Source of the DNA: an uncultured Gammaproteobacteria bacterium
Lineage (GTDB): Bacteria > Pseudomonadota > Gammaproteobacteria > Magnimaribacterales > TMED112
DNA: 64,000 bases
Reading direction: 5' to 3'
NCBI GenBank assembly: GCA_913052565.1
Contig: CAJXFH010000003.1
Span: 6,702 to 70,701 of the forward strand
This document shows, piece by piece, positions 1-64,000 of the stretch. Under the pieces are notes generated by a model. That model was given only the letters and a program-made list of their open reading frames with translations, was not told the origin of the DNA and ran no database searches. Numbering within the stretch: position 1 is the first letter of the stretch; every line of letters starts with the position of its first letter. The position numbers and the translations under genes were made by a program.

Positions 1-118
1 ACTTATAAATTCCATCTTCAAAAAATGAATCAAATTTTCCAGAAAATGGTCTTTCAGTGCCTTTGTCTCTTAAGACGATAAGCTCTTCTTCAGTAAGAGA
101 GTCATTTATTTTTTTCAT
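1..118 (-). CDS. msrB: Peptide-methionine (R)-S-oxide reductase MsrB, N-terminal fragment that runs off the window edge
   Basis: My minus-strand translation from the ATG at 118-116 reads MKKINDSLTEEELIVLRDKGTERPFSGKFDSFFEDGIYK. This matches the MsrB N-terminal GTE(R/P)PF(S/T)G region. The ORF is truncated, so it is not in the ORF track. Confidence 0.6.
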   Translation of the reverse strand, partial: MKKINDSLTEEELIVLRDKGTERPFSGKFDSFFEDGIYK

Positions 119-136
119 AACTTTATTGTACTATTT

Positions 137-1234
137 TTAGCTTTCTTGGACTTTAAAACCAAGCTCCTTGAGGACAGACCGATCATGCTCACTCTTGCAA
201 TTATTTATGACTACTTGTGAATATCCAATTCTTTCGTTGTAATTATCTCTAATCTTCTTAAAATTTGCAGATTCAAAAATATCTAGCTTCGGGTTATAGG
301 TATCAAGCATTAAAGAAACTGGTAAACCAAATTCTTTCATATCCTTATCAAAACTTTTTTTATCAAAGGCTAAAATTTTACTTTCTAAGATGTCTTCTTT
401 TTCAAGAGGTATTTTCCCTAAGAAATTAACTACATTTTCATATGCCATTTTGGTCATATGATATCGGGCGAATTGAGAATGCCCAGCTATATGAGGAGTT
501 CCCAGTAAGTTTTTTTCTAAAAAATTCTCATTAATTTGTGGTTCATTCTTAAAAACGTCAGAAATCATTTGAATATTATTTGCCTGGTCATCAAGTTCCA
601 GAAAATCCTCCTCAGAAACTACTCCTCCTCTAGATGTATTAATAATTATTGCTCCATCATCACACCTTTCAAATTTGCTTGCGGAAATGAGGTTTTCTGT
701 AAAGTGTTTGGATTCACTCGCTGTTGTTAATGGGACATGCAGTGATATTAGAGCATAACCCTGAATATCTTCATTATGATTAGTACTCAACTTATAAGGA
801 TCATAGGAACTAACATTAAAACCAAAATATTTGAGTGCCTGATAAATGCCTTCACCTATATTTCCGCAACCCATAATTAGAGCAGGTTGAGTTTTATCAA
901 ACTTTTTTTCTTGCAGCATAAGTGCGATAGTTGAAAAAACGTATTCTCTGACAGCTATAGCATTAGCTCCTGAAGAAAATGCATAGGGAATTCTCATCTG
1001 ATTTAATTTTTCTTTGTCAATGTGATCTTCTCCAGTTGAAGCTGAGCATATAAACTTAATGTTTTTAGGAATTTTCTTCCCATGGGTTTTATACGTTGAT
1101 CTTATAAGTACAATAGAATCCTCTTTGACTTTCTCAATCTCTAAATCCATATCAGAGAAATACTCTATTTGATTAATATGATCTGAAAAAAAATGTTCTA
1201 CATATGGAATATTTTTATCAATCAGAATTTTCAT
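137..1234 (-). CDS. pdxB: Erythronate-4-phosphate dehydrogenase (PdxB)
   Basis: The N-terminus is MKILIDKNIPYVEHFF. The protein has a D-2-hydroxyacid dehydrogenase core (NAD loop MGCGNIGEG, catalytic region LGTPHIAGHS) and a PdxB-type C-terminal extension. The track start at 1246 is a TTG. I prefer the ATG at 1234, which forms an ATGA overlap with the upstream stop. Confidence 0.8.
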   Translation of the reverse strand: MKILIDKNIPYVEHFFSDHINQIEYFSDMDLEIEKVKEDSIVLIRSTYKTHGKKIPKNIKFICSASTGEDHIDKEKLNQMRIPYAFSSGANAIAVREYVFSTIALMLQEKKFDKTQPALIMGCGNIGEGIYQALKYFGFNVSSYDPYKLSTNHNEDIQGYALISLHVPLTTASESKHFTENLISASKFERCDDGAIIINTSRGGVVSEEDFLELDDQANNIQMISDVFKNEPQINENFLEKNLLGTPHIAGHSQFARYHMTKMAYENVVNFLGKIPLEKEDILESKILAFDKKSFDKDMKEFGLPVSLMLDTYNPKLDIFESANFKKIRDNYNERIGYSQVVINNCKSEHDRSVLKELGFKVQES

Positions 1235-1917
1235 TTTTTTGGCCAAAGTACTGACTTAATCCAACCAAAAAAAGTGTTATTTTCTAAAGTTTTCTTTTCA
1301 ATACTTAAAAGATCTTCAAGATATGTTGATGATTCAGAAAAAAGTGTTTCCCTTGTAACAAAATTTCCTTTATCCAATTTTCTAATTTCTCTTGCAGGGT
1401 TACCAGCGTATATTGTGTTTGGTGGAACCTCACCACTTACGACAGAACCAGCTCCAATAATACTATTCGCACCTATTTTGGTTCCTTTTAAAATAATTGA
1501 TTTTTCCCCAATCCAGACATTATCTTCAATCGATACTTCTTTAGGGCTCGCTACATAATCTGTTCTATCATATATACCATGCCAATCTGAGTCTGTGATT
1601 GTGACATCAGATGCAATCATAGTGGATTGTCCTATTTTTATTTTCTTTGCACTTCTAATGCTTGTGCCTGGAGATATCAAAATATATTTTCCAAGGAAAA
1701 TTTCGCCACTAATTTTATCTGTTTCCCATGTTGATAGATCTATTCTTTTATCAGGTGCGGTTATTAAGGTTGCAAAATCTCCTATTGAAATATTATTTCC
1801 AAAAATCTTTAAGTGTTGTGGATTCAAAATCATTACATTCTTTCCAAAATCTTTAAACTTCGGTTTTAAAAAATGGTGAATATAAAAAGCACTGATCGAA
1901 TTAAAAAAATGTTTCAA
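1231..1917 (-). CDS. Hexapeptide-repeat (left-handed beta-helix) O-acyl/acetyltransferase, substrate unknown
   Basis: 228 aa. It carries hexapeptide repeats (IGEKSIILKGTKIGANSIIGAGSVVSGEVPPNTIYAGNPAREI), as in Mac/LacA/WcaF-type transferases. Confidence 0.7.
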   Translation of the reverse strand: MKHFFNSISAFYIHHFLKPKFKDFGKNVMILNPQHLKIFGNNISIGDFATLITAPDKRIDLSTWETDKISGEIFLGKYILISPGTSIRSAKKIKIGQSTMIASDVTITDSDWHGIYDRTDYVASPKEVSIEDNVWIGEKSIILKGTKIGANSIIGAGSVVSGEVPPNTIYAGNPAREIRKLDKGNFVTRETLFSESSTYLEDLLSIEKKTLENNTFFGWIKSVLWPKK

Positions 1918-1987
1918 CCAAAATGGGCGTTTTTCGATATTAATGATTAAGCTCCAAATCTAATTATAAGCTAGAATAAATCTCTGC

Positions 1988-3358
1988 ATGATCAAGTTTA
2001 ATTTAGTAAATTTCTTATTAGAAGCAAAAATTTTTAGGAAAATCGGTTTACCAATACTAGGTAGTCAGTTAGTAATGTATGGAATGACCACAACCGATTA
2101 TATTATGGCAGGATATTATTCTTCAGAAGATCTTGCGGGTGTTGGTTTAGGTGCATCTATTTTCAATCCTCTTTATTTTCTAACAGCTGGGGTAATGTTT
2201 GGTATTGGACCAATTATTGCTCAACACTTTGGGGCAAAGGAATATGACAAAATTAAAATTAAAACAAGAAAATTTCTATGGGTAGCACTGCTAATTGGCA
2301 CAATTTTCACATTAATTTTGATTAATACTGGTTTTATTTTAGATTCTCTTGGTACAAGCAAAGATATAAAAGATATTAGCTTCGGATATCTAAGTGCTGT
2401 TGCTTATGGCACCGTTCCGATGACAATCTATCAAGCCCTAAGGAATTATAGTGAAGGCATTACACAAACGAAGATAGTCTTTCTAATTGGTGGTCTAGGG
2501 TTTATTTTAAATATTCCATTAAATTACCTATTCATTTTTGAATTTGGGTATGGTGGTATAGGGTGTGGCATTGCAACAGCTGTTATAAGTTGGCTAGGCC
2601 TGTTAACAATTGTTTTTGCTACTTATTCATTGAAACAATATCGACAAACAAGAATATATGGAAAATTTATATTACCTGATTTTGCCAGTGCTAAAGAGTT
2701 AGTTGTTATAGGTGTACCAATAAGCTTTGGTATCTTTGTTGAATTGAGTATGTTTAGTGGTGCTGCATTAATAATTTCAATATTTGGCTCAACCTCGCTC
2801 GCAGCACATACAATATCACTTAATATAGTTGGTCTTCTTTTTATGATGCCTCTATCGCTCGGATTAGCTTCAGCAATTAGAGTCGGCAATCTGATAGGTG
2901 AAAAAAATTATCAAAAAGCAAACTTTGCTGCTAATTTTAGTCTGAGATTTTCTTTTTTCATTGCCTTATTTAATTATGCTATTTTGTTTTTCGCGGGCAC
3001 CATACTAATTGGTCTCTACACTAATGATGCAACGGTAATTGAAAAAGCAGTAGGTTTATTGGCTTTAGCAGCAATTTTTCAGATTCCAGACGCAATTGGA
3101 TTTTCGGCAATGGGCTCACTTAGAGGACATAAAGATACTTTTGCAACTATGGTCAATCTAATAATTTCTTATTGGCTTTTCGCATTACCAATTGGAATAT
3201 TTCTTGCATTTTCTGACAATAATTTCTTACCCAATGAAGCTGAGGGAATTTGGTACGGTATGATTATTGGTATAACAATAAGTGCTATATTGAATACAAG
3301 AAGACTTAAATATAAAAAAGGTTCATTAAAGAATCTTTACAAGCTCAGAACCAATTAA
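1988..3358 (+). CDS. MATE family multidrug/sodium efflux transporter (NorM-like)
   Basis: 456 aa with about 12 hydrophobic helices in a duplicated 6+6 layout. MATE-like segments are present ([32 protein letters not shown]). Confidence 0.75.
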
Positions 3359-4195
3359 ATTCAGATCAGTAACCACTTTTACACCTGCTGAATTTAAAGC
3401 ATTAAATTTATCTTGAGCAGTCCCTTTCCCACCTGATATTATTGCTCCAGCATGGCCCATTCTCTTACCTTTAGGTGCGGTTACTCCAGCAATGTATGAA
3501 ATTACAGGTTTTGAAACATGGCTTTTAATATAATCAGCAGCTTCTTCTTCTGCATTTCCACCAATTTCTCCAACCATAACTATAGATTTTGTATCTTCAT
3601 CTTCTTCAAATAGCTTTAAACAATCTATAAAAGACGTTCCATTTATAGGATCACCGCCTATCCCTATGCATGTGCTTTGACCAAGCCCAACTTCGGAAGT
3701 CTGCTGAACGGCCTCATATGTTAAGGTGCCAGACCTAGAAACTATGCCTACAGAACCCTCCTTATGAATTGATGCTGGCATGATCCCTAGCTTTGCCTTA
3801 CCTGGTGAAATTACACCCGGGCAATTAGGTCCAACTAGCCTAACATCAGGGTAATTTTTCATAACATCAATCACTTCAATCATATCTAAAACTGGAACAC
3901 CTTCAGTAATACAAATTATTAATTTGATTCCGCTCTTAGCTGCCTCGATAATTGCATCTTTACAGAATCTTGCTGGAACGAATATAACGGATGTATCGGC
4001 ACTAGTAGAATCAATCGCATCTTTAACAGAATTAAATACGGGAAGATTAAGGTGAAGTTGGCCACCTTTTCCAGGCGTTACACCACCAACAATATTTGTA
4101 CCGTAAGCTATGCATTGCTCAGCATGCATAGTAGCCTGTGAACCTGTAAAACCTTGAAAAATTGCCTTGGTATTTTTGTCTATTAAAACACTCAT
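3326..4195 (-). CDS. sucD: Succinyl-CoA synthetase alpha subunit
   Basis: 289 aa with [15 protein letters not shown] and the phosphohistidine loop [15 protein letters not shown]. It overlaps sucC by 4 nt. Confidence 0.95.
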
Positions 4196-5355
4196 TTCAC
4201 TAGCTCGACTATTTTTTGTGCTGCTTTCATTAATGAATCTTCACCAATAACGTTTAAACCAGAATTATTAAGCAAAGTTTTTCCCTCGCTACTCATATTG
4301 CCTTGCAGTCTAACAACTATTGGAACAGAAACCCCTATTTCATTTATTGCATCAATGATTCCTTGAGCAATTAAGTCGCAACGCACAATTCCTCCAAAAA
4401 TATTAACCAGAATTCCTTTTACTTCTTTATCAGAAAGTATTAGCTTAAAAGCCTCAGAAACTCTCTCTTTAGTAGCTGTTCCTCCGACATCAAGGAAATT
4501 TGCGGGATCACCATCATAAAGTTTTATAGTATCCATGGTTCCCATTGCCAAGCCAGCACCATTAACCATACATCCAATATTGCCGTCTAATGATACGTAA
4601 CTTAAATCATGTTTTTTAGCTTCATATTCACGTTGATCTTCTTGTGAGGGATCTCTCATTTTTTCAATTTCTGCTTGCCTATAAAGAGCATTCTCATCAA
4701 TATTAATTTTTGCATCGAGGCAATGAAGATCACCTGAAGTTGTAACTACTAATGGATTTATTTCTAAGAGAGATAGGTCTTTCTCAACGAATAATTTTAT
4801 ACAACCTTGAACTATTGAAAAAAATTGCTTCTTTTGATCATCAGTGAAATTTAATGACTGTGCTATTTCCTTCAGATCACTCACATCAGTTTCGTTGCCC
4901 CCTTTAAATTTAAATTTCAAAATCTTTTCGGGATTTTTTTCTGCAACTTCTTCAATATTCATGCCCCCTGCTTGAGAAACTATCATGGAGATGCATTTTT
5001 CTGCCCTGTCTACCAATAAACTCATATAGAGTTCTGAATCAATCTCAGTTAACTCATCGACACTTATGATATTAACTGGCAAACCAACTTGGTCAGTTTG
5101 ATTAGTAACTATCTGTTTTCCAAGCCATTCATTCACAAAGTCTTCGACATTTTGTTTATCTTTGCACAGCTTTACACCACCAACTTTACCTCGACCACCT
5201 GTATGTGCCTGAACTTTAGCCACACAACCTTTTTCAAAGTTTATTTGTTTTAGGGCTTTATCAATGTCTCCAAGTTCTTTGATAATGCCTCGTTTTGATA
5301 CAGGCAAATCATAAGCTTCGAGCAATTCTTTTGATTGAAATTCATGAAGATTCAT
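4192..5355 (-). CDS. sucC: Succinyl-CoA synthetase beta subunit
   Basis: 387 aa starting [12 protein letters not shown]. It has an ATP-grasp domain ([11 protein letters not shown]) and a C-terminal CoA-ligase domain. Confidence 0.95.
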
Positions 5356-6773
5356 TAATTTCCTATATGAATGGCCTGTTTATTTACAGCAAGAGCTGCT
5401 TCATGAAGAGCTTCAGAAACTGTAGGATGACTAAACATTGTTAAACCAAAGTCTTCTGAGCTAGCTGAGAATTCCATCCCAATTAGACCTTGTTGGAGTA
5501 TTTCTGATGCTGAATTACCAAAAATTTGCACACCTAAAACCTCGTCGGTTTCTTTATCAGCAAGCATTTTGACTAGGCCAACAGAATCACCAGATGCAAG
5601 TGCTCTTCCACTTGCTGCAAAAGGAAAACTTCCTTTTTTATAGTCCTTATTTTCTTTTTTAAGTTGATTCTCTGTTTTACCAACCCAGGCAATTTCTGGA
5701 TGTGTATAGATAACACTTGGCACTAAATCGTAATTAACTTCCATTCTCTTTCCTGCAATTCTTTCAGCAACCATTACACCTTCTTCCATTGCTTTATGAG
5801 CTAACATCGGGCCCCTTACTATATCTCCAATAGCATAAACGTTATTCAATTCCGTCTTACAAAACTCATCTACTGGAACAAAACCCTTCTCATCCAAATT
5901 TAGACCCACCCCAGGACCTATAAGATTTTCAGTGAATGGTCTTCTTCCCACTGCAACTATTACTTTGTCATAAGCTACTGTCTGCATTTCGCCTTTCATT
6001 TCAATTTCCAGTGATACACCGGACCGTGATTTCTTAGAGCCTTTTACCATTGCTCCCAAGTTAATATTTAGATTCTGTTTTCTAAACTCTCTTTCAATAA
6101 CCCTGGATATATCTGAATCAAGCATCGGCAGTAATGTTTGTTCAGCTTCATAGATGTCTACAACTGATCCTAACCTAGACCAAACGCTCCCAAGCTCTAA
6201 ACCTATTACACCAGCCCCGATTATTGCAAGTTTTTTAGGGGTCTTAGAGAACTCTAATGCACCAGCACTTCCAACGACTGTTTTACCATTCCATGGGACC
6301 GAAGGTATATTTATTGGTCTTGAGCCTGTTGCTAAGACAATATTTTTTGCTTTAATTTTCTTTTTTTTGCCCTTATTGTTCGTTACCTCGACTTCGTTTG
6401 CTGAGATCAGTTTACCTTTGCCATGGATCGCATCAACTTTATTATGTTTAAAGAGTTGAGTAACACCACCAGTTAATTTTGTAACAATCTCATTTTTTCT
6501 ATTCATCATTTTAGCAAGATCATATGTTGGTTTAGATACTCTAATTCCATGCTCATGAAAGCTTTCATCTATTTGCTGAAATTTGTAGGAGGAATCTAAT
6601 AACGACTTTGATGGAATACATCCAACATTTAAACAAGTGCCACCGAGTTTTTGTTTACCATCTGAATCTTCATCAAACTCTATACAAGCAGATTTTAGAC
6701 CAAGTTGAGCAGATTTAATGGCAGCAACGTAACCTCCGGGCCCACCACCAATAACTAAAACATCATATTCCAT
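5355..6773 (-). CDS. lpdA: Dihydrolipoyl dehydrogenase (E3)
   Basis: 472 aa with the FAD motif VIGGGPGGYVAA, the redox disulfide GGTCLNVGCIPSK and C-terminal HPTVSEAL. It lies between sucB and sucC, as in Pseudomonas. Confidence 0.95.
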   Translation of the reverse strand: MEYDVLVIGGGPGGYVAAIKSAQLGLKSACIEFDEDSDGKQKLGGTCLNVGCIPSKSLLDSSYKFQQIDESFHEHGIRVSKPTYDLAKMMNRKNEIVTKLTGGVTQLFKHNKVDAIHGKGKLISANEVEVTNNKGKKKKIKAKNIVLATGSRPINIPSVPWNGKTVVGSAGALEFSKTPKKLAIIGAGVIGLELGSVWSRLGSVVDIYEAEQTLLPMLDSDISRVIEREFRKQNLNINLGAMVKGSKKSRSGVSLEIEMKGEMQTVAYDKVIVAVGRRPFTENLIGPGVGLNLDEKGFVPVDEFCKTELNNVYAIGDIVRGPMLAHKAMEEGVMVAERIAGKRMEVNYDLVPSVIYTHPEIAWVGKTENQLKKENKDYKKGSFPFAASGRALASGDSVGLVKMLADKETDEVLGVQIFGNSASEILQQGLIGMEFSASSEDFGLTMFSHPTVSEALHEAALAVNKQAIHIGN

Positions 6774-8069
6774 TTATACTCCCAATAACATTGATTCTGG
6801 TGACTCAAGAACATCTTTTATTTTTACCAGAAATGATACAGCATCTTTGCCATCTAAAAGCCTATGATCATAAGTTAATGCTAAATACATCATTGGTCTT
6901 ATCTCTATTGAACCATTTAAAGCAACTGGTCTTTCTTGTATCTTATGCATACCTAAAATAGCTGATTGAGGTGGATTTAAAATTGGAGTCGAGATCAAAG
7001 AACCAAAAACACCCCCATTTGAAATTGTAAAAGTGCCACCTGTTATATCTTCAATGCCTATTTTTCCTTCTCTTGCCTTTAATGAAAAATCTCTTATAGC
7101 AATTTCAATTTCAGCAATAGTCAGATTTTGAACATTTCTTACAACTGGAACAACAAGTCCTCGTTCAGTAGAAACTGCAACACCTATATCTTGGAAACCA
7201 TGATATACAATGTCCTTTCCATCAATTGAAGCATTAACAATTGGCATTTCTTGAAGAGCAATACTTGAAGCTTTCAAAAACATGCCCATGAATCCCAATT
7301 TAACACCAAATTTATCTTCAAAAGTCTCTTTATATTTTTCTCTTAGTGCTTTTATTTCATGTAGGTCAACTTCATTAAAAGTAGTTAAAGATGCAGTTTG
7401 TGATTGTGATTCAAGTAACCTTTCAGCTACAACTGAACGCAATCTACTCATTGGTACTCTTTTTGATTCTTCGACTGCTTTTGACTCATCCTTTTTAATG
7501 TTTTCAGTTGGCTTTTCAGAATCTATTGATGCCTCCATTACATCTTTTTTAGTAATTACTCCTTTTTTTGAGGACGAGGCAACATTTTCTATTGGCACAG
7601 ATTTTTCTTTAAGTAGTTTCTTGGCAGCAGGTCCCATTCTGAAACCTTTAAGGTCTTGATCTCCAATATCTGATGTATTTGTATCTGATTCGACTTTTGT
7701 TGGAGCTATATCAGGAGCAGGTTCTTCAATTAATTTCTTCGGCTCTTCAATTATTTCTTCTGGTTCTTCTACAGTATTAATTTCACTCTCAGTTTTCTTA
7801 GTTTCAACTTCTACTTTATTACTTGCGCCAGATTGCTCATTATAATTTCCAATAATTTCAGAACTTTTAATAGTAGAGCCCTCATCAACAATAATTTTAC
7901 CCATTATTCCGTCAGTTGGTGCAGTTACTTCTATTACTACTTTGTCAGTTTCAATCTCTGCTAATACCTCATCTTGTTTAATTTCTTGTCCTTCTTTTTT
8001 CAACCAACTTGAAAGAGTACCTTCAAATATTGATTCAGGGAATTGTGGAGATTTTATGTCTACAGCCAT
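6774..8069 (-). CDS. sucB: 2-oxoglutarate dehydrogenase E2 (dihydrolipoyllysine succinyltransferase)
   Basis: 431 aa. It has one lipoyl domain with EIETDKVV, a Pro/Glu-rich linker and the catalytic motif DHRLLDG. Confidence 0.95.
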
Positions 8070-8079
8070 GTTGAATATT

Positions 8080-10866
8080 CTATAACTCTAATGCCTTTGT
8101 AACTATCTCTTTTTGACGTTTCAGGTGATATTTTTGAAATCCGCCCGCTGGAGCAGATGACGGATGTCTAGCAACTACATTTAGTTTGTATCCTTTTTTA
8201 GTTTCATTTAAAACTTTTTCAAGTCTATGCCTTATCATCAGCCATGCTCCCATGTTTTCCGGTTCTTCTTGTACCCATAAAAAGTCTTTACATTTAATTT
8301 CTTTAGTAAAGCTAAGAAGCTCGCTTTCAGGGAAAGGGTAAAGTTGCTCAATCCGAACAAGTTGTATATTTTTAATCTTCTGATTATCCATTTCAGATTT
8401 AAGATCAAAGTAAATTTTTCCTGAGCAAAAAATCACTCTCTTTGTAATCGATTTCTGTTCCTCAACGATAATATTCTTGAAGGAACCATTTGTTATATCT
8501 TCAATATTGGAAGTAGCCATTGGGTTTCTTAATAAACTCTTCGGTGTTAAAACAACTAATGGTTTTCTTGTCGGCTTAATAACTTGTTTTCTAAGTAAAT
8601 GAAAAATTTGTGCTGGCATTGTAGGCACACAAACTTGGATATTATCGTATGCACAAAGTTGTAGAAATCTTTCAAGCCTACAACTGCTATGCTCAGGCCC
8701 TTGACCTTCATACCCATGAGGAAGAAACATTGTTAATCCAGACAGTCTGTTCCATTTTGTTTCAGCACTTACAATAAATTGATCTATTACGACTTGAGCA
8801 ACATTCACAAAGTCACCAAATTGTGCCTCCCAAACGATCAGACCTTCTGGCCAAGTTGATGCATACCCATATTCAAAAGCTAAAACGGCTTCTTCAGAAA
8901 GAAGAGAGTCATAGATTTCAAATTTTTTGTTGCCATTATTTAAATTTGACAATGGTACGTAGCCGATACCTGTCTTCTGGTCTTTTACAACAAGATGACG
9001 GTGAGAAAAAGTTCCTCTTCTAGTATCTTGTCCAGTAATTCTTACAGGGTAGCCCTCACCAAGCAGAGTTGAATATGCTGCCATTTCTGCAAAACCCCAA
9101 TTCATTGGAAGTTCACCATCAAGCATTTTTCTGCGCTCATCATATAGTTTTCCAACTTGTTTTTGAACCTCAATATTTGGCTCAAAGTTCATTCCAACTT
9201 CCATTGTGTTTTTTAATAGTTCAAGTGATACTGCTGTAGGATATGGTTTACTGAGATCTGGTTTTAAATAAGGGCTCCAGTCAAAATGAAGACCACTGTC
9301 TGGGTTCATTGCCATTGATTCGGCAACCATTTCACCTTTTTCCATGTGAGACCGGTATTCTTTCTTAAAACCATCAAACATATTTTCCTGAATGGAATCA
9401 TTTTTGATCAATTTTTGAAAATATAAATCTGTAACTGTATTTTTAGATTTAATTTCTTTATACATCATCGGCTGTGTTGCAAAAGGCTCATCAGTTTCGT
9501 TATGCCCTCTTCTCCTGTAACAGACAAAATCTACAATTATGTCTCTGTGAAAAGTATCTCTATACTCCACTGCAAGTTTAGCTGCCATCACACAAGCTTC
9601 CGGGTCATCTCCGTTAACATGAATTATTGGAGCTTCAACCATCTTAGCAACATCAGTGCAATACTCAGTTGAACGTGCATCTTCTTTTAAGCTTGTAGTA
9701 AAGCCTATCTGGTTATTGACAACTATATGTACTGTTCCACCTGTACCGTAAGCTCTGGTCTGTGATAATTGCAGAATCTCCATCACAATTCCTTGTGCTG
9801 AAAAAGAAGCATCACCATGCATCAGTATGGGAACGACTTTTTTGCCATCTTTATCTTCTCTTCTATCTTGTCTAGCTCGTACAGATCCAAGGACAACAGG
9901 GTTTACGATTTCGAGATGTGATGGATTTGAACCCAGAGCAAGATGTACTTGCCCACCACTAGTTAAGATGTTTGAGGAAAAACCAAGGTGATATTTCACG
10001 TCTCCAGTATGTTCAATATCTTCCTCAAAATCCTCAGCAAACTCAGTGAATAATTCACTTGGTTTTTTTCCCATTACATTGATTAGCACATTAAGCCTTC
10101 CTCTGTGTGACATCCCCATTACAATTTCTTTAGCTCCCTTTGAGCCGAAATCTTCGATCAGAGTATCAAGGAGGGGAATTAATGATTCACCGCCTTCAAG
10201 ACCAAATCTTTTTGCTCCTGGATATTTTGAAGCTAGAAACTTCTCAAGACCCTCTGAATCAACCAACCTTTTTAGAATGTGCTGTTTTTCTTCTTTATTG
10301 AATGAGTAAGGTGTCTTCTTACCTTCAATTTTATCTAGAAACCAGCCTCTAATTTTACTGTTCATTATGTGCATAAACTCATAACCTATGCTTGATGTGT
10401 AAGATGTTTTGATAGATTCTAAAATTTCTACTAGTTTAAGTTTTTTATTATTTTGGAAATTGGAAATTGAAAATTCTTTGTTCAGATCCTCATTTGAAAG
10501 CCCATGAAATTCAAGTTCAAGGTCGGGGATTTTTACATCCTCTCTTAGATGTAATGGATCAATTTTGGCAACCTGATGGCCTCTTCTTCTGTAAGCATTA
10601 ATTAAGTTTTGAATATCTGATGATTTAGAATTTGTCTTAACTGTAGTTTGGTCTTTAGTGGAAAAATTTATATTTTTTAAAGAACTTAATATATCTTTAT
10701 GGCTGACATCAGTAGCTCCATTTTGAATAGAGTCAAAATATTTCTTCCACTCTGGTTTGATAGTATTTGGATCATTTAAGTACTGCTCGTATAAATGATT
10801 TAAATATTCTGAATTCCCACCGTATTTGAAGCTATCTTTTAGCCTCTCCTCAATTGATTTAGACAC
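8080..10866 (-). CDS. sucA: 2-oxoglutarate dehydrogenase E1 component
   Basis: 928 aa with E1o-type regions ([20 protein letters not shown]). Its operon position is between sdhB and sucB. Confidence 0.95.
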
Positions 10867-11582
10867 TATCCTATTCTTCTTAACTCCTTCTTGATTTCAT
10901 TAATTGCCTTGGAAGGGTTTAAGCCTTTAGGACAAACAGAAGTACAATTCATTATCCCATGACATCTATATACACTAAAGGCATCATTTAATTTTTTTAG
11001 CCTGTTTCTTTTTTGTTTGTCTCGAGTATCGGCAATAAATCTATAAGCTTGAAGCAATGCTGCCGGTCCTACAAATTTTTCCGGATTCCACCAAAATGAA
11101 GGACAACTTGTTGAGCAACAAGCACATAAAACACACTCATATAATCCATCTAATTTGTCACGATCTTGAGGGCTCTGTAGTCTCTCATGACCAGTAGTTA
11201 CTTCATCTTCATTATCTAGAAATGGTTTAACTTTTTCATACTGTTCATAAAATGGCTTCATATCAACGATTAAATCTTTAATTACAGGTAAACCTGGCAG
11301 AGGGCGTACCTCAAGCTTGTCTCTAGTAACAACATCAGAAACAGGTGTAATGCAGGCTAAACCATTTTTTCCATTCATATTCACTCCATCAGAGCCACAC
11401 ACTCCTTGTGCGCAAGACCTTCTGAAAGTAACTGTTGAATCAAGCTCTTGTGCTTGTCTAATAGCATCGATGACCATCATATTTCCAGTAGCAGGATAAG
11501 AGACTTCATAATCATTCATATAGGGCCTTTCATCTTTTTCTGGATCAAATCTATAAAGACTTAGTTTTAACTTTTTGGCCAT
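10866..11582 (-). CDS. sdhB: Succinate dehydrogenase iron-sulfur subunit
   Basis: 238 aa with three Cys clusters: CAQGVCGSDGVNMNG, CVLCACCSTSCPSFWWN and CHGIMNCTSVCPKGLNP. Confidence 0.95.
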   Translation of the reverse strand: MAKKLKLSLYRFDPEKDERPYMNDYEVSYPATGNMMVIDAIRQAQELDSTVTFRRSCAQGVCGSDGVNMNGKNGLACITPVSDVVTRDKLEVRPLPGLPVIKDLIVDMKPFYEQYEKVKPFLDNEDEVTTGHERLQSPQDRDKLDGLYECVLCACCSTSCPSFWWNPEKFVGPAALLQAYRFIADTRDKQKRNRLKKLNDAFSVYRCHGIMNCTSVCPKGLNPSKAINEIKKELRRIG

Positions 11583-13361
11583 TTAATATACTCTCGCTTT
11601 TGGTTTGAACGCTTCTACCGTTTCTGGTTCAAGGTTAACATCTCTTTTGCAGACTTTATTAGCATCTTTGAAATATAAAGAATGGCATAACCAATCTTTG
11701 TCATCTCTATCAGGATAGTCTTCTCTAGCGTGAGCACCCCTGCTTTCTTTTCTTTCCATCGCAGAATATGCTGTTGCGTTTGCTATTTCTAATAAATTTA
11801 AATACTCCAGCACTTCCACTCTTTCAGAATTGAATAGATTTGATTTATCTATTAAGTGAATATTTTTTGTTCTTTCGGTAACTTCTTCTAATTTTCTTAC
11901 TCCTTCTCTCATTAATTCTTCATTTCTGTATACACCAAAATGATTTTGCATGATATTTTGCATTTCAGAACGTAAGTCAAATACGCTTTCGCCTTTTTTG
12001 GTAGCTTGAATACTTATCAAAATCTGAAGGGACTCTTCAATATTTCTTTCAGTAATATCTTTAGAATCAGACTCTTTTATTTCTTTATTTATGTGTCTGC
12101 CTGCTGACCGACCAAAAACAACTAAATCAAGCAGTGAATTGCCACCAAGTCTATTTGCACCGTGAACTGAGACATTTGCAGCCTCACCAATTGAGTAAAG
12201 TCCATCAATAACTTTGTCATTGCCATCAATCTGGGTTAACACTTGTCCATTCACATTTGTCGGTATACCTCCCATCATATAGTGGCATGTTGGGACAACA
12301 GGAATTGGGGCTTCTATGGGGTCAACATTTGCAAAAGTCATGGATATTTCTCTGATCTCTGGAAGTTTTTGCATAATTTCATCAGCTCCCAGGTGATCAA
12401 TTTTTAGAAAAACGTGATCTTTGTTTTCACCGCAGCCTCTTCCTGCCAATATCTCTTGGACTATACATCTTGAAACAACATCTCTAGAAGCAAGATCTTT
12501 GGCTTTTGGTGCATAATTAGGCATAAATCTTTCTCCTTCAGAATTTATTAAATAACCTCCTTCGCCTCTACAACCCTCAGTCATCAATGATCCATTTCCA
12601 TATAAACCTGTAGGATGGAATTGCCACATCTCCATATCTTGTAATGGATAGCCCTGTCTAAGCACCATTCCCAAACCATCACCTGTACAAATTAGTGAAG
12701 TCGTATTTTGTTCATATACTTGTCCAGCTCCTCCAGTTGCGAGAACAACTGATTTACATTTAATAATCGATACTTCACCTGTTTCCATATCAAAACAACT
12801 GAGGCCTTTTATGACACCTTCATCATTTTTGATTAAATCTATTGCAAACCATTCATTAAGAAATTGCGTGCCAGCTTTTAAATTTGCTTGATAAAGTGTG
12901 TGTAGCAAAGCATGGCCTGTTCTATCAGCTGCTGCACATGTCCTTGCAGCTTGACCGCCTTCACCGAACTCCTTGGATTGCCCACCAAAAGGCCTTTGGT
13001 AGATCCTACCGTTTTCAAATCGTGAAAAAGGCAATCCCATGTGTTCGAGCTCAAATATTGCATCAGGCCCTTCAGAACACATATATTCAATAGCATTTTG
13101 ATCGCCTATATAATCTGAACCTTTGACTGTATCAAACATATGCCATCTCCAGTCATCATTTGGATCAGCACTTGCAATTGCACATGTAATACCGCCTTGA
13201 GCAGCAACAGTATGAGATCTTGTAGGGAAAACTTTTGATACAACTGCAACGTTCTGGCCTGATTTGGAAATTTCGAGCGATGCTCGAAGCCCTGAGCCAC
13301 CACCGCCAACGATTACAACGTCATATTCTTTTACTGATACAGTTGTTCCACCAAATTCCAT
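11583..13361 (-). CDS. sdhA: Succinate dehydrogenase flavoprotein subunit
   Basis: 592 aa with [13 protein letters not shown], the covalent-FAD His in [10 protein letters not shown], and [10 protein letters not shown]. Confidence 0.95.
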
Positions 13362-13400
13362 TTCAACTTATGTTATGAGTAATTATATATAGTCATTTAT

Positions 13401-13772
13401 TTAAAGTTCCATTAAATAAGAAAAAACAACGACATAACTAAGAACTAAAATAACTAAAAGTATAAATCCTCTGTAAAGAAACCTTAGTATCTTCGCTAAA
13501 TTATCAAACCCTGGCAAAAACATCCCTATCGTTCTTTCTGTGAAATAATCATCTTCTATTGCTTTAAGTCCTTGTAGAGCATGTGTAATCATTACTACTA
13601 AAAATAGAACGGTAAATATTTTCATTTCAATAGTGTGAATATCAACATACCAAACTAAAGCATTTGTTTCATATGGCTTCAGATAATAGCTAATCATCAC
13701 TAGCAACACATAACTAAGTATGATCATTGAGCTTACTCTTTGTGCTAGCCATAAAAATGTACCCATTACCAA
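13401..13772 (-). CDS. sdhD: Succinate dehydrogenase membrane anchor subunit
   Basis: 123 aa with three hydrophobic helices, located between sdhC and sdhA. Confidence 0.8.
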   Translation of the reverse strand: MVMGTFLWLAQRVSSMIILSYVLLVMISYYLKPYETNALVWYVDIHTIEMKIFTVLFLVVMITHALQGLKAIEDDYFTERTIGMFLPGFDNLAKILRFLYRGFILLVILVLSYVVVFSYLMEL

Positions 13773-14140
13773 ACCTCCATTAAGAGAATTATTGAAACAA
13801 TAAAAGTCAAAACAAATGCAATTAAGGCAGTAAATTTTGCTTCTGAAAATTCATGACCATGATCAGAAAAATCTGTAATGAGATGTCTTAAGCCAGCAAA
13901 AATATGATACGTGATAGCTATTAGAGATAATGAAACTAGGAATTTAACAGAAATATCATATCTTTCATGATCCCAGCCCATCTCATCTGTTATCAAATAA
14001 TCTGTTAAAAAGAAAAGCACAAAAGTTGGAATTGCAATAAAGAAATTGATTATACCTGACAGCCTATGGCTGATTGAGGATAAAGCTGTTATCGGCAGCT
14101 TGATCAAAAATAGATTTATAAAAGTTGGGCGCCTAGTCAT
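13766..14140 (-). CDS. sdhC: Succinate dehydrogenase cytochrome b556 subunit
   Basis: 124 aa with three hydrophobic helices and the heme-ligand region SISHRLSGI. It is the first gene of sdhCDAB. Confidence 0.85.
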   Translation of the reverse strand: MTRRPTFINLFLIKLPITALSSISHRLSGIINFFIAIPTFVLFFLTDYLITDEMGWDHERYDISVKFLVSLSLIAITYHIFAGLRHLITDFSDHGHEFSEAKFTALIAFVLTFIVSIILLMEVW

Positions 14141-14188
14141 CCAACTTTAATTATAAAATATCTTGGTAGATTAAGGCTTAATTTATTT

Positions 14189-15496
14189 TTAATTAAAAGG
14201 ATTTTTGGTTGTTACGAATTTTAATTTTAAAGTAACTCCCAAAAGATTGAGTCCTTTCTGGAATGTATTAATAAGATATCTTTTATAACTTCCTTCTAAT
14301 TTATCAAGGGAATTTCCATGTATTGTTAAAACATGCGGATTCTTTCCACCTTGATGCACAAAACGTATTTTGGGTTTAAATTTTCCTTTGAATGGTATTG
14401 ATTTTTCAGTTACTGCTTTTCTTAATAAATTATTTAGTTTATTTGTCGATAATCTTTTATCTGTGTTCTCTAAAACCCTATATATTTGATCAAAAAGATG
14501 CTTGAAACCAATTTTATCTTTTGCAGATATAAAGCTTACAGGCAAATATCTCATCATAGGTTCACTTTGAAAATTAATTTCTATTTCAGATCTTTCCTTC
14601 TCATTGATTAGATCGCTTTTATTGATAGCTATCACAATTGCTTTTCCCACTTCACGTGCTTTCTCTAATAACTTCTTATCCTGATCAAGAAAAGGTTTCT
14701 TAGCATCTAACATTAATATTGATAGATCTGATTTCTTTATTGCTTCAAGAGATTTAACGATAGAAAATTTCTCTTCCTTTAGTACAGTTTTGCTTTTTTT
14801 TCTAATGCCTGCTGTGTCGACAAATATGTAGTCTTTTTTCTTGTATTTGATTTTTACATCAATTGAATCAATAGTTGTGCCTGGAATATCTGAGACAATT
14901 GTTTTTGCATTCCCAGAAATAGCGTTGATTGTTGAAGATTTTCCCACATTTGGTTTTCCAATAATGCAAATTTTTGGGGCATGAAAATGTTCCTCACTCT
15001 CTACATCAGAAACATTTTCAAAAATAGTTTTCTTTAGTTCTATGATGTTTTTATTATGTTCCGCACTTACTTCGATTATTTTTTCAAATCCAAGTTCTTG
15101 AAAAACTGATACTCCTTCATCTGTTTTTACATCAATTTTGTTAATAACTAAAATGACTTGCTTTGATCCTTTTCTTAGAATTGATGCTATTTCCTTGTCG
15201 TATGGTGAGATACCAAACTTTTTATCTACTACAAATAATATTAGTTCTGACATTTCAATAGCTTCATGTGCTTTAGCTAAAATCATCTCTTCAAACTCGT
15301 CATTTTTTGATGTAAAAAATCCCCCAGTATCAACTAGAGTTAAGGTTTTATTTCCAAGAGTTAATTCAGTAGTTTTGAGATCACGCGTTAAACCTTCTCT
15401 GTCAGAAACTATGGCAGATTTTGATTTAGCCAGTTTATTAAAAATTGAAGATTTGCCGACATTTGTTCTACCGACAATTGAGACAGTTGTTTTCAT
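14189..15496 (-). CDS. der: Ribosome-associated GTPase Der (EngA)
   Basis: 435 aa with tandem GTPase domains (P-loops GRTNVGKSS and GKPNVGKSS, DTGG/DTAG, NKID/NKSD) and a KH-like C-terminus. Confidence 0.95.
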   Translation of the reverse strand: MKTTVSIVGRTNVGKSSIFNKLAKSKSAIVSDREGLTRDLKTTELTLGNKTLTLVDTGGFFTSKNDEFEEMILAKAHEAIEMSELILFVVDKKFGISPYDKEIASILRKGSKQVILVINKIDVKTDEGVSVFQELGFEKIIEVSAEHNKNIIELKKTIFENVSDVESEEHFHAPKICIIGKPNVGKSSTINAISGNAKTIVSDIPGTTIDSIDVKIKYKKKDYIFVDTAGIRKKSKTVLKEEKFSIVKSLEAIKKSDLSILMLDAKKPFLDQDKKLLEKAREVGKAIVIAINKSDLINEKERSEIEINFQSEPMMRYLPVSFISAKDKIGFKHLFDQIYRVLENTDKRLSTNKLNNLLRKAVTEKSIPFKGKFKPKIRFVHQGGKNPHVLTIHGNSLDKLEGSYKRYLINTFQKGLNLLGVTLKLKFVTTKNPFN

Positions 15497-16675
15497 TTAT
15501 TTTAGATCAAAGCCTGATATAGCTCCATCAACATCCTCAACTACAAGTGTATCGGAGAATATCTCAAGTTGCTTAATTGCTTTTAAGTCTGTGGATGTAA
15601 GTCCCGTGATCATTCCTGTGCTTGCATCTATCTCATGGAGGTAACCTTCGAGATCACCAAAATAAATTTTGTCCTCATAAAGAACTGGTTCTGTAATTTC
15701 TCTATTTTTAAATTTCTGATTACGCCAAACCTCAGTTCCATTTATTGCGTTAAAGCCGATTAATTCATCTGTCATATTGATAGCAGTTATTCGATCTCTG
15801 TAAAGCACAAATGGTTTTGAAGTTGAAAGATCTACGGAAAATATTTTTTCACCAGTTCTAATATTAAAACGTGTCAAAGAACCGTTATAGTTTGCTGAAA
15901 AAATATCCTCATTAATCGCGATAGCTGGAGAATCAGCATCCATTAACTTTTCTAATTCTGTTGATCCTTTTAGTCTTGATATGGGTTTTTCCCAAAGTTG
16001 TATTCCATCTATTGCCCTGACAGCGGCTAGTCTCCCATTTGAGAATCCTGTAAAAACAAGCCCTTCAAAAAAGATTGGATATGCTGTTCCTCTTATTGAA
16101 AGTAAAGGAGCTTGAGCAGACTTTGACCATAGTATCTGACCATTTTGTAGGTCTAATCCATAAAGCACATCAGAAGAAGTTTGAACGAATACAGAAGTAG
16201 ATGTAATTAATACTTCTGAAAGCACAACATCTTGTAATTCTCTTTGCCATTTTAAATTTCCACTATTTAGATCGTGAGCATAAATAACACCATCTGCGTC
16301 AGAATAGACAAAAGAATTATAACCAACTGTAACTCCTGACATAATTCTGTTTGTTTCAAGTTCAAAACTATTTTTTAGTTCGCCAGTGTTGTAATCAAAG
16401 CCATTTAATACCTTGTCATTTATCACATAAAGGGTTGAACCTGCCAAAGCAAAAAATTTATTTGCTTCTATGTTCTCTGCGAAAAAATCAAAATTTATTA
16501 ATGGCTTAGATGAAGGAATCTTCCATTTGCTATCCAAAAAACTTTCATAACTCTGATCTAATTCGACTGGAGCATTTGGATCTTCATCAACTAAACCCAG
16601 AGATTCAAAAGAAGATTGAAATGATTGGCAGCTCATTAAGCTTAACAAAGAGAAAATAATGAAAGGTTTTTTCAT
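15497..16675 (-). CDS. bamB: Outer membrane protein assembly factor BamB
   Basis: 392 aa with a lipoprotein signal (LLSLMSC) and repeated PQQ-like propeller blades (NLKWQR, QILWSK, IQLWEK, TEVWRN). It keeps the conserved yfgM-bamB-der order. Confidence 0.85.
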   Translation of the reverse strand: MKKPFIIFSLLSLMSCQSFQSSFESLGLVDEDPNAPVELDQSYESFLDSKWKIPSSKPLINFDFFAENIEANKFFALAGSTLYVINDKVLNGFDYNTGELKNSFELETNRIMSGVTVGYNSFVYSDADGVIYAHDLNSGNLKWQRELQDVVLSEVLITSTSVFVQTSSDVLYGLDLQNGQILWSKSAQAPLLSIRGTAYPIFFEGLVFTGFSNGRLAAVRAIDGIQLWEKPISRLKGSTELEKLMDADSPAIAINEDIFSANYNGSLTRFNIRTGEKIFSVDLSTSKPFVLYRDRITAINMTDELIGFNAINGTEVWRNQKFKNREITEPVLYEDKIYFGDLEGYLHEIDASTGMITGLTSTDLKAIKQLEIFSDTLVVEDVDGAISGFDLK

Positions 16676-16676
16676 T

Positions 16677-17276
16677 TTAATTTAAAGGCTTCCTAAGCCT
16701 GATGTTATTCTTCTGAAACTCATCCATATCAAAACTCAGAGCTTGATCATAGTGAAAGTTTGATGTTTCATAATTTTCAAAATACTTGTAGAAGTCTCCT
16801 GCAACATCATGAAATCTTGCTGAATTAATTGTATTTTCTTTAATAAATTTATCCCCAGCTTCAAAGTCACCTATTTCAACATTCAATCGAACAATATTTT
16901 CAGAATATTGATTCAATAGAATATCTTTTGTTTCTTTTCTAATTTTGCTTTCTGAAATTTTAGCGTATGCCTCCATGAATAAATCCAGTGCCACTTGATA
17001 TTTACCCTCGTCTAAGGCTTTTTTTGCTATTACTGATTTAGTTATGATTTCGAATCCTAATTTGTCGAAACTAAGGTCTGTTTCATTAATTAAATTTTCG
17101 ATTTCACTTTCAAGTACTAGTTGTTGATTTACATTTTGGAATTTTTGAAATTCAATTTCATTAGCTTTTTCGTTTGCGTAAGAGAAATAATTAGCCACTG
17201 CAATACCTAGAACCAGAACGCCTAGTCCTCCTAAAAAAAGTTTACTTTTTATAAAAGCTAAAAATCTATCAACCAA
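16677..17276 (-). CDS. yfgM: YfgM-like membrane-anchored TPR-like protein
   Basis: 199 aa with an N-terminal TM anchor followed by a helical domain. It occupies the conserved slot between hisS and bamB. Confidence 0.6.
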   Translation of the reverse strand: MVDRFLAFIKSKLFLGGLGVLVLGIAVANYFSYANEKANEIEFQKFQNVNQQLVLESEIENLINETDLSFDKLGFEIITKSVIAKKALDEGKYQVALDLFMEAYAKISESKIRKETKDILLNQYSENIVRLNVEIGDFEAGDKFIKENTINSARFHDVAGDFYKYFENYETSNFHYDQALSFDMDEFQKNNIRLRKPLN

Positions 17277-18507
17277 TTAACAACTCCTTTAATCCTTTCT
17301 CATCAAGTATAAATTCTTTACCTTCAGAAAGATTTTTTATCCTGTAATTTCCAGTTTTTTGTTCTTCTTGGCCGATTATCATAACAAATTTAAAGCCTTG
17401 AGAATTAGCTTTTTTTAGTTGTTTAGTTACATTTGCATTTCCCAAATAATTTTCCACAACCAATTCTCTATTTAATTTTCTAATTTTATTTCCAATCTTT
17501 TGAGCGTATCCAATAGCTTTGTCCTCAGCAAAACCTATAAAGAGATCTTTAGGTTTTGATCTTTTAGTAATTACTTCAGCTAATCTATCGATTCCCAAAG
17601 CAAATCCAGTAGCAGCTAGTTGCCTACCCCCTAATTCTTTAATAAGGTCATCATATCTGCCGCCCCCAATAACAGCATTTTGTGCTCCAAGACTTTCGAC
17701 TGTGAATTCAAAAACTGTGCCAGTGTAATAATCCATACCACGTACCAAATTTTTGTTAACCTCATAGTTGATTCCTATCTCATTGAGAAGAGATTGGGTC
17801 TCTTCAAATATTTTTACCTCTTCATTGTTTAAAAATTCAGAAATATTTTTTGCCGATGAGATGATTTTCTTTACTGAATCATCTTTTGAGTCAAGCGCTC
17901 TCATTGGGTTCTTATTTAGTCTTTCGAATAGAGAAGCCTCAAATTGATTTTCTCTTTCAGCTATGAAATCTCGCAAATAGTCTCTGTATTTTCCAAGAGA
18001 AGCTGAATTTCCTAAGTAATTAATTTCTAATTTAGTTTTTACATCCAATTCATCAAGTATTGCTGAGGCAATTGAAATTATTTCAACATCACTTTTAGGT
18101 GAATTATCACCAATTAACTCAACACCAGCTTGAAAAAATTGTCTTTTTCTCCCTTTCTGAGGTCTTTCATACCTAAACATAGGGCCCAAATAATAAAATT
18201 TCTTTATTTCATCATTTGTAATTCCGTTTGTAATTAAAGCTCTTACCAGGCCTGCCGTACCCTCGGGCCTAAGACAAAGGAGTTCACCATTCCTATCTTC
18301 AAACTCATAAACCTCTTTTTGTATGATGTCTGAAGATTCACCAACTGATCTTTGAAAAAGACTTTTTGATTCGATAATTGGTGTTCTGAATTCTTGATAA
18401 TTAAAAGATTTAAAAACTTTTGTGCAAATTTTTTCAACCAAAGAGATAGCCTCTATACTTTCATTGTATAGATCTGGCATTCCTCTAATAGTTTTTAAAT
18501 CACTCAT
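17269..18507 (-). CDS. hisS: Histidine--tRNA ligase
   Basis: 412 aa with class II motifs RGMPD, LRPEGTAGLVRA and GGGRYD. Confidence 0.95.
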   Translation of the reverse strand: MSDLKTIRGMPDLYNESIEAISLVEKICTKVFKSFNYQEFRTPIIESKSLFQRSVGESSDIIQKEVYEFEDRNGELLCLRPEGTAGLVRALITNGITNDEIKKFYYLGPMFRYERPQKGRKRQFFQAGVELIGDNSPKSDVEIISIASAILDELDVKTKLEINYLGNSASLGKYRDYLRDFIAERENQFEASLFERLNKNPMRALDSKDDSVKKIISSAKNISEFLNNEEVKIFEETQSLLNEIGINYEVNKNLVRGMDYYTGTVFEFTVESLGAQNAVIGGGRYDDLIKELGGRQLAATGFALGIDRLAEVITKRSKPKDLFIGFAEDKAIGYAQKIGNKIRKLNRELVVENYLGNANVTKQLKKANSQGFKFVMIIGQEEQKTGNYRIKNLSEGKEFILDEKGLKELLIG

Positions 18508-19613
18508 TGTTTAAGTATCGTATTTCTTTTTTGATCTGCAATTTTTGTAACCTCTTCAATTAGAGCACTTTCCAGATCATTAGTTTCAACTTTGTATGCT
18601 GGTTTACCATTTAAGTAAATTAAATGTTTTGGTGCTGCACCTGTAACACCAACATCTGCAATTTTTGACTCTCCTGGTCCATTTACATAACACCCAATGA
18701 CTGCAAGAGTAACTTCCTCTTTTAGGTATGAAAGCTCATTTTCTAACTTATTAACTGTATTAATTACTTGAAAGTTTTGTCTCGAGCAGCTCGGACAAGC
18801 GACGATTTTTACACCTCTCGACCTAAGTTTCAAGGACTTTAGCATTTCCCACGCAACATTTACTTCATCTATTGGATCTGAAGCAAGTGATACTCGAACT
18901 GTATCTCCGATCCCTTTCATTAAAAGTGAGCCAAGACCTATTGATGACTTTACTGTACCTGTTTTGAGAGATCCCGATTCAGTGATCCCAAGATGAAGTG
19001 GCTGTTCTATTAAATCAGAGATTTTTTCATAACTTTCAACTGCCATAAATATATCTGAAGACTTTATGCTTAATTTAAAATTTTCATAGTCATTCTTTTT
19101 TAAAATTTCTACATGTCTCATTGCAGATTCGACAAGAGCATCAGCATTTGGCTCCCCATATTTTTTTTGTAAATCTTTTTCCAGTGATCCTGCATTAACT
19201 CCTATTCTAATAGGTATGTCTTTTTCTTTTGCTGCATTAATTACTTCTTTAATTTTCGTTTCATTTCCAATGTTTCCAGGATTAATCCTTACACAATCCA
19301 CTCCATATTCCATTACTTTAAGGGCTATTTTGTAATCAAAATGTATATCTGAAACTAATGGAATATTTGTTTTTAATTTAATGTCTTTAAATGCTTCTGC
19401 AGCTTCTAAAGATGGAACAGAAACCCTGACAATATCTGCACCAGCATCTTCAAGATCATTTATCTGTTTTACAGTAGCATCAACATCAGTGGTTTGAGTG
19501 TTAGTCATTGATTGAACAGAAATTGGTGAGTTTCCACCAACAGGCACATCCCCAACCCAGATTTTTTTAGTTTTCTTTCTTATTACAGGTTGTTCGTTCA
19601 ATTTGTTAGCCAA
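18504..19613 (-). CDS. ispG: 4-hydroxy-3-methylbut-2-en-1-yl diphosphate synthase
   Basis: 369 aa of the GcpE family ([30 protein letters not shown]). Confidence 0.95.
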
Positions 19614-20022
19614 CTATTTCTGAGGATTCAAAAAAATACTCTATTTCTCTTGCAGCACTAGTTGTTGAATCTGAGCCATGAACAGCATTCGCATCAATTG
19701 ATTCAGCAAAATCAGCTCTTATTGTTCCGGTTTCAGCTTCTTGAGGGTTTGTATTTCCCATGAGCTCACGATTAAGTTTTACAGCATTTTCTCCAGCTAA
19801 GACTTGAACAACAATTGGGCCTGAAGTCATAAACTCAACTAGCGCATCAAAAAATGGTTTTCCATCGTGCTCAGCATAAAAACCTCTCGCTTGTTTCTGA
19901 TCTAGTTGAATCATTTTGCAAGCAACTATTTTAAGTCCTGCATCTTCAAACCTTTTTTGAATGCTTCCGATGACATTTTTTTTGACGGCATCCGGCTTAA
20001 TTATTGATAGTGTTTTTTCCAT
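19606..20022 (-). CDS. ndk: Nucleoside diphosphate kinase
   Basis: 138 aa with [10 protein letters not shown] and the active-site His in NAVHGSDS. Confidence 0.95.
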
Positions 20023-20023
20023 T

Positions 20024-20221
20024 TCAATCTCGCTCCTCTATCCAGTTTTGCTGTATTGATTCTAGAATCCTTTCATTAACTTTTTCAGGAATATCATCGA
20101 AATCATCTAATTTCATTACTAGGTTTCGTAAGTCTACAAAATTAATCCACTGAGGATCGATTTCTGGATATTTCTCTGATAATTCAATCGCAATATCTAG
20201 TGTATCAACCCATTTTAGCAT
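20024..20221 (-). CDS. iscX: Fe-S assembly protein IscX
   Basis: 65 aa and acidic. It aligns by eye with E. coli IscX (YPEIDP, DDFDD) and lies directly after fdx. Confidence 0.8.
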
Positions 20222-20222
20222 G

Positions 20223-20543
20223 TTATGTTAACTCAGAAACTTGGTTAATTGTATATTTTGGTATTTCTATGATCGTCACTTCATCTGCAGGGTAAACTTG
20301 GCAGCTTAATCTCGAATTTGCCTCTAAACCCCAGGCTTTATCAAGAAGGTCTTCTTCTTCATCACTAGCATCATCTAAGTTGTCAAACCCTTCTTTAACT
20401 ATTATGTGACAAGTGGTACATGCGCAAGCTTTTTCACAAGCATGTTCAAGATTTATTCCATTTCTTAAACAAGCATCAAGAATGGTTTCATTTGGCTCAA
20501 CATCTATGGTCATGCCATCAGGACAAATCACCTCATGCGGCAA
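20223..20543 (-). CDS. fdx: ISC-type [2Fe-2S] ferredoxin
   Basis: 106 aa with adrenodoxin-type ligands CEKACACTTCH and SRLSCQV, ending in the EIPKYTIN tail. Confidence 0.9.
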   Translation of the reverse strand: MPHEVICPDGMTIDVEPNETILDACLRNGINLEHACEKACACTTCHIIVKEGFDNLDDASDEEEDLLDKAWGLEANSRLSCQVYPADEVTIIEIPKYTINQVSELT

Positions 20544-20548
20544 AATTT

Positions 20549-20947
20549 TTAATTTTTTTTTTGTATTTTGCTGGTTTCAGTAGTGTTGGCTTCATCCTCC
20601 CTTACTGTGAAGCTTTCACCACAACCGCAAACTGCACTTGCATTTGGATTAATGAATTTGACACCTTGGTTTAAACCTTCGATTGTAAAATCTACCTGGC
20701 TTCCTCGGATAATATTGATCGAATCAGATGGGATGCAGAATTCTATGTCATCCACAAGCAATTTATGGTCTGATTTATTTATTCTACTTGTGAATTCAAA
20801 GAAGTATGAATAACCATTACAACCCATTTTCTTTACACCTAACTTAACTTTATTTTCCTTACCCTGCATAGATACCATGTGCTTGAAGTGAGCAAGTGCT
20901 TTGGTTGTGAAGTTTAGAACTTCTGGTTTATGCTTTTTTGGATTCAT
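20549..20947 (-). CDS. iscA: A-type iron-sulfur carrier IscA
   Basis: 132 aa with ligands GCNGYSY and CGCGESF. It has about 8 extra aa at the N-terminus and about 17 extra aa at the C-terminus compared with the 107-aa E. coli IscA. It overlaps iscU by 20 nt. Confidence 0.85.
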   Translation of the reverse strand: MNPKKHKPEVLNFTTKALAHFKHMVSMQGKENKVKLGVKKMGCNGYSYFFEFTSRINKSDHKLLVDDIEFCIPSDSINIIRGSQVDFTIEGLNQGVKFINPNASAVCGCGESFTVREDEANTTETSKIQKKN

Positions 20948-21326
20948 AATCTGCTATTGCTTTTTTTATGCTGTCTTCAGCTAAAACACTGCAGTGAATC
21001 TTAATTGAAGGCAACTCTAGTAATTCTGCTATCTCTCTATCTTTGATCTTTTTCGCTTCTTCGAGTGTTTTGCCTTTAAGCATTTCAATCATCTGTAAAC
21101 TTGAAGCAATTGCTGAGCCGCAACCATAAGTCTTAAATTTACAATCTGTAATGATATTTTCATCATTTACTTCAATCTGAAGCCTCATGACATCGCCACA
21201 GGCTGGAGCGCCTACCATACCTGTTCCAACATGTTTGGAATTAGGATCTAATCTTCCAACATTATGTAGTTGAGGATTATTTAGTGTGTCCTCAAATTTT
21301 TTTATTACCTTTCTAGAATAAGCCAT
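20928..21326 (-). CDS. iscU: Fe-S cluster scaffold IscU
   Basis: 132 aa with GAPACGD, YGCGSAIAS and HCSVLAED. The position of the canonical LPPVK motif reads LPSIK. Confidence 0.95.
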   Translation of the reverse strand: MAYSRKVIKKFEDTLNNPQLHNVGRLDPNSKHVGTGMVGAPACGDVMRLQIEVNDENIITDCKFKTYGCGSAIASSLQMIEMLKGKTLEEAKKIKDREIAELLELPSIKIHCSVLAEDSIKKAIADYESKKA

Positions 21327-21332
21327 ATCTAA

Positions 21333-22550
21333 TTAATGGTGTACCCACTCCACTTTTTCAAGATCTACACCATCTAAATACATATCCCATAGTGGTGACA
21401 GCTCTCTCAACTGCTTAACAACTTTCTTTGCTGTTTGTGCGACCATTTTAACCTCATCTACGGTGGTAAATCTACCAAAAGAGAAACGTATTGAACTGTG
21501 TGCAAGCTCATCTGGTCTGCCGAGAGCCCTTAAAACGTATGATGGTTCTAAGCTGGCTGATGTGCAAGCTGAACCAGAAGATACAGCAACATCCTTCAAA
21601 GCCATTATCAGTGATTCACCCTCAATGTAAGCAAAACTGACATTTGTGATATTTGGAACTTTATTTTTAAAGCTACCATTTAAGACAATCTCTTCAATGT
21701 CTGATATCTCTTGCCAAAATATTTCTGATAATTCTTTTATTTTTTTATTATCTGACTCCATTTCTTCAGCGGCAATTTTAAATGCTTCACCCATACCCAC
21801 AATTTGGTGGGTAGGTAATGTGCCAGCCCTAAATCCTCTTTCGTGGCCACCGCCATGGAGAAGTGCTTCAAGCCTTACTCTTGGCTTTCTTCTTACATAC
21901 AAGGCACCTATTCCTTTTGGACCATATGTTTTGTGGCCTGAGAAAGACATCAAGTCTACTTCTAAATTTGATAAATCTATTGGTAATTTTCCGGTGCTTT
22001 GTGCAGCATCAACATGGAATATTATCTTATTTTCTCTTGTGAATTTTCCTATCTCTTCAATATCATTTACTGCCCCAAGCTCATTATTAATGTGCATTAT
22101 TGATATAAGAATAGTGGAATCTTTGACGTGTTTCTTGATATTTTCGAGGGAAATCACTCCGTCTTCATCTGGATCAAGATAAGTTATTTCAAATCCCTCT
22201 CTTTCAAGTTGTCTGCAAGGGTCAAGTACAGCCTTATGCTCGATTTTTGAGGTAATTATGTGGTTTCCTCTATCTTTATAGAATCTTGCTGCTCCTTTTA
22301 TTGCTAAATTGTCTGATTCTGTAGCTCCTGAAGTCCAAACAATCTCTCTTGAATCAGCATTTACAAGGTTTGCAACTTGCAATCTTGCTTTTTCAACTGC
22401 TTCATCTGCTTTCCATCCAAACTCATGTGATCTAGATGCTGGATTACCGAAATTTCCATCTAGCAGAAGGCATTCATGCATTTTATCTGCAACTCTTGGA
22501 TCAACAGGAGTTGTAGATGCATAGTCGAAATATACTGTTTTATTCTTCAT
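21333..22550 (-). CDS. iscS: Cysteine desulfurase IscS
   Basis: 405 aa with the PLP-Lys in [10 protein letters not shown] and the active-site Cys loop SSGSACTS. Confidence 0.95.
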
Positions 22551-22591
22551 GTTCTTTAATTATAAAATAATGTAGTGTCTTAGACTAATAT

Positions 22592-23305
22592 TTAAATACT
22601 AATTCCAAGTTTGTGGGCCACAATTTGATAAGATTCAACAACATCTCCAAGATCTTTTCTAAATCGATCTTTATCAAGGCTTTCGCCTGTTGCTTTGTCC
22701 CAAATTCTGCAACCATCAGGAGTGAATTCATCACCGAGCACAATATTGTGATCGCTTCGACCAAATTCGACTTTATAATCAACTAAGATAAGGCCAACTC
22801 TATCAAAAATTTCACATAACAAATCATTAATAACTAATGTTTTTTCTTTCATGATTTTTATTTCTTTTTCTGTTCCCCAACCAAAAGCAATAATGTGATT
22901 ATCATTGATTAATGGATCGCCCAGATCATCATCTTTTAGGAAAAATTCAAATAGTGGTTGATCAAACTCTAAGCCTTGCTCAACACCTAGTCTTCTGCAA
23001 ATTGAACCAGTTGCTATATTTCGAACTACGCATTCTACCGGCAACATATCCAAACGCTTAACCAAGCTCTCTGTTTCATTTACTGTTTCTATAAAATGTG
23101 TATCTATTCCGTTTTCAGAGAGGTATTGCATGATGTGTGCATTAAATTTATTGTTTATTTCACCTTTGCCTTTAAGAGCCTCTTTCTTCTTACCATCAAA
23201 AGCAGATGTATCATCTCTATAAACCATTAGCAGCTCATCATTCTTTGATGTCTCATACAATGATTTTGCTTTTCCTTCTGCTAATAAATTTTTCTTATCG
23301 ATCAT
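22592..23305 (-). CDS. purC: Phosphoribosylaminoimidazole-succinocarboxamide synthase
   Basis: 237 aa of the SAICAR synthetase family (GKAKSLYET, VDYKVEFG). Confidence 0.93.
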   Translation of the reverse strand: MIDKKNLLAEGKAKSLYETSKNDELLMVYRDDTSAFDGKKKEALKGKGEINNKFNAHIMQYLSENGIDTHFIETVNETESLVKRLDMLPVECVVRNIATGSICRRLGVEQGLEFDQPLFEFFLKDDDLGDPLINDNHIIAFGWGTEKEIKIMKEKTLVINDLLCEIFDRVGLILVDYKVEFGRSDHNIVLGDEFTPDGCRIWDKATGESLDKDRFRKDLGDVVESYQIVAHKLGISI

Positions 23306-24288
23306 GATAATGACTCATTAATAATATCAACTAGCTCATCAACTGAAAATTCTATATCAGATAGCTTTTTAAACTCTAGGATGGTGTTGTCACCTGATTC
23401 TGTAAATATTAATTCGTAATCAGCTTCAACATCTTCACTCACATTATTATTAAAAGGATTCTGGCCCCTAAATAAATCGACAAAGAAACCTTCTTGCTGT
23501 TCTTCAAGTTTAATTTGAATATACTTAAGCTCTCTGTTTCTGTCAGCAACTACCAATCCTGCTTTGTCTACAGCTCTTGAAAGAGCTGACCATGTTCTGT
23601 CATAAGGCAATCTAAATTCAATACCAATTTCTTTTTTTACATAGACGATTCTTGCTTTTTTATTGAGATTTAGGCCTTGAGCGGCAATTGAATTTCCCTC
23701 ATAACCGGGAAGATTCAATGAAATGTAAGCTGCTAATTCTTCAAAAGACTCTAGTTCTAGACTTTTATTATCATCATCTAGTAGATAAATTTCAGAACTA
23801 TTATTTTTTATTCCATGCTCAAGGGTGATATCAAAAAAGTTGTTCTTTTCTGCCCTAATTTTACCTATTGATGGGTCTTCATTAACCAAATTATAGTTTG
23901 ATTGTGCGAGATAATCTTTGATTAATGGCCAGGACTTTGAAGGTAAAGCTTCAACATAAATCCAATAAATTTCTCCTAACCTTCGAACTTCAACATTTTC
24001 TGAGCCAGTAGATGAAAAGATTTTCTTTGGACGAGGAAGTTCTCCCTCTTTTAAAAAGCTTTGACCTTTTGCTGGAATTGGGAATTCGTTAACCACCTCA
24101 AGAGAATCCAACTCGTTTCCAGTATTTAGTTCTTCGCCTTCCTCTACATATCTCTCATTTGGATTTGGTCTCCCCTCCAATAAGCAGCCATTTTCTGGAC
24201 AATAAGGTTTTCTACTTTCAGGGATAGTGCAATTTTGCAGCACTAAGACACTAACTAAGATTATGCTAAATATTTTTATAAACTTCAT
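23302..24288 (-). CDS. bamC: Outer membrane protein assembly factor BamC (NlpB)
   Basis: 328 aa with lipobox VLQNC. BamC-like segments are present (SWPLIKDYL, YDRTWSALSRAVDKAGLVVADRNR). It keeps the conserved dapA-bamC-purC order. Confidence 0.7.
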   Translation of the reverse strand: MKFIKIFSIILVSVLVLQNCTIPESRKPYCPENGCLLEGRPNPNERYVEEGEELNTGNELDSLEVVNEFPIPAKGQSFLKEGELPRPKKIFSSTGSENVEVRRLGEIYWIYVEALPSKSWPLIKDYLAQSNYNLVNEDPSIGKIRAEKNNFFDITLEHGIKNNSSEIYLLDDDNKSLELESFEELAAYISLNLPGYEGNSIAAQGLNLNKKARIVYVKKEIGIEFRLPYDRTWSALSRAVDKAGLVVADRNRELKYIQIKLEEQQEGFFVDLFRGQNPFNNNVSEDVEADYELIFTESGDNTILEFKKLSDIEFSVDELVDIINESLS

Positions 24289-25126
24289 AAATTTTTTCTC
24301 TATATTCCTCAGACAATGGGTGCAAAGGTAGTCTTAAATTATTCTCTAGTAAAGACATTTTTTCAAGCAGGTATTTACATGGACTTGGACTGGCTTCAAC
24401 AAATAAGAGTTCAAACAACTTTGAATATCTTTTTTGTAAAGTCTCTGCTTCATCAAATTTATGGTTTAAGCATAAATCAGATAAATATTTCATTTCCTTT
24501 GGCATTACATTAGCTGCAACAGAAATAATTCCATCACCTTCGTATTTCATAAAATTAACAAAGGTTGGGTCATCTCCTGATAGTAAAATGAAATCAGTTC
24601 TATTCTGTTTAACTTTTTTTAGTTCCATAAATCTTTCTGAAGTGTTAACTGCTTCTTTTATACCTGTAATATTCTTATTTTCAGCAAGTTTTGATGTGGT
24701 ATTAGGCAATAAATCTACACCAGTTCTACCTGGCACATTATATAGAGTTATTTTTGCCTCAGTTTCACAAAGTGCATTGAAATGAAGCTCAAGTCCTTTT
24801 TGTGAAGGTTTGTTATAATAGGGAGTAACAGCAAGACAGTCTTTGATGTTGTGATTTAATGCTAATTCTATTAGCTCTATTGATTCTAATGTAGATGAAC
24901 TTCCAACCCCAGCCATCAAAGGTAATGTTGTCTCATTAGAGCAGAATGAAAATATTTCATTTCGCTCCTCTTTTTTCAAAGTAGCAGACTCACCTGTAGT
25001 GCCAACTAGCACTAGTCCATCTGTTCCTGATTCTTCGTGAAATAAAAGTAAATTCTTAAATGAATCAAAATCTACATCACCATTTGATTTCATAGGTGTA
25101 ACTATTGCAGCTATACTTCCTTTCAA
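24266..25126 (-). CDS. dapA: 4-hydroxy-tetrahydrodipicolinate synthase
   Basis: 286 aa with GSIAAIVTPM, VGTTGES and GIKEA. The TTG start is supported by the conserved N-terminus and an AGGA 9 nt upstream. Confidence 0.93.
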   Translation of the reverse strand: MKGSIAAIVTPMKSNGDVDFDSFKNLLLFHEESGTDGLVLVGTTGESATLKKEERNEIFSFCSNETTLPLMAGVGSSSTLESIELIELALNHNIKDCLAVTPYYNKPSQKGLELHFNALCETEAKITLYNVPGRTGVDLLPNTTSKLAENKNITGIKEAVNTSERFMELKKVKQNRTDFILLSGDDPTFVNFMKYEGDGIISVAANVMPKEMKYLSDLCLNHKFDEAETLQKRYSKLFELLFVEASPSPCKYLLEKMSLLENNLRLPLHPLSEEYREKIYEVYKNI

Positions 25127-25150
25127 AATATTTTTTCCTATAATCTAAAC

Positions 25151-25609
25151 ATGAATGATAAAACAAAAGCACCAAGTTTTTTAGGTTTAGTAGAGGAAAA
25201 TGAGCATTTAAGTCTAGATGACCTTAAGGGCAGTTATGTAATAATTTACTTTTATCCGAAAGATAAAACTTCAGGCTGTACTATTGAGAGCCAAAACTTC
25301 AGAGATTTTAAATCAAAATTTGCCAAGAAAAATTGCAAAATAATCGGAGTATCAAGAGATTCAATCAAGTCGCATAAAAGCTTTATTGAAAAAGAGGCAT
25401 TAAATTTTCCACTGATATCAGATCCTGAGGAAGAGATGTGTAATGCATATGGTGTTATGAAAGAAAAGTCTATGTATGGAAGGAAGTATATGGGTATTGA
25501 AAGAAGCACATTTTTAATTGATCCTCAAGGTATGCTCATAAAAGAATGGAGAGGTGTAAAAGTTCCAGGTCATGTAGAGGAAGTCTACAAATTCTTATCT
25601 GAATTATAA
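25151..25609 (+). CDS. bcp: Thiol peroxidase / bacterioferritin comigratory protein (peroxiredoxin)
   Basis: 152 aa with the peroxidatic Cys in KTSGCTIES. The bcp-dapA neighbourhood is as in other gammaproteobacteria. Confidence 0.9.
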   Translation: MNDKTKAPSFLGLVEENEHLSLDDLKGSYVIIYFYPKDKTSGCTIESQNFRDFKSKFAKKNCKIIGVSRDSIKSHKSFIEKEALNFPLISDPEEEMCNAYGVMKEKSMYGRKYMGIERSTFLIDPQGMLIKEWRGVKVPGHVEEVYKFLSEL

Positions 25610-25612
25610 GTT

Positions 25613-26635
25613 TTAAGAGTCGACGTATTTCCAGTTGTCCATCAATGATTTGATGAAACTCGCAAGAGGAACTGCAAAAAATACTCCCCATATGCCGAAT
25701 ATTGCCCCAAATAAAAATACCGATAACAGCACTACTACTGCAGGAAGTTTAACAACTCCTGACATTAGAAATGGCAGAAAAATATTGCCATCAATGTTTT
25801 GAAGCATCGCATAGCAGAAAAGTATGAACAGAACATAAGGATCAAGACCAAATTGAGCAAGACTTACTATTGCAACTGGAAAAGTCATAAAAACTGGTCC
25901 AAAGAAAGGTATCAGTTGGCTTAATCCAAAAGTAACTCCTAATAAAACTGGGCTATTTACACCTAAGAGCCAAAACATTAAGCTCCCAAAAACTGCCACA
26001 ACAAATACCTCGATAAATTTAGCTTTGAAATAACTTTGAAAATTTTGATTTGTCTCTGTCCAAACTTTAGCTAAAAATTTTCTTTTTTTGGGCACAAGTT
26101 TTGAGAAACCTGAGGACAAAGTATCAGTATCCCATAACCAAAAAAATAGAAAAATCGGTACCAAAATGATGCTCAGAAATAAATTTGCTGTGTCCTGTAA
26201 TCGTGAAATTCCGAAAGATACTGCATCAGAAGCAAATCCACTTATATCACTTAGAAAGCTTTGGGCTCCTTCTATTGATTCATTTGGTGCGTTAACTTCG
26301 CCAAGAAAAGAGATTATTGGTTCAGAGATTATGCTCAAGCTTGGCAACTCACTAAGATATCTATTAGCTTCGTTTATAAATAATGGTATGAAAATTAATA
26401 AAAACAGTGTTGCCAATAAAACAGCAATTAAAAAAGTTACAAACACACTCAATCTTTCTGGAATGCCAATTTTTGTGAAATAAACATGCATTGGTCTAAA
26501 TAGAAATGCTAGAACAATACTGGTGAGAATCGGAGCTGATAAGTCTCCAACAACCCACAGGGCAAAAAATCCAACAAGCATTACGGATACCAAAAACATT
26601 ATTTGTTGGTTTTTGATTAAATTATTTAATCTCAT
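25613..26635 (-). CDS. perM: AI-2E family (UPF0118) transporter, PerM-like
   Basis: 340 aa polytopic membrane protein. It is divergent from the bepA homolog, as perM is in E. coli. Confidence 0.65.
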   Translation of the reverse strand: MRLNNLIKNQQIMFLVSVMLVGFFALWVVGDLSAPILTSIVLAFLFRPMHVYFTKIGIPERLSVFVTFLIAVLLATLFLLIFIPLFINEANRYLSELPSLSIISEPIISFLGEVNAPNESIEGAQSFLSDISGFASDAVSFGISRLQDTANLFLSIILVPIFLFFWLWDTDTLSSGFSKLVPKKRKFLAKVWTETNQNFQSYFKAKFIEVFVVAVFGSLMFWLLGVNSPVLLGVTFGLSQLIPFFGPVFMTFPVAIVSLAQFGLDPYVLFILFCYAMLQNIDGNIFLPFLMSGVVKLPAVVVLLSVFLFGAIFGIWGVFFAVPLASFIKSLMDNWKYVDS

Positions 26636-26688
26636 TTTTTATTGAATCTTCTTATAAAATACCTATCAAATAATTATAGTTAACTCTT

Positions 26689-28107
26689 ATGATTAAAAAA
26701 ACAATTGTTTCTCTTCTCGCTTTGTTGTTGGGATTAAATAATTTTGCTCAAGAAAGCAGTATCGAACTCCCATTAATAGGTGATAGATTGAGTGGCGCAG
26801 TATCTCAAACTGAAGAGGAAGCACTTGGCCGTCAATTCTTGAGGGATCTAAAAAGACAAACAGCCATACTATATGATCCAATTGTACAGGAGTGGACAGA
26901 GCTATTTATCTATAAAATTGGAGAACAAAGCAAAGTAAGCAAAAAAGCTTTTGAAGTAATATTAATTGAGGATAACTCACTGAATGCTTTTGCTGCACCA
27001 GGAGGCATCATAGGTGTTAATGCTGGGTTATTTAAATATGCAGAAAATGAGGCACAGTTTGCTTCAGTAATATCACATGAGCTAGCTCACATTAGTCAAA
27101 GACACTTTGCAAGACAAGTACTGGAAGGCAGTGACAGAAGCAATGCAAATCTAGCAACAATCCTTGCTTCAATCGTTGTGGCAGTAGCATCAAGTAGTCC
27201 TGCAGCCATCATTGGTGGTCAGGGGATCCTGGCAACTCAACAATTAAGATTTTCAAGATTATATGAAACTGAAGCAGATCGAGAGGGTTATGTAACACTT
27301 CAAAAAGCTGGATACGATACTGTCCAAATGTCTGAAATGTTTAAAAATATGCAAGAAGTTAGAAGATTATCAGGCGACAATATTCCAGAATTTCTTCTGA
27401 CTCACCCTATTACAACTAGGAGAATTACTGAATCCAGAGAGAGAGCAAGAGAATTTCCAAGTCCAGGCATCATTGATAGTCTAAATTTTAAATTAATTAA
27501 AAAAAGAGTTAGATACCTAATGACTGACAATTTGTCTATACGATCTATTGAAAAGGAAATTGGAAATAAAGATGAGGATATCTACTTTCGTGCACTTATT
27601 GAAATGAAGAAATTAAATTTTTCAAAATCAATAGAACTTTTGACTAATCTTGAAGAAAAGTATCCAGATAATTTAATAATTAAGACAACTATAGCTGAAA
27701 TTTATACAGAATCTGGAAATGTCAGAAAAAGTAAAGATTATACAAACAAACTGCTTTCAGTTTCTTTAGGAAACTATCCTTTGAGCTATAACCTTGCAAA
27801 TGCTTATATGCTTGAGGAAGATTTTATTGCAGCTGAACAGATACTAGAAGATATTAAATTTTATCGTCCAGTAGATATAAACCTGCTGAGAGATTTGAGT
27901 GAAGTACAAAAAAGAAGTAATAACTTATTAGGCTACCACTTAACTAATAGCGAGTTTTTGTTTTATTCAGGAAGATATGAAGAAGCATTAAGAGATCTTC
28001 AAGAAGCTAGGAGAATAGCTCAGAATAATTTCAAAATAAGGGAAATTATTACTGAGAGAATTCTTATTCTACAATCTTATGTCCAACCGCAAAGAAGAAG
28101 GTCTTAA
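26689..28107 (+). CDS. bepA: Periplasmic M48 metalloprotease with TPR domain (BepA/YfgC-like)
   Basis: 472 aa with a signal peptide, the zinc motif HELAHISQRH, a downstream ETEADREG and a C-terminal TPR-like region. Confidence 0.8.
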   Translation: MIKKTIVSLLALLLGLNNFAQESSIELPLIGDRLSGAVSQTEEEALGRQFLRDLKRQTAILYDPIVQEWTELFIYKIGEQSKVSKKAFEVILIEDNSLNAFAAPGGIIGVNAGLFKYAENEAQFASVISHELAHISQRHFARQVLEGSDRSNANLATILASIVVAVASSSPAAIIGGQGILATQQLRFSRLYETEADREGYVTLQKAGYDTVQMSEMFKNMQEVRRLSGDNIPEFLLTHPITTRRITESRERAREFPSPGIIDSLNFKLIKKRVRYLMTDNLSIRSIEKEIGNKDEDIYFRALIEMKKLNFSKSIELLTNLEEKYPDNLIIKTTIAEIYTESGNVRKSKDYTNKLLSVSLGNYPLSYNLANAYMLEEDFIAAEQILEDIKFYRPVDINLLRDLSEVQKRSNNLLGYHLTNSEFLFYSGRYEEALRDLQEARRIAQNNFKIREIITERILILQSYVQPQRRRS

Positions 28108-29012
28108 CTATTCTGAGAATAAAATTTACTTATACTTTCAAAGACTTTTTGTCTTTCTAGTTCTTGAAAGGGTTCATGTCTCATATTCTTAAAAACCCTA
28201 AATTCTGATTTAAAACCTGTTTGAATTAGAAGATTGTGTATTTCCTCTGCTTGTTTGCCGTGTGCATTCACAGCATCTTTATCTCCGGTCAATAAATAAA
28301 AAGGAATATTTTCATCCATCATTCCAAAAGATTTTTTTGTCCATAAATTAATGAATCCGTTTGCCAAATCCTGCCACATTTGAGTAGTTTTCTTGAATCC
28401 ACATAAAGGGTCAGCAATATACTCATCGACTGACTTTTGATCTGATGAAAGATAATCATGTGTCGTTCTGTTGGGTTCAAACTCAGCATTTTGTTTGATT
28501 GTTGTTAATTTTTCCATTTCATCACTTAACCCTCTTTTTCCTTTAATAATATACTCAGGCCAAATCAATAATTTATTTAGGTACATAAGAAAGGGATTTA
28601 TGCTAAATGCCGCACTAAGAACCACTCCATTAAAAAAAATATTTCGTTTTAAAAGAGATATTATCAAAGCAGTGCCTAGACTATGACTTATTACATAATG
28701 ATTAAGAGTAGGATGATTCTTTCTGATTTCACTATTCATTTCTGCTAATTGATCTATTACGGCCTCATAACCATTTTCTTCAAGAAAGAACCCTCTTAGC
28801 TTACCGTCCGTAATGTGTAGGCCATGGCCTAAGTGATCTGAGCAATAAACTATATAGCCTCTTTCATTAAAATATTTTGCGGTTTCATGATATCTTCCAT
28901 GATATTCAACAAGACCATGGATTATTTGAATAGTGCCAATGGGATTGTCTACATCATCCCAAACCATTCCTCTTAAATTGCCATGTTCGCTTGGCAAAGA
29001 GATTTCTTTCAT
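28104..29012 (-). CDS. Alpha/beta hydrolase, lysophospholipase / monoacylglycerol lipase-like (Hydrolase_4 type)
   Basis: 302 aa with HGLVEYHGRY, the nucleophile elbow SHSLG, the acid motif GDKD and a C-terminal His (MRHEPF). Confidence 0.7.
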   Translation of the reverse strand: MKEISLPSEHGNLRGMVWDDVDNPIGTIQIIHGLVEYHGRYHETAKYFNERGYIVYCSDHLGHGLHITDGKLRGFFLEENGYEAVIDQLAEMNSEIRKNHPTLNHYVISHSLGTALIISLLKRNIFFNGVVLSAAFSINPFLMYLNKLLIWPEYIIKGKRGLSDEMEKLTTIKQNAEFEPNRTTHDYLSSDQKSVDEYIADPLCGFKKTTQMWQDLANGFINLWTKKSFGMMDENIPFYLLTGDKDAVNAHGKQAEEIHNLLIQTGFKSEFRVFKNMRHEPFQELERQKVFESISKFYSQNS

Positions 29013-29677
29013 TCTTTTAAAATTTTTGTATAGCTTTCAAAATCTTCTCTATTTGTTCTAAAGCTATTTGCTGGATCTTCACTATCTTCGTATCCAAGAG
29101 CAATTCCACACCAAAGAATCTCATCGTCTCCGTAACCAACATGCTTCTTAATTAACGAAGGAAATCCTGCCCATGCTTCTTGTAAGCATGTAGCAAGACC
29201 GGCATCTACAGCAGCTAAACAGATATTTTGTATAAAATGTCCAACGTGGCCCCAGCCGTTCGGCCCAACACACTCATTTACTGTAATGAATATCCCAACA
29301 GGTGCACCGAAAAATTCATAATTTTTTCTTGCTTGTTTCATTCTTTTTTCTGTATCTTCTCTTTTTATATCAAGAGCATCATAAAGTGCGAAGCCGGCAC
29401 CTCTTTGTCTTGCTTTATACCAGTCTGGTCTTTCGGATGGGTAAACTTGATAAACTTCCTTTTCAATCTCACCTTTGTCAAAAAGCTCGCATGCTTCTTT
29501 AACTAAGTTATCTCTTGCTTTATCGCATAATACGTATACCTTCCATGGTTGCGAATTAACTCCTGATGGCGCTCTCTTTGCTAATTCAAGAATTTGTTTA
29601 ACTGTTTCAATATCTACTTTTTTTTCTAAATAAGCCCTTGATGAGTATCTTTTTAGAATCGCATCTTTAAGTTCCAT
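29009..29677 (-). CDS. Nitroreductase family flavoprotein
   Basis: 222 aa with RYSSRAY and APSGVNSQPW, typical of the FMN nitroreductase fold. It has an ATGA overlap with the downstream hydrolase. Confidence 0.8.
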   Translation of the reverse strand: MELKDAILKRYSSRAYLEKKVDIETVKQILELAKRAPSGVNSQPWKVYVLCDKARDNLVKEACELFDKGEIEKEVYQVYPSERPDWYKARQRGAGFALYDALDIKREDTEKRMKQARKNYEFFGAPVGIFITVNECVGPNGWGHVGHFIQNICLAAVDAGLATCLQEAWAGFPSLIKKHVGYGDDEILWCGIALGYEDSEDPANSFRTNREDFESYTKILKE

Positions 29678-29734
29678 AACTTCCTCTATGATTGACTGTT
29701 GATTATAACCCCATTAATTAAAAAAATTTTACGG

Positions 29735-31120
29735 CTATTGGGTTTTAAGATTTCTGATAATTTGTCTATGAGTTTTTCTGTCAATTTCATATTTAAAAAA
29801 AATGGTTACAGGAATTAAGAATAATAAAAATACTAAAGGTCCTTGAAAAAGAGCGAGCAGTTCTGTTTGTGCATTTGAAGGCTCAATATTTCCCTCTGGA
29901 AAGCCTATTAACCATAAGGCAAACATTGAGAAAAACTGACCTAAACCTGTCATACATTTAGCACAAAAAGATGTAACTGAGCTAATTGTTGCATCTTGCC
30001 TTAATGATGAATTGCTTTGCACTTGATCAATTATATCTGGAACCATAGATTCTCTTATCATCAGGCTCAATAAAGAAAAAGTACCAGTAACAAAGATAAA
30101 AAATGATAAAAATAACACCAAACTTTCAGAACCTAGATCAGGTGCATATCCAATTTTATATAAAATGAAGGGAGTCGCTTGAAATACTCCAATTAAAATA
30201 AGGCAAAAAATTATTATCTGATTTTTTTCAAAATAATGAACAACCCGAGGTGCCAGATACCAACTTATGAGTGTTGAAGCAAAATAAATTTTTATAAATT
30301 CTTGAATCTGCAACGGACTTAAATCCCAAAATTCTGTTTGTGTAAGAAATGTCAGGCTATTTGCTAAACCCCAAGCCAATTGGATAGTTATGGAGCCTAG
30401 GAGAAAAATTATTATAGATTTATTTGTATAGATAAATCTTAATTCAGATAAGATCTGATCTAATTTATTGTGAATCGTGTCAGCTTTTGGCCATACATAA
30501 AGTTCTGGTATTAAGGATTTGGTCCCAATGATTGATATCATGCCAAGTGCAAGCATCATGACTGAACCAATTACACCCACAAGACCCCAAGCTGCCTCAT
30601 TATCAAGACTGATCATAGGCAGAATGAGAAATGAATGGGATAGCGCAATTAATGACTGAAATCCCTCTCTTAAGGACATAATTGAGGCTTTATCCTCATA
30701 TGTATCAGGTATTTCTGCAGCCAAAGCTCGATGCGGAATATCAAATAAAGTTACGAAAAATCTAGTCAGAACAGCAAAAATTAAAAGCCAAAAAAATAAA
30801 AAGAATTGTGATTCTGCCCAGCCACTGTCTGGGTAAAACAATAAGTAATAGGAAATAGATATCGGTAATAGCGAAATAAACATTAGAAAATGCCTTCTAC
30901 CGTATTTAGTTTTCAATCTATCTGACAGTACCCCAATTAAAGGATCAGTAATAGCATCAAAAAAAAGTGCAATTAATAAAGCCAGACCTGTTAGAAGAGG
31001 ACTAAGACCAAGAACAGTTAGATAATAGGCTCCTAAATACCAGACAAAGAAATCGGTTTTAATAGCATTAACACCACCACCAAGGCCAAAACAAATTTTT
31101 TCAAATAAGTTAATTTTCAA
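29735..31120 (-). CDS. Glycoside-pentoside-hexuronide (GPH/MFS_2) family cation symporter, substrate unknown
   Basis: 461 aa with about 12 TM helices and the GPH signature DAITDPLIGVLSDRLKTKYGRRHF. Confidence 0.75.
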   Translation of the reverse strand: MKINLFEKICFGLGGGVNAIKTDFFVWYLGAYYLTVLGLSPLLTGLALLIALFFDAITDPLIGVLSDRLKTKYGRRHFLMFISLLPISISYYLLFYPDSGWAESQFFLFFWLLIFAVLTRFFVTLFDIPHRALAAEIPDTYEDKASIMSLREGFQSLIALSHSFLILPMISLDNEAAWGLVGVIGSVMMLALGMISIIGTKSLIPELYVWPKADTIHNKLDQILSELRFIYTNKSIIIFLLGSITIQLAWGLANSLTFLTQTEFWDLSPLQIQEFIKIYFASTLISWYLAPRVVHYFEKNQIIIFCLILIGVFQATPFILYKIGYAPDLGSESLVLFLSFFIFVTGTFSLLSLMIRESMVPDIIDQVQSNSSLRQDATISSVTSFCAKCMTGLGQFFSMFALWLIGFPEGNIEPSNAQTELLALFQGPLVFLLFLIPVTIFFKYEIDRKTHRQIIRNLKTQ

Positions 31121-32219
31121 TTTTATTAATATAGTTATTAATTCTTGTGTTTACGTTTTTTCTAATATGGTTCCAAAATATTTGATAGTCCCAATTATGT
31201 AAATCTTTTTTGCCTGTAATGTCAGTTTTTAATAACCTTTCTATTGTCGATCCTCGTGTTTCTAGATAACCCTTTTCACTCACGCGTGCAAAAATTTCTT
31301 GATTTTGAGGTAGGTATAAGTTTTTAATGGAACTTGAATTCTTATCTACAGCTTTGTAATTGAAAAATACAGAGGGTCCTGAAAGTTTTGGCATTAATAA
31401 AGATTCAAATTTACTTTCGTGCCATTCTTTTGATGTGTTCCAAGAAATTGGATTTGTTGTATGAAGGTGATTAATTTCTTTTAAAGAGTATGAATCTCCA
31501 TCAAACATCCAATATTTGAGCTTTGCTCTAACTGCACCTTCACCTACAGTTTGGAATTGAATAATACTTGGCTCATCAGCAGATTCACAAGCTATTTCTA
31601 AATCTAAATTATCGCTTAACGAATTATCTAGAGGGTATCCTATAAGATAAGCAGCTAAGAGACGTTCGTTAAAATCCTTCTTAAATTCTTCTTCATGAAA
31701 CAGTCTTTGTCCATGCAACGAACCCTGACTATGTGAGGCAATTATAAAAGGTTTTCCTTTAGAAAAATTTGTTAAAAAAAACCTGAATGCTTTTTTAATA
31801 TCAGAATATGCTACCTCTAAACTTTGTTGACTATTTGATTCATTATTTTGTGAAATGGCTGCAAATGTTGCTTGCCTATACTCAGGAGCATATATATTAC
31901 AGCTTTCATAAAAAGCACTTGCCTGACTAGAAAGCATCAGTTGAGTTCTTTGGAAAGTTGAGGAATCTCTATCAATATGAAAATTCCATTCTTTTAAAAA
32001 AAACCCTGTTGGGTGAATATAAAAGCAATCAATTATTTTATTTCTTTTAAATTCTTTATTAAAAGGGGATAGGCTCTCAAAAGATTTATTTTTAGGGGTA
32101 CATGCCCAAAAAAATTGATCAGAGTAATCAGGTTCTGGTGGGAGGTCTTTATCAAAATCTTTTTCAGGAGTGATAGATTTAAAAAATTCATTCAAGAATG
32201 AATTTTCGCTTTTTTGCAT
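31110..32219 (-). CDS. DUF3089 family alpha/beta hydrolase (putative lipase/esterase)
   Basis: 369 aa with IDCFYIHPT, YAPEYRQAT and the nucleophile motif ASHSQGS. It has no signal peptide. It overlaps the transporter gene by 11 nt. Confidence 0.7.
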   Translation of the reverse strand: MQKSENSFLNEFFKSITPEKDFDKDLPPEPDYSDQFFWACTPKNKSFESLSPFNKEFKRNKIIDCFYIHPTGFFLKEWNFHIDRDSSTFQRTQLMLSSQASAFYESCNIYAPEYRQATFAAISQNNESNSQQSLEVAYSDIKKAFRFFLTNFSKGKPFIIASHSQGSLHGQRLFHEEEFKKDFNERLLAAYLIGYPLDNSLSDNLDLEIACESADEPSIIQFQTVGEGAVRAKLKYWMFDGDSYSLKEINHLHTTNPISWNTSKEWHESKFESLLMPKLSGPSVFFNYKAVDKNSSSIKNLYLPQNQEIFARVSEKGYLETRGSTIERLLKTDITGKKDLHNWDYQIFWNHIRKNVNTRINNYINKIEN

Positions 32220-32222
32220 TTC

Positions 32223-35200
32223 TTATTCGTTGACTGTTAGATCAAAAACTTGAACAGCAGCATCTGTACCATCGCTTACTACAATTCTGACAGTGTATTC
32301 TCCTATGTCGTCTTCTCTCGGAGTACCTGTAACACGTCCGTTAGCAGGAGATATTGATAAGAAATCAGCAGCTGAACCGTCAGATTTTTTTGTTATTTCC
32401 ATTGTATATGTAAGCACATCACCATCTTCATCCTCTGCTCTTAGACCATAGAAGTATAGTTGGTTAACGTATGCGTCTGTAAATGGAGAAGTAGTAATAA
32501 CAGGCGCATTATTAGCAACACCTTCTAATTCCGGTGCTAGGTTTATTGACAGATCTGAAACATTTGAGTCGGTTATTTCAAATATTGAACTTGAACCAGT
32601 CATTTCACCTGGACCACCATAAGAATTATCACCATTAATATCTGATCCTATAGTCATTCGGTAGTTACCTGGGTTGATTCCTGTGAATACAAATGTGCCT
32701 TGTCCATCTATCACAGGTGAAAATACTTCTTGTACAGGTATTCCATTTTCATCAAGCAACCTTGCTTTCAGTGCTGGAAGGTTGATATCGTAGGCTTCAC
32801 CAATAACATTAAAGATTACATTCACTCCAACAGAGAGTAACTCATAACCATCAAAAGGAAGATCTGCCCCTTCGATGAGAGGAAAGTCAAATAAGATTGT
32901 TGAATTAACCCAACCCGCCCAAGTGTAGTCTTCTTTCTTGGAGACTGTGAAATTAAATCCGTCTGCTGAAACATCTAAAAATTCAGATTGATAAGTATAA
33001 GTAACATCATTGAAGCCTTCACCAGCTGCACCACTTGGGGTAATAGTGAATTGTCCTGAATAGTTATCCTCTGGAAGAAGAGTAACTAATGATGGTCCCT
33101 GATAGTAAGGTAGGGAATCAAAGCTTGTGAAATAACCATTTTCAAATGAATCAACTGCTTTGATAGCTTTATGCAAGTCAATTATTCCATAACCTAAATG
33201 CTCATCCCAACCAGGTCTAGCAACAGAATCATTTGGTCTAGCTTCTTTGTTTACATCATTTGTTAGCAAGTTAGCAGCTAGCATTTTATCAACCTCAACA
33301 TAGGTTAACTGGCTTGGTAAGCTTGGGTTTGATTCATAAGGCTTTACGATGTCCTCATAATAATATTTAACAAGACCTAAAAATCCTGCGCCATGAGGGG
33401 AAGCCATAGAAGTTCCTTGTGCCCCTATTAGTTGGTTACCATTATTGCTGGATTGAATATAACTATCTACATATGCATATGCATAAACTAGATCATCGAC
33501 TCCATCTGCATTCCAATCAGAGTATTCTCCTCCAGGTGCAGAGAAATCTACATATTCATTTGTTGAAGAATAACTGGATCTTCTATCTGTTCCGTTGGTT
33601 GCACCAACTGAATAAACTTTTGGACAAGCAGCTGGATAGCTCGTTGAACCTACACCTCCGTTACCAGATGATGAAGCAATAAGAACGCCTTTATCTGCAA
33701 GCTCACCTAGTTTTGTACATGATGCAGATGTTGGACTTCCTCCACCGCCGCCGTAACTCATATTCATTGAGTGTAAAGTTTCACCACCACTTCTTTGTGA
33801 AAAACTTGTACCTGAGTCATTGCTATCTCCATTTAAAAACAGATACGCTGCATAAGTTGGGCCACAACCATTTTGATAACAGACCCTCACAGGAGTAACT
33901 TTTGCACCCATACCGTTTCCATCTATACCATCATTAAGCATAGAAATTGTGCTTCCAACGTGTGTCCCATGACTAAAAGATCCTTGCTCAAATTCAATAT
34001 CATCAGCAAGAGGATCGTTATCTTCCATATCCCATCCCCATTCAGTAGTGAATATTGATCTTTGGAATGCAGGGTCTGGCAAGTAAGGACTTCCAGAGTC
34101 TAGTACTGCAACATTTACTGGTTTAGTCTCCTGGCCAATAATATCTAGAGCTTCAGGAATATTTACAACATCGAAGTTCCACCATTGATATGTGTTATAA
34201 CTTGGGTCTTGTGTAAAAGGTTCATACTGAAGTGAACGATTCCAACTTGGTTCTACAAATAAATTTGGAGACCTTTCTTTAAGGACAGAAATTGCTTTCA
34301 TATATCTACCCCTTTCATACGCATCCGGCAGACTCTCCCTTAACGTTGATGTGTACTCTTCATCTTGCCCTAGACCTGCCATTTTTGCTAAATCAGACAT
34401 TGTTACATCAACTAAACCGCCTTCGACATTTCCCATTTCTTGAATGAGTTCATTCTCCGTTTGATTTGTATTGAATCCATCAAATGCTGGTTTTTTAGCT
34501 AGGAGAATTTTTTCTAAATCAAAATCAGCATTAGCTTCATCAGCTGCCTCTTTCAATGCATTTGAGCTGGCAAATTGCGGAGTTTGTGTTATTACATATG
34601 CTGAAGGGATTGAGTTATCAACTCTGTAATGATCAATAAAGACATAGTAAATATCTCCTTCACCAGCAGGTATATAAGCAGTTTCAACTTTATTGTAAGT
34701 ACCACCGACGTTGTCTGTATTTTCTTCCGAATCAATGATGAACATATCTAAATCAACATTTGAATTTGTAGCTGAAGGATTGCCATTATGATTTACCATT
34801 GTAAGTTCAAGGTTGATCCTACCAGGGCCTGCAATTACTTGGAAAAGATCTGCGTCATCTTCTCCACCTAGCCAACCTAATATAGTTGAACCTTCCTCTA
34901 TAAATTGAGCTCTGTTTGTAAAGTTATTCGATATGTTTTCAAAATCTGGATTATTAATATCTGAATCAAGTGCGAAAGGACCATCAATTCCTAATGCACC
35001 ACCAACGTTATATGTTCCAGGGCTTGGTTCTGGAGTTGGTTCAGGCGTTGGTTCAGGCGTTGGTTCTGGTGTTGGTTCAGGCGTTGGCTCTGGTGTTGGT
35101 TCAGGCGTTGGTTCTGGGGTTGGTTCAGGCGTTGGCTCTGGTGTTGGTTCTGGTGTTGGTTCAGGCGTTGGTTCTGGAGTTGGCTCTGGTGTTGGTTCTG

Positions 35201-35780
35201 GTGTTGGTTCCAGTGTAGTTCCATCGGCATTGAACAGATACCAAACTCCACCACTACCATTTCCGTTTGCATCACTATCAGAACTGTCACCAGTGTACTG
35301 ATAGGCTGGTTGGTTGTTGATAAGAATTTGATTTTCTGAATTTTTTGTAAATGTGGCTGTGAAAGATGCAGGTTCTGTAATTACCAGCTCAGATATATCT
35401 CTATCTGTTGTCACGTATGGCCAAGCTGAGCCCTGATATGTGCCGACACCGTCATTAATTCCATCTGGCGTGTAAGCGTAAATTGTTCTCAGATTTGCTA
35501 CCGCATTCCCACCCGGAGTAGCACTTGCATTAACTCCTGACATCTGTATCACCTCATATGCACTTCCGTCAATTGTTACGGATAGAAGAGATGCAGTTAA
35601 TGGTGCTGGTGTTGGTTCTGGTGTTGGTTCAGGTGTTGGAGCTGGTGTTGGAGCTGGTGTTGGAGCTGGTGTTGGGTATGGGTTAGGAGTTACTGGCTCA
35701 ACTGAACTACCTCCTCCTCCGCAGGCAACAAGAATAGCTGTTGAAAGTGCTGAGAAGACGAGATTTAGGTTCTTTTTCAT
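32223..35780 (-). CDS. Large cell-surface lipoprotein subtilisin-like (S8) serine protease with PT/EPTP linkers, a PPC-like domain and a C-terminal Ig/cadherin-like domain
   Basis: 1185 aa. The lipoprotein signal is ...STAILVAC|GGGG. Residues about 61-190 resemble the COG4315/PF03640 secreted-lipoprotein repeat ([14 protein letters not shown]; [14 protein letters not shown]). A PPC-like region contains DDADLFQV. The S8 triad is D561 (VAVLDSG), H604 (HGTHVGS) and S791 ([11 protein letters not shown]), with an oxyanion Asn in SSSGNGG. The C-terminus has a He_PIG-like domain ([19 protein letters not shown]). Confidence 0.85.
35021..35211 (-). repeat. In-frame tandem 12-nt repeat, 16 units, encoding (EPTP)15-EPSP
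   Basis: The plus strand shows ggttc[t/a]gg[n]gtt units. They encode aa 191-254 of the protease. Third codon positions vary between units. Confidence 0.95.
35601..35690 (-). repeat. In-frame Pro/Thr/Ala-rich repeat encoding [25 protein letters not shown]
   Basis: This is a second PT linker immediately after the lipobox Cys (aa about 31-60). It uses the same 12-nt unit family as 35021-35211. Confidence 0.9.
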
Positions 35781-35792
35781 TTGTACCGTACT

Positions 35793-35820
35793 TTTATATA
35801 TGTTGTATTTTTTTATTCAA
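35793..35820 (-). promoter_or_regulatory. Candidate sigma70-type promoter for the protease gene (TTGAAT-N16-TATAAA)
   Basis: The minus strand reads TTGAAT (35820-35815), a 16-nt spacer, then TATAAA (35798-35793), 12 nt before the ATG. The AT-rich background makes chance matches likely. Confidence 0.3.
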
Positions 35821-35885
35821 CCTCTAAGGCAAATTTTCTTAAATAATGTCACAAAATTGTAACTTATTAACACCGTTTTAAACAG

Positions 35886-35961
35886 TGGTGGGTCGTATAG
35901 GATTCGAACCTATGACCAACGGGTTAAAAGCCCGGTGCTCTACCAGCTGAGCTAACGACCC
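35886..35961 (-). tRNA. tRNA-Lys (anticodon UUU), CCA encoded
   Basis: The reverse complement is GGGTCGTTAGCTCAGCTGGTAGAGCACCGGGCTTTTAACCCGTTGGTCATAGGTTCGAATCCTATACGACCCACCA. It has a 7-bp acceptor stem, a D arm GCTC/GAGC, a T arm ATAGG-TTCGAAT-CCTAT and an anticodon loop CTTTTAA. It is close to E. coli tRNA-Lys, and a tRNA-Lys after cpoB matches the E. coli arrangement. Confidence 0.95.
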
Positions 35962-35974
35962 AACAATAAAAACG

Positions 35975-36616
35975 CTATTCTAGACTACTTAGAGCTTCAC
36001 TGGAAGCTTTTGCAGCCGAACTTTGAGGGTATTCTCTTATTACACTCTCGAACTGTGCTGCTGCTCTATCTAGACTTCCCTGCTCCAAATATATAGAGCC
36101 GAGTTTAAATTTTGCTAGTGGCACTTTCCAATGCGTAGGATAAAGACCCACAAGAGTATTAAAATTTTGAGTCGCAACCGCTAAATTTTCATTTGTTAAA
36201 TTAATCTCTCCCATCCAAAAATAAGCCAAAGGAGTATTTTCAGAATCTGGCGAATTTTGAATATATACACTTAGCGAATTAAGAGCTTCAGAGAGACGGC
36301 CTTTTCTAATAAGCAAAATAGCTTCATCGTATGTATTGAGTGACTTGGTCTCCTCAGTATTTTGAACTTCTATTTTTTGTAAATCCTCAATAGACATGAC
36401 AGACGTCAAACGAGAGTCTAGGCTATTTATAAGTTCAAGATTTCTGTTCTGATAAAAATCAAGTTGTGTTTGCATTACTTCTAACTCATTCCTCAAAGAG
36501 GCAATTTCTTTTTCCAAAGTTTGGATTTTTAAATAAAGCTCGATGAACTCTTTGTTTTCATCAGCTTGTGAGAAAGAAAAAGAGCTTAAAAGAATTATGA
36601 GTAATATTTTTTTCAC
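35975..36616 (-). CDS. cpoB: Cell division coordinator CpoB (YbgF)
   Basis: 213 aa with a signal peptide, an N-terminal coiled coil and a C-terminal TPR region. It is the last gene of the tol-pal cluster. Confidence 0.8.
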   Translation of the reverse strand: MKKILLIILLSSFSFSQADENKEFIELYLKIQTLEKEIASLRNELEVMQTQLDFYQNRNLELINSLDSRLTSVMSIEDLQKIEVQNTEETKSLNTYDEAILLIRKGRLSEALNSLSVYIQNSPDSENTPLAYFWMGEINLTNENLAVATQNFNTLVGLYPTHWKVPLAKFKLGSIYLEQGSLDRAAAQFESVIREYPQSSAAKASSEALSSLE

Positions 36617-37110
36617 TATCTAATAAAGAATACTTCTGCTCTTCTATTCTTTGCCCATGCTGTTTCATTTGATGCAACATCAACTGGCGATTCCTCACCA
36701 TAACCAACAACTTCAATGTTGAAAGATGAAACACCTGTTGCAACCAAAAAGTCTTCAATTGCCTTTGCTCTTCTTTCACTGAGAGCTAAATTATATTCTC
36801 TTGTTCCTCTTTCATCAGCATGCCCCTCAACTAGTAAAGTATATCTAGCATCTCCTTTCATCATCCTTGATATTGTAAAGAGACTTTCCAAGGATTCTTC
36901 CTTTAATGTATCCTCATCATAATCAAAGTAGACTGTAACGAAGGCTTCCCCAACATCAACTTCATTCATAGGATCAACCCTATTTTCTTCTGTTGATTTT
37001 TCAGTTAAATCAACTGTTGTAGTTTCCTGAACTTCAACTTTTTCAACTGGTGTTGTTGAACAAGCAAATATAAAAAAAATCGTAAATATTAAAATTAATG
37101 CGTTTTTCAT
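36616..37110 (-). CDS. pal: Peptidoglycan-associated lipoprotein Pal
   Basis: It has the lipobox IFACS and an OmpA-like domain (VYFDYDEDTL, LVEGHADERGTREYNLALSERRA). I prefer the ATG at 37110 (MKNALILIF...) to the track start at 37134, which would overlap tolB. Confidence 0.92.
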   Translation of the reverse strand: MKNALILIFTIFFIFACSTTPVEKVEVQETTTVDLTEKSTEENRVDPMNEVDVGEAFVTVYFDYDEDTLKEESLESLFTISRMMKGDARYTLLVEGHADERGTREYNLALSERRAKAIEDFLVATGVSSFNIEVVGYGEESPVDVASNETAWAKNRRAEVFFIR

Positions 37111-37112
37111 AA

Positions 37113-38366
37113 TTATCTTAAAAATGGTGACCATGCAGGTTCTTTTAATTCTCCAAATAATGCCGGAAGCTTAAAGCTTACCTTGCTGCTTATATTTACA
37201 CCAGCAAGATAAGACAAACTACCTTCTTTAGCAGAATAAATTATAACATTCCCATTTGGTGCAATACACGGACTTTCATCATTTTTAGTGGTTGTAAGTA
37301 CTTCAAGCTTTCTAGTTGTAAGATTCATTTTCGCAACATTAAAATTTGAGCTAAAACGATGAACCAGGACAATCTCATCTTCACTAATATATGAAGCCCT
37401 AGCGTTATAAGTGCCTTGAGTTGTTAATCTCCTTTTTAATTTCGTCCTGACATTTATTTCATAAATTTGGGGGCTGCCAGATCTATCAGAAGTAAAAATT
37501 ATTTTCTTTCCATCCGGTGACCATGCAGGCTCAGTATCGATTGCGCTATTTTCTGTCAGCCTAGAGATTTTTTTATTGTTCAAATCAATGATATAAATTT
37601 CAGAGTTGCCATCTTTTGTACTAGTAAGTGCCAGATTCTTTCCATCCGGTGACCATGCAGGTGAGCTAACTGAAGAACTAGAACTTAATATTAAATCTCT
37701 TTTGCCTGATGCTAGATCTTGAATGAATACCTGTGCTCTATTATTTTCAAAAGACACATAGGCAATTTGTTTTCCATCACTCGACCATGCTGGCGAAATA
37801 ATAGACTTATTGGATTTTAATAAAACCTGGTCATTGAATCCATCGGCATCACTAATAATCAGTTTATGAGTATCAAGGTTTTTAGTTACATACATCAGTT
37901 TGGTTGAAGAGATTCCATCAATTCCATAAAAGTACTTATAAACACCATCAGAAATATAGTGGCTTGTTTGTCTGAGACTATCAGGCAAACCTAAAATAAT
38001 TTTTTTCTCTTCGACTTCATCGTAACTTACATCAAAAAGTGACCAGTCAATATCTAAACTGCCTGATGTACTATCTATCTCTAAAAACAAAATTGAATCT
38101 ACATCTAATAAAAGCCAATCTCTTTGAATTACCTCAGATTCGTTGGCAGGAACACTTAATAATTCATTGATTCCTAATATTTCAAATTCTCCTGTTCTCT
38201 TAAGATCATTGCTCACAATTTCAATGATCTCTTGGCCGACCATTGAGTTATTATTTTTTTCTAAAATAGCAATTTTTACTGGCTTAGAAGCTCCTTCTGT
38301 TATTTCTAAGACAAGGTCCGAAAAAGCATAGAAGCTGAATAGAAGTAATAAAAATAATGCTCTCAT
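37113..38366 (-). CDS. tolB: Tol-Pal system beta-propeller protein TolB
   Basis: 417 aa with a signal peptide and repeated SPAWSPDGK blades. Confidence 0.93.
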   Translation of the reverse strand: MRALFLLLLFSFYAFSDLVLEITEGASKPVKIAILEKNNNSMVGQEIIEIVSNDLKRTGEFEILGINELLSVPANESEVIQRDWLLLDVDSILFLEIDSTSGSLDIDWSLFDVSYDEVEEKKIILGLPDSLRQTSHYISDGVYKYFYGIDGISSTKLMYVTKNLDTHKLIISDADGFNDQVLLKSNKSIISPAWSSDGKQIAYVSFENNRAQVFIQDLASGKRDLILSSSSSVSSPAWSPDGKNLALTSTKDGNSEIYIIDLNNKKISRLTENSAIDTEPAWSPDGKKIIFTSDRSGSPQIYEINVRTKLKRRLTTQGTYNARASYISEDEIVLVHRFSSNFNVAKMNLTTRKLEVLTTTKNDESPCIAPNGNVIIYSAKEGSLSYLAGVNISSKVSFKLPALFGELKEPAWSPFLR

Positions 38367-38956
38367 TCTGGTTTGAATCTCAAAGTAAACTTAGAAAAAT
38401 AAATTCTATATTCTTCATCATTAATGGTATTAATATATCGCACTTGCTTATATTTCCTTATAGCATTAAGAGCCGCTCTATCAAATGCCTTATTTCCACT
38501 CGATTGAACTAATTCAATATCATCGATTAACCCAGACCTGCTAAGACTTAAAGAAAAATCTGCAAACATTCCTTTTTTAGAATTATTGGGCTTAATCCAC
38601 AACTCTTCAATATCTTTGATAACTTTGGAACTGATTTGTTCAACAATATCGATATTCTCTAATATTTTTTTTTGCAATGCTTCCTCTTCAAGGTATTCAT
38701 CAAGATTTTCTATTTGTTTTTGTTTTAATTTGGTTTCTGCTATTTGCTCACTTTTTGCCAGATTTTCATTTTTGCTTGAGGTGACTGTTTTTGATTTTTT
38801 AACTTCAATTGTTTCTTTTGGCTCTTCAATAAAATTTACATTTGTAATTTTTCTGAAGGTTTCTTTAGTTTCAGAAACTGAAAAAACTTCGTAACTAATG
38901 AAAATGAGGACATGGACAATGACAGATAACAAAATAGCACTTATCCATCTAATCAT
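38363..38956 (-). CDS. tolA: Tol-Pal system protein TolA (short form)
   Basis: 197 aa with an N-terminal TM helix, a Lys/Glu-rich helical spacer and a TonB_C-like C-terminal domain (NKAFDRAALNAIRKY). It lies between tolR and tolB. Confidence 0.75.
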   Translation of the reverse strand: MIRWISAILLSVIVHVLIFISYEVFSVSETKETFRKITNVNFIEEPKETIEVKKSKTVTSSKNENLAKSEQIAETKLKQKQIENLDEYLEEEALQKKILENIDIVEQISSKVIKDIEELWIKPNNSKKGMFADFSLSLSRSGLIDDIELVQSSGNKAFDRAALNAIRKYKQVRYINTINDEEYRIYFSKFTLRFKPE

Positions 38957-39372
38957 GGCTGAGTGGCGAGAGAAAAGTTATTTGCTCCGTTAGCTTGTAA
39001 AACGCTAAGTAGTTCGGCAATAGCTTGGTAAGATGATTCTTTATCGCCTCTGACAATTATTTCAATATTTGGATTTGCAGAAATTACTTTACTGAATCGA
39101 TCTTCGATAAAACCTAAAGATACTTGGACATTTGAGCCATCTTCCTCAATAAAATATTTTCCGTCTTTGCTTACGTCAATTGTAAAGGGCTGTGAATTTT
39201 CAAGCTCAATTTCATCAGCAGGTGCATTTGGCAAGTTTATATCTATTCCTTGAACTGCAAGTGGAGCAACTACCATGAAGATAACCAGCAAAACGAGCAT
39301 AATATCAACATAAGGTACAACGTTTATTTCGTTAATAACTTTTGAATTTTTTCCGCGTTTCTCCAGGAGCAT
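38953..39372 (-). CDS. tolR: Tol-Pal system protein TolR (ExbD family)
   Basis: 139 aa with the ExbD-type N-terminus INVVPYVDIMLVLLVIFMV. Confidence 0.9.
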   Translation of the reverse strand: MLLEKRGKNSKVINEINVVPYVDIMLVLLVIFMVVAPLAVQGIDINLPNAPADEIELENSQPFTIDVSKDGKYFIEEDGSNVQVSLGFIEDRFSKVISANPNIEIIVRGDKESSYQAIAELLSVLQANGANNFSLATQP

Positions 39373-39373
39373 C

Positions 39374-40018
39374 TTAATTATTTTTAAATTGAGTTATTAA
39401 CTCCTCAGCAAAAGCGAGAGAACCATTGATCAAATTATCCAATTTTTTGGAAAATTGATTATAGGCAATAAGTGCTGGTATAGCAGCTAACAAACCAACT
39501 GCTGTTGCTACTAAAGCTTCTGAAATTCCAGGCGCAACAGAACTTAAAGTAAGTTGTGCAGTTGTTGATAGTCCTTGGAAAGCGTTAATGATTCCAATCA
39601 CAGTACCCAATAATCCGATGTATGGCGCACTTGAGCTAATTGTAGCCAGAAGTGCAAGGTTTTTAGATAATCTTTCTTCTTCTCTATTTGCAACAACTCT
39701 TATAAGCCTTTCTGTTGATTCAATATCTGAATTTGAATTGCTCTTTGATTTCAGTCCATCACATATTGTCACTAATACAAGTTCAAATGGTTCTAATTCT
39801 GAGCCTTTGTCTTTTATTGATAAATAAAGATCGTCAATTTTTTCGCCTTCCCAAAACCTATCCTCTAAGTCATGAGAGGCTTTTGTTGCCTTTGACAAAG
39901 TAAAGTATTTTTCGAAAATTAAAATCCATGAAGTGACTGATGCAATGACTAAAATGACCAAAATTATTTGGACCGGCAAGGAAGCTTGCAACAACATTTC
40001 TACTGCATCAAAATCCAT
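39374..40018 (-). CDS. tolQ: Tol-Pal system protein TolQ (MotA/ExbB family)
   Basis: 214 aa with three TM helices and the conserved ApYIGLLGTViGI region. Confidence 0.92.
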   Translation of the reverse strand: MDFDAVEMLLQASLPVQIILVILVIASVTSWILIFEKYFTLSKATKASHDLEDRFWEGEKIDDLYLSIKDKGSELEPFELVLVTICDGLKSKSNSNSDIESTERLIRVVANREEERLSKNLALLATISSSAPYIGLLGTVIGIINAFQGLSTTAQLTLSSVAPGISEALVATAVGLLAAIPALIAYNQFSKKLDNLINGSLAFAEELITQFKNN

Positions 40019-40425
40019 TATTTATGTTCCTCAAGATCTTCTTGATAAAAGTTATCAATTAAATATATAAAACTATCCCAATTAAGATCAACTAACTTAG
40101 TTTCATCATTAAGCTTTTGATTTAAGTTTGAAATTTTTACTCTAACTCTGATTGGTTTGTTATCAAATTTGTAAACTAATGCTGGGTATTCTCCATCTTT
40201 TGTTACACCAAGCACTTGATCCCACCAGGCTGATGCTGGCTCAAAGCCCTTTTTATATGCTTTGCATTCAATATTCCATCTACCAATTTTTAAATCAGGG
40301 TGATTCTTCTCTTGGTATTGATTAAGAATTCTTCTAACAGGTTTTTTTAAATTAAGATCCTCTTGTAGTTTTTTGGCAATTTTTCTTTCGAAATCATGGC
40401 CTTTTTTTCTCTGATTTATTGTCAT
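40018..40425 (-). CDS. Hypothetical PD-(D/E)XK nuclease-like protein (Hjc / T7 endonuclease I-like motif order); candidate Holliday junction resolvase
   Basis: 135 aa with E13 in GHDFERKIAKKL, D44 in HPDLKI and E53-x-K55 in NIECK. The alternation of segments fits the alpha-beta-beta-beta-alpha-beta core. One-nt TAATG overlaps join it to yebC upstream and tolQ downstream. It occupies the ruvCAB-ybgC slot. Confidence 0.45.
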   Translation of the reverse strand: MTINQRKKGHDFERKIAKKLQEDLNLKKPVRRILNQYQEKNHPDLKIGRWNIECKAYKKGFEPASAWWDQVLGVTKDGEYPALVYKFDNKPIRVRVKISNLNQKLNDETKLVDLNWDSFIYLIDNFYQEDLEEHK

Positions 40426-41162
40426 TATGAAAATATTGATTGATCTAAATCTGCATTTGTAAAAACTTCTTGAACATCATCAAGGTCTTCTATAGCGTCT
40501 GTTAATTTAATGTTTTTCTCTGATTGTTCTGCATCCAGGGCAATATTATTCTCTGCTTCCATTACTACATCTGAAGCCTCTATATCAAAGCTATTTGCAA
40601 TAATTTTTTCTTTTAGAAGTGATAAATCTTTTGGATCACAAACTATTTCTGTTTTTTTCTCTGCAATATCGTTGATATCGTTAGCTCCATATTCTATTGC
40701 CAAGTCGTAAAGTTTTTCATTTGTCACATCAGAATTCACGAGAATCTTACCCTTAGCTTCAAATAAATATGCAACACTGCCTGAGGTTCCAAGATTTCCT
40801 CCATATTTTGTAAATGCATGTCTTATTTCAGAAACTGTTCTGTTTTTATTATCAGTAAGAGTTTTGATGAAAACGGCAACACCACCAGGTGCATAACCTT
40901 CATAAATAACTTCTTCTAAATTTTGACCTTCTTGGCCGCCTGCTCCTCTTTGTATAGCTCTATTTATTGTGTCTTTAGCCATATTTGCTGATAAGGCTTT
41001 ATCATATGCTAATCTTAATCTAGGGTTATCCTCGACAACACCTCCACCCTCTTTAGCAGCAACAGTCAGCTCCCTAATTATTTTTGTAAAAACAGCTCCT
41101 CTTTTTGCATCTTGTCTTGCTTTTCTGTGTTTAATGTTTGCCCACTTTGAGTGACCTGCCAT
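40425..41162 (-). CDS. yebC: YebC/PmpR family DNA-binding transcriptional regulator
   Basis: 245 aa with the diagnostic N-terminus MAGHSKWANIKHRK. Confidence 0.93.
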   Translation of the reverse strand: MAGHSKWANIKHRKARQDAKRGAVFTKIIRELTVAAKEGGGVVEDNPRLRLAYDKALSANMAKDTINRAIQRGAGGQEGQNLEEVIYEGYAPGGVAVFIKTLTDNKNRTVSEIRHAFTKYGGNLGTSGSVAYLFEAKGKILVNSDVTNEKLYDLAIEYGANDINDIAEKKTEIVCDPKDLSLLKEKIIANSFDIEASDVVMEAENNIALDAEQSEKNIKLTDAIEDLDDVQEVFTNADLDQSIFS

Positions 41163-42922
41163 TATTCTTCCTTTCTGGTTATATGAAGTTCATCTAAGCT
41201 GTCTTCATTTACTTCACCTGGAGCATCAGTCAGAAGACATACTGCTGATTGTGTTTTTGGGAACGCTATTACATCTCTTATTGAGTCAGCTCCTACCATG
41301 ATCATTGCAAGCCTATCAAGACCAAAAGCTATACCTCCATGTGGTGGACATCCTGAGCTTAGTGTTTTTAAGAAAAAGCCAAATTTTGTCTCTACCTCTT
41401 TTTGAGTTAAACCCAAAAGATCAAAAACCTTTTGCTGCATGTCCTTTCTATGAATTCTTATTGATCCACCACCAATCTCAATACCATTAATTACCATATC
41501 ATAAGCTTTTGAATTTATTTCTAGGACATCTAGATCATCTAATTTATTCAAGTTTGTTTCTACAGGTGAAGTAAATGGATGATGCAATGAAGTTAAATTT
41601 CCATCATTTGATTCTTCAAACATTGGAAAATCTGTAACCCAACAAGCTCTGAACCCTTCGGATAGTAAATTTAAATCGAGGCCAATTTTATTCAATAGCC
41701 TGCTCATGTAGTCGTTGACAGTTTTTTTCTTTCCTGCCCCAAAAAAAACAAGATCTCCCTGTTTTAAAGATAATTCTGACATGATTTTTGATAGACACTC
41801 AGATGATAAATATTTGAGTATTGGTGAAGACAATGACTCTACATCTGAACCCTCTACCCTTATGTAAGCTAATCCTTTAGCACCAAAATCTTTTACAAAA
41901 TCTGTATATCTATCGATTTGACCTCTCCCAATCTTATCTCCTTCACTAATAACCAAAGCAGCAATTCGTGCTTTTGGATCGTTTGCTGGTTCTGAGAAGA
42001 CCTTGAATTCTTCTTTGACAAATATTTCAGATAGCTCTTTCAACATTAGTGGATTTCTCAAGTCAGGCTTATCAGACCCATACATTTCCATTGCTTCTTC
42101 CCATTTAAATCTTGGAACTTCTCCTAAATTTTCATCTAGAACACTCTTAAATGCTGTGGAGATCATACCTTCTGCTAGTGACATAATATCTTCCTCCCCA
42201 ACAAAAGATGCTTCAATGTCAATTTGAGAAAATTCTGGTTGCCGATCAGCGCGCAAATCTTCGTCTCTAAAACATCGTGCTATTTGATAATATTTATCGA
42301 ATCCTGCAATCATTAACATCTGTTTAAATAATTGTGGTGATTGAGGTAAAGCAAAAAAGTTACCAGGACTAGTTCTGCTTGGAACAAGATAATCTCTTGC
42401 TCCTTCCGGAGTAGCTTTAGTAAGAATTGGAGTTTCAATATCAACAAAATTATTATCTTCTAAAAAATCCCTTATAGACTTTGTAAGTTTTGATTTTAAT
42501 CGTAAATTTTCTTGCATTTCAGTTCTTCTAAGATCAAGGGTTCTGTGTTTCAACCTTACATCTTCTCCAACTTCTGAGGATTGATCTAATGGAAACGCAG
42601 GCGTTTCAGCTTCATTTAAAATCTCTATTACTGAACATCTGATTTCAATTTCTCCAGTGGATAATTGTAGATTTTCAGATTCATCTGGACGTTCCTCAAC
42701 AATGCCCCGAGCCTGAATTACGAATTCAGATCTCACTTGATCAGCTGCTTCAAAAGCATCTTTGTCTTCTGGATTGACTACAAGCTGCACGATCCCAGTT
42801 GTGTCTCTTAAATCTAGAAAAATAACACCGCCGTGATCTCTTCTTCGATGCACCCAACCACAAACCAGCACTTCTTTGCCGTTTTTTTTCTTATTTAATT
42901 TTCCACAATGATCTGTTCTCAT
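41162..42922 (-). CDS. aspS: Aspartate--tRNA ligase
   Basis: 586 aa with an OB-fold (FLDLRD), class II motifs (QSPQLFKQ, FRDEDLRADRQPEF, GLDR) and the bacterial GAD insertion. Confidence 0.95.
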   Translation of the reverse strand: MRTDHCGKLNKKKNGKEVLVCGWVHRRRDHGGVIFLDLRDTTGIVQLVVNPEDKDAFEAADQVRSEFVIQARGIVEERPDESENLQLSTGEIEIRCSVIEILNEAETPAFPLDQSSEVGEDVRLKHRTLDLRRTEMQENLRLKSKLTKSIRDFLEDNNFVDIETPILTKATPEGARDYLVPSRTSPGNFFALPQSPQLFKQMLMIAGFDKYYQIARCFRDEDLRADRQPEFSQIDIEASFVGEEDIMSLAEGMISTAFKSVLDENLGEVPRFKWEEAMEMYGSDKPDLRNPLMLKELSEIFVKEEFKVFSEPANDPKARIAALVISEGDKIGRGQIDRYTDFVKDFGAKGLAYIRVEGSDVESLSSPILKYLSSECLSKIMSELSLKQGDLVFFGAGKKKTVNDYMSRLLNKIGLDLNLLSEGFRACWVTDFPMFEESNDGNLTSLHHPFTSPVETNLNKLDDLDVLEINSKAYDMVINGIEIGGGSIRIHRKDMQQKVFDLLGLTQKEVETKFGFFLKTLSSGCPPHGGIAFGLDRLAMIMVGADSIRDVIAFPKTQSAVCLLTDAPGEVNEDSLDELHITRKEE

Positions 42923-43167
42923 GCTTTTTTACCTTCTTTTTTATTTATCTCTTTTTCAGTGGTATGAAGATTCTTTTTATTATCTTTTTTAAAATCTGTT
43001 TCGTACCAACCACTACCTTTTAACCTAAAGCCTGGTGCTGATAATAATTTTACCACTTTAGTAGATTTCGTACATTTAATGCATTTACTTAAGGCTTTTT
43101 CATTTATTTTTTGAAAAACCTCGAAGTTTGATTTACATACCTCGCAATAATACTCGTAAATCGGCAT
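42919..43167 (-). CDS. FmdB family zinc-ribbon protein
   Basis: 82 aa starting MPIYEYYCEVC, with a second CxxC (CIKC). The CxxC_CxxC_SSSS pattern is commonly found upstream of aspS. Confidence 0.8.
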   Translation of the reverse strand: MPIYEYYCEVCKSNFEVFQKINEKALSKCIKCTKSTKVVKLLSAPGFRLKGSGWYETDFKKDNKKNLHTTEKEINKKEGKKA

Positions 43168-43209
43168 AATGCTATTTAAATTACCATATAATTAATTGAG
43201 GAGATTATA

Positions 43210-44481
43210 GTGTATTTCTCGAAATTATTCGTCCCTTCAACGAGGCAAGACCCTTCAGATGCAGAGCTTATAAGCCATAAATTAATGATCAGAAGCGGCA
43301 TGATTAAAAAAACTGCTGCAGGTATTTATAACTGGCTGCCAATTGGCTTAAAAGTTCTTAAGAAGGTTGAAGATATTGTGAGAGATAATCTCAACAAATT
43401 TGAAGCACAAGAGATACTTATGCCAATGGTTCAACCTGCTGAGCTTTGGAAAGAGTCACTTAGGTATAACGAATATGGCAAAGAGCTGCTTAAATTCAAG
43501 GATCGATCTGACAGGGATTTTGTGCTGGGGCCCACTCATGAAGAGATTGTCTGTGAAATATTCAGAAGCTATCCGATAAGCTACAAAGATCTACCAGTCA
43601 ATTTATACCAAATTCAAACAAAGTTTAGGGATGAAATTAGACCGAGATTCGGAGTAATGAGGTCAAGAGAGTTTTTAATGAAAGATGCATACAGCTTTGA
43701 TATTGATGAAAAAGGCTTAAAGAAAAGTTACGAAAAAATGAAAAATGCTTATATAAGCATTTTCGATGAAATTGGTTTGGATTATAGAATTGTAAAAGCT
43801 GATGCGGGAAATATAGGTGGTGATGTATCTGAGGAATTTCATATATTGGCTGATTCCGGCGAAGATTTGCTAGCAATTAGTGATGGAAGCGATTTCGCGG
43901 CAAATGTAGAAGTCCTTGAATACGATAAAGACCCAAGTGAACTTAAAGGAGCAGATTCACCAGATGGAAAGGGAAAACTCGAAATTAAAAGAGGCATTGA
44001 AGTTGGACATATATTTCAGCTCGGCCAAAAGTATAGTGAGAAAATGTCTGTAGCTATTAAAGACAAAAACGGTGAACAAATAAATTCTTTTATGGGTTGT
44101 TATGGTATTGGTATTTCAAGGATTGTAGCTGCAGCGATTGAACAAAATAATGATGAGAAAGGAATAATCTGGCCAAATTCTATAGCACCTTTTCTTGTAA
44201 ATATTATTTGCTTAGACCCAAATAAAGAAGAAGTTATTAAAGAGTGTGTAAGTGTTTACCAAATATTAAAAGATGCTGGGCATGAAGTCTTATTAGATGA
44301 TAGGGATATAAGAGCTGGCATAAAGTTTGCAGAAAACGAAGTTATAGGAATACCGTTTTCTATAGTAATTGGTCCAAGGAATTTCTCTAACAATAGCTAT
44401 GAGTTTAATTGTCGAAGGACTGGAGATAAACACGAAATGACTATTGATGATATTAAGCACAAATTGGAGGAAGAAAAATGA
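43210..44481 (+). CDS. proS: Proline--tRNA ligase, bacterial type lacking the INS editing domain
   Basis: 423 aa. A GTG start follows GAGGAG by 7 nt. The N-terminus aligns with E. coli ProRS. Motif 2 is FRDEIRPRFGVMRSREF and motif 3 is GCYGIGISR. Only about 40 aa separate HILADSGEDLL from GIEVGHIFQLG. Confidence 0.9.
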   Translation: MYFSKLFVPSTRQDPSDAELISHKLMIRSGMIKKTAAGIYNWLPIGLKVLKKVEDIVRDNLNKFEAQEILMPMVQPAELWKESLRYNEYGKELLKFKDRSDRDFVLGPTHEEIVCEIFRSYPISYKDLPVNLYQIQTKFRDEIRPRFGVMRSREFLMKDAYSFDIDEKGLKKSYEKMKNAYISIFDEIGLDYRIVKADAGNIGGDVSEEFHILADSGEDLLAISDGSDFAANVEVLEYDKDPSELKGADSPDGKGKLEIKRGIEVGHIFQLGQKYSEKMSVAIKDKNGEQINSFMGCYGIGISRIVAAAIEQNNDEKGIIWPNSIAPFLVNIICLDPNKEEVIKECVSVYQILKDAGHEVLLDDRDIRAGIKFAENEVIGIPFSIVIGPRNFSNNSYEFNCRRTGDKHEMTIDDIKHKLEEEK

Positions 44482-46343
44482 TCAGGTTTTTCACATCTAT
44501 TGGAGGATTTCTATTAGGCGCATTACTTTTCATGTTCTTAATGATAATTTCATTTAACCCAAATTATTTTGCAAAAATGGCGTTAAAAGACTTTGCAAAA
44601 GATTTAGCTACCCCAGCTAATAATAGTTTAGACAAATTCCTTGATGAGTCTGTTTTGGAACCTATTCTTGAGAGCCCAGAAACTCTTACAAGCTTGGGCC
44701 TTCATCAATTAGATTTCTTAACAAATCATAATGAAAAACTTAACGATTACTCTGTTGAGAAATCAGAATCAGATCATGAAAAATTCCTAATTTACTATGA
44801 AAAGTTGAATAATTTTGATGAAACTAAGCTACCTGAACCAGCCAAACTAAACTTAGAAGTTGCAAAGTTTGCAGCTGGCATAGAGAAAAGGGGTTTTGAA
44901 AGCTTCAGATATTACATGGGTCCTTTTATTCAATTTTATGGAACTCATCTCAGTTTCGTAAATTTTCTAACAGACACACACAGACTAGATAATGTTAAAG
45001 ACGCTGAAGATTACATTAAACGTTTATCCAAGGTGCCACTTGCAATTGATCAACTTATGGTTTTTGAAAAAAGAAGAGCAGCCAACGGAATCTATTCGCC
45101 AAAATTCGTTTATGAGAAGACTATGTTGCAATTAAGTTCACTGATAGAGACACCAAATAAAATACATCCACTCTTTGTTAGTTTTGAGGAGTCTATAAAA
45201 GAGCTGGGTATAAGTGAAGAGAAACAAGAAAGCTTACTTTCAGAATTAGAAGAGAAAATTGAAAAATTTAAATCTTCATATGCAAATTTAAAAGTTCTGG
45301 TAGAGGAGAATTTGAAAAATGCCAGAGAATTTGACGGGGTTTGGAGCCTGCCAAATGGAGAAGATTACTATAAACATCGACTTCAGATTTATACAACGAC
45401 AGACCTAACAGCTGATGAAATCCATAATTTAGGACTCGAGATGGTAGAAGAAATTCAAACAGAAATAAGAAGAATTCTTTCAGAGGAGGGTTATGACATA
45501 AACCGGCCTTTAGCCGAGCTTTTTGTCGAGCTAAACAATGATCCTAGGTTTTTATTCGAGGATTCTGATAAAGGAAGAGAGGCAATACTTGAAGAATATA
45601 GAAGAATTAATGATGAAACATATGCAATGTTGCCTGATTACTTCAATGAGCTACCAAAAGCAAAAGTCGTTGTAAAAAGAGTGCCTATTTTCTCTGAAAA
45701 AAGTGCAGCTGGTGGTTATTATCAGGGTTCATCTTTGGATGGATCTAGGCCTGCTGCTTGGTATGCAAATCTCTATGACATAAAAGCTACTCAAACCTTT
45801 AAAATGCCTGCTCTCTCTTTTCACGAAGCAGTTCCAGGTCATCACTTGCAAATAGCTCTTAATCAAGAAAATCAGAATCAAACGCTATGGAATAAATTTG
45901 GTTATAGAACTTCTGCTTTCACTGAAGGATGGGCATTGTATGCTGAGAGATTAGCTATTGAAGCAGGACTGATAAAAGATCCTTATGAAATGATTGGCTC
46001 TTTGCAATCAGAATTGTTTAGAGCTGCAAGGCTTGTTGTCGATACTGGGCTTCATGCAAAGAAATGGACAAGAGAAGAGGCAATAATCTACATGATGGAT
46101 AATGCTGGAGAAGTTAGAAGTGAGTCTGAATCTGAGATCGAAAGATATATTGTCTGGCCGGGTCAAGCTACGTCTTACATGATTGGAAGAATAAAAATTA
46201 TGGAGCTAAGAGAAAGAGCTCAAACTGAACTTGGCAATAGGTTTAATATAAAAGATTTTCACTCAGTGGTCTTAATGAATGGGATTTTGCCTCTAACTGT
46301 ATTAGAGGCTTTAGTTGACCAATATATATTAGAAAACAGTTAG
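44478..46343 (+). CDS. DUF885 family protein (putative metallopeptidase-like), N-terminal membrane anchor
   Basis: 621 aa with the TM segment [23 protein letters not shown] and the DUF885 hallmark HEAVPGHH followed by EGWALYAE. It has an ATGA overlap with proS. Confidence 0.7.
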
Positions 46344-47317
46344 TCTGCGAGCACTGAAGCTTCAATTTCTTCAAGAACTTTTGGATTTTCTTTCAAGAAT
46401 TCTGAAGTTTTAGCTATTCCTTGGCCAATTTTATCGCCTTTATAACTATACCAAGCGCCTGCTTTTTCGATAATTCCCTTTTTCACTGCAAACTCAATTA
46501 TTTCAGCGTTCTTATTTATACCCTTGCCATACAGAATTTGAAATTCAACGACTTTGAATGGAGGTGCCATTTTATTCTTGACAACTTTTACTCTTGTTTC
46601 ATTTCCAATGATCTCATCTCCATCCTTAATGGCCCCTATTCTTCTAATATCCAATCTAACACTTGAGTAGAATTTAAGAGCATTTCCACCAGTTGTGGTT
46701 TCAGGATTTCCAAACATAACGCCTATTTTCATTCTTATTTGATTTATAAAAATAACTAGGGTATTGGATTTTTGTATACTGCCTGTGATTTTTCTTAGAG
46801 CTTGAGACATTAGTCTAGCTTGAAGCCCAACGTGAGAGTCTCCCATATCTCCCTCCAGTTCTGCTCTTGGCACAAGAGCGGCAACACTATCTACAACAAT
46901 GACATCTAAGCTTCCGCTCTTAACTAACATATCTGTTACTTCTAATGCTTGTTCACCTGTATCTGGTTGAGACAATAGTAGCTCATCAATATCAACGCCA
47001 AGTGCTTTTGCGTATTCAGGATCTAGGGCATGCTCAGCATCTATAAAAGCTGCACTTCCGCCAGCTTTTTGACACTCTGCAATGATTTGTAAAGTTAATG
47101 TAGTTTTGCCTGATGATTCAGGACCATATATTTCACAAACTCTGCCTTTCGGGAGACCACCTATTCCTAAAGCTCGATCAAGACCAAAAGAGCCTGTTGC
47201 TATAGAAGGCACTTCTACTGTTTCTCTGGTGCCTAACTTCATTATTGTTCCTTTTCCAAATTGACTTTCAATTTGTTTTAAAGCGCTATCTAAAGATTGT
47301 TTTTTTGAATCTGCCAT
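46340..47317 (-). CDS. recA: Recombinase RecA
   Basis: 325 aa with Walker [10 protein letters not shown], and the L1/L2 loop regions conserved. It ends at ...EIEASVLAD, without the long acidic tail. Confidence 0.97.
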
Positions 47318-47328
47318 TTTTTTTCCTA

Positions 47329-47348
47329 TAGTGTATGGATATACAGTA
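47329..47348 (-). promoter_or_regulatory. Candidate LexA (SOS) box upstream of recA
   Basis: The minus strand reads TACTGTATATCCATACACTA, against the gammaproteobacterial consensus TACTGTATATATATACAGTA (CTGT-N8-ACAG). There is one mismatch in the right half-site. The box lies 11 nt upstream of the recA ATG, directly 5' of the AGGA. Confidence 0.6.
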
Positions 47349-47442
47349 TTAGATCATACATTTTCTGAATAGTCCATATCTAATTAGATTTTTTAACTTT
47401 TAATAATTTTTTGCAACCCTATTTATAAAGTAAAATAATTTT

Positions 47443-47769
47443 ATGGCATTTGTTGTTACAGAATCATGTATTGAGTGTAAACACACTGATTGTGTTGAGG
47501 TATGCCCTGTTGATTGTTTTTATGAAGGTGAAAATTTCCTTGTAATAAATCCCGATGAATGTATCGATTGTGGTTTATGTGAACCAGAGTGTCCTGTTGA
47601 TGCAATCTTCTCAGAGGATGAATTGCCTCCAGACCAAATACCTTTTATCGAAATTAATGAAAGACTATCTCAAGAATGGTCAAATATCTCAGAAAAGAAA
47701 GATGCTCTTCCTGAAGCTGAAAAGTTTGGAGAAATAAAAGAAAAAATCAGTTTACTCAAAGAGGACTAA
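47443..47769 (+). CDS. fdxA: 7Fe ferredoxin (FdxA type, [3Fe-4S][4Fe-4S])
   Basis: 108 aa starting [29 protein letters not shown], followed by [12 protein letters not shown]. Confidence 0.9.
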
Positions 47770-48500
47770 TTTAAGTGCAGCCAAACTGCAGGAACTGATC
47801 CCATTATAAGACCAGAAAAAAATACTTTTAGTTGAATTTCATTTTGTTGGAATCTATCAATAATTTGTTTTGGAATAAAAAGAAATGACAATAGCATTCC
47901 AATAATAAATGGAAGTAAGCCAATCAAGTCTAAATTTTTTATATATGAAATAATTAACTCGTATAACCCCAAAATCACAAGGACTAAAGATCCAGATATC
48001 CCTGGTAAAAGAAAAGCAGTAAACGCTAATAAACCTGCTACCAAGATTAAAAATACATTATTAAAATTTAAATCTATTAATGAGAATGCGATAACTAAAG
48101 CTATTAAAACTCCGCAAACAAAGCTGACAAAGAAATTTTTTGATAATGAAATAGAGTGGTCTAAAAAACAATTTTTTACTACTGCAATAACCATGACAAA
48201 AGACAAAAATATTTTAAAAATAAAGAGGTAATTATTAATCAGAAAATCTATGAAAAAAGCTGAAAAATATATAGATATCAACATCCCAATACCTAGAGGA
48301 AAAGTGAACATTGGATTTAATCCATCTAAAAAATATTTCAAATTTAAACGTAAGGAGTTTGGGTTAAAAGTAGACAAAACCTTAATGAAGTCTTTGTAAA
48401 CATTAAATAAGCCTGCGATTGTGGCTCCTGAAATTCCCGGCGTTATTTCTGCAATCCCCATACAAAAACCAGCCAAGAATTTATGAAAAAAATTAGACAT
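47766..48500 (-). CDS. DUF368 family polytopic membrane protein
   Basis: 244 aa with an internal duplication carrying the two DUF368 motifs TPGISGAT and LPGISGSL. Confidence 0.7.
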
Positions 48501-49236
48501 CTGGCAATTTGCCTTTTACCTTTTCGAAGTTCGTCATATCCCAATATAAAGGAGTTACAGAGACATTATTATTGTTAATTGCTTCAAAGTCTGTACCTGT
48601 TAGATCGCCATTTGGTTTTCCTGATTTTCCAATTTTATAACTCACTTTATTATCATCTCCGTCAAATTCTGGTGCTAAAGGAACTCCTCTATTGCCAAGC
48701 TTTGTCAAAACGAAATCATTTATCTCATTGAAACTTACATTTGGGATATTCACATTAAAAACAATACCATCATGAAGAGAATCAGAGTAATTAGACTGGA
48801 CGTAATTTAACATCATTTCGGTTGCCAAAACGGCAGAATCAAAATTTTCAAACGACTTGCCTGCAATAGACGATGCGATTGGGGGGTATTTTAATTTCCT
48901 ACCTGTAAAAGCAGCGCCTAAAGTTCCTGAGTGCATTACGTCATCACCCATGTTGGCCCCTTTATTAATTCCTGAAACAACAATATCTGGAATTTCTTTC
49001 ATAATTGCCATTAAACCCATGAAAACACAATCAGCTGGTGTGCCATCAACTGAATAAATATTCTCATCTAGTTTCTCAATTTCAACCGAGGTTCTTAATG
49101 TCAAAGCAGCTGCCTGACCACTCTTGTCATGTTTTGGAGCAATTAAAGTTACAGAGTGATTTTCAGATAATCTTTGATAAAGAGCTCTGGTAATTTTTGA
49201 CTCGATCCCATCATCATTTGTCAGAAGAATTCTCAT
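48493..49236 (-). CDS. surE: 5'/3'-nucleotidase SurE
   Basis: 247 aa with MRILLTNDDG and the GINKGAN motif. Confidence 0.93.
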   Translation of the reverse strand: MRILLTNDDGIESKITRALYQRLSENHSVTLIAPKHDKSGQAAALTLRTSVEIEKLDENIYSVDGTPADCVFMGLMAIMKEIPDIVVSGINKGANMGDDVMHSGTLGAAFTGRKLKYPPIASSIAGKSFENFDSAVLATEMMLNYVQSNYSDSLHDGIVFNVNIPNVSFNEINDFVLTKLGNRGVPLAPEFDGDDNKVSYKIGKSGKPNGDLTGTDFEAINNNNVSVTPLYWDMTNFEKVKGKLPDV

Positions 49237-50369
49237 TTTTTTAACTTACTTAATACAAAAGCAGCAGCACCCTCATTTTTTCCAATAAAACTCATTTTTT
49301 CAGATGTTTTTGCTTTGAAACCTATATTTTCCTTATCTAAACCAGTTAATTCCGATAAGCTAGATAAAATCTCTAAACGATGCGGAAGAAGTTTTGGCTC
49401 TTCAAGCACTACAATTATATCAATCTGTTTCAGAGAAAACCCTTTTTCCTTTATCATTGCCTCGGTTAATTTATATATCTCTTTTCCGGGACAATTTTTC
49501 CATTTCGAAGTATTGGGAAAATGCTGGCCTATATCGCCAAGACTTAATGCGCCCAACATAGAATCTGCTAAAGCATGTAAAACAATATCACCATCTGAGT
49601 GAGCATCAAAAGAGAAATTACAATCCACTTTATAGCCACCAATCATCAGACCATCACCTTTTTTAAATCTATGGCTATCAAAACCATTTCCAATTTTGTC
49701 AATTTCGAGGTCTTCTGGAACTGTAATCTTTATATTTGACCTATTACCGGGGATGAATTTGATTCTACCACCAGCTCTTTCAATGGCTTCTGATTCATCG
49801 CCCGGAAAAAAATTTGACCCTAATGAGCTCTCAATTGCATGTTCGAGCAATTTTGATGAAGAAATTTGTGGTGTCTGTGCAAGGTAAAATTCATTTCTAT
49901 TTTGACTGCTTTTAATAGCTAAAGTTTCAGGATCAATTTTTTTTAAGGCCTCATATATTGGTATACCAAGCACCAAAGCTTCTTCACTTGAAGAATCAAA
50001 GGCTTGTATCAATTGTTTTATTTTTGATATTTCAATAAAGGGTCTTACCGCATCATGAACCAGGACTATGCTATCTTCTTTTATTTTTTTCAAAGCATTC
50101 AAAACTGATTCAGCTCTAGAATCCCCACCTTCAACTTTGACTATTTTTTGATTTGTAGATATTTCAAGGTTATCAAAATCTCTATCATTCGGGCTCAAGA
50201 CTACAAAAATTTTTTTTATTTCTTCTATATTTATAAATTTTGTTATTGTTTTTTGGATGACAGGCTCATGATCAATTTCTATGTATTGTTTTGGAATAGT
50301 TGTGCCAAACCTTGTTCCAGTACCTGCTGAGGGAATAATAGCAAATATGTTTTTATTCTGGATCTTCAT
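49233..50369 (-). CDS. ispDF: Bifunctional IspD/IspF (MEP cytidylyltransferase / MEcPP synthase)
   Basis: 378 aa. The N-terminal half has IPSAGTGTRFG..PKQY (IspD). The C-terminal half has GNGFDSHRF..HSDGDIVLHALADSMLGA (IspF). Confidence 0.92.
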   Translation of the reverse strand: MKIQNKNIFAIIPSAGTGTRFGTTIPKQYIEIDHEPVIQKTITKFINIEEIKKIFVVLSPNDRDFDNLEISTNQKIVKVEGGDSRAESVLNALKKIKEDSIVLVHDAVRPFIEISKIKQLIQAFDSSSEEALVLGIPIYEALKKIDPETLAIKSSQNRNEFYLAQTPQISSSKLLEHAIESSLGSNFFPGDESEAIERAGGRIKFIPGNRSNIKITVPEDLEIDKIGNGFDSHRFKKGDGLMIGGYKVDCNFSFDAHSDGDIVLHALADSMLGALSLGDIGQHFPNTSKWKNCPGKEIYKLTEAMIKEKGFSLKQIDIIVVLEEPKLLPHRLEILSSLSELTGLDKENIGFKAKTSEKMSFIGKNEGAAAFVLSKLKK

Positions 50370-50649
50370 CTATATATATCTCGTCTTCTTTGATTAACCC
50401 TAGATTTTCTCTAGCAATATGCTCTACATACTCTTCATTATTTTTTAAATTTGAAATTTCTTCTTTAAGATTTTCATTTTCTAAAGTGATTGTTTCTAAT
50501 TCTATCTCTTTTTTTTCGATAAGATCTTCTAGCTTTGCTGACTCACTTAGGCTGTACTGTCCATAGAAAATATCAAAAATGAGTTTTGCTCCGATCACAA
50601 AGAGAACTATAAGCACAACAAGCTTGAAAAATTTTTTAAAAGAACTCAT
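50353..50649 (-). CDS. ftsB: Cell division protein FtsB
   Basis: 98 aa with one TM helix, a coiled coil and IARENLGLIKEDE. It lies between eno and ispD, as in other gammaproteobacteria. Confidence 0.85.
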   Translation of the reverse strand: MSSFKKFFKLVVLIVLFVIGAKLIFDIFYGQYSLSESAKLEDLIEKKEIELETITLENENLKEEISNLKNNEEYVEHIARENLGLIKEDEIYIDEDPE

Positions 50650-51899
50650 GGATAAAGTTCATTTTCAATCATCAGAAGACGATTATATTTTGCTGTTCTG
50701 TCTGATCTCGCTGGTGCACCAGTTTTAATTTGCTTTGCATCAACTGCAACGGATAAATCTGCTATAAAACTATCCTCAGTTTCTCCAGATCTATGAGAAA
50801 TAATTGTCTTAATATTGTTTTCTTGTGCCAATTTTATTGTTTCAAAGCACTCGGTGATAGTTCCAACCTGATTTGGTTTAATTAAGATTGCATTTGCTGC
50901 ATTTGTAGTTATTCCTTTATTTAATAAATCTTTTTGTGTAACAAATATGTCATCTCCGACTATTTGGGTATCTTTGCAAATTTCTGTTAAAGATTGCCAA
51001 GCTTTCCAATCTTTTTCATCAAATGGATCCTCTACTGAAGTAATTTCATATTTTTCAATAAGTTTTTGAATATATTCAACCATTTCATCTGACTGCATCT
51101 TTTTATTTTCACCAGCCAATGTGTATATACCTGAATCGAATAATTCTGTTGCTGCGCAATCAAGTGCTATGAACATATCTTTATTATGTTTTAGGCCAGC
51201 ATCTTTTATTGATGCAATGATTTCTTCAAGCACATTTTCTGTTGAACCTAAATTTGGTGAGAAACCGCCTTCATCACCAACGGAAACACTCAAGCCACTA
51301 CTTGATAATCGTCTTTTTAAAGCAGTATATACTGATACAGAATTCATCAAACCATCTCTAAATGAATAATCTGAAGATGGAATGATCATAAATTCTTGGA
51401 TATCTACATCATTATTTGAATGGCTACCACCATTGAAGATATTTAACATAGGCCTTGGCATCGACATTTCAGTATGTAAGTTAGATTGTTTTTTATAGAG
51501 AATGTTTAAATACTCATATAGGTTTAGGTTCAATGAATTAGCTGCGGCTCTGGTGCAGGCAATTGAAACTGACAGGATAGCATTAGCTCCTATTTTTGAC
51601 TTATTTGATGTGCCATCGATCTCAATAAGCAGCTTATCAATACTAGCTTGATCATCTGCTCTTTTATTATCTAAATCTTCTAGTAGTTTTTTTGCATTTT
51701 CTGAAGCGTTTTGGACACCAAGTCCTCCATATCTTTCTTCATTATCTCTAAGTTCATGAGCTTCTAATGAACCTGTTGAAGCTCCGCTGGGTACAAATGC
51801 AGTTCCCTTGCAACCGTCGTCCAAAACAACAGTTGTGCAAAGCGTAGGCCTACCTCTTGAGTCGAGCACCTCAATAGAATCTATATTTTTTATTTTCAT
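50646..51899 (-). CDS. eno: Enolase
   Basis: 417 aa with EVLDSRGRPT, SHRSGETED and KYNRLL. Confidence 0.96.
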   Translation of the reverse strand: MKIKNIDSIEVLDSRGRPTLCTTVVLDDGCKGTAFVPSGASTGSLEAHELRDNEERYGGLGVQNASENAKKLLEDLDNKRADDQASIDKLLIEIDGTSNKSKIGANAILSVSIACTRAAANSLNLNLYEYLNILYKKQSNLHTEMSMPRPMLNIFNGGSHSNNDVDIQEFMIIPSSDYSFRDGLMNSVSVYTALKRRLSSSGLSVSVGDEGGFSPNLGSTENVLEEIIASIKDAGLKHNKDMFIALDCAATELFDSGIYTLAGENKKMQSDEMVEYIQKLIEKYEITSVEDPFDEKDWKAWQSLTEICKDTQIVGDDIFVTQKDLLNKGITTNAANAILIKPNQVGTITECFETIKLAQENNIKTIISHRSGETEDSFIADLSVAVDAKQIKTGAPARSDRTAKYNRLLMIENELYP

Positions 51900-52714
51900 T
51901 GATCGATGTTCTTTATAAATTCATCTAGAGCAATAATTTTTTCCATGAAACTCTCAAGATCTGAGAGCTTAAGTGCGCATGGCCCGTCACATTTCGCCGA
52001 TTGAGGATCAGGGTGAGTCTCTAAAAATAAACCAGCAATGCTTTGAGAAATCCCGGCCTTAGCAAGATCATATACATATTGTCCTCTTCCCCCAGTACTT
52101 TTTTGCAACATTCCTGGCTGTTGCAATGAGTGAGTTACATCAAAGAAAACTGGGTTACCTCTTTCTTTCAATATTTGGAAGTTCAATGTGTCAACAATAA
52201 GATTGTTATAACCAAAAATATTTCCCCTTTCACAAAGAATGACCTCTTCATTCCCTGCAGCTTTGCATTTATCCACAGCATGAAACATTTCTTTAGCAGA
52301 GGAAAACTGCGGTTTTTTAATATTAATAATTTTTTTTGTTTTTGATGCAGCAATGATCAAATCAGTTTGCCTGCATAAAAATGCAGGAATTTGAATCACA
52401 TCAGCGACTTCAGCAACAGCATCTGCTTGATTTGGTTCATGTATATCTGTGATTATTGGAAGGCCGAATTCATTTTTTATTTTTTGTAAGCTAGTTAAGC
52501 CCTCTTGTAAGCCAGGACCACGGTAAGAATCTAGTGAAGATCTATTAGCTTTATCGAAAGAAGCTTTAAAGACGTAATTGCAATCTAATTTTTCTGAGAT
52601 TTTTTTAAAAGTCTCAGCAACCTGTCTGAGTAGATCATCAGATTCAATAACATTAACACCACCAAAAATTGTTAATTTTGAATCATTCGAAATATCTTTA
52701 CCGTTTATTTTCAT
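51896..52714 (-). CDS. kdsA: 3-deoxy-8-phosphooctulonate synthase
   Basis: 272 aa with FKASFDKANRSS, IPAFLCRQTDL and DVTHSLQ. Confidence 0.95.
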   Translation of the reverse strand: MKINGKDISNDSKLTIFGGVNVIESDDLLRQVAETFKKISEKLDCNYVFKASFDKANRSSLDSYRGPGLQEGLTSLQKIKNEFGLPIITDIHEPNQADAVAEVADVIQIPAFLCRQTDLIIAASKTKKIINIKKPQFSSAKEMFHAVDKCKAAGNEEVILCERGNIFGYNNLIVDTLNFQILKERGNPVFFDVTHSLQQPGMLQKSTGGRGQYVYDLAKAGISQSIAGLFLETHPDPQSAKCDGPCALKLSDLESFMEKIIALDEFIKNIDQ

Positions 52715-54342
52715 TTCTTTAATTTTACAGCCGTCTTTATGAAATCGTTAAATAATGGATGGCCTTTTTTTGGTTTTGAAGTAAATTCGGGATGAAATTG
52801 ACACGCTACAAACCATGGATGATCTTTAAGCTCAATCATTTCTACCAAATTATGCATTTCAGATCTTGCCGAAATAACAAGACCTTTTTTTTCTAGTTTT
52901 GGAACAATTTGTGGATTTACTTCATATCTATGTCTATGTCTTTCAAATATTGACGCTTTTTTATAAAGATTTCTTGCCAGAGTATTTTTAGTTAATGAGG
53001 CTTTTTGTGCACCAAGTCTCATAGTGCCACCTTTATCTGATTTTAAGCTTCTTTTTTCTATGCTGCCGTCTTCATTCTTCCACTCTGTTACTAATGAAAT
53101 AACATTGTTCTTGGTCTTCTTAAACTCAGTACTATTGGCATCTTTCAACCCCAAAAGATTTCTAGACATTTCTATGATAGCTATTTGTAATCCCAAACAA
53201 ATTCCAAAATAAGGAACCTTTTTTTCTCTTGCATACTTTGATGCCAAGATCATTCCTTCAATTCCTCTGTCTCCAAAACCGCCCGGAACTAGAATAGCAT
53301 CAGAATTTTTGAGCACTTTAAGATAATTCTTTTTTGTTATTTCTTCTGAATTAACAAAATTTATTTTTACTTCAGTATCATTATGTATGCCCGCGTGATC
53401 AATAGCTTCAATAAGAGAAAAATAAGCATCTTTGAGATCAACATATTTACCAACAAAGGATAATCTTAATTGATTTGATGGGTGAAGTTTTCTTTGTACA
53501 ACCTTTTTCCAGTCCGAAAGTCTAGGTGAATTGTTCTCAAGTTGTAATTTTTTCGAAAGGATTTTATCCAACCCCTCTTTTGCTAGAAACAGAGGAACTT
53601 GATAGATTGTGTCCATATTTGGCAAAGAAATTACTGTACCTTTTTGCATAGAACAAAATAGACCAATCTTTTCTTTGCTTTCTTTAGGAATTTCAAATTC
53701 AGATCTACATATTAAAATATCAGGCTGAACACCAAGTGTTCTGTACTCTTTAACAGAATGTTGAGTTGGTTTTGTCTTTAATTCTTCTGATGTTGCTAAG
53801 TATGGGACAAGCGTTAAATGTAAATAAGCTGTTTGGAAAGATTTTAACTCTAATCCAAGTTGTCTTATAGCCTCTATAAATGATTGGCTTTCAATATCAC
53901 CAACCGTCCCGCCAATTTCTACAATTGCAATATCACAATTTTTAGAAGCCTCAATAATTCTTCTTTTTATTTCATCTGTGATATGTGGGATTATTTGAAC
54001 AGTCTTACCTAAGTATTCACCCTTTCTCTCTTTTCTAAGAACCGAATAATAAATTTTACCAGCAGTAAAATTATTATTTTTTGTACAAGTATTATCAACA
54101 AACCTCTCGTAATGACCTAAATCCAAATCAGTCTCAGTCCCGTCTTCCAATACAAAAACTTCTCCATGCTGAAAAGGGCTCATAGTACCAGGGTCAACAT
54201 TAAAGTATGGATCAAGTTTAATCACACAAACTTTGTAACCCTTGGATTCAAGAATTGAACCTATAGACGCTGAAGCGATTCCTTTCCCTAGAGATGACAC
54301 AACACCTCCTGTAACGAATATAAATCTCGTATCTTTCAGCAA
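52711..54342 (-). CDS. pyrG: CTP synthase
   Basis: 543 aa with GGVVSSLGKG and the glutaminase triad region GICLGLQ ... QFHPEF. Confidence 0.97.
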   Translation of the reverse strand: MLKDTRFIFVTGGVVSSLGKGIASASIGSILESKGYKVCVIKLDPYFNVDPGTMSPFQHGEVFVLEDGTETDLDLGHYERFVDNTCTKNNNFTAGKIYYSVLRKERKGEYLGKTVQIIPHITDEIKRRIIEASKNCDIAIVEIGGTVGDIESQSFIEAIRQLGLELKSFQTAYLHLTLVPYLATSEELKTKPTQHSVKEYRTLGVQPDILICRSEFEIPKESKEKIGLFCSMQKGTVISLPNMDTIYQVPLFLAKEGLDKILSKKLQLENNSPRLSDWKKVVQRKLHPSNQLRLSFVGKYVDLKDAYFSLIEAIDHAGIHNDTEVKINFVNSEEITKKNYLKVLKNSDAILVPGGFGDRGIEGMILASKYAREKKVPYFGICLGLQIAIIEMSRNLLGLKDANSTEFKKTKNNVISLVTEWKNEDGSIEKRSLKSDKGGTMRLGAQKASLTKNTLARNLYKKASIFERHRHRYEVNPQIVPKLEKKGLVISARSEMHNLVEMIELKDHPWFVACQFHPEFTSKPKKGHPLFNDFIKTAVKLKK

Positions 54343-54359
54343 AATAAAATTTCCTTACG

Positions 54360-55403
54360 CTATTCTAAATAATTTTTTGTAACTCTACTCGAGATATTTG
54401 CTAATAGGCTATAGGAAATTGTATTAAGTTGGTCTGATAGAGATTTAAGGTCACTATTAAATCCCCAGATGTCTACCCAATCACCTACAGCAATATCTCT
54501 ATTTTGACCAAGATTTATCATTAATAAATCCATATTAGAGCGTCCTATTGTTTGAAAATTCTTTTTTCCTATTGAAATTGTGAGTGGAGTTTTGAAATAA
54601 GGTAACCCATCCCCGTAACCAATTCCAACGTAAGCTATTATGCAGTCCTCACTTGCTATCCAAGAACCATCATATCCAACTTTTGAACCTGATTTTATTT
54701 CTCTTATAGAGATAATTTTAGATCTCAAAGAGGTTACTGGAATAGTACCAAATTCATTGTATTTTCCTCCATAGATTGCAATTCCTGGTCTTACAATATC
54801 AAAGTGTGCATCTGGAAAATTAAAAATTGCTCCGGAGTTTGAGAGACTTTTTTTATAGTTATAGTTTTTTGTCAATTCAGTAAATTTTTTTATTTGTTTA
54901 TTGTTCATATCGTCATTTACTTCACTTGATGAAGCTAAGTGAGACATCAGAATAATCTCTGCAACATTAACTTCCTTTGCTTTATTTAAGGCTTGCTGAA
55001 AGTCGATAGGATCTAAACCTAACCTGTTCATTCCTGTATTAATTTTTATCCATAATCTTGACTGAGAAAGATCAAAATTTTCTAATTTTTCTAGTTGCCA
55101 CATGGAATGAATTACAAAATCAAATCTAAATTCTGAAACTAATTTATAATCCTCTATCTCATGAACCCCTTGTAAGAGAAGGATTGGTTTTTCAGTAAAT
55201 TTTCTAATTTCAATTGCTTCATCTAATGTTATTACTGAGTATGATTCAACATGATCATTAATATTTTTTACAACCTCAGATGCGCTGATACCATAGCTAT
55301 TAGCCTTTACTACAGCTTGAATCCTTGCGTCGGTAAAACTTTTTATTAGATCAATATTTTTTGTAAGATTAGAGAGCTTAATCTTCAGTTCTGTCTTGCG
55401 CAT
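54360..55403 (-). CDS. alr: Alanine racemase
   Basis: 347 aa with the PLP-Lys in AVVKANSYG. It has the dnaB-alr adjacency. The true start may lie downstream of the 26-nt overlap with dnaB. Confidence 0.88.
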   Translation of the reverse strand: MRKTELKIKLSNLTKNIDLIKSFTDARIQAVVKANSYGISASEVVKNINDHVESYSVITLDEAIEIRKFTEKPILLLQGVHEIEDYKLVSEFRFDFVIHSMWQLEKLENFDLSQSRLWIKINTGMNRLGLDPIDFQQALNKAKEVNVAEIILMSHLASSSEVNDDMNNKQIKKFTELTKNYNYKKSLSNSGAIFNFPDAHFDIVRPGIAIYGGKYNEFGTIPVTSLRSKIISIREIKSGSKVGYDGSWIASEDCIIAYVGIGYGDGLPYFKTPLTISIGKKNFQTIGRSNMDLLMINLGQNRDIAVGDWVDIWGFNSDLKSLSDQLNTISYSLLANISSRVTKNYLE

Positions 55404-56736
55404 AACTATTCATTATTTCGGGTGCAAGATCACCAAACCTTGTAAGCTCGTCTCTAAAAGAAAGCAATACTCTCTTGGTTGGCCCATTTCTGTGCTTAAC
55501 AAGATTTAACTCAGCAACATTTTTCCATTCTTCATTCTTTGTATAGATAAAGTCTCTATAAAGCATGAAAATAAGGTCTGCATCTTGTTCAATTGCTCCT
55601 GAATCTCTTAAATCTGACATTTGAGGTCTTTTATTTGGTCTTTGTTCAACTCCTCTGTTAAGTTGTGATAAGACTATGACAGGAGCTTTAACTTCTTTTG
55701 CAAGATACTTTAGTGATCTTGAAATATCAGATAATTCATTTACCCTATTTTCATTCCTCCCTGGCATTTGCATTAATTGGATATAGTCAATCACTACCAA
55801 ATTTAAGCCTCCAGAATTTCTAAACTGTTTTGCAAGTCTTCTAGATTTAGCACGTATCTCCATTGGTGAAATATTAGGTGTATCATCCACAAAAATATTT
55901 AAATCATTCATGTTTTTTGTTTGCTTAGCAATTTTGTCCCACTGTCTATCAGTTAAGTTTGCAGATTTAACATTTGACTGGGATATACCTGCCATCGAGG
56001 CCAGCATTCTTTGTGTTAATGATTGAGATGACATCTCCAAACTAAATACAGCTACACAACCCTCATTCTTTTTTGCAACATTTTCTGCAATATTCATTGC
56101 TAATGAGGTCTTACCCATGCTTGGTCTGCCTGCAATAACGATTAGATCTTCTTTTTGTAATCCTTGAGTAAGGCCGTCAATTGCTGTGAAACCAGAAGAA
56201 ACTCCTATAAGCTCGCCTTGCATACCAGATAATTCTTCAAGCCTGTCCCAGGTTTCTTTTACATAACTCTCAATTTTTTTGAGTGAATCGGCGTTTGCTC
56301 TGTTAGTAGAAAGTTCAAATATTTTTGCTTCAGCTTCATCAAGCAAATCATTGCTAGTTTTTCCTTCAGGGCTCTCTACAGTTTTCATAAGTTCTGTTAA
56401 AACTTGCTTAAGGTTTCTGTCTATTGATTGATCTTTTACTAGGTTTGCATAGCTGTCTGCTGCCAATGCTGATACAGGTATTGTTTGGAGTTCTTTTAGG
56501 TAATCAACTCCACCAACTCTTTGTAAACTGTTTTTTCTATCAAGTAATTCTGAAACTGTTATATGGTCTATGCCTTCTCCTTTGTCAGCCAGCTCTTTAA
56601 TACACTCAAAAATTTCTTTATGTAGATCTGATTCGAAGTCTGTTGAGTTGATAAGAGCATCAACTTCTGGATACTTCTCTTTAGATAAAAGCAAGGCGCC
56701 TAAAACTGCTTGCTCTACTTCAATATTACTTGGCAT
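55378..56736 (-). CDS. dnaB: Replicative DNA helicase DnaB
   Basis: 452 aa with PSNIEVEQAVLGALLL and Walker A GRPSMGKTS. Confidence 0.97.
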   Translation of the reverse strand: MPSNIEVEQAVLGALLLSKEKYPEVDALINSTDFESDLHKEIFECIKELADKGEGIDHITVSELLDRKNSLQRVGGVDYLKELQTIPVSALAADSYANLVKDQSIDRNLKQVLTELMKTVESPEGKTSNDLLDEAEAKIFELSTNRANADSLKKIESYVKETWDRLEELSGMQGELIGVSSGFTAIDGLTQGLQKEDLIVIAGRPSMGKTSLAMNIAENVAKKNEGCVAVFSLEMSSQSLTQRMLASMAGISQSNVKSANLTDRQWDKIAKQTKNMNDLNIFVDDTPNISPMEIRAKSRRLAKQFRNSGGLNLVVIDYIQLMQMPGRNENRVNELSDISRSLKYLAKEVKAPVIVLSQLNRGVEQRPNKRPQMSDLRDSGAIEQDADLIFMLYRDFIYTKNEEWKNVAELNLVKHRNGPTKRVLLSFRDELTRFGDLAPEIMNSYAQDRTED

Positions 56737-57185
56737 TACGTTGGTTTTACTTCTATAGATATAGATTTAACTATTTCTGGATGAAGTTCAACGTTTACAG
56801 TGAATTCTCCGACCTCTTTTATTGGTCCAGACAATAAAATAATCGATGATCTCTTAACAAAATCGTGGCCATCAGCATGAATTGCTTCAAGAATCTCTGA
56901 AACACCAACTGAACCAAATAGTGCTCCACTTTCTTGAGCATTTGCTGCAATAGTCAGTTTGAGGTCTTCGATTTTGAGTGCATTTGCCTCTGCTAGTGAA
57001 AGCTCGTCAGCAGCTTTTTTGAGATATTCACCTTTCTTCTCCTCAAAATCTTTCATGTATTCTTCGGTAGCAGGTAATGCTTTGTGGTAAGGAAGCAAAA
57101 AATTCCTAGCGAAGCCTGACTTTACATCAACAACGTCGCCAATTTCACCAAGGTTTTTAATCTTAGTTACAAGAACTACTTTCAT
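56736..57185 (-). CDS. rplI: 50S ribosomal protein L9
   Basis: 149 aa starting MKVVL, with [20 protein letters not shown]. Confidence 0.95.
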
Positions 57186-57388
57186 TTGCTTTCTTCTATC
57201 TTATGTTTGTCAGTGAATGGCAAGAAACCTAGAAGTCTTGCTTTTTTGATTGCTTTTGTTAATTTTCTTTGCTCTTTAGCATTTAACCTGGTGTATCTAG
57301 ATGAAAGGATTTTTCCATTCTCAGATATAAAACCTTTCAAAGAATCAGGATCTCTGTAATCAATATTAACTTTTTTATCTTCTGTCAT
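57182..57388 (-). CDS. rpsR: 30S ribosomal protein S18
   Basis: 68 aa with [25 protein letters not shown] and [13 protein letters not shown]. Confidence 0.95.
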
Positions 57389-57390
57389 AA

Positions 57391-57672
57391 TTAGGCTAGT
57401 TTTACTGTCAAATGTCTGAAGACATTTTGGTCGTATCTGAATTTTTCTTCAAGCAAATCAAGCGTTTCTGGCTCTACATTTACATCCAAATGAACGTAAT
57501 TTGCGTAATTCATGTTATTTATTGGATAAGCTAATTGTCTTTTTCCCAGTAGCTTTGTATCTACTAAGTCACCTTTGTTATCAGTAATAATTTTCTTTAG
57601 ACCATCAAGAAAATCGTCAACTTCATCCATTGTATTTGGATTTAAAAGGAGCATTAATTCGTATTTTTGCAT
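57391..57672 (-). CDS. rpsF: 30S ribosomal protein S6
   Basis: It contains [12 protein letters not shown] and [11 protein letters not shown] prefer the ATG at 57672 to the track GTG at 57675. The ftsA stop and the rpsF start form a TGATG junction. Confidence 0.93.
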
Positions 57673-58865
57673 CACAATTCAGTTCTTATCCATTCAAGCA
57701 CTCGGGCTATAATACCCTTGCTTTGATTAAAGGTAAACTCTTTATCTTGTTCTAATGCATAAAATTTCGTTAAGCCCAAGACGGCACTGAATTCAGGTTT
57801 TAATATATTTGCCATACTTTCCTGTTTTGAATCAATTGGCTCCCCTACTCTAGAATTAGAACCAGTAATTTTTTTTGCTAGTTTTTCCATATCCTCAATA
57901 TTGGAAGTGCCTCCAGTAATTACGTATCCTCCTGGAATTTGTTGCTCAAAACCGTTCTCTTTAATAGTGCTTAGAGTATTTTGAAGAATTCTTGAAAGAG
58001 ATTTTTCTATGATTGATGCTAAGGATTTCCTGGAAATTTTCTTTTGCTCATTGTCATTTTTTATGTAAAGCAATTCCTGATCAGACTCATCTGCAAATGC
58101 TGTTCCATATCTCACTTTCATTTCTTCAGCATCTCTTGAAGGTATTTGTAAAGAAAGAGCTATAGACTCTGTAACATAGTCCCCTGAATAAGGGAGTATC
58201 TTAGAGAAAACAATCGAACCATTTCTATAAACTGACAAATCTGTCGTGCCTGCACCAATATCGATAAGACAAACGCCATGTTTTTTCTCTTCTTCAGTTA
58301 GAACACATTGTGCTACGCCAAGTTGATTAAAATAGTACCTTCTAGCCGATAAATTTCCGAGGTTATCTAAACATTCTTGAAAATTTTGGATTGACTTCTT
58401 GGAACAGTAGATTACATGTGTCTTAACCTCTAACTTTACTCCCTTTAGACCTATTGGATCTGCAATATCACCTGAACCATCAATGAAATATTCATTTGGA
58501 ACAACATCTAATAACATCTTATCTGATGGAACTTTCATAGTTGATGATAGATTCAGAGCTTCTTGTATATCGCTTGTTGATACTTCTTTATCTGAAATAA
58601 CTGCTTGTCCGATAGAATTAGTACTTGAAATATTTTCTCCGGATAAGCCAACAAAAATCTCTTTAATTTTAAACCCAGTTTGCTTTTCTAAATGATTTAA
58701 TACTTTTGCTATAGACTCTGTTGTCTGAGGTATATTTACAATCGATCCTCTTTTTATACCTGATGTTTCATATGATGAAAATGCCATTATCTCCGAATTA
58801 GTTTCTTTGCGCCTCATTAATACACCAGAGATTTTTGAAGTACCTAGGTCAAGAAAACAAATCAT
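57672..58865 (-). CDS. ftsA: Cell division protein FtsA
   Basis: 397 aa with an actin/Hsp70-type fold (DLGTSK, IDIGAGTTD, ITGGTS) and a C-terminal amphipathic helix GIIARVLEWIRTEL. Confidence 0.93.
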   Translation of the reverse strand: MICFLDLGTSKISGVLMRRKETNSEIMAFSSYETSGIKRGSIVNIPQTTESIAKVLNHLEKQTGFKIKEIFVGLSGENISSTNSIGQAVISDKEVSTSDIQEALNLSSTMKVPSDKMLLDVVPNEYFIDGSGDIADPIGLKGVKLEVKTHVIYCSKKSIQNFQECLDNLGNLSARRYYFNQLGVAQCVLTEEEKKHGVCLIDIGAGTTDLSVYRNGSIVFSKILPYSGDYVTESIALSLQIPSRDAEEMKVRYGTAFADESDQELLYIKNDNEQKKISRKSLASIIEKSLSRILQNTLSTIKENGFEQQIPGGYVITGGTSNIEDMEKLAKKITGSNSRVGEPIDSKQESMANILKPEFSAVLGLTKFYALEQDKEFTFNQSKGIIARVLEWIRTEL

Positions 58866-59485
58866 AGGATTTCCTTTATCACGTATCCTTTCTTATATCT
58901 CAAATCAACAAATAAAGGCAGGTTGTAGTTTGATTTTAGATCAATCAAAATTTTGTTTATTTTAGTTAATCGTAATTCTAAATTTTCTTTTCCAAGTTTA
59001 AAAATAAATCCATCAACCTCAATATCCCAACCAGATAATGCTGAATAGTTAATTTGAGAGAGATTATCTAATTTATTATTAATCATATTGGCCTGAAGAA
59101 TAGTATTTTCATTAATATCTTTCTTATCAATTGCTAAGTTTGGTAAATTTAAATCTAATGGCATAGAAAAAACTTTAAATTCCGAGTCAAAATACAAACT
59201 AATTTTTTTCTTAAAAATCGGTTTTTTTGCATTAATTACAAATTGAGATGTATTTGGTGTTTCTGAAATAATAAGACTTTCTACCCAATCCTTTGATTTC
59301 ACATAAGTGATAAAGTTGTTTTTATAAAAGAGTCTCGTTTTTAGATCTTCTGAACATTTCAAACAATCTATGGGTAAATTTAAAGTTACAGAAATGGTTT
59401 TGTTTTTACTAAAGAAAGAGTTTGTAAAAAAAATTCCTAAAGTAATTAGAATTAAGCTTATAAAAATTTTAGTATGAGTCTTCAA
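58862..59485 (-). CDS. ftsQ: Cell division protein FtsQ (divergent)
   Basis: 207 aa, a bitopic protein with one N-terminal TM helix. It lies in the ddl-ftsQ-ftsA position. Sequence conservation is weak. Confidence 0.7.
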   Translation of the reverse strand: MKTHTKIFISLILITLGIFFTNSFFSKNKTISVTLNLPIDCLKCSEDLKTRLFYKNNFITYVKSKDWVESLIISETPNTSQFVINAKKPIFKKKISLYFDSEFKVFSMPLDLNLPNLAIDKKDINENTILQANMINNKLDNLSQINYSALSGWDIEVDGFIFKLGKENLELRLTKINKILIDLKSNYNLPLFVDLRYKKGYVIKEIL

Positions 59486-60362
59486 TTATTTCTGTAATTA
59501 GTTCTTCATAGTTTATACCAGCTAGTTTCGCAGCCAGTGGAAAAAGACTTTTTTCAGTGAACCCTGGAACCGTATTAATTTCTAACACGCCCAATCTATC
59601 TCCATCAAAAACGAAATCTACTCTTCCCCAAGTTTGGCAACCATGATGATAGAAAGCTTTTAAAGCAATTTTTTTCAATTCGTTCTTTAAGTCTTTATTT
59701 AAGACTTCTACTTTCTTAGTTTCTTTAGATAAATATTTCGCATTGTAATTATAAAAGCCTGATTTAGGATCTGCGATTATTTCAAGAGGTTCAAGTGCTT
59801 CTCCTTTGAGAATACCCACTGTATATTCTGCATCGTTATATGCTTCTTCAATTATGACTTCTTTAGAAAATTTTCTTGCCTCTTCAACAGCTGATTCTAT
59901 GTCTTTTTCACTGTCAACTTTTGAGACGCCAAAGCTTGATCCATTACTATTGGGCTTCACAAAAAAAGAGTCTTTATTTTTAAAAAAAGAGTCGTTTAAA
60001 TTTACTTTTTCATTTTCATTTAAAGCAAGAAAGTTTGGAGTTGGTATGTGATTTTTAATCATTAAATTTTTAGATGATATCTTATCCCAACATTTTTTAG
60101 CTGATGATTCATCAGAACCAGTAAACTTTATATTTCTATTACTAAGAATTTTCTGAATTTCTCCATCTTCTCCACCTTTCCCATGAATTGCTATGAAGAT
60201 AATTGTGTCTTTATCAATTGAGTTGAGTCTCAGATCTTCATAATCAATTATATCTGCTTTAAATTTTGTTTTATCAATGCAATTGTGTATGGCTACAGCA
60301 CTATCTTTTGAAATTTCTTTTTCATCTGATTTGCCTCCATAGAGAATAAGAACATTTTTCAT
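59469..60362 (-). CDS. ddl: D-alanine--D-alanine ligase
   Basis: 297 aa with an ATP-grasp fold (LYGGKSDEKEIS, HGKGGEDG, RVDF..LEINTVPG). Confidence 0.93.
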   Translation of the reverse strand: MKNVLILYGGKSDEKEISKDSAVAIHNCIDKTKFKADIIDYEDLRLNSIDKDTIIFIAIHGKGGEDGEIQKILSNRNIKFTGSDESSAKKCWDKISSKNLMIKNHIPTPNFLALNENEKVNLNDSFFKNKDSFFVKPNSNGSSFGVSKVDSEKDIESAVEEARKFSKEVIIEEAYNDAEYTVGILKGEALEPLEIIADPKSGFYNYNAKYLSKETKKVEVLNKDLKNELKKIALKAFYHHGCQTWGRVDFVFDGDRLGVLEINTVPGFTEKSLFPLAAKLAGINYEELITEIIEDSY

Positions 60363-61747
60363 TTGTATATTGCTAATATTGAATTTGAAATATCAACGAT
60401 GTTCCCTGCTCCTTGGGTGAGAACAATATCACTCTCGGTAATACTTGTTTCCAATACTGAGCTTATCTCTTTCAAATTTTTTGCAAAAAAAGCATTTTTT
60501 CCTCTGTCTCTTAATGCATTCACAAAGTCATATGAACTTATGCTCTCGAGGTTTTGCTCACCTGCTGAATAAATATCTAAGATGATTATGTTATCGATCA
60601 TTGTTAAACAATTTATAAAATCATCAAAAAGCAAAGTTGATCTTGTATATCTGTGTGGTTGGAAAATCATAGTGATTTTTTTATTGGGATTTGAAGAACA
60701 TAAAGCATCATAAGTTGCTTTAATTTCTGTAGGGTGGTGACCATAATCGTCAAAAAGTTTTTGTTTTCTTCCAGCAATTGAAATATTTCCCTTGAACTCC
60801 ATTCTTCTAGAAACGCCTTCGAAACTTTTCATTGCATCTTTAATGACCTTTACATTTATGCCAGACTTTCTAGCTACGATGAAGGCTGCTGTTGCATTAA
60901 GTGCATTATGCTTACCTGCCAAATTGAGCTTTAATTTAGTTTCTTTTCCTGTTGAGTTTTTCACAACAATAAATTCTTGATAATTTTTAAATTGCTTTTG
61001 TTCTTTAATGAAATAATCAGATGTTTTTTCAAAACCATAGGAAATCTTTGGTCGAGATAGTGAGTGAAATAAATCTTTTGCTCTATCAGAATCAGTACAC
61101 ATTATTGCATTTCCATAAAATGGTAAATTTTCTAAAAACTGAAGGAAAGTTGCATCTAAAATTTCTGTATCATTCTCATAAAAATCTAGATGATCATTAT
61201 CAATATTTGTAATGACACTCATTTCAGGACTTAAATGTAGAAAAGAGGCATCACTTTCATCGGCTTCAACTATTAAATAATCACTTGAACCTAAAATACT
61301 TTTATTTTCCTGTCCCAGAATCTTTCCACCAATAATATAAGTTGGATCAAGATTAGCTTTAATAAATATATTTGCTATCAGGCTTGTAGTTGTTGTTTTA
61401 CCATGTGAACCTGCAACTGCAATGCTTTGAAAACCCCTCATAAGGCTTGCAAGCATTTCAGCTCTTGGTATTAAAGTTAAATTTTGTGATTTAGCTGATT
61501 TTATCTCAGGGTTAGTATCGTTTACTGCTGAAGAGTAGACTACAAGATCAACATCTCTTATGTTTTTTTCACTATGGCCAATATATATTTTAGCTCCAAG
61601 AGATTTGAGTCTTTTGGTATTTTTATTTTCTACTAAGTCACTGCCACTAACATCGAAATTCTGTTTAATTAGCATCTCAGCAATTCCAACCATTCCAACA
61701 CCGCCTATTCCTATAAAATGAATTTTTTTAATGCTGCTTAATTTCAT
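60359..61747 (-). CDS. murC: UDP-N-acetylmuramate--L-alanine ligase
   Basis: 462 aa with HFIGIGGVGM and the P-loop AGSHGKTTTTS. Confidence 0.95.
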   Translation of the reverse strand: MKLSSIKKIHFIGIGGVGMVGIAEMLIKQNFDVSGSDLVENKNTKRLKSLGAKIYIGHSEKNIRDVDLVVYSSAVNDTNPEIKSAKSQNLTLIPRAEMLASLMRGFQSIAVAGSHGKTTTTSLIANIFIKANLDPTYIIGGKILGQENKSILGSSDYLIVEADESDASFLHLSPEMSVITNIDNDHLDFYENDTEILDATFLQFLENLPFYGNAIMCTDSDRAKDLFHSLSRPKISYGFEKTSDYFIKEQKQFKNYQEFIVVKNSTGKETKLKLNLAGKHNALNATAAFIVARKSGINVKVIKDAMKSFEGVSRRMEFKGNISIAGRKQKLFDDYGHHPTEIKATYDALCSSNPNKKITMIFQPHRYTRSTLLFDDFINCLTMIDNIIILDIYSAGEQNLESISSYDFVNALRDRGKNAFFAKNLKEISSVLETSITESDIVLTQGAGNIVDISNSILAIYK

Positions 61748-62729
61748 TTGCGATTTTTTCTGCTGACAATAAGTGTATATGTTTGTGCATTTTTTTACTC
61801 ATATCTATTAAATTTTTTTGATCAAAATCTTTAACTAATCTTAAAAAATCTTGTTCATTAAAATTATTTTCATTCACTATTACCCCTCCTCCTTCAGCGC
61901 ATGCAAGTTCTGCATTCCTCAGTTGATGCCCATCAATTGAACTTGGCAAAGGAATAAAAATAGCTGGCAAACCCATTGTCTGAACTTCAGCTACTGTAGA
62001 AGCACCGGATCTGCATATTATGAATTTTGCTTTTGACATTCTTTCTTCAATATTTTCGATAAATCTAACGTATTCAACATTTTTTGAAGATTCCTTTTGT
62101 GAATCTAAACCTATCTGAAAATATGTCTTTAAAGATAAATTAGATTTTTCAATTAGATTAGAAATAATGTTATTAAAAAAATGCGCCCCTTGACTACCAC
62201 CCAGAACAAGGATGTGGTCTTTATCTAAAACTTTCGAGTAATTTAGGTTATTGAAGCCTTGCCTAACTGGATGACCAAGGTGTAATTCTCTACTGATATT
62301 AAGCTCATAAGAGGTAAAAATTTTTGTTGCAAAAAAAGCTCCAATTTTATTTGCAGTTCCCAAGACTGAATTCTGTTCATGAATAAAAATTTTTCTGAAT
62401 AGAATGCTTGAAGCAAATATTCCGATAATAGAAATATAACCACCCATTAACAACGAATGTTTAGGCCTGAATTTAATCATTTCGAACAAGACTCTCAAAG
62501 CTGCCATTAAAAAAGTGAGTGGCCACAATATTTTTTCAAATAAACTTTTTCCCCTAAATCCTGAAATATTTAAATTTATTACTTGATAGTTAGTCTTGGA
62601 AAAAATCTTTTTTTCAATATCTCTATTTGAGGCAAAAAATATCACATTTTCTTCACCAAATTTTTTAGCGATTGAAAGTGCTGGATAAATATGCCCTCCT
62701 GTGCCAGCTGCGAAAATTGCTATCTTCAT
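61728..62729 (-). CDS. murG: UDP-GlcNAc:lipid I N-acetylglucosaminyltransferase MurG
   Basis: 333 aa with AAGTGGHIYPAL and the C-terminal GASTVAE motif. Confidence 0.93.
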   Translation of the reverse strand: MKIAIFAAGTGGHIYPALSIAKKFGEENVIFFASNRDIEKKIFSKTNYQVINLNISGFRGKSLFEKILWPLTFLMAALRVLFEMIKFRPKHSLLMGGYISIIGIFASSILFRKIFIHEQNSVLGTANKIGAFFATKIFTSYELNISRELHLGHPVRQGFNNLNYSKVLDKDHILVLGGSQGAHFFNNIISNLIEKSNLSLKTYFQIGLDSQKESSKNVEYVRFIENIEERMSKAKFIICRSGASTVAEVQTMGLPAIFIPLPSSIDGHQLRNAELACAEGGGVIVNENNFNEQDFLRLVKDFDQKNLIDMSKKMHKHIHLLSAEKIANEIKQH

Positions 62730-63847
62730 TTTATGTTATTTCTAAACTCCCAACTTGCTCTTAATGTAATTGCTAAAGCAATAAAATTCATAATAACACT
62801 ACTCCTTCCATAGCTTATGAATGGAAGTGTAAGGCCTTTTGTTGGAACTATTCCTAAATTTACAAAAATATTCAAAGCTGTTTGAATAAAGAAAATAAGA
62901 GCAAAAGAAGTGATTATTAAGCTATTAAGGAAAAAGTTTTTCTTGTTAGATAGCTCAGCAAGCTTGAAAAGTCTCCACAAAATTAAGAAATAACAAATGA
63001 AGAGAATTGACATACCAAACAGACCAGTTTCTTCAAGAAATATTGAGAAGATAAAATCTGTATGAGCCTCTGGAAGAAAGAAATACTTTTGGGTGCTTTC
63101 ACCAACTCCAAGACCAAAAATTCCTCCTTGTATTGAAGCAATTAATGCATTTATCAATTGATAATCTGAATTTCTTTGATCATCCCATGGATTTGCAAAT
63201 GATAAAACTCTATCGAGCCTTTCTGGGTTGAAAGAAATCGCAACAGATAGAAAGATTAGAAATATTGTCCCCAATAAAGCTAACTGTGAAACTTTCGCTC
63301 CACCTATAAAGAGAATCATTAGTGAGATAGCGAATACTATTACAGTACTTCCATAATCCGGTTCCAGAAATAGAAGCAAACCTAGAATCGTTGTTACGAT
63401 AATTGGTTTCAAAAATCCTCTTAATGTTGATTCAAGCTGTTCTTTTCTTCTTAGACAATAACTGCATAAGTAAATTGGCAGAAAAATTTTTGCTATCTCA
63501 GACGGTTGAATATTTATTGGTCCAATTGGGAGCCATCGCCTTGAGCCATTTACCTCTTGGCCTAGGCCTGGAATGAGGACAAGAACCAAAAAAAATGCAC
63601 TTATAAGCAACAAAATTAAGCTATTTTCTCTGTAAAATGAAATAGGAATAAATAAAAAAATAGTTCCAACTATAAGTGATATTGAAAGTGCAATAACTTG
63701 TCTTTGTAAGAAAAAATATGGATTTCCATAGTCTGCATATGCTATTACATTTGAGGAAGAATAAATAAAGATGAGACTAATCGCAGTTATCACCATAAAT
63801 GGAATTAAAAGAAGTTGGTCAAAAAGTTTATTAGCTTTATTATTCAA
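62726..63847 (-). CDS. ftsW: SEDS family peptidoglycan polymerase FtsW
   Basis: 373 aa with about 10 TM helices and a SEDS motif (PEAHTDFIFS). It starts with TTG. It lies in the murD-ftsW-murG position. Confidence 0.9.
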   Translation of the reverse strand: MNNKANKLFDQLLLIPFMVITAISLIFIYSSSNVIAYADYGNPYFFLQRQVIALSISLIVGTIFLFIPISFYRENSLILLLISAFFLVLVLIPGLGQEVNGSRRWLPIGPINIQPSEIAKIFLPIYLCSYCLRRKEQLESTLRGFLKPIIVTTILGLLLFLEPDYGSTVIVFAISLMILFIGGAKVSQLALLGTIFLIFLSVAISFNPERLDRVLSFANPWDDQRNSDYQLINALIASIQGGIFGLGVGESTQKYFFLPEAHTDFIFSIFLEETGLFGMSILFICYFLILWRLFKLAELSNKKNFFLNSLIITSFALIFFIQTALNIFVNLGIVPTKGLTLPFISYGRSSVIMNFIALAITLRASWEFRNNIK

Positions 63848-64000
63848 AATATTCTTCTACAAAATTATTAAACGCTTTGCCTCTTTCAATGTAATTATTA
63901 AAATCTTCCCCACTCGGGTTTCCAGGTGAGAACAATACGTCGTGATTATGTTTTATTACTTTAAGTCTTTCGAATGATTCTTGGAGATTGAGCAATACTT
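63840..64000 (-). CDS. murD: UDP-N-acetylmuramoylalanine--D-glutamate ligase MurD, C-terminal fragment that enters from the window edge
   Basis: My minus-strand translation ends ...VLSPGNPSGEDFNNYIERGKAFNNFVEEYFE*. This matches the MurD C-terminal LSPaca SfD.F.n..eRG..F pattern. It overlaps the ftsW start by 8 nt. Confidence 0.7.
   Translation of the reverse strand, partial: VLLNLQESFERLKVIKHNHDVLFSPGNPSGEDFNNYIERGKAFNNFVEEYFE

What the first reader, a model, noticed from the sequence alone, without database searches (positions are those of the whole stretch)
20024..22550. ISC operon without hscB, hscA or iscR, and an IscU with an altered HscA-docking motif
Seen in the sequence:
- iscS, iscU, iscA, fdx and iscX are contiguous.
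- The iscA stop at 20549 is 5 nt from the fdx start at 20543, so hscB-hscA cannot lie between them.
- The gene upstream of iscS is purC, separated by a 41-nt spacer, so there is no iscR.
- IscU reads ELPSIKIHCSVLAED.
- IscX and Fdx, which normally accompany the chaperones, are retained.

Established knowledge:
- The canonical gammaproteobacterial order is iscR-iscS-iscU-iscA-hscB-hscA-fdx-iscX.
- HscA recognises the invariant LPPVK motif of IscU. Here that motif is LPSIK.

Inference: the dedicated HscBA chaperone pair has been lost and IscU has drifted at the docking site. Cluster transfer would then be chaperone-independent or taken over by a general Hsp70. The alternative is that the chaperone genes have relocated.
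Basis: partly seen in the sequence, partly recalled or inferred. Interest (0 to 1): 0.6.

Follow-up and report, generated by a model that had tools for sequence, protein, structure and literature searches.

The report
Chaperone-less iron-sulfur operon with frame-split IscA-ferredoxin
In the abundant ocean bacterium SAR86 the iron-sulfur cluster operon lacks its dedicated chaperone pair and its regulator at this locus, and the two genes that flanked the chaperones now form one carrier-ferredoxin gene that, in this genome, is split by a one-base frame offset inside a run of ten A's.

Summary
On the minus strand the order is purC, iscS, iscU, iscA, fdx, iscX, ndk. No iscR, hscB or hscA lies here or elsewhere in the 64 kb. 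IscU reads LPSIK.

The window is SAR86 (Magnimaribacterales). All 24 distinct SAR86-like loci examined lack hscBA at the operon. All 61 informative non-SAR86 isc loci, and 73 of 73 other fdx loci, keep it.

The central proline of LPPVK is invariant in 61 hscBA-bearing IscUs. In SAR86 it became Ser at least twice and Ala at least once. A proposed second HscA site, VTEWVKG, reads MIEMLKG. Genome-wide absence of hscBA could not be tested.

The fdx frame continues upstream as KKKLKILPHE into an A10 tract and matches E. coli Fdx from residue 3 of its MPKIVILPH N-terminus. It lies at -1 to iscA, and five of the 13 species representatives with a readable junction have no canonical start codon. Its dN/dS is 0.02-0.13.

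Sister lineages encode the same junction as a single-ORF IscA-Fdx fusion, and another lineage encodes Fdx-IscA.

I infer that Fdx here is made as an IscA-Fdx fusion, by transcriptional slippage or a -1 frameshift.

The parts
22592..23305 (-). purC, the gene directly upstream of iscS where iscR would normally sit
   Evidence: TIGR00081, 238.6 bits against a cutoff of 189.9. The dapA-bamC-purC-iscS order recurs in all SAR86 loci.
22551..22591 (-). 41-nt purC-iscS spacer; there is no room for iscR
   Evidence: Sequence read. No Rrf2/IscR hit within 10 kb in any SAR86 locus. Promoter-like matches are not above the shuffled expectation.
21333..22550 (-). iscS, cysteine desulfurase
   Evidence: NF010611, 704.9 bits against a cutoff of 548.
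20928..21326 (-). iscU scaffold, divergent at positions otherwise invariant
   Evidence: TIGR01999, 180.6 bits against a cutoff of 192.4. About 60% identical to E. coli IscU 2L4X (aligned; identity estimated from the 59-63% tblastn values to other hscBA+ IscUs). 22 of 86 columns conserved in hscBA+ taxa are changed.
21000..21014 (-). LPSIK, in place of the HscA-binding L99PPVK103 motif
   Evidence: The Ser codon is TCA, against CCA in the LPPIK relatives.
21072..21092 (-). MIEMLKG, in place of V73TEWVKG79, the proposed second HscA recognition site
   Evidence: alignment. The site was proposed in PMC3438969. T74 and W76 are invariant in 61 hscBA+ IscUs and are changed in all 14 SAR86 IscUs.
20549..20947 (-). 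iscA (A-type carrier), zero-frame ORF ending at TAA 20549-20551
   Evidence: TIGR00049, 90.3 bits against a cutoff of 58.8; below the IscA equivalog cutoff.
20552..20602 (-). 17-residue hydrophilic tail of IscA (REDEANTTETSKIQKKN). It is variable between species and acts as a linker in the single-ORF fusions of relatives.
   Evidence: In the AlphaFold model of the natural fusion P0271, residues 119-145, which include the linker, have pLDDT below 50.
20553..20562 (-). A10 tract. It contains the heptamer A_AAA_AAA in the iscA frame, one codon before the stop. This is the proposed slippage or -1 frameshift site.
   Evidence: A10 in 11 independent assemblies of this species and A9-A10 in all 24 distinct SAR86-like loci (23 with a readable junction); this tract is the longest homopolymer in the window.
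20223..20561 (-). fdx reading frame (KKKLKILPHEVICPDG... to the stop), at -1 relative to iscA. The codon at the position of the ancestral ATG is now AAA.
   Evidence: fdx_isc, 158 bits. Residue-for-residue alignment to E. coli Fdx 1I7H from K3. dN/dS 0.02-0.13. Start-codon survey.
20024..20221 (-). iscX
   Evidence: TIGR03412, 96.4 bits against a cutoff of 40.4.
19606..20022 (-). ndk, the downstream boundary of the cluster, followed by ispG and hisS
   Evidence: The same order occurs in all SAR86 loci.

Best explanation
This is the ISC iron-sulfur cluster operon of SAR86 (Magnimaribacterales), a streamlined marine gammaproteobacterium. Three changes separate it from the standard operon.

1. 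iscR and the hscB-hscA chaperone pair were deleted from the locus in the ancestor of the group. This is shown for the locus and inferred for the genome.

2. The deletion joined iscA to fdx. Some SAR86 lineages encode a single-ORF IscA-linker-Fdx protein, and another lineage encodes Fdx-linker-IscA (shown). In the lineage of this window the same gene is offset by one base inside a conserved A10 tract. The zero frame gives IscA and stops. The Fdx part has lost its ATG and sits in the -1 frame.

I infer that Fdx is made as the C-terminal half of an IscA-Fdx fusion. The likeliest route is RNA polymerase adding one A on the A10 tract. Less likely is a -1 ribosomal slip on A_AAA_AAA. Either way the locus would yield two products, IscA and IscA-Fdx.

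3. With HscA gone, the IscU features that HscA reads are no longer held in place: LPPVK, VTEWVKG and the proline that isomerises in the structured/disordered switch. They have drifted. The pattern is shown; the cause is inferred.

By inference, cluster release from IscU would then be chaperone-independent. Tethering the ferredoxin to the A-type carrier may speed the downstream reductive step that builds [4Fe-4S] clusters.
For: Taxon and spread:
- IscS relatives at 83-91% identity are SAR86 genomes and SAGs.
- The exact IscU sequence occurs in 769 blocks of the contig index, with the same gene order in the 10 contigs shown, up to 259 kb (all marine metagenomes).

Loss at the locus:
- All 24 distinct SAR86-like loci examined have no hscB, hscA or iscR within their flanks of 1.5 to 10 kb, as far as each contig extends (some are short or cut).
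- All 61 informative non-SAR86 isc loci have hscB or hscB-hscA after iscA.
- 73 of 73 other fdx loci have hscA directly upstream.

Motif:
- P101 is invariant in 61 hscBA+ IscUs.
- The best 150 cluster representatives read LPPVK 125 times and LPPIK 6 times. Only 5 vary at the central proline.
- SAR86 has LPPIK, LPSIK and LPAIK, with at least two independent CCA-to-TCA changes.
- P101 is one of two prolines that turn cis in the disordered state that HscA binds (PMC4564936; PMC3438969).
- VTEWVKG, proposed as a second HscA site, is MIEMLKG in all SAR86.
- IscU is changed at 25.6% of otherwise conserved columns, against 8.1% for IscS. A low-GC hscBA+ control shows 11.6% and 8.7%.

Junction:
- The peptide KKK(L/I)K(I/V)LPH is conserved in the fdx frame, with synonymous changes at the Leu, Ile and Lys codons. 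AAT-to-AGC in L017 is two changes that are silent only in the fdx frame.
- L012, L017, L019 and L020 have no ATG, GTG or TTG up to +60 codons. In L015 the first is at +52.
- The frame aligns to E. coli Fdx from K3.
- dN/dS is 0.02-0.13 with dS above 1 in all but one very close pair (L022/L091, dS 0.175).
- A search with the conceptual -1 fusion found natural single-ORF fusions P0271 (78% identity, full length), P0272, P0274, P0275, P0277 and P0278. Five of the six show the predicted KKK(L/I)KILP junction; P0278, with a short linker, keeps only KIKILPH. Each found fusion carries both Pfam domains. P0271 and P0272 sit in the same operon context.
- In-frame and -1 genotypes interleave on the tree.

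Precedents:
- Citrobacter rodentium tssM1: a stop preceded by A11, with transcriptional slippage giving two required products (PMC4256274).
- Slippage on runs of 9 A, and in Buchnera and Blochmannia (PMC5009743).
- FDX2 supplies electrons for [4Fe-4S] assembly on ISCA1-ISCA2 (PMC9313013).
Against: - Genome-wide absence of hscBA, iscR or a substitute J-protein was not tested.
- No RNA or protein data show the fusion in this species. No assembled in-frame variant of this species is in the protein database; the best fusion hit is 78% identical.
- No conserved RNA structure follows the tract, so a classical stimulated -1 frameshift is unsupported.
- The concentration of IscU changes in HscA-contact residues is not significant: 5 of 13 against 13 of 68, p = 0.12.
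- Three consecutive Lys codons in a 34% GC genome would often be AAA anyway, so conservation of the tract is partly explained by codon bias.
- Only 15 of 60 genes here have a strong Shine-Dalgarno core, so its absence before fdx says nothing.
- L016 and L018 have an in-frame ATG two codons before KKK and could initiate Fdx separately.
- L014 has A9, which gives a +1 offset. This is either an error or a variant the model does not need.
- The neighbour-joining trees are rough.
- The AlphaFold model of the natural fusion is poor for the Fdx half: mean pLDDT 56.
Confidence: 0.62

Rival explanations
1. hscB-hscA, and perhaps iscR, have only moved elsewhere in the SAR86 chromosome. IscU is still served by HscA, and LPSIK/LPPIK remain adequate docking sites.
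For: - Absence was shown only for 64 kb of this genome and for flanks of up to 10 kb in relatives.
- LPPIK coexists with hscBA in Polynucleobacter necessarius (L053), so V102I at least is tolerated.
- LPPIK is the majority SAR86 form.
Against: - In 61 of 61 informative isc loci and 73 of 73 other fdx loci, hscBA or hscA sits inside the operon. Relocation would be exceptional.
- The central proline, invariant with hscBA, was replaced at least three times in SAR86.
- The proposed second HscA site is rewritten in all SAR86.
- iscA and fdx are physically fused across the former hscBA position.
Confidence: 0.12
2. In this lineage iscA and fdx are separate proteins again. Fdx starts at a non-canonical codon just after the iscA stop (ATT or ATA, or the TTG or CTG after it), by termination-reinitiation on an A-rich leader. 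The A10 run is simply KKK in an AT-rich genome.
For: - The ATT/ATA codon lies 2 nt after the TAA in almost all -1 species.
- Most genes in this genome lack a Shine-Dalgarno core and have A/T-rich leaders.
- No frameshift-stimulating structure was found.
- Gene callers annotate a separate fdx.
Against: - The candidate start codons vary synonymously as Ile (ATT, ATA, or GTA = Val) and as Leu (TTG, TTA, CTG, CTT). That is the pattern of elongation codons.
- Changes upstream of them (AAA TTA to AAG CTA) are silent only in the fdx frame.
- Starting there would remove the residues that align to E. coli Fdx K3-V5 (before the ATT/ATA codon) or K3-I6 (at the TTG).
- Sister lineages translate the same codons inside a single ORF.
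- The iscA stop is TAA in every lineage, although TAA is only 55% of stops in the window.
Confidence: 0.2
3. A general Hsp70 (DnaK with some J-protein) has taken over the HscBA step, as mitochondrial Hsp70 does in most eukaryotes.
For: There is precedent in mitochondria, where HscB homologues work with the generalist Hsp70 (PMC8215388). DnaK is a single-copy marker in SAR86 genomes.
Against: - Mitochondrial systems keep both a dedicated HscB-type J-protein and the LPPVK motif. Here no J-protein is at the locus and the motif is degrading.
- There is no positive evidence of any kind.
Confidence: 0.05
4. The frame split is an assembly error in a homopolymer, or fdx is a decaying pseudogene.
For: Homopolymers are error-prone. 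One MAG (L014) has A9.
Against: - A10 is identical in 11 independent assemblies of this species. The -1 offset recurs in 16 further loci, among them SAGs, MAGs and four contigs over 1 Mb whose names mark them as Pilon-polished.
- fdx dN/dS is 0.02-0.13 with synonymous sites saturated.
Confidence: 0.01

Closest known systems
Canonical proteobacterial ISC operon (E. coli, Azotobacter: iscR-iscS-iscU-iscA-hscB-hscA-fdx-iscX)
   Same: Orthologous IscS, IscU, A-type carrier, ISC-type [2Fe-2S] ferredoxin and IscX, in the same order. The downstream ndk-ispG-hisS neighbourhood is typical of Gammaproteobacteria.
   Different: - No iscR, hscB or hscA at the locus.
- IscU lacks the LPPVK and VTEWVKG sequences.
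- iscA and fdx are fused or frame-split.
- iscS follows purC directly.
Citrobacter rodentium and Yersinia tssM1 transcriptional frameshifting (PMC4256274)
   Same: A zero-frame stop codon follows a run of 10-11 A. The downstream domain is encoded in another frame. Two length variants come from one gene.
   Different: - The genes are unrelated (type VI secretion).
- There the slippage was demonstrated experimentally. Here it is inferred from comparative sequence only.
- Here in-frame and out-of-frame genotypes alternate among sister lineages.
Ancient poly(A) frameshifts rescued by polymerase slippage in the endosymbionts Buchnera and Blochmannia (cited in PMC5009743 and PMC3017870)
   Same: An AT-rich reduced genome. 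A frameshift inside a long A run persists over long evolutionary time while the downstream coding sequence stays under purifying selection.
   Different: SAR86 is free-living with very large populations, so persistence through weak selection is less plausible. The site also separates two functional domains, giving a useful short product.
Mitochondrial late ISC step: ISCA1-ISCA2 with ferredoxin FDX2 (PMC9313013)
   Same: The same functional pairing: an A-type carrier and an ISC ferredoxin that supplies electrons for reductive coupling of two [2Fe-2S] clusters into [4Fe-4S].
   Different: In mitochondria these are separate proteins and the Hsp70/HSC20 chaperones are retained. The SAR86 coupling is covalent, and its function is untested.
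Chaperone-independent U-type scaffolds (SufU, and the N-terminal domain of NifU)
   Same: A U-type scaffold working without HscBA and without a conserved LPPVK motif (PMC2644719; PMC4440780).
   Different: By sequence, SAR86 IscU is a true ISC-type IscU (about 60% identical to E. coli IscU). It still sits with Fdx, IscX and IscA. The loss is recent and secondary.

Membership tests
Proteobacterial ISC system | IscS-subfamily cysteine desulfurase | tested here: met
   NF010611, 704.9 bits against 548; TIGR02006, 698.1 against 643.2.
Proteobacterial ISC system | IscU scaffold with three Cys, Asp39 and His105 equivalents | tested here: met
   Cys43, Cys69, Cys112, Asp45 and His111 are present. TIGR01999 scores 180.6 bits, just below the 192.4 equivalog cutoff.
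Proteobacterial ISC system | LPPVK HscA-binding motif in IscU | tested here: not met
   LPSIK here. SAR86 as a whole has LPPIK, LPSIK or LPAIK.
Proteobacterial ISC system | hscB-hscA between iscA and fdx | tested here: not met
   The iscA stop and the fdx frame overlap. No Hsp70 signature in the 64 kb and one HPD match that does not look like a J domain. Absent from all SAR86 loci.
Proteobacterial ISC system | iscR upstream of iscS | tested here: not met
   purC ends 41 nt upstream. No IscR hit in any SAR86 locus.
Proteobacterial ISC system | ISC-type [2Fe-2S] ferredoxin and IscX | tested here: met
   TIGR02007, 158.2 bits against 132.1; TIGR03412, 96.4 against 40.4.
Proteobacterial ISC system | hscBA present anywhere in the genome | not testable with these tools
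   No whole SAR86 genome can be read. The literature search found no paper holding both 'SAR86' and 'hscA'.
Transcriptional slippage site (tssM1 / endosymbiont poly(A) type) | Homopolymer of at least 9 A or T in the coding strand | tested here: met
   A10 at 20553-20562. A9-A10 in all 23 SAR86-like junctions.
Transcriptional slippage site (tssM1 / endosymbiont poly(A) type) | Zero-frame stop soon after the run, and a conserved ORF in the frame reached by adding one A | tested here: met
   AAT TAA follows the run. The -1 frame encodes Fdx with dN/dS 0.02-0.13.
Transcriptional slippage site (tssM1 / endosymbiont poly(A) type) | mRNA population heterogeneous in run length; two protein products | not testable with these tools
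   Needs metatranscriptome reads or proteomics.
Programmed -1 ribosomal frameshift (dnaX / IS3 type) | X_XXY_YYZ slippery heptamer in the zero frame | tested here: met
   A_AAA_AAA at 20555-20561 in the iscA frame (frames worked out).
Programmed -1 ribosomal frameshift (dnaX / IS3 type) | Stimulatory element: a downstream stem-loop or pseudoknot, or an upstream Shine-Dalgarno-like sequence at the right spacing | tested here: not met
   RNAalifold on 10 species gave 3 pairs, -0.39 kcal/mol and no covariation. The only Shine-Dalgarno-like GGGAGG is about 38 nt upstream and is not conserved.
Natural IscA-Fdx fusion proteins of SAR86 | Fe-S_biosyn (PF01521) and Fer2 (PF00111) in one continuous ORF | tested here: not met
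   The window has the two domains in frames 0 and -1. The conceptual -1 product hits both domains. The relatives P0271, P0272, P0274, P0275, P0277 and P0278 are continuous ORFs.
Natural IscA-Fdx fusion proteins of SAR86 | Junction peptide ...KKK(L/I)KILP(H/N)... linking the IscA tail to Fdx strand 1 | tested here: met
   The window's fdx frame reads KKKLKILPHE. K134, K136, I137, L138 and P139 are invariant in the fusion alignment.

The most novel reading that the evidence does not exclude
SAR86 runs a chaperone-free type-I ISC pathway in which a covalent IscA-ferredoxin module functionally compensates for the lost HscBA release step. A conserved A10 tract acts as a programmed slippage device. 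It sets the ratio of free IscA to IscA-Fdx, and lineages toggle between in-frame and -1 genotypes.
Probability: 0.3. Interest if true: 0.85.

Novelty: new variant of a known kind. Interest (0 to 1): 0.68.

Why it matters
**Chaperone dependence.** HscA/HscB and their mitochondrial counterparts are treated as core parts of the ISC pathway, and IscU is HscA's only known client (PMC8215388). [quoted passage not shown] A lineage with a true ISC-type IscU, Fdx and IscX but no chaperones at the operon is a natural experiment. It would show which IscU features exist only for the chaperones: LPPVK, VTEWVKG, and the proline switch of the structured/disordered equilibrium. It would also show how cluster release can work without ATP.

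**Carrier-ferredoxin coupling.** IscA and ferredoxin are fused in both orders. This is independent genomic evidence for a direct carrier-ferredoxin partnership of the kind proposed for ISCA1/2 and FDX2.

**Recoding.** If confirmed, the A10 frame split would be a further chromosomal bacterial gene that depends on recoding. It would be a case of a long-lived poly(A) frameshift in a free-living organism with a huge population, not an endosymbiont.

**Annotation.** Current annotation calls a separate fdx, either N-terminally truncated (the 102-aa call in this species) or started at the non-conserved TTG (the 106-aa call in L091), and misses the fusion in the many SAR86 MAGs of the -1 type.

Tried and rejected
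1. **Whole-genome test for hscBA and iscR.** Not possible. The SAR86 isolate paper PMC11582366 and its 10 supplements contain no hsc, isc or KEGG entries for these genes. I ran no further search on HscA. Only the 120 best hits are listed, so a negative result would say nothing.

2. **Are SAR86-specific IscU changes concentrated in residues that sense HscA?** 5 of 13 against 13 of 68, odds ratio 2.6, p = 0.12. Suggestive only.

3. **Promoter or IscR-site search in the purC-iscS spacer.** Promoter-like hits are not above the shuffled expectation.

4. **Conserved RNA structure downstream of the A tract.** None found. I therefore favour transcriptional slippage over a stimulated ribosomal frameshift.

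5. **Shine-Dalgarno argument against independent fdx initiation.** Dropped. Only 15 of 60 genes in the window have a strong core.

6. **AlphaFold model of the natural fusion P0271.** The IscA half is confident and residues 119-145, which include the linker, are below pLDDT 50, but the Fdx half is poor (mean pLDDT 56). No fold search was run.

7. **Metagenome scan for more junctions.** These were still useful: L104 and L105 are a third -1 lineage, and the other 73 loci served as hscA-fdx controls.

8. **Remnants of hscB or hscA in the IscA tail or linker.** I looked for similarity by eye and found nothing recognisable.

9. **Pseudogene or assembly-error readings.** Rejected.

10. **Rfam scan of the window.** It found only one tRNA.


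Full report
**1. What is in the window**

On the minus strand the genes run in this order:
- purC, 22592-23305
- iscS, 21333-22550
- iscU, 20928-21326
- iscA, 20549-20947
- fdx, annotated 20223-20543
- iscX, 20024-20221
- ndk, ispG and hisS follow.

IscS, the ISC-type ferredoxin and IscX all pass their NCBIfam equivalog cutoffs. IscU scores 180.6 bits, just under its 192.4 cutoff. The A-type carrier passes only the generic model.

purC stops 41 nt before iscS, so there is no room for iscR. IscU reads ELPSIKIHCSVLAED.

No Hsp70 signature occurs in any frame of the 64 kb, and the single HPD match does not look like a J domain. The window's other ORFs of 120 aa or more that matched a family are ordinary housekeeping genes: TCA cycle, tol-pal, cell wall, tRNA synthetases (Pfam lists). 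The window is about 34% GC.

**2. Whose genome it is, and how general the arrangement is**

A genome-collection scan with IscS returned 14 loci at 83-91% identity, most labelled SAR86 cluster or Gammaproteobacteria (two carry other labels). The next-best hits are ordinary gamma-, betaproteobacterial and Myxococcota isc loci at 55-66%. SAR86 is now the order Magnimaribacterales (PMC11582366).

The exact IscU protein occurs in 769 blocks of the contig index; the 10 contigs shown are marine metagenome contigs with the identical gene order, up to 259 kb.

I searched every locus by tblastn with the window's ISC proteins and with E. coli HscA, HscB and IscR.
- None of the 14 SAR86 species loci shows iscR, hscB or hscA as far as its contig extends within 10 kb (three are short or cut; L021 ends just after iscS).
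- All 61 non-SAR86 loci that extend past iscA have hscB or hscB-hscA there.
- The same operon without the chaperone genes occurs on SAR86 contigs over 1 Mb, on two loci with a single-ORF fusion, on four loci of a more divergent SAR86-like lineage and on five metagenome loci.
- In that last scan, 73 of 73 unrelated fdx loci with upstream sequence have hscA immediately upstream.

Loss from the operon is therefore ancestral to, and fixed in, all the SAR86 diversity I could reach. It is exceptional among ISC-type systems.

**3. The IscU motif**

E. coli numbering was verified against PDB 2L4X and 3LVL. LPSIK corresponds to L99-K103, with P101S and V102I.

Among 61 hscBA-bearing IscUs, P101 is invariant and V102 is I only once, in Polynucleobacter necessarius. 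Among the 150 best representatives of 50%-identity clusters from 1.8 billion proteins, 125 read LPPVK and 6 read LPPIK. Only 5 vary at the central proline, and one of those is a SAR86-like LPAIK.

Within SAR86:
- 120 protein clusters split into LPPIK 91, LPSIK 25 and four rare singletons.
- The divergent Fdx-IscA lineage has LPAIK.
- On a neighbour-joining tree the CCA-to-TCA change arose at least twice: in the window's clade, and in L022/L023 against their near-identical sister L091.

So LPSIK is a derived state, and LPPIK is the likely ancestral SAR86 state. Position 101 behaves as unconstrained only in this group.

This matters mechanistically. HscA's only known client is IscU, bound through LPPVK (PMC8215388). 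P101 is also one of the two prolines whose peptide bond turns cis in the disordered state (PMC4564936), which is the state HscA binds (PMC3438969).

**4. Other changes in IscU**

SAR86 IscU differs at 18 E. coli-numbered positions that are at least 97% conserved in hscBA-bearing taxa, and it carries a 4+2-residue insertion in DHYENPRNVG. The changes fall in four regions:
- helix 1: D9, H10K, Y11F, R15
- helix 2: S71, L72Q, T74I, W76M
- helix 4: N90D, E96L
- the motif region.

V73TEWVKG79 was proposed by Kim et al. as a second HscA recognition site. It is MIEMLKG in every SAR86 IscU in that alignment, including the LPPIK ones.

The overlap with HscA-sensitive residues is suggestive but not significant: 5 of 13 against 13 of 68, p = 0.12.

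The acceleration is specific to IscU. In SAR86, 25.6% of conserved IscU columns are changed against 8.1% for IscS. A 33%-GC hscBA-bearing control (L027) shows 11.6% and 8.7%. AT pressure alone therefore does not explain it, although both P-to-S and V-to-I go in the AT direction.

**5. The iscA/fdx junction is not two ordinary genes**

The sequence reads ...ATA CAA AAA AAA AAT TAA AAATT TTG CCG CAT GAG....

- *The frame continues upstream.* In the fdx frame, which is -1 relative to iscA, all SAR86 species conserve KKK(L/I)K(I/V)LPHExICP(D/E)G. The 'start' codon varies as a synonymous leucine codon (TTG, TTA, CTG, CTT), and the codon before it as ATT, ATA or GTA.
- *Upstream changes are silent only in the fdx frame.* AAT-to-AGC in L017 is N-to-S in the iscA frame but AAA TTA to AAG CTA, silent, in the fdx frame.
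- *Start codons are missing.* Four of 13 species (L012, L017, L019, L020) have no ATG, GTG or TTG in that frame from the upstream stop to +60 codons, which is beyond the first cluster cysteines. L015 has none before +52.
- *The peptide is the native N-terminus.* It aligns residue for residue with E. coli Fdx 1I7H from K3 (MPKIVILPH against KKKLKILPH). The ancestral ATG position is now AAA, and a TTG start would delete the residues aligning to K3-I6.

The gene is nonetheless under strong purifying selection among these species, with dN/dS 0.02-0.13 and dS above 1 in all but one close pair. The A tract is A10 in 11 independent assemblies of this species and A9-A10 in every SAR86-like junction read. 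In the iscA frame it forms the heptamer A_AAA_AAA, one codon before the TAA.

**6. Independent confirmation that the fusion product is real**

I built the conceptual -1 product (241 aa, junction ...TSKIQKKKLKILPHEV...) and searched the 5.8-billion-protein collection.

- The top hit, P0271, is a natural single ORF of 243 aa. It is 78% identical over 100% of the query, carries both Pfam domains, and has the junction ...AAAQKKKLKILPHKD....
- P0272, P0274, P0275, P0277 and P0278 (51-57% identical; clusters range from 1 to 221 members) are further single-ORF IscA-Fdx fusions; four of them show ...LKKKIKILPHE...-type junctions and P0278 has the shorter ...MSKIKILPHE....
- P0271 sits in purC-iscS-iscU-[iscA::fdx]-iscX, and P0272 in iscU-[iscA::fdx]-iscX-ndk on a shorter contig. 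Both still carry an A10 tract.
- A second family of 242-aa proteins (about 40 of the listed clusters, P0295-P0336) has the reverse order, Fdx-linker-IscA. It lies in a SAR86-like operon, again without hscBA.
- On trees, in-frame and -1 genotypes interleave. L096 (in-frame) is sister to L104/L105 (-1), and L095 (in-frame) lies among -1 lineages.

**7. How it most likely works**

Shown:
- the chaperone and regulator genes are absent from the locus across the group;
- IscA and Fdx are fused in relatives;
- in this genome Fdx lacks its own ATG and sits at -1 behind an A10 tract;
- Fdx remains under selection.

Inferred: Fdx is expressed as IscA-Fdx. One route is RNA polymerase adding one A on the tract, which puts fdx in frame. 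The other is a -1 tRNA-Lys slip on A_AAA_AAA. Unslipped expression gives IscA alone.

I favour transcriptional slippage, for two reasons. No conserved stimulatory RNA structure follows the site. Runs of 9-11 A are established slippage sites: C. rodentium tssM1 has a stop preceded by A11 and needs both products, and the endosymbiont cases are cited.

The same tract in the in-frame lineages would, by slippage, yield some free IscA. This would explain why both genotypes persist.

Also inferred: IscU releases clusters without an ATP-driven chaperone. Tethering Fdx to the A-type carrier may favour reductive [4Fe-4S] formation, by analogy with FDX2 and ISCA1-ISCA2.

**8. Limits**

- I could not read a whole SAR86 genome, so relocation of hscBA remains possible. 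I put it near 12%.
- No paper in the searchable library holds both 'SAR86' and 'hscA'.
- Independent initiation of Fdx at ATT, ATA or TTG by termination-reinitiation is the main rival for the junction, at about 20%. L016 and L018 have an in-frame ATG.
- L014 has A9, giving a +1 offset.
- The trees are neighbour-joining on a few proteins.
- The AlphaFold model of the natural fusion is reliable only for the IscA half.

**9. Verdict**

- Loss at the locus and relaxation of the docking site hold.
- Genome-wide loss is untested.
- LPSIK is a sub-lineage state.

The larger point was missed: the deletion junction is a fused IscA-ferredoxin gene, and here it is split by a conserved poly(A) frame offset. 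I found no description of either feature in the literature I could search. I rate this a new variant of a known kind.

Noticed in passing
L025:9520-14420 and L026:9526-14320: Two low-GC (30-32%) marine gammaproteobacteria (SAG AH-326-M18 and a MAG labelled Ectothiorhodospiraceae) have iscR-iscS-iscA-hscB-hscA-fdx-iscX. In L025 the iscS stop and the iscA start are about 10 nt apart (in L026 the two ORFs overlap), so there is no iscU in the operon although its dedicated chaperones are kept. This is the mirror image of SAR86.
   Followed up: partly
L097-L100, about 8001-8729: A divergent SAR86-like lineage encodes the reverse-order fusion Fdx-linker-IscA (242 aa; P0295-P0336). The context is iscS-iscU-[fdx::iscA]-iscX-ndk-rodZ-ispG-hisS. 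Its IscU motif is LPAIK, and two extra genes (a TPP enzyme and an aldehyde dehydrogenase) lie between purC and iscS.
   Followed up: partly
L097:6129-7553: In that lineage iscS is called as 474 aa. The extra ~70 N-terminal residues weakly hit DUF6538, an integrase N-terminal domain (24.3 bits against a cutoff of 27). This may be a remnant or an over-extended ORF.
   Followed up: partly
window 38665-38673: The only other homopolymer of 9 nt or more in the 64 kb is an A9 on the coding (minus) strand, inside the TonB_C/TolA-like gene 38363-38956 of the tol-pal cluster.
   Followed up: no
window 35886-35961 (-): A single tRNA-Lys(UUU) gene lies just downstream of ybgF/cpoB. It is the only RNA gene found in the window. 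Its anticodon (UUU) matches the AAA lysine codons of the A10 tract.
   Followed up: no
window 32223-35780 (-): A 1185-aa protein with a subtilase (Peptidase_S8) domain and a C-terminal He_PIG Ig-like domain has no NCBIfam match. It occupies the only stretch of the window with GC above 40%.
   Followed up: no
window 43210-44481 (+) and 49233-50369 (-): A short-form ProRS (423 aa, PRK12325 type, apparently lacking the insertion domain of the ~560-aa form: it matches that profile in two stretches) and a fused bifunctional IspDF. Both are unusual for Gammaproteobacteria.
   Followed up: no
window 40018-40425 (-): A small PDDEXK_15 ('phage putative endonuclease') ORF sits at the head of the tolQ-tolR-tolA-tolB-pal cluster. 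The same family appears at the edge of SAR86 locus L091.
   Followed up: no
L014 (MAG CPC44), iscA/fdx junction: This one SAR86 species representative has A9 rather than A10. That puts fdx at +1 instead of -1 and extends the iscA ORF to ...KKIKNIAT. It could be a homopolymer assembly error or a genuine third genotype.
   Followed up: no
window 20928-20947: iscU and iscA overlap by 20 nt. The IscA N-terminal extension (MNPKKHKPEV...) is conserved in the natural fusion P0271, so the long start is probably real.
   Followed up: partly

Follow-up and report, generated by a model that had tools for sequence, protein, structure and literature searches.

The five-gene interval at positions 28104–35780 of the window (a 64,000-nt stretch of DNA from an uncultured Gammaproteobacteria bacterium) is probably native DNA that has been vertically inherited within one SAR86 lineage, and it probably holds two or three co-located catabolic units rather than one five-gene machine. 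We observed directly its gene content, its synteny and co-divergence with the flanking genes, its native composition, and the linkage of two of its genes, encoding a DUF3089 protein and a GPH-family symporter, at two types of locus. The interval is an ordinary, lineage-specific catabolic neighborhood, for which the functions discussed below are those that we infer. The window apparently belongs to a TMED112-like family of SAR86, a lineage whose relatives include TMED112 genomes.

ORF calling and Pfam searches placed all five genes on the minus strand. In the direction of transcription they are an S8 protease gene (32223–35780, 1185 aa), a DUF3089 gene (31110–32219, 369 aa), an MFS_2/GPH gene (29735–31120, 461 aa, TTG start; hereafter GPH), a nitroreductase gene (NTR; 29009–29677, 222 aa) and a Hydrolase_4 gene (Hyd4; 28104–29012, 302 aa). 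The domain matches (Peptidase_S8 92 bits, DUF3089 165, MFS_2 193, Nitroreductase 97 and Hydrolase_4 118) all lie far above their gathering scores, and the interval consists of these five Pfam-bearing ORFs of at least 80 aa plus short shadow ORFs, with nothing more. The S8 and DUF3089 genes are separated by 3 nt, the start of GPH overlaps the DUF3089 stop by 11 nt, a 57-nt spacer follows GPH, and NTR and Hyd4 share a 4-nt ATGA overlap, which is seen in the reverse complement of 29002–29027. The Hyd4 stop in turn overlaps the stop of the convergent bepA gene by 4 nt. Thus, the original prediction of five co-oriented genes was confirmed in its domains, coordinates and junctions, as was its description of the content as three hydrolases, one transporter and one flavoenzyme; the hydrolases are serine hydrolases. 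The flanks are also those claimed. On the left, bepA (M48 and TPR domains by Pfam; 26689–28107, plus strand) stands divergent to perM (AI-2E_transport; 25613–26635, minus strand). On the right, tRNA-Lys(UUU) (35886–35961, minus strand) lies between the S8 gene and a block of ORFs identified with Pfam as cpoB, pal, tolB, tolA-like, tolR and tolQ (35975–40018, minus strand). The tRNA was the sole match in an Rfam scan, which gave no riboswitch or leader, and a PDB sequence search with a 135-aa ORF upstream of tolQ returned no match.

The same order was found in relatives, with bepA followed on the opposite strand by Hyd4, NTR, GPH, DUF3089, S8, tRNA-Lys and cpoB. Genomes were searched with exact peptide seeds, which means that only close relatives were sampled. 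This search retrieved 23 loci matching SAR86 (bepA 72–87% identical), most of them labeled SAR86 or Gammaproteobacteria and two labeled otherwise. Hyd4 and NTR adjoin bepA in all 20 loci that extend past bepA, GPH is present in 19/19 loci reaching further than Hyd4-NTR, and both DUF3089 and S8 are found in 15 of the 18 species-representative loci that reach beyond GPH. Where the locus extends that far, S8 is followed by tRNA-Lys and then cpoB, and the tRNA was seen between cpoB and S8 in every relative of configurations A and B included in the tRNA scan. Synteny of the block extends across species with a BepA identity of only 75–87%, and the order recurs in another 23 metagenome contigs. Within the population of the window itself, the same five genes are carried by 10 of 10 independent contigs with identical BepA. 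S8 orthologues hold the same position in all three sets, i.e., relatives, metagenome contigs and own-population contigs. By the criterion that the original prediction set for its own refutation, the five genes are therefore not scattered; nearly every related SAR86 genome has them in this order. The whole 20-kb neighborhood (purC, bamC-like, dapA, perM, bepA ... tol-pal) is equally collinear in the same genomes. In one clade an extra S9 peptidase gene, encoding another secreted serine peptidase, is located between NTR and GPH, precisely at the spacer that separates these two genes. In clade C (L013, L014 and L021) S8 and DUF3089 are jointly absent and tRNA-Lys lies directly beside GPH. This clade also lacks tolQRAB-pal-cpoB at this site, indicating that the region was rearranged there.

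The interval had been described as a non-syntenic insert and as the only clearly accessory DNA in the window, and neither description held up. Foreign DNA recently acquired between two conserved blocks, and varying between strains, would fit the adjoining tRNA gene, the lower conservation of the five genes relative to the flanks, and the slightly higher GC content of the interval (36.4% vs. ∼34%), which also has the third-highest tetranucleotide distance among 57 sliding windows. However, this deviation comes mostly from the proline-rich TPEP repeats of the S8 gene (see below): without them the GC content is 35.7% and the tetranucleotide distance drops from 1.9 to 0.6 SD above the window mean, so that the composition is native. 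All five genes co-diverge with bepA (Mantel r of 0.945 for Hyd4, 0.884 for NTR, 0.905 for GPH, 0.890 for DUF3089 and 0.948 for S8; p = 0.001 each). Pfam revealed no integrase or recombinase among the ORFs of the interval, the 23-nt 3′ end of tRNA-Lys was found only in the tRNA itself when up to 3 mismatches were allowed, and no repeats flanking the interval were detected. The two flanking blocks are both kept in E. coli K-12 (yfgO<>bepA and tolQRAB-pal-cpoB-lysT), where they are 1.8 Mb apart; hence there is no ancestral junction available for an insertion. Together with the presence of the block in related species and throughout the window's population, these data already contradict a recent accessory island, which is almost certainly the wrong explanation. 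The interval resembles tRNA-associated islands in its position immediately 3′ of tRNA-Lys, its non-housekeeping genes and the loss or lack of the S8-DUF3089 sub-block in one clade. It differs from them in lacking an integrase, a direct repeat of the tRNA end and any foreign composition, in being fixed across species and strains, and in co-diverging with its flanks. We therefore rejected a tRNA island on the basis of composition, the missing tRNA-end and flanking repeats, and the 10/10 presence in the population. The history of GPH is partly discordant with that of the neighboring genes, so descent was not purely clonal.

In other marine gammaproteobacteria we found a second type of locus, represented by 57 contigs, in which a DUF3089 gene is followed by an MFS_2 gene, either directly or after one alpha/beta hydrolase gene. 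The genomic neighborhood is different and neither S8 nor NTR is present. The proteins encoded there are 36–40% (DUF3089) and 37–39% (MFS_2) identical to those of the window. In neighbor-joining trees, DUF3089 and MFS_2 each divide into two reciprocally monophyletic groups (bootstrap 94–100), which are the same for both proteins and separate at the same depth (Kimura distance ∼1.26). Judged by these sequence comparisons, the DUF3089-GPH pair behaves as an evolutionary unit, and it is the only pair in the interval with evidence of working as a unit. DUF3089 is also found alone at a third locus type; thus, the pairing with GPH is not universal. In a homologue search with GPH, all of the at least 120 matches listed were SAR86 orthologues (67–100% identity) with no distant contexts.

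The second locus type also bears on a possible old acquisition, in which an ancestor common to most of this SAR86 family gained S8 and DUF3089 by insertion at the tRNA-Lys 3′ end and the two genes were subsequently fixed, with the other three genes already beside bepA. The two genes do abut the 3′ end of the tRNA, and in clade C, which has neither, tRNA-Lys directly adjoins GPH. As the flank trees are unrootable, a single gain is as parsimonious as a single loss. At the second locus type, however, DUF3089 adjoins MFS_2 and the two have diverged to the same extent, which argues that DUF3089 already neighbored the transporter before the types separated and so favors a loss in clade C. In a tree rooted with the second type, the clade C GPH is nested beside that of L012, which has both S8 and DUF3089. 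With the rearranged state of the clade C region, and with no integrase, attachment-site repeat or compositional signal, we consider the old acquisition quite unlikely. GPH is retained in clade C, so the transporter is able to work in the absence of DUF3089.

The DUF3089 protein matches PF11288 with 164.8 bits (cutoff 23.4) over profile positions 1–206 of 207. DUF3089 is an alpha/beta-hydrolase family of “family XV” carboxylesterases, whose members have experimentally shown carboxylesterase activity (PMC4431682, PMC5341072). The protein shares with Est10, EstGK1, EstZ3 and MGS0012 the full-profile Pfam match, a putative Ser nucleophile in an x-H-S-Q-G elbow with a conserved C-terminal His and Asp, and an alpha/beta-hydrolase core, here seen in an AF2 model (pLDDT 86.5). 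Its elbow reads SHSQG, and H163, S164, Q165, G166, H341 and D344 are invariant among 16 relatives; the Est10 numbering was taken from the literature, where the MGS0012 paper assigns the catalytic Asp differently. The first Gly of the family's GHSQG is thus replaced by Ser, at a position that varies between G, S and A among relatives. A further difference from family XV is that a PDB sequence search found no relative and that fold matches are weak: a Foldseek search of the model against the PDB gave generic alpha/beta-hydrolase esterase/lipase matches (TM <0.3) with no substrate clue. As in EstZ3 and EstGK1, a signal peptide is absent, which predicts a cytoplasmic location; NTR and Hyd4 have no signal peptide either. 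The genomic coupling to a GPH symporter is not mentioned in PMC4431682 or PMC5341072.

The GPH protein scores well above the Pfam MFS_2 cutoff of 27 bits, and it gives 133.8 bits with NCBIfam TIGR00792, which is below the cutoff of 231; it is also below the NCBIfam MelB cutoff. It aligns over its full length to MelB (E 1e-12) and with its N-terminal half to Mfsd2a (E 2e-13; 43 bits over the N-terminal 145 residues), and is equally distant from both. With MelB (melibiose/Na+) and Mfsd2a (lysophosphatidylcholine/Na+) it shares the 12-helix MFS_2 fold family. The two cation-site aspartates (D55/D59 in the DAINDP of MelB) are conserved in a DAITDP motif identical to that of Mfsd2a. In contrast, the MelB sugar-binding residues K18, D19 and W128 are unmatched, being N, A and R in an HMMER alignment, whereas D124 is kept. 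No glycosidase is encoded nearby and the neighbors are esterases. We infer the substrates and the direction of transport as follows. The symporter would take up an amphiphile or glycoside that carries an ester, for instance a lyso- or glycolipid or some other acylated compound, and the putative DUF3089 carboxylesterase would then de-esterify it in the cytoplasm.

NTR is a cytoplasmic NfnB-like FMN nitroreductase (PF00881, 96.8 bits) with PDB matches to 3gr3 (4e-45 over residues 4–221) and 7dp0 (3e-41), and it lies far below the cutoffs of all NCBIfam equivalogs. Hyd4 is an alpha/beta hydrolase resembling carboxylesterases and monoacylglycerol lipases (PF12146). It scores 28.8 bits with the lysophospholipase L2 model, for which the cutoff is 362, and its best PDB matches are 5o7g and 5olu (1e-23), both deposited as “alpha/beta hydrolase family protein.” Monoglyceride lipases match at ∼1e-9 over the N-terminal 120 residues only. 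We considered Hyd4 as an orthologue of the Abhydrolase_1 protein of the second locus type and rejected this, as BLASTP gave no match at 1e-3 and the two belong to different alpha/beta-hydrolase subfamilies. In a homologue search the identity to Hyd4 falls from ∼49% to 34% or less. The nearest homologues outside the clade (∼30% identity) are found, in three genomic contexts examined, in unrelated neighborhoods and not beside an NTR or MFS_2 gene, leaving the NTR-Hyd4 pair unsupported outside the clade. NTR and Hyd4, two apparently translationally coupled cytoplasmic enzymes, may finish the same breakdown that GPH and DUF3089 would begin.

The transcription units of the interval are guesses. The best sigma-70-like match (TTGACA-16-AATTAT, 29784–29757) lies inside the 3′ end of GPH. 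This site, a consensus match only, and the 57-nt spacer (together 29678–29784, minus strand) may represent an internal transcription-unit boundary. The promoter and terminator scan was uninformative, yielding fewer sites than in shuffled sequence.

The S8 protein has a lipobox (LVAC) in its N-terminal signal region, identified by eye, a catalytic domain at residues 555–865 (PF00082) and a C-terminal He_PIG Ig-like domain (PF05345). Its translation carries the D, H and S triad motifs, including GTSMASPH. There are two proline-rich (T/E/A-P)n linkers. One, a (TPEP)n linker, is encoded by a 12-nt tandem repeat of ∼15.6 copies (35024–35210, minus strand) that causes a local GC peak. The length of this repeat varies in the population, with 32 XP dipeptides here and 16–18 in sister contigs, and it is an assembly breakpoint, seen as 100-N scaffold gaps at the same spot in other contigs. 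A second, shorter repeat (TPAP/TPEP; 35601–35689, minus strand) directly follows the lipoprotein signal. The protein is a subtilase lipoprotein that would be exposed at the surface or in the periplasm on its proline-rich linkers and degrade external protein. No linkage of S8 to the other genes was found outside this SAR86 clade.

The original prediction interpreted the five genes as a nutrient-scavenging module for protein plus lipid or ester substrates. The grouping is indeed recurrent, but a single module is unproven: only DUF3089 and GPH are linked elsewhere, and the presence of S8 with DUF3089, as well as that of the S9 peptidase, varies from clade to clade. One operon encoding a single protein-plus-lipid scavenging pathway for one substrate stream would explain why the genes are co-oriented with two overlaps and gaps of at most 57 nt, in an order conserved across the family. 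It would also agree with the lack of terminator-like sites between the genes on the coding strand (in the scan with fewer sites than shuffled sequence) and with the nature of the extra S9 gene product. We nevertheless find it very unlikely, as S8 is extracytoplasmic while DUF3089, NTR and Hyd4 lack signal peptides, the second locus type does without S8 and NTR, clade C drops S8 and DUF3089 and keeps the rest, and the S9 insertion and the promoter-like site mark an internal boundary. In addition, carriers of the GPH family are not known to import peptides.

At the other extreme, the genes could be functionally unrelated neighbors held together by descent alone in a streamlined genome that rarely rearranges. 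The equal collinearity of the 20-kb neighborhood from purC to tol-pal is consistent with this, as are the unlinked NTR and Hyd4 homologues outside the clade and the fact that no shared substrate can be named. Such a passive origin is unlikely, since an independent locus in other genomes again joins DUF3089 with MFS_2, the two proteins have co-diverged, and the overlaps of 11 and 4 nt point to translational coupling. Two or three catabolic units within a native block remain our preferred reading.

As an insert the interval would be unimportant, since it is an ordinary part of the core chromosome in a marine lineage that is abundant and uncultured. It does provide a testable lead: in two deep lineages of marine gammaproteobacteria with low GC, a DUF3089 protein and a divergent GPH symporter have remained neighbors and have diverged together. 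Lipases and beta-oxidation genes abound in SAR86 genomes, and ABC importers are few (PMC3358033, PMC11582366). For bacteria thought to live on lipids with few recognized importers, the transporter-esterase pair is a candidate for the inner-membrane crossing of acylated compounds. For DUF3089, which until now was known from activity screens alone, this genomic context hints at a physiological role. It is also conceivable, although unlikely, that the recurrent trio of cytoplasmic DUF3089 esterase, GPH/MFS_2 carrier and second alpha/beta hydrolase forms a dedicated inner-membrane route by which ABC-poor, lipid-specialized marine gammaproteobacteria take up lyso- or glycolipids, or other acylated amphiphiles, for deacylation in the cytoplasm. 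NTR and the two peptidases, S8 and S9, would then be clade-specific additions, and the trio would be a bacterial functional counterpart of the eukaryotic lysolipid symporter Mfsd2a. The gene cluster of the window is not described in PMC3358033 or PMC11582366. It follows the same logic as the SAR86 lipid-degradation loci of Dupont et al. (2012; PMC3358033), with esterase-family enzymes beside a transporter in a lipid-specialized, ABC-poor genome. Those loci center on TonB-dependent receptors, patatins and BCCT carriers, whereas the locus in the window combines a GPH symporter with DUF3089, a subtilase and a nitroreductase instead.

Five genes on the minus strand lie between bepA and tRNA-Lys(UUU) (35886–35961), and their Pfam assignments are unambiguous. 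They encode an S8 lipoprotein protease (S8; 32223–35780, 1185 aa), a member of the DUF3089 esterase family (31110–32219, 369 aa), an MFS_2 symporter (GPH; 29735–31120, 461 aa), a nitroreductase (NTR; 29009–29677, 222 aa) and a Hydrolase_4 protein (Hyd4; 28104–29012, 302 aa). The junctions are those of the original prediction: a 3-nt gap after S8, an 11-nt overlap between DUF3089 and GPH, a 57-nt spacer, and an ATGA overlap between NTR and Hyd4 that can be read in the reverse complement of 29002–29027. At the far end of Hyd4, its stop codon and that of bepA (plus strand) share 4 nt (28104–28107), which leaves a terminator no space between these convergent genes. In relatives, the tblastn matches of bepA and Hyd4 abut or lie no more than ~20 nt apart.

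On the left flank perM is divergent to bepA, and on the right tolQ, tolR, a tolA-like gene, tolB, pal and cpoB are followed by tRNA-Lys. Both flanks had been called conserved neighbourhoods, which is borne out by E. coli K-12, where yfgO is divergent to bepA and ybgC-tolQRAB-pal-cpoB-lysT is found. The two micro-syntenies are 1.8 Mb apart in that genome. Thus, there is no ancestral adjacency to insert into, and the interval is simply what separates the two blocks in this lineage. A 135-aa ORF between yebC and tolQ (40018–40425, minus strand) takes the place that ybgC has upstream of tolQ in E. coli. Its sole family match is to a phage PDDEXK endonuclease (PF24608, 1.5e-8) rather than to a thioesterase, and no relative was found in the PDB by sequence.

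To compare gene order in relatives we scanned for BepA in one genome per species using exact peptide seeds, which recovers close relatives only. The scan yielded 25 loci, 23 of which match SAR86 (BepA 72–87% identical), including both genomes of TMED112, one of the four SAR86 families (PMC11582366). Most of these 23 carry SAR86 or Gammaproteobacteria labels. Two loci, L005 and L024, have a clear SAR86 gene order and a BepA that is 72–81% identical, yet come from MAGs labeled Halobacteriovoraceae and Thalassarchaeaceae; these labels probably reflect binning contamination in public bins.

Three configurations were defined by tblastn with the window proteins and tRNA scans. In configuration A, found in the window and most species, bepA is met by Hyd4, NTR, GPH, DUF3089, S8, tRNA-Lys and cpoB, all in the opposite orientation. 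Configuration B (L007, L009, L010 and L012) differs by a gene placed precisely in the NTR–GPH junction, which encodes a secreted 658-aa S9 (Dpp5-like) peptidase with a beta-propeller and a prolyl-oligopeptidase domain (e.g., L010, 13006–14982; the peptidase is also present in L052 and L053). In configuration C (L013, L014, L021), bepA is met by Hyd4, NTR, GPH and tRNA-Lys, followed by the 135-aa ORF, yebC and aspS; S8, DUF3089 and tolQRAB-pal-cpoB are all absent at the locus. The tol-pal gap of these loci sits between tRNA-Lys and the 135-aa ORF, yebC and aspS (L021, ~14400–15030), equivalent to 35975–40018 of the window. Hyd4 and NTR adjoin bepA in 20/20 loci that reach past bepA, GPH is present as well in 19/19 that reach further, and DUF3089 and S8 are present in 15/18 that go beyond GPH. 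Another 23 contigs, of configuration A or B, came from a metagenome scan that used DUF3089 as its seed, and the same five genes were present in all ten independent contigs whose BepA is that of the window.

The grouping of the five genes is therefore real and conserved in relatives rather than scattered, and the description of the interval as non-syntenic does not hold, as nearly all related SAR86 loci share its gene order. Its reading as an accessory insert is likewise unsupported by inheritance, composition and mobility marks. Among the 20 loci with all genes complete, pairwise identity matrices of the five genes correlated with that of bepA (r = 0.88–0.95, Mantel p = 0.001). Mean identities were 82% for bepA, 73% for NTR, 64% for S8 and GPH, 62% for Hyd4 and 55% for DUF3089, and such faster evolution is normal for non-housekeeping genes. 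The GC content of the interval is 36.4% vs ~34%, and its tetranucleotide distance from the window average exceeds the mean for stretches of the same size by 1.9 SD, or by 0.6 SD when the TPEP repeats of S8 are left out. An ORF and Pfam search of the interval found no integrase, and neither a further copy of the tRNA 3′ end nor flanking repeats of the interval were found. We consider it very likely that the interval is native and vertically inherited. It is a lineage-specific catabolic gene neighbourhood made of known families.

The closest DUF3089 proteins outside configurations A and B (36–40% identity) belong to a second locus type (L026–L031, L054–L111) on other low-GC (29–43%) marine, probably gammaproteobacterial, contigs; it accounts for 57 of the 80 metagenome loci. 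It consists of a hotdog thioesterase, an optional 190-aa HD-domain protein, DUF3089, an optional Abhydrolase_1 and MFS_2 (e.g., L026, 9004–13405), and its neighbours differ (DUF349, trpS, hemH). The HD-domain protein weakly resembles PhnZ/TmpB phosphonate oxygenases and the Abhydrolase_1 weakly resembles macrolide esterases. In every locus long enough, MFS_2 follows DUF3089 directly or past one alpha/beta hydrolase, and it is 37–39% identical to the window GPH over the full length. Neighbor-joining trees on Kimura distances gave the same two reciprocally monophyletic groups for DUF3089 (bootstrap 100/94) and MFS_2 (100/100), with the split at equal depth (Kimura distance ~1.26 in both). The two genes have therefore descended together from a time that predates the divergence of the locus types. 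For the configuration C loci this favours loss of DUF3089 over its primitive absence. The link is not universal, as a third DUF3089 group (354 aa; L114–L116) stands alone between DUF3604 and rhodanese genes with no MFS_2 gene beside it. Rotamase and HupE/UreJ genes are also nearby, and some of the DUF3089 proteins have an N-terminal hydrophobic extension.

Outside the pair, S8, NTR and Hyd4 are without comparable linkage support. S8 and NTR are not found in the second locus type. Identity of Hyd4 homologues is ~49% in SAR86 and then drops to ≤34%, and these distant homologues sit in unrelated contexts, which gives Hyd4 no linkage support. The predicted nutrient-scavenging module for protein plus lipid or ester substrates is plausible for part of the genes only.

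The GPH gene has a history of its own. GPH of L012 and L052 (configuration B) is 62% identical to that of the configuration C loci vs 48% to that of L007 (B), whereas L012 groups with L007 in the perM+bepA (bootstrap 183/200) and Hyd4+NTR (185/200) neighbor-joining trees. These sequence comparisons (L012, 15037–16404; L014, 6965–8344; L007, 14688–16067) suggest allele replacement or recombination within the family, limited to the GPH gene.

Among characterized DUF3089 proteins, the metagenomic “family XV” carboxylesterase Est10 prefers C4 esters (PMC4431682), and the Ser/Asp/His triad of MGS0012 was verified by mutagenesis (PMC5341072). In the window protein the nucleophile is retained within an S-H-S-Q-G elbow, and H341 and D344 are invariant. 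AF2 models the protein confidently (pLDDT 86.5, pTM 0.90), and the model has weak matches to solved structures, all of them esterases or lipases. GPH aligns with MelB over its full length and with Mfsd2a over the N-terminal half, and shares the DAITDP cation-site motif in this comparison, but K18, D19 and W128 of MelB are not shared, and it scores under the NCBIfam GPH cutoffs. The closest PDB entries to Hyd4 are 5o7g/5olu (1e-23), named “alpha/beta hydrolase family protein” on deposition; monoglyceride lipases match more weakly. NTR is NfnB-like, and genes of this kind have been noted as widespread in SAR86 (PMC11582366). SAR86 genomes have been described as specialized in lipid degradation, with numerous genes for lipases and beta-oxidation but a small set of ABC importers; the five-gene cluster is not described in these papers (PMC3358033, PMC11582366).

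DUF3089, NTR and Hyd4 lack an N-terminal hydrophobic segment and are taken as cytoplasmic. GPH could import an amphiphile or glycoside with an ester bond through the inner membrane, after which DUF3089 would strip the acyl or ester group; this import-then-de-esterify reading is tentative, and we hold it to be somewhat doubtful. Hyd4, predicted to be translationally coupled to NTR, may complete deacylation. S8 would act as an extracytoplasmic peptidase, as would S9 in configuration B; both are encoded alongside the other genes but probably work on a different substrate. The position of S9 at the 57-nt spacer and a site in the GPH 3′ end, a promoter-like match only from a scan that performed no better than chance, suggest a unit boundary there. 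Native vertical inheritance and the proposed mechanism, taken as one combined statement, appear reasonably probable.

S8 has an N-terminal lipoprotein signal ending in LVAC, an intact D/H/S triad, a C-terminal He_PIG domain and two proline-rich (T/E/A-P)n linkers. The linkers are encoded by 12-nt tandem repeats (35024–35210 and 35601–35689), which cause the GC peak at 35–36 kb. In the second linker of the protein, (TPEP)n (35024–35210), there are 32 XP dipeptides in the window vs 16–18 in sister contigs (L120–L129), and this repeat length is the sole difference in the five-gene block among the ten contigs with the same BepA. Many metagenome assemblies break or hold 100-N scaffold gaps at the (TPEP)n linker, and several protease gene calls are truncated there to 858–992 aa.
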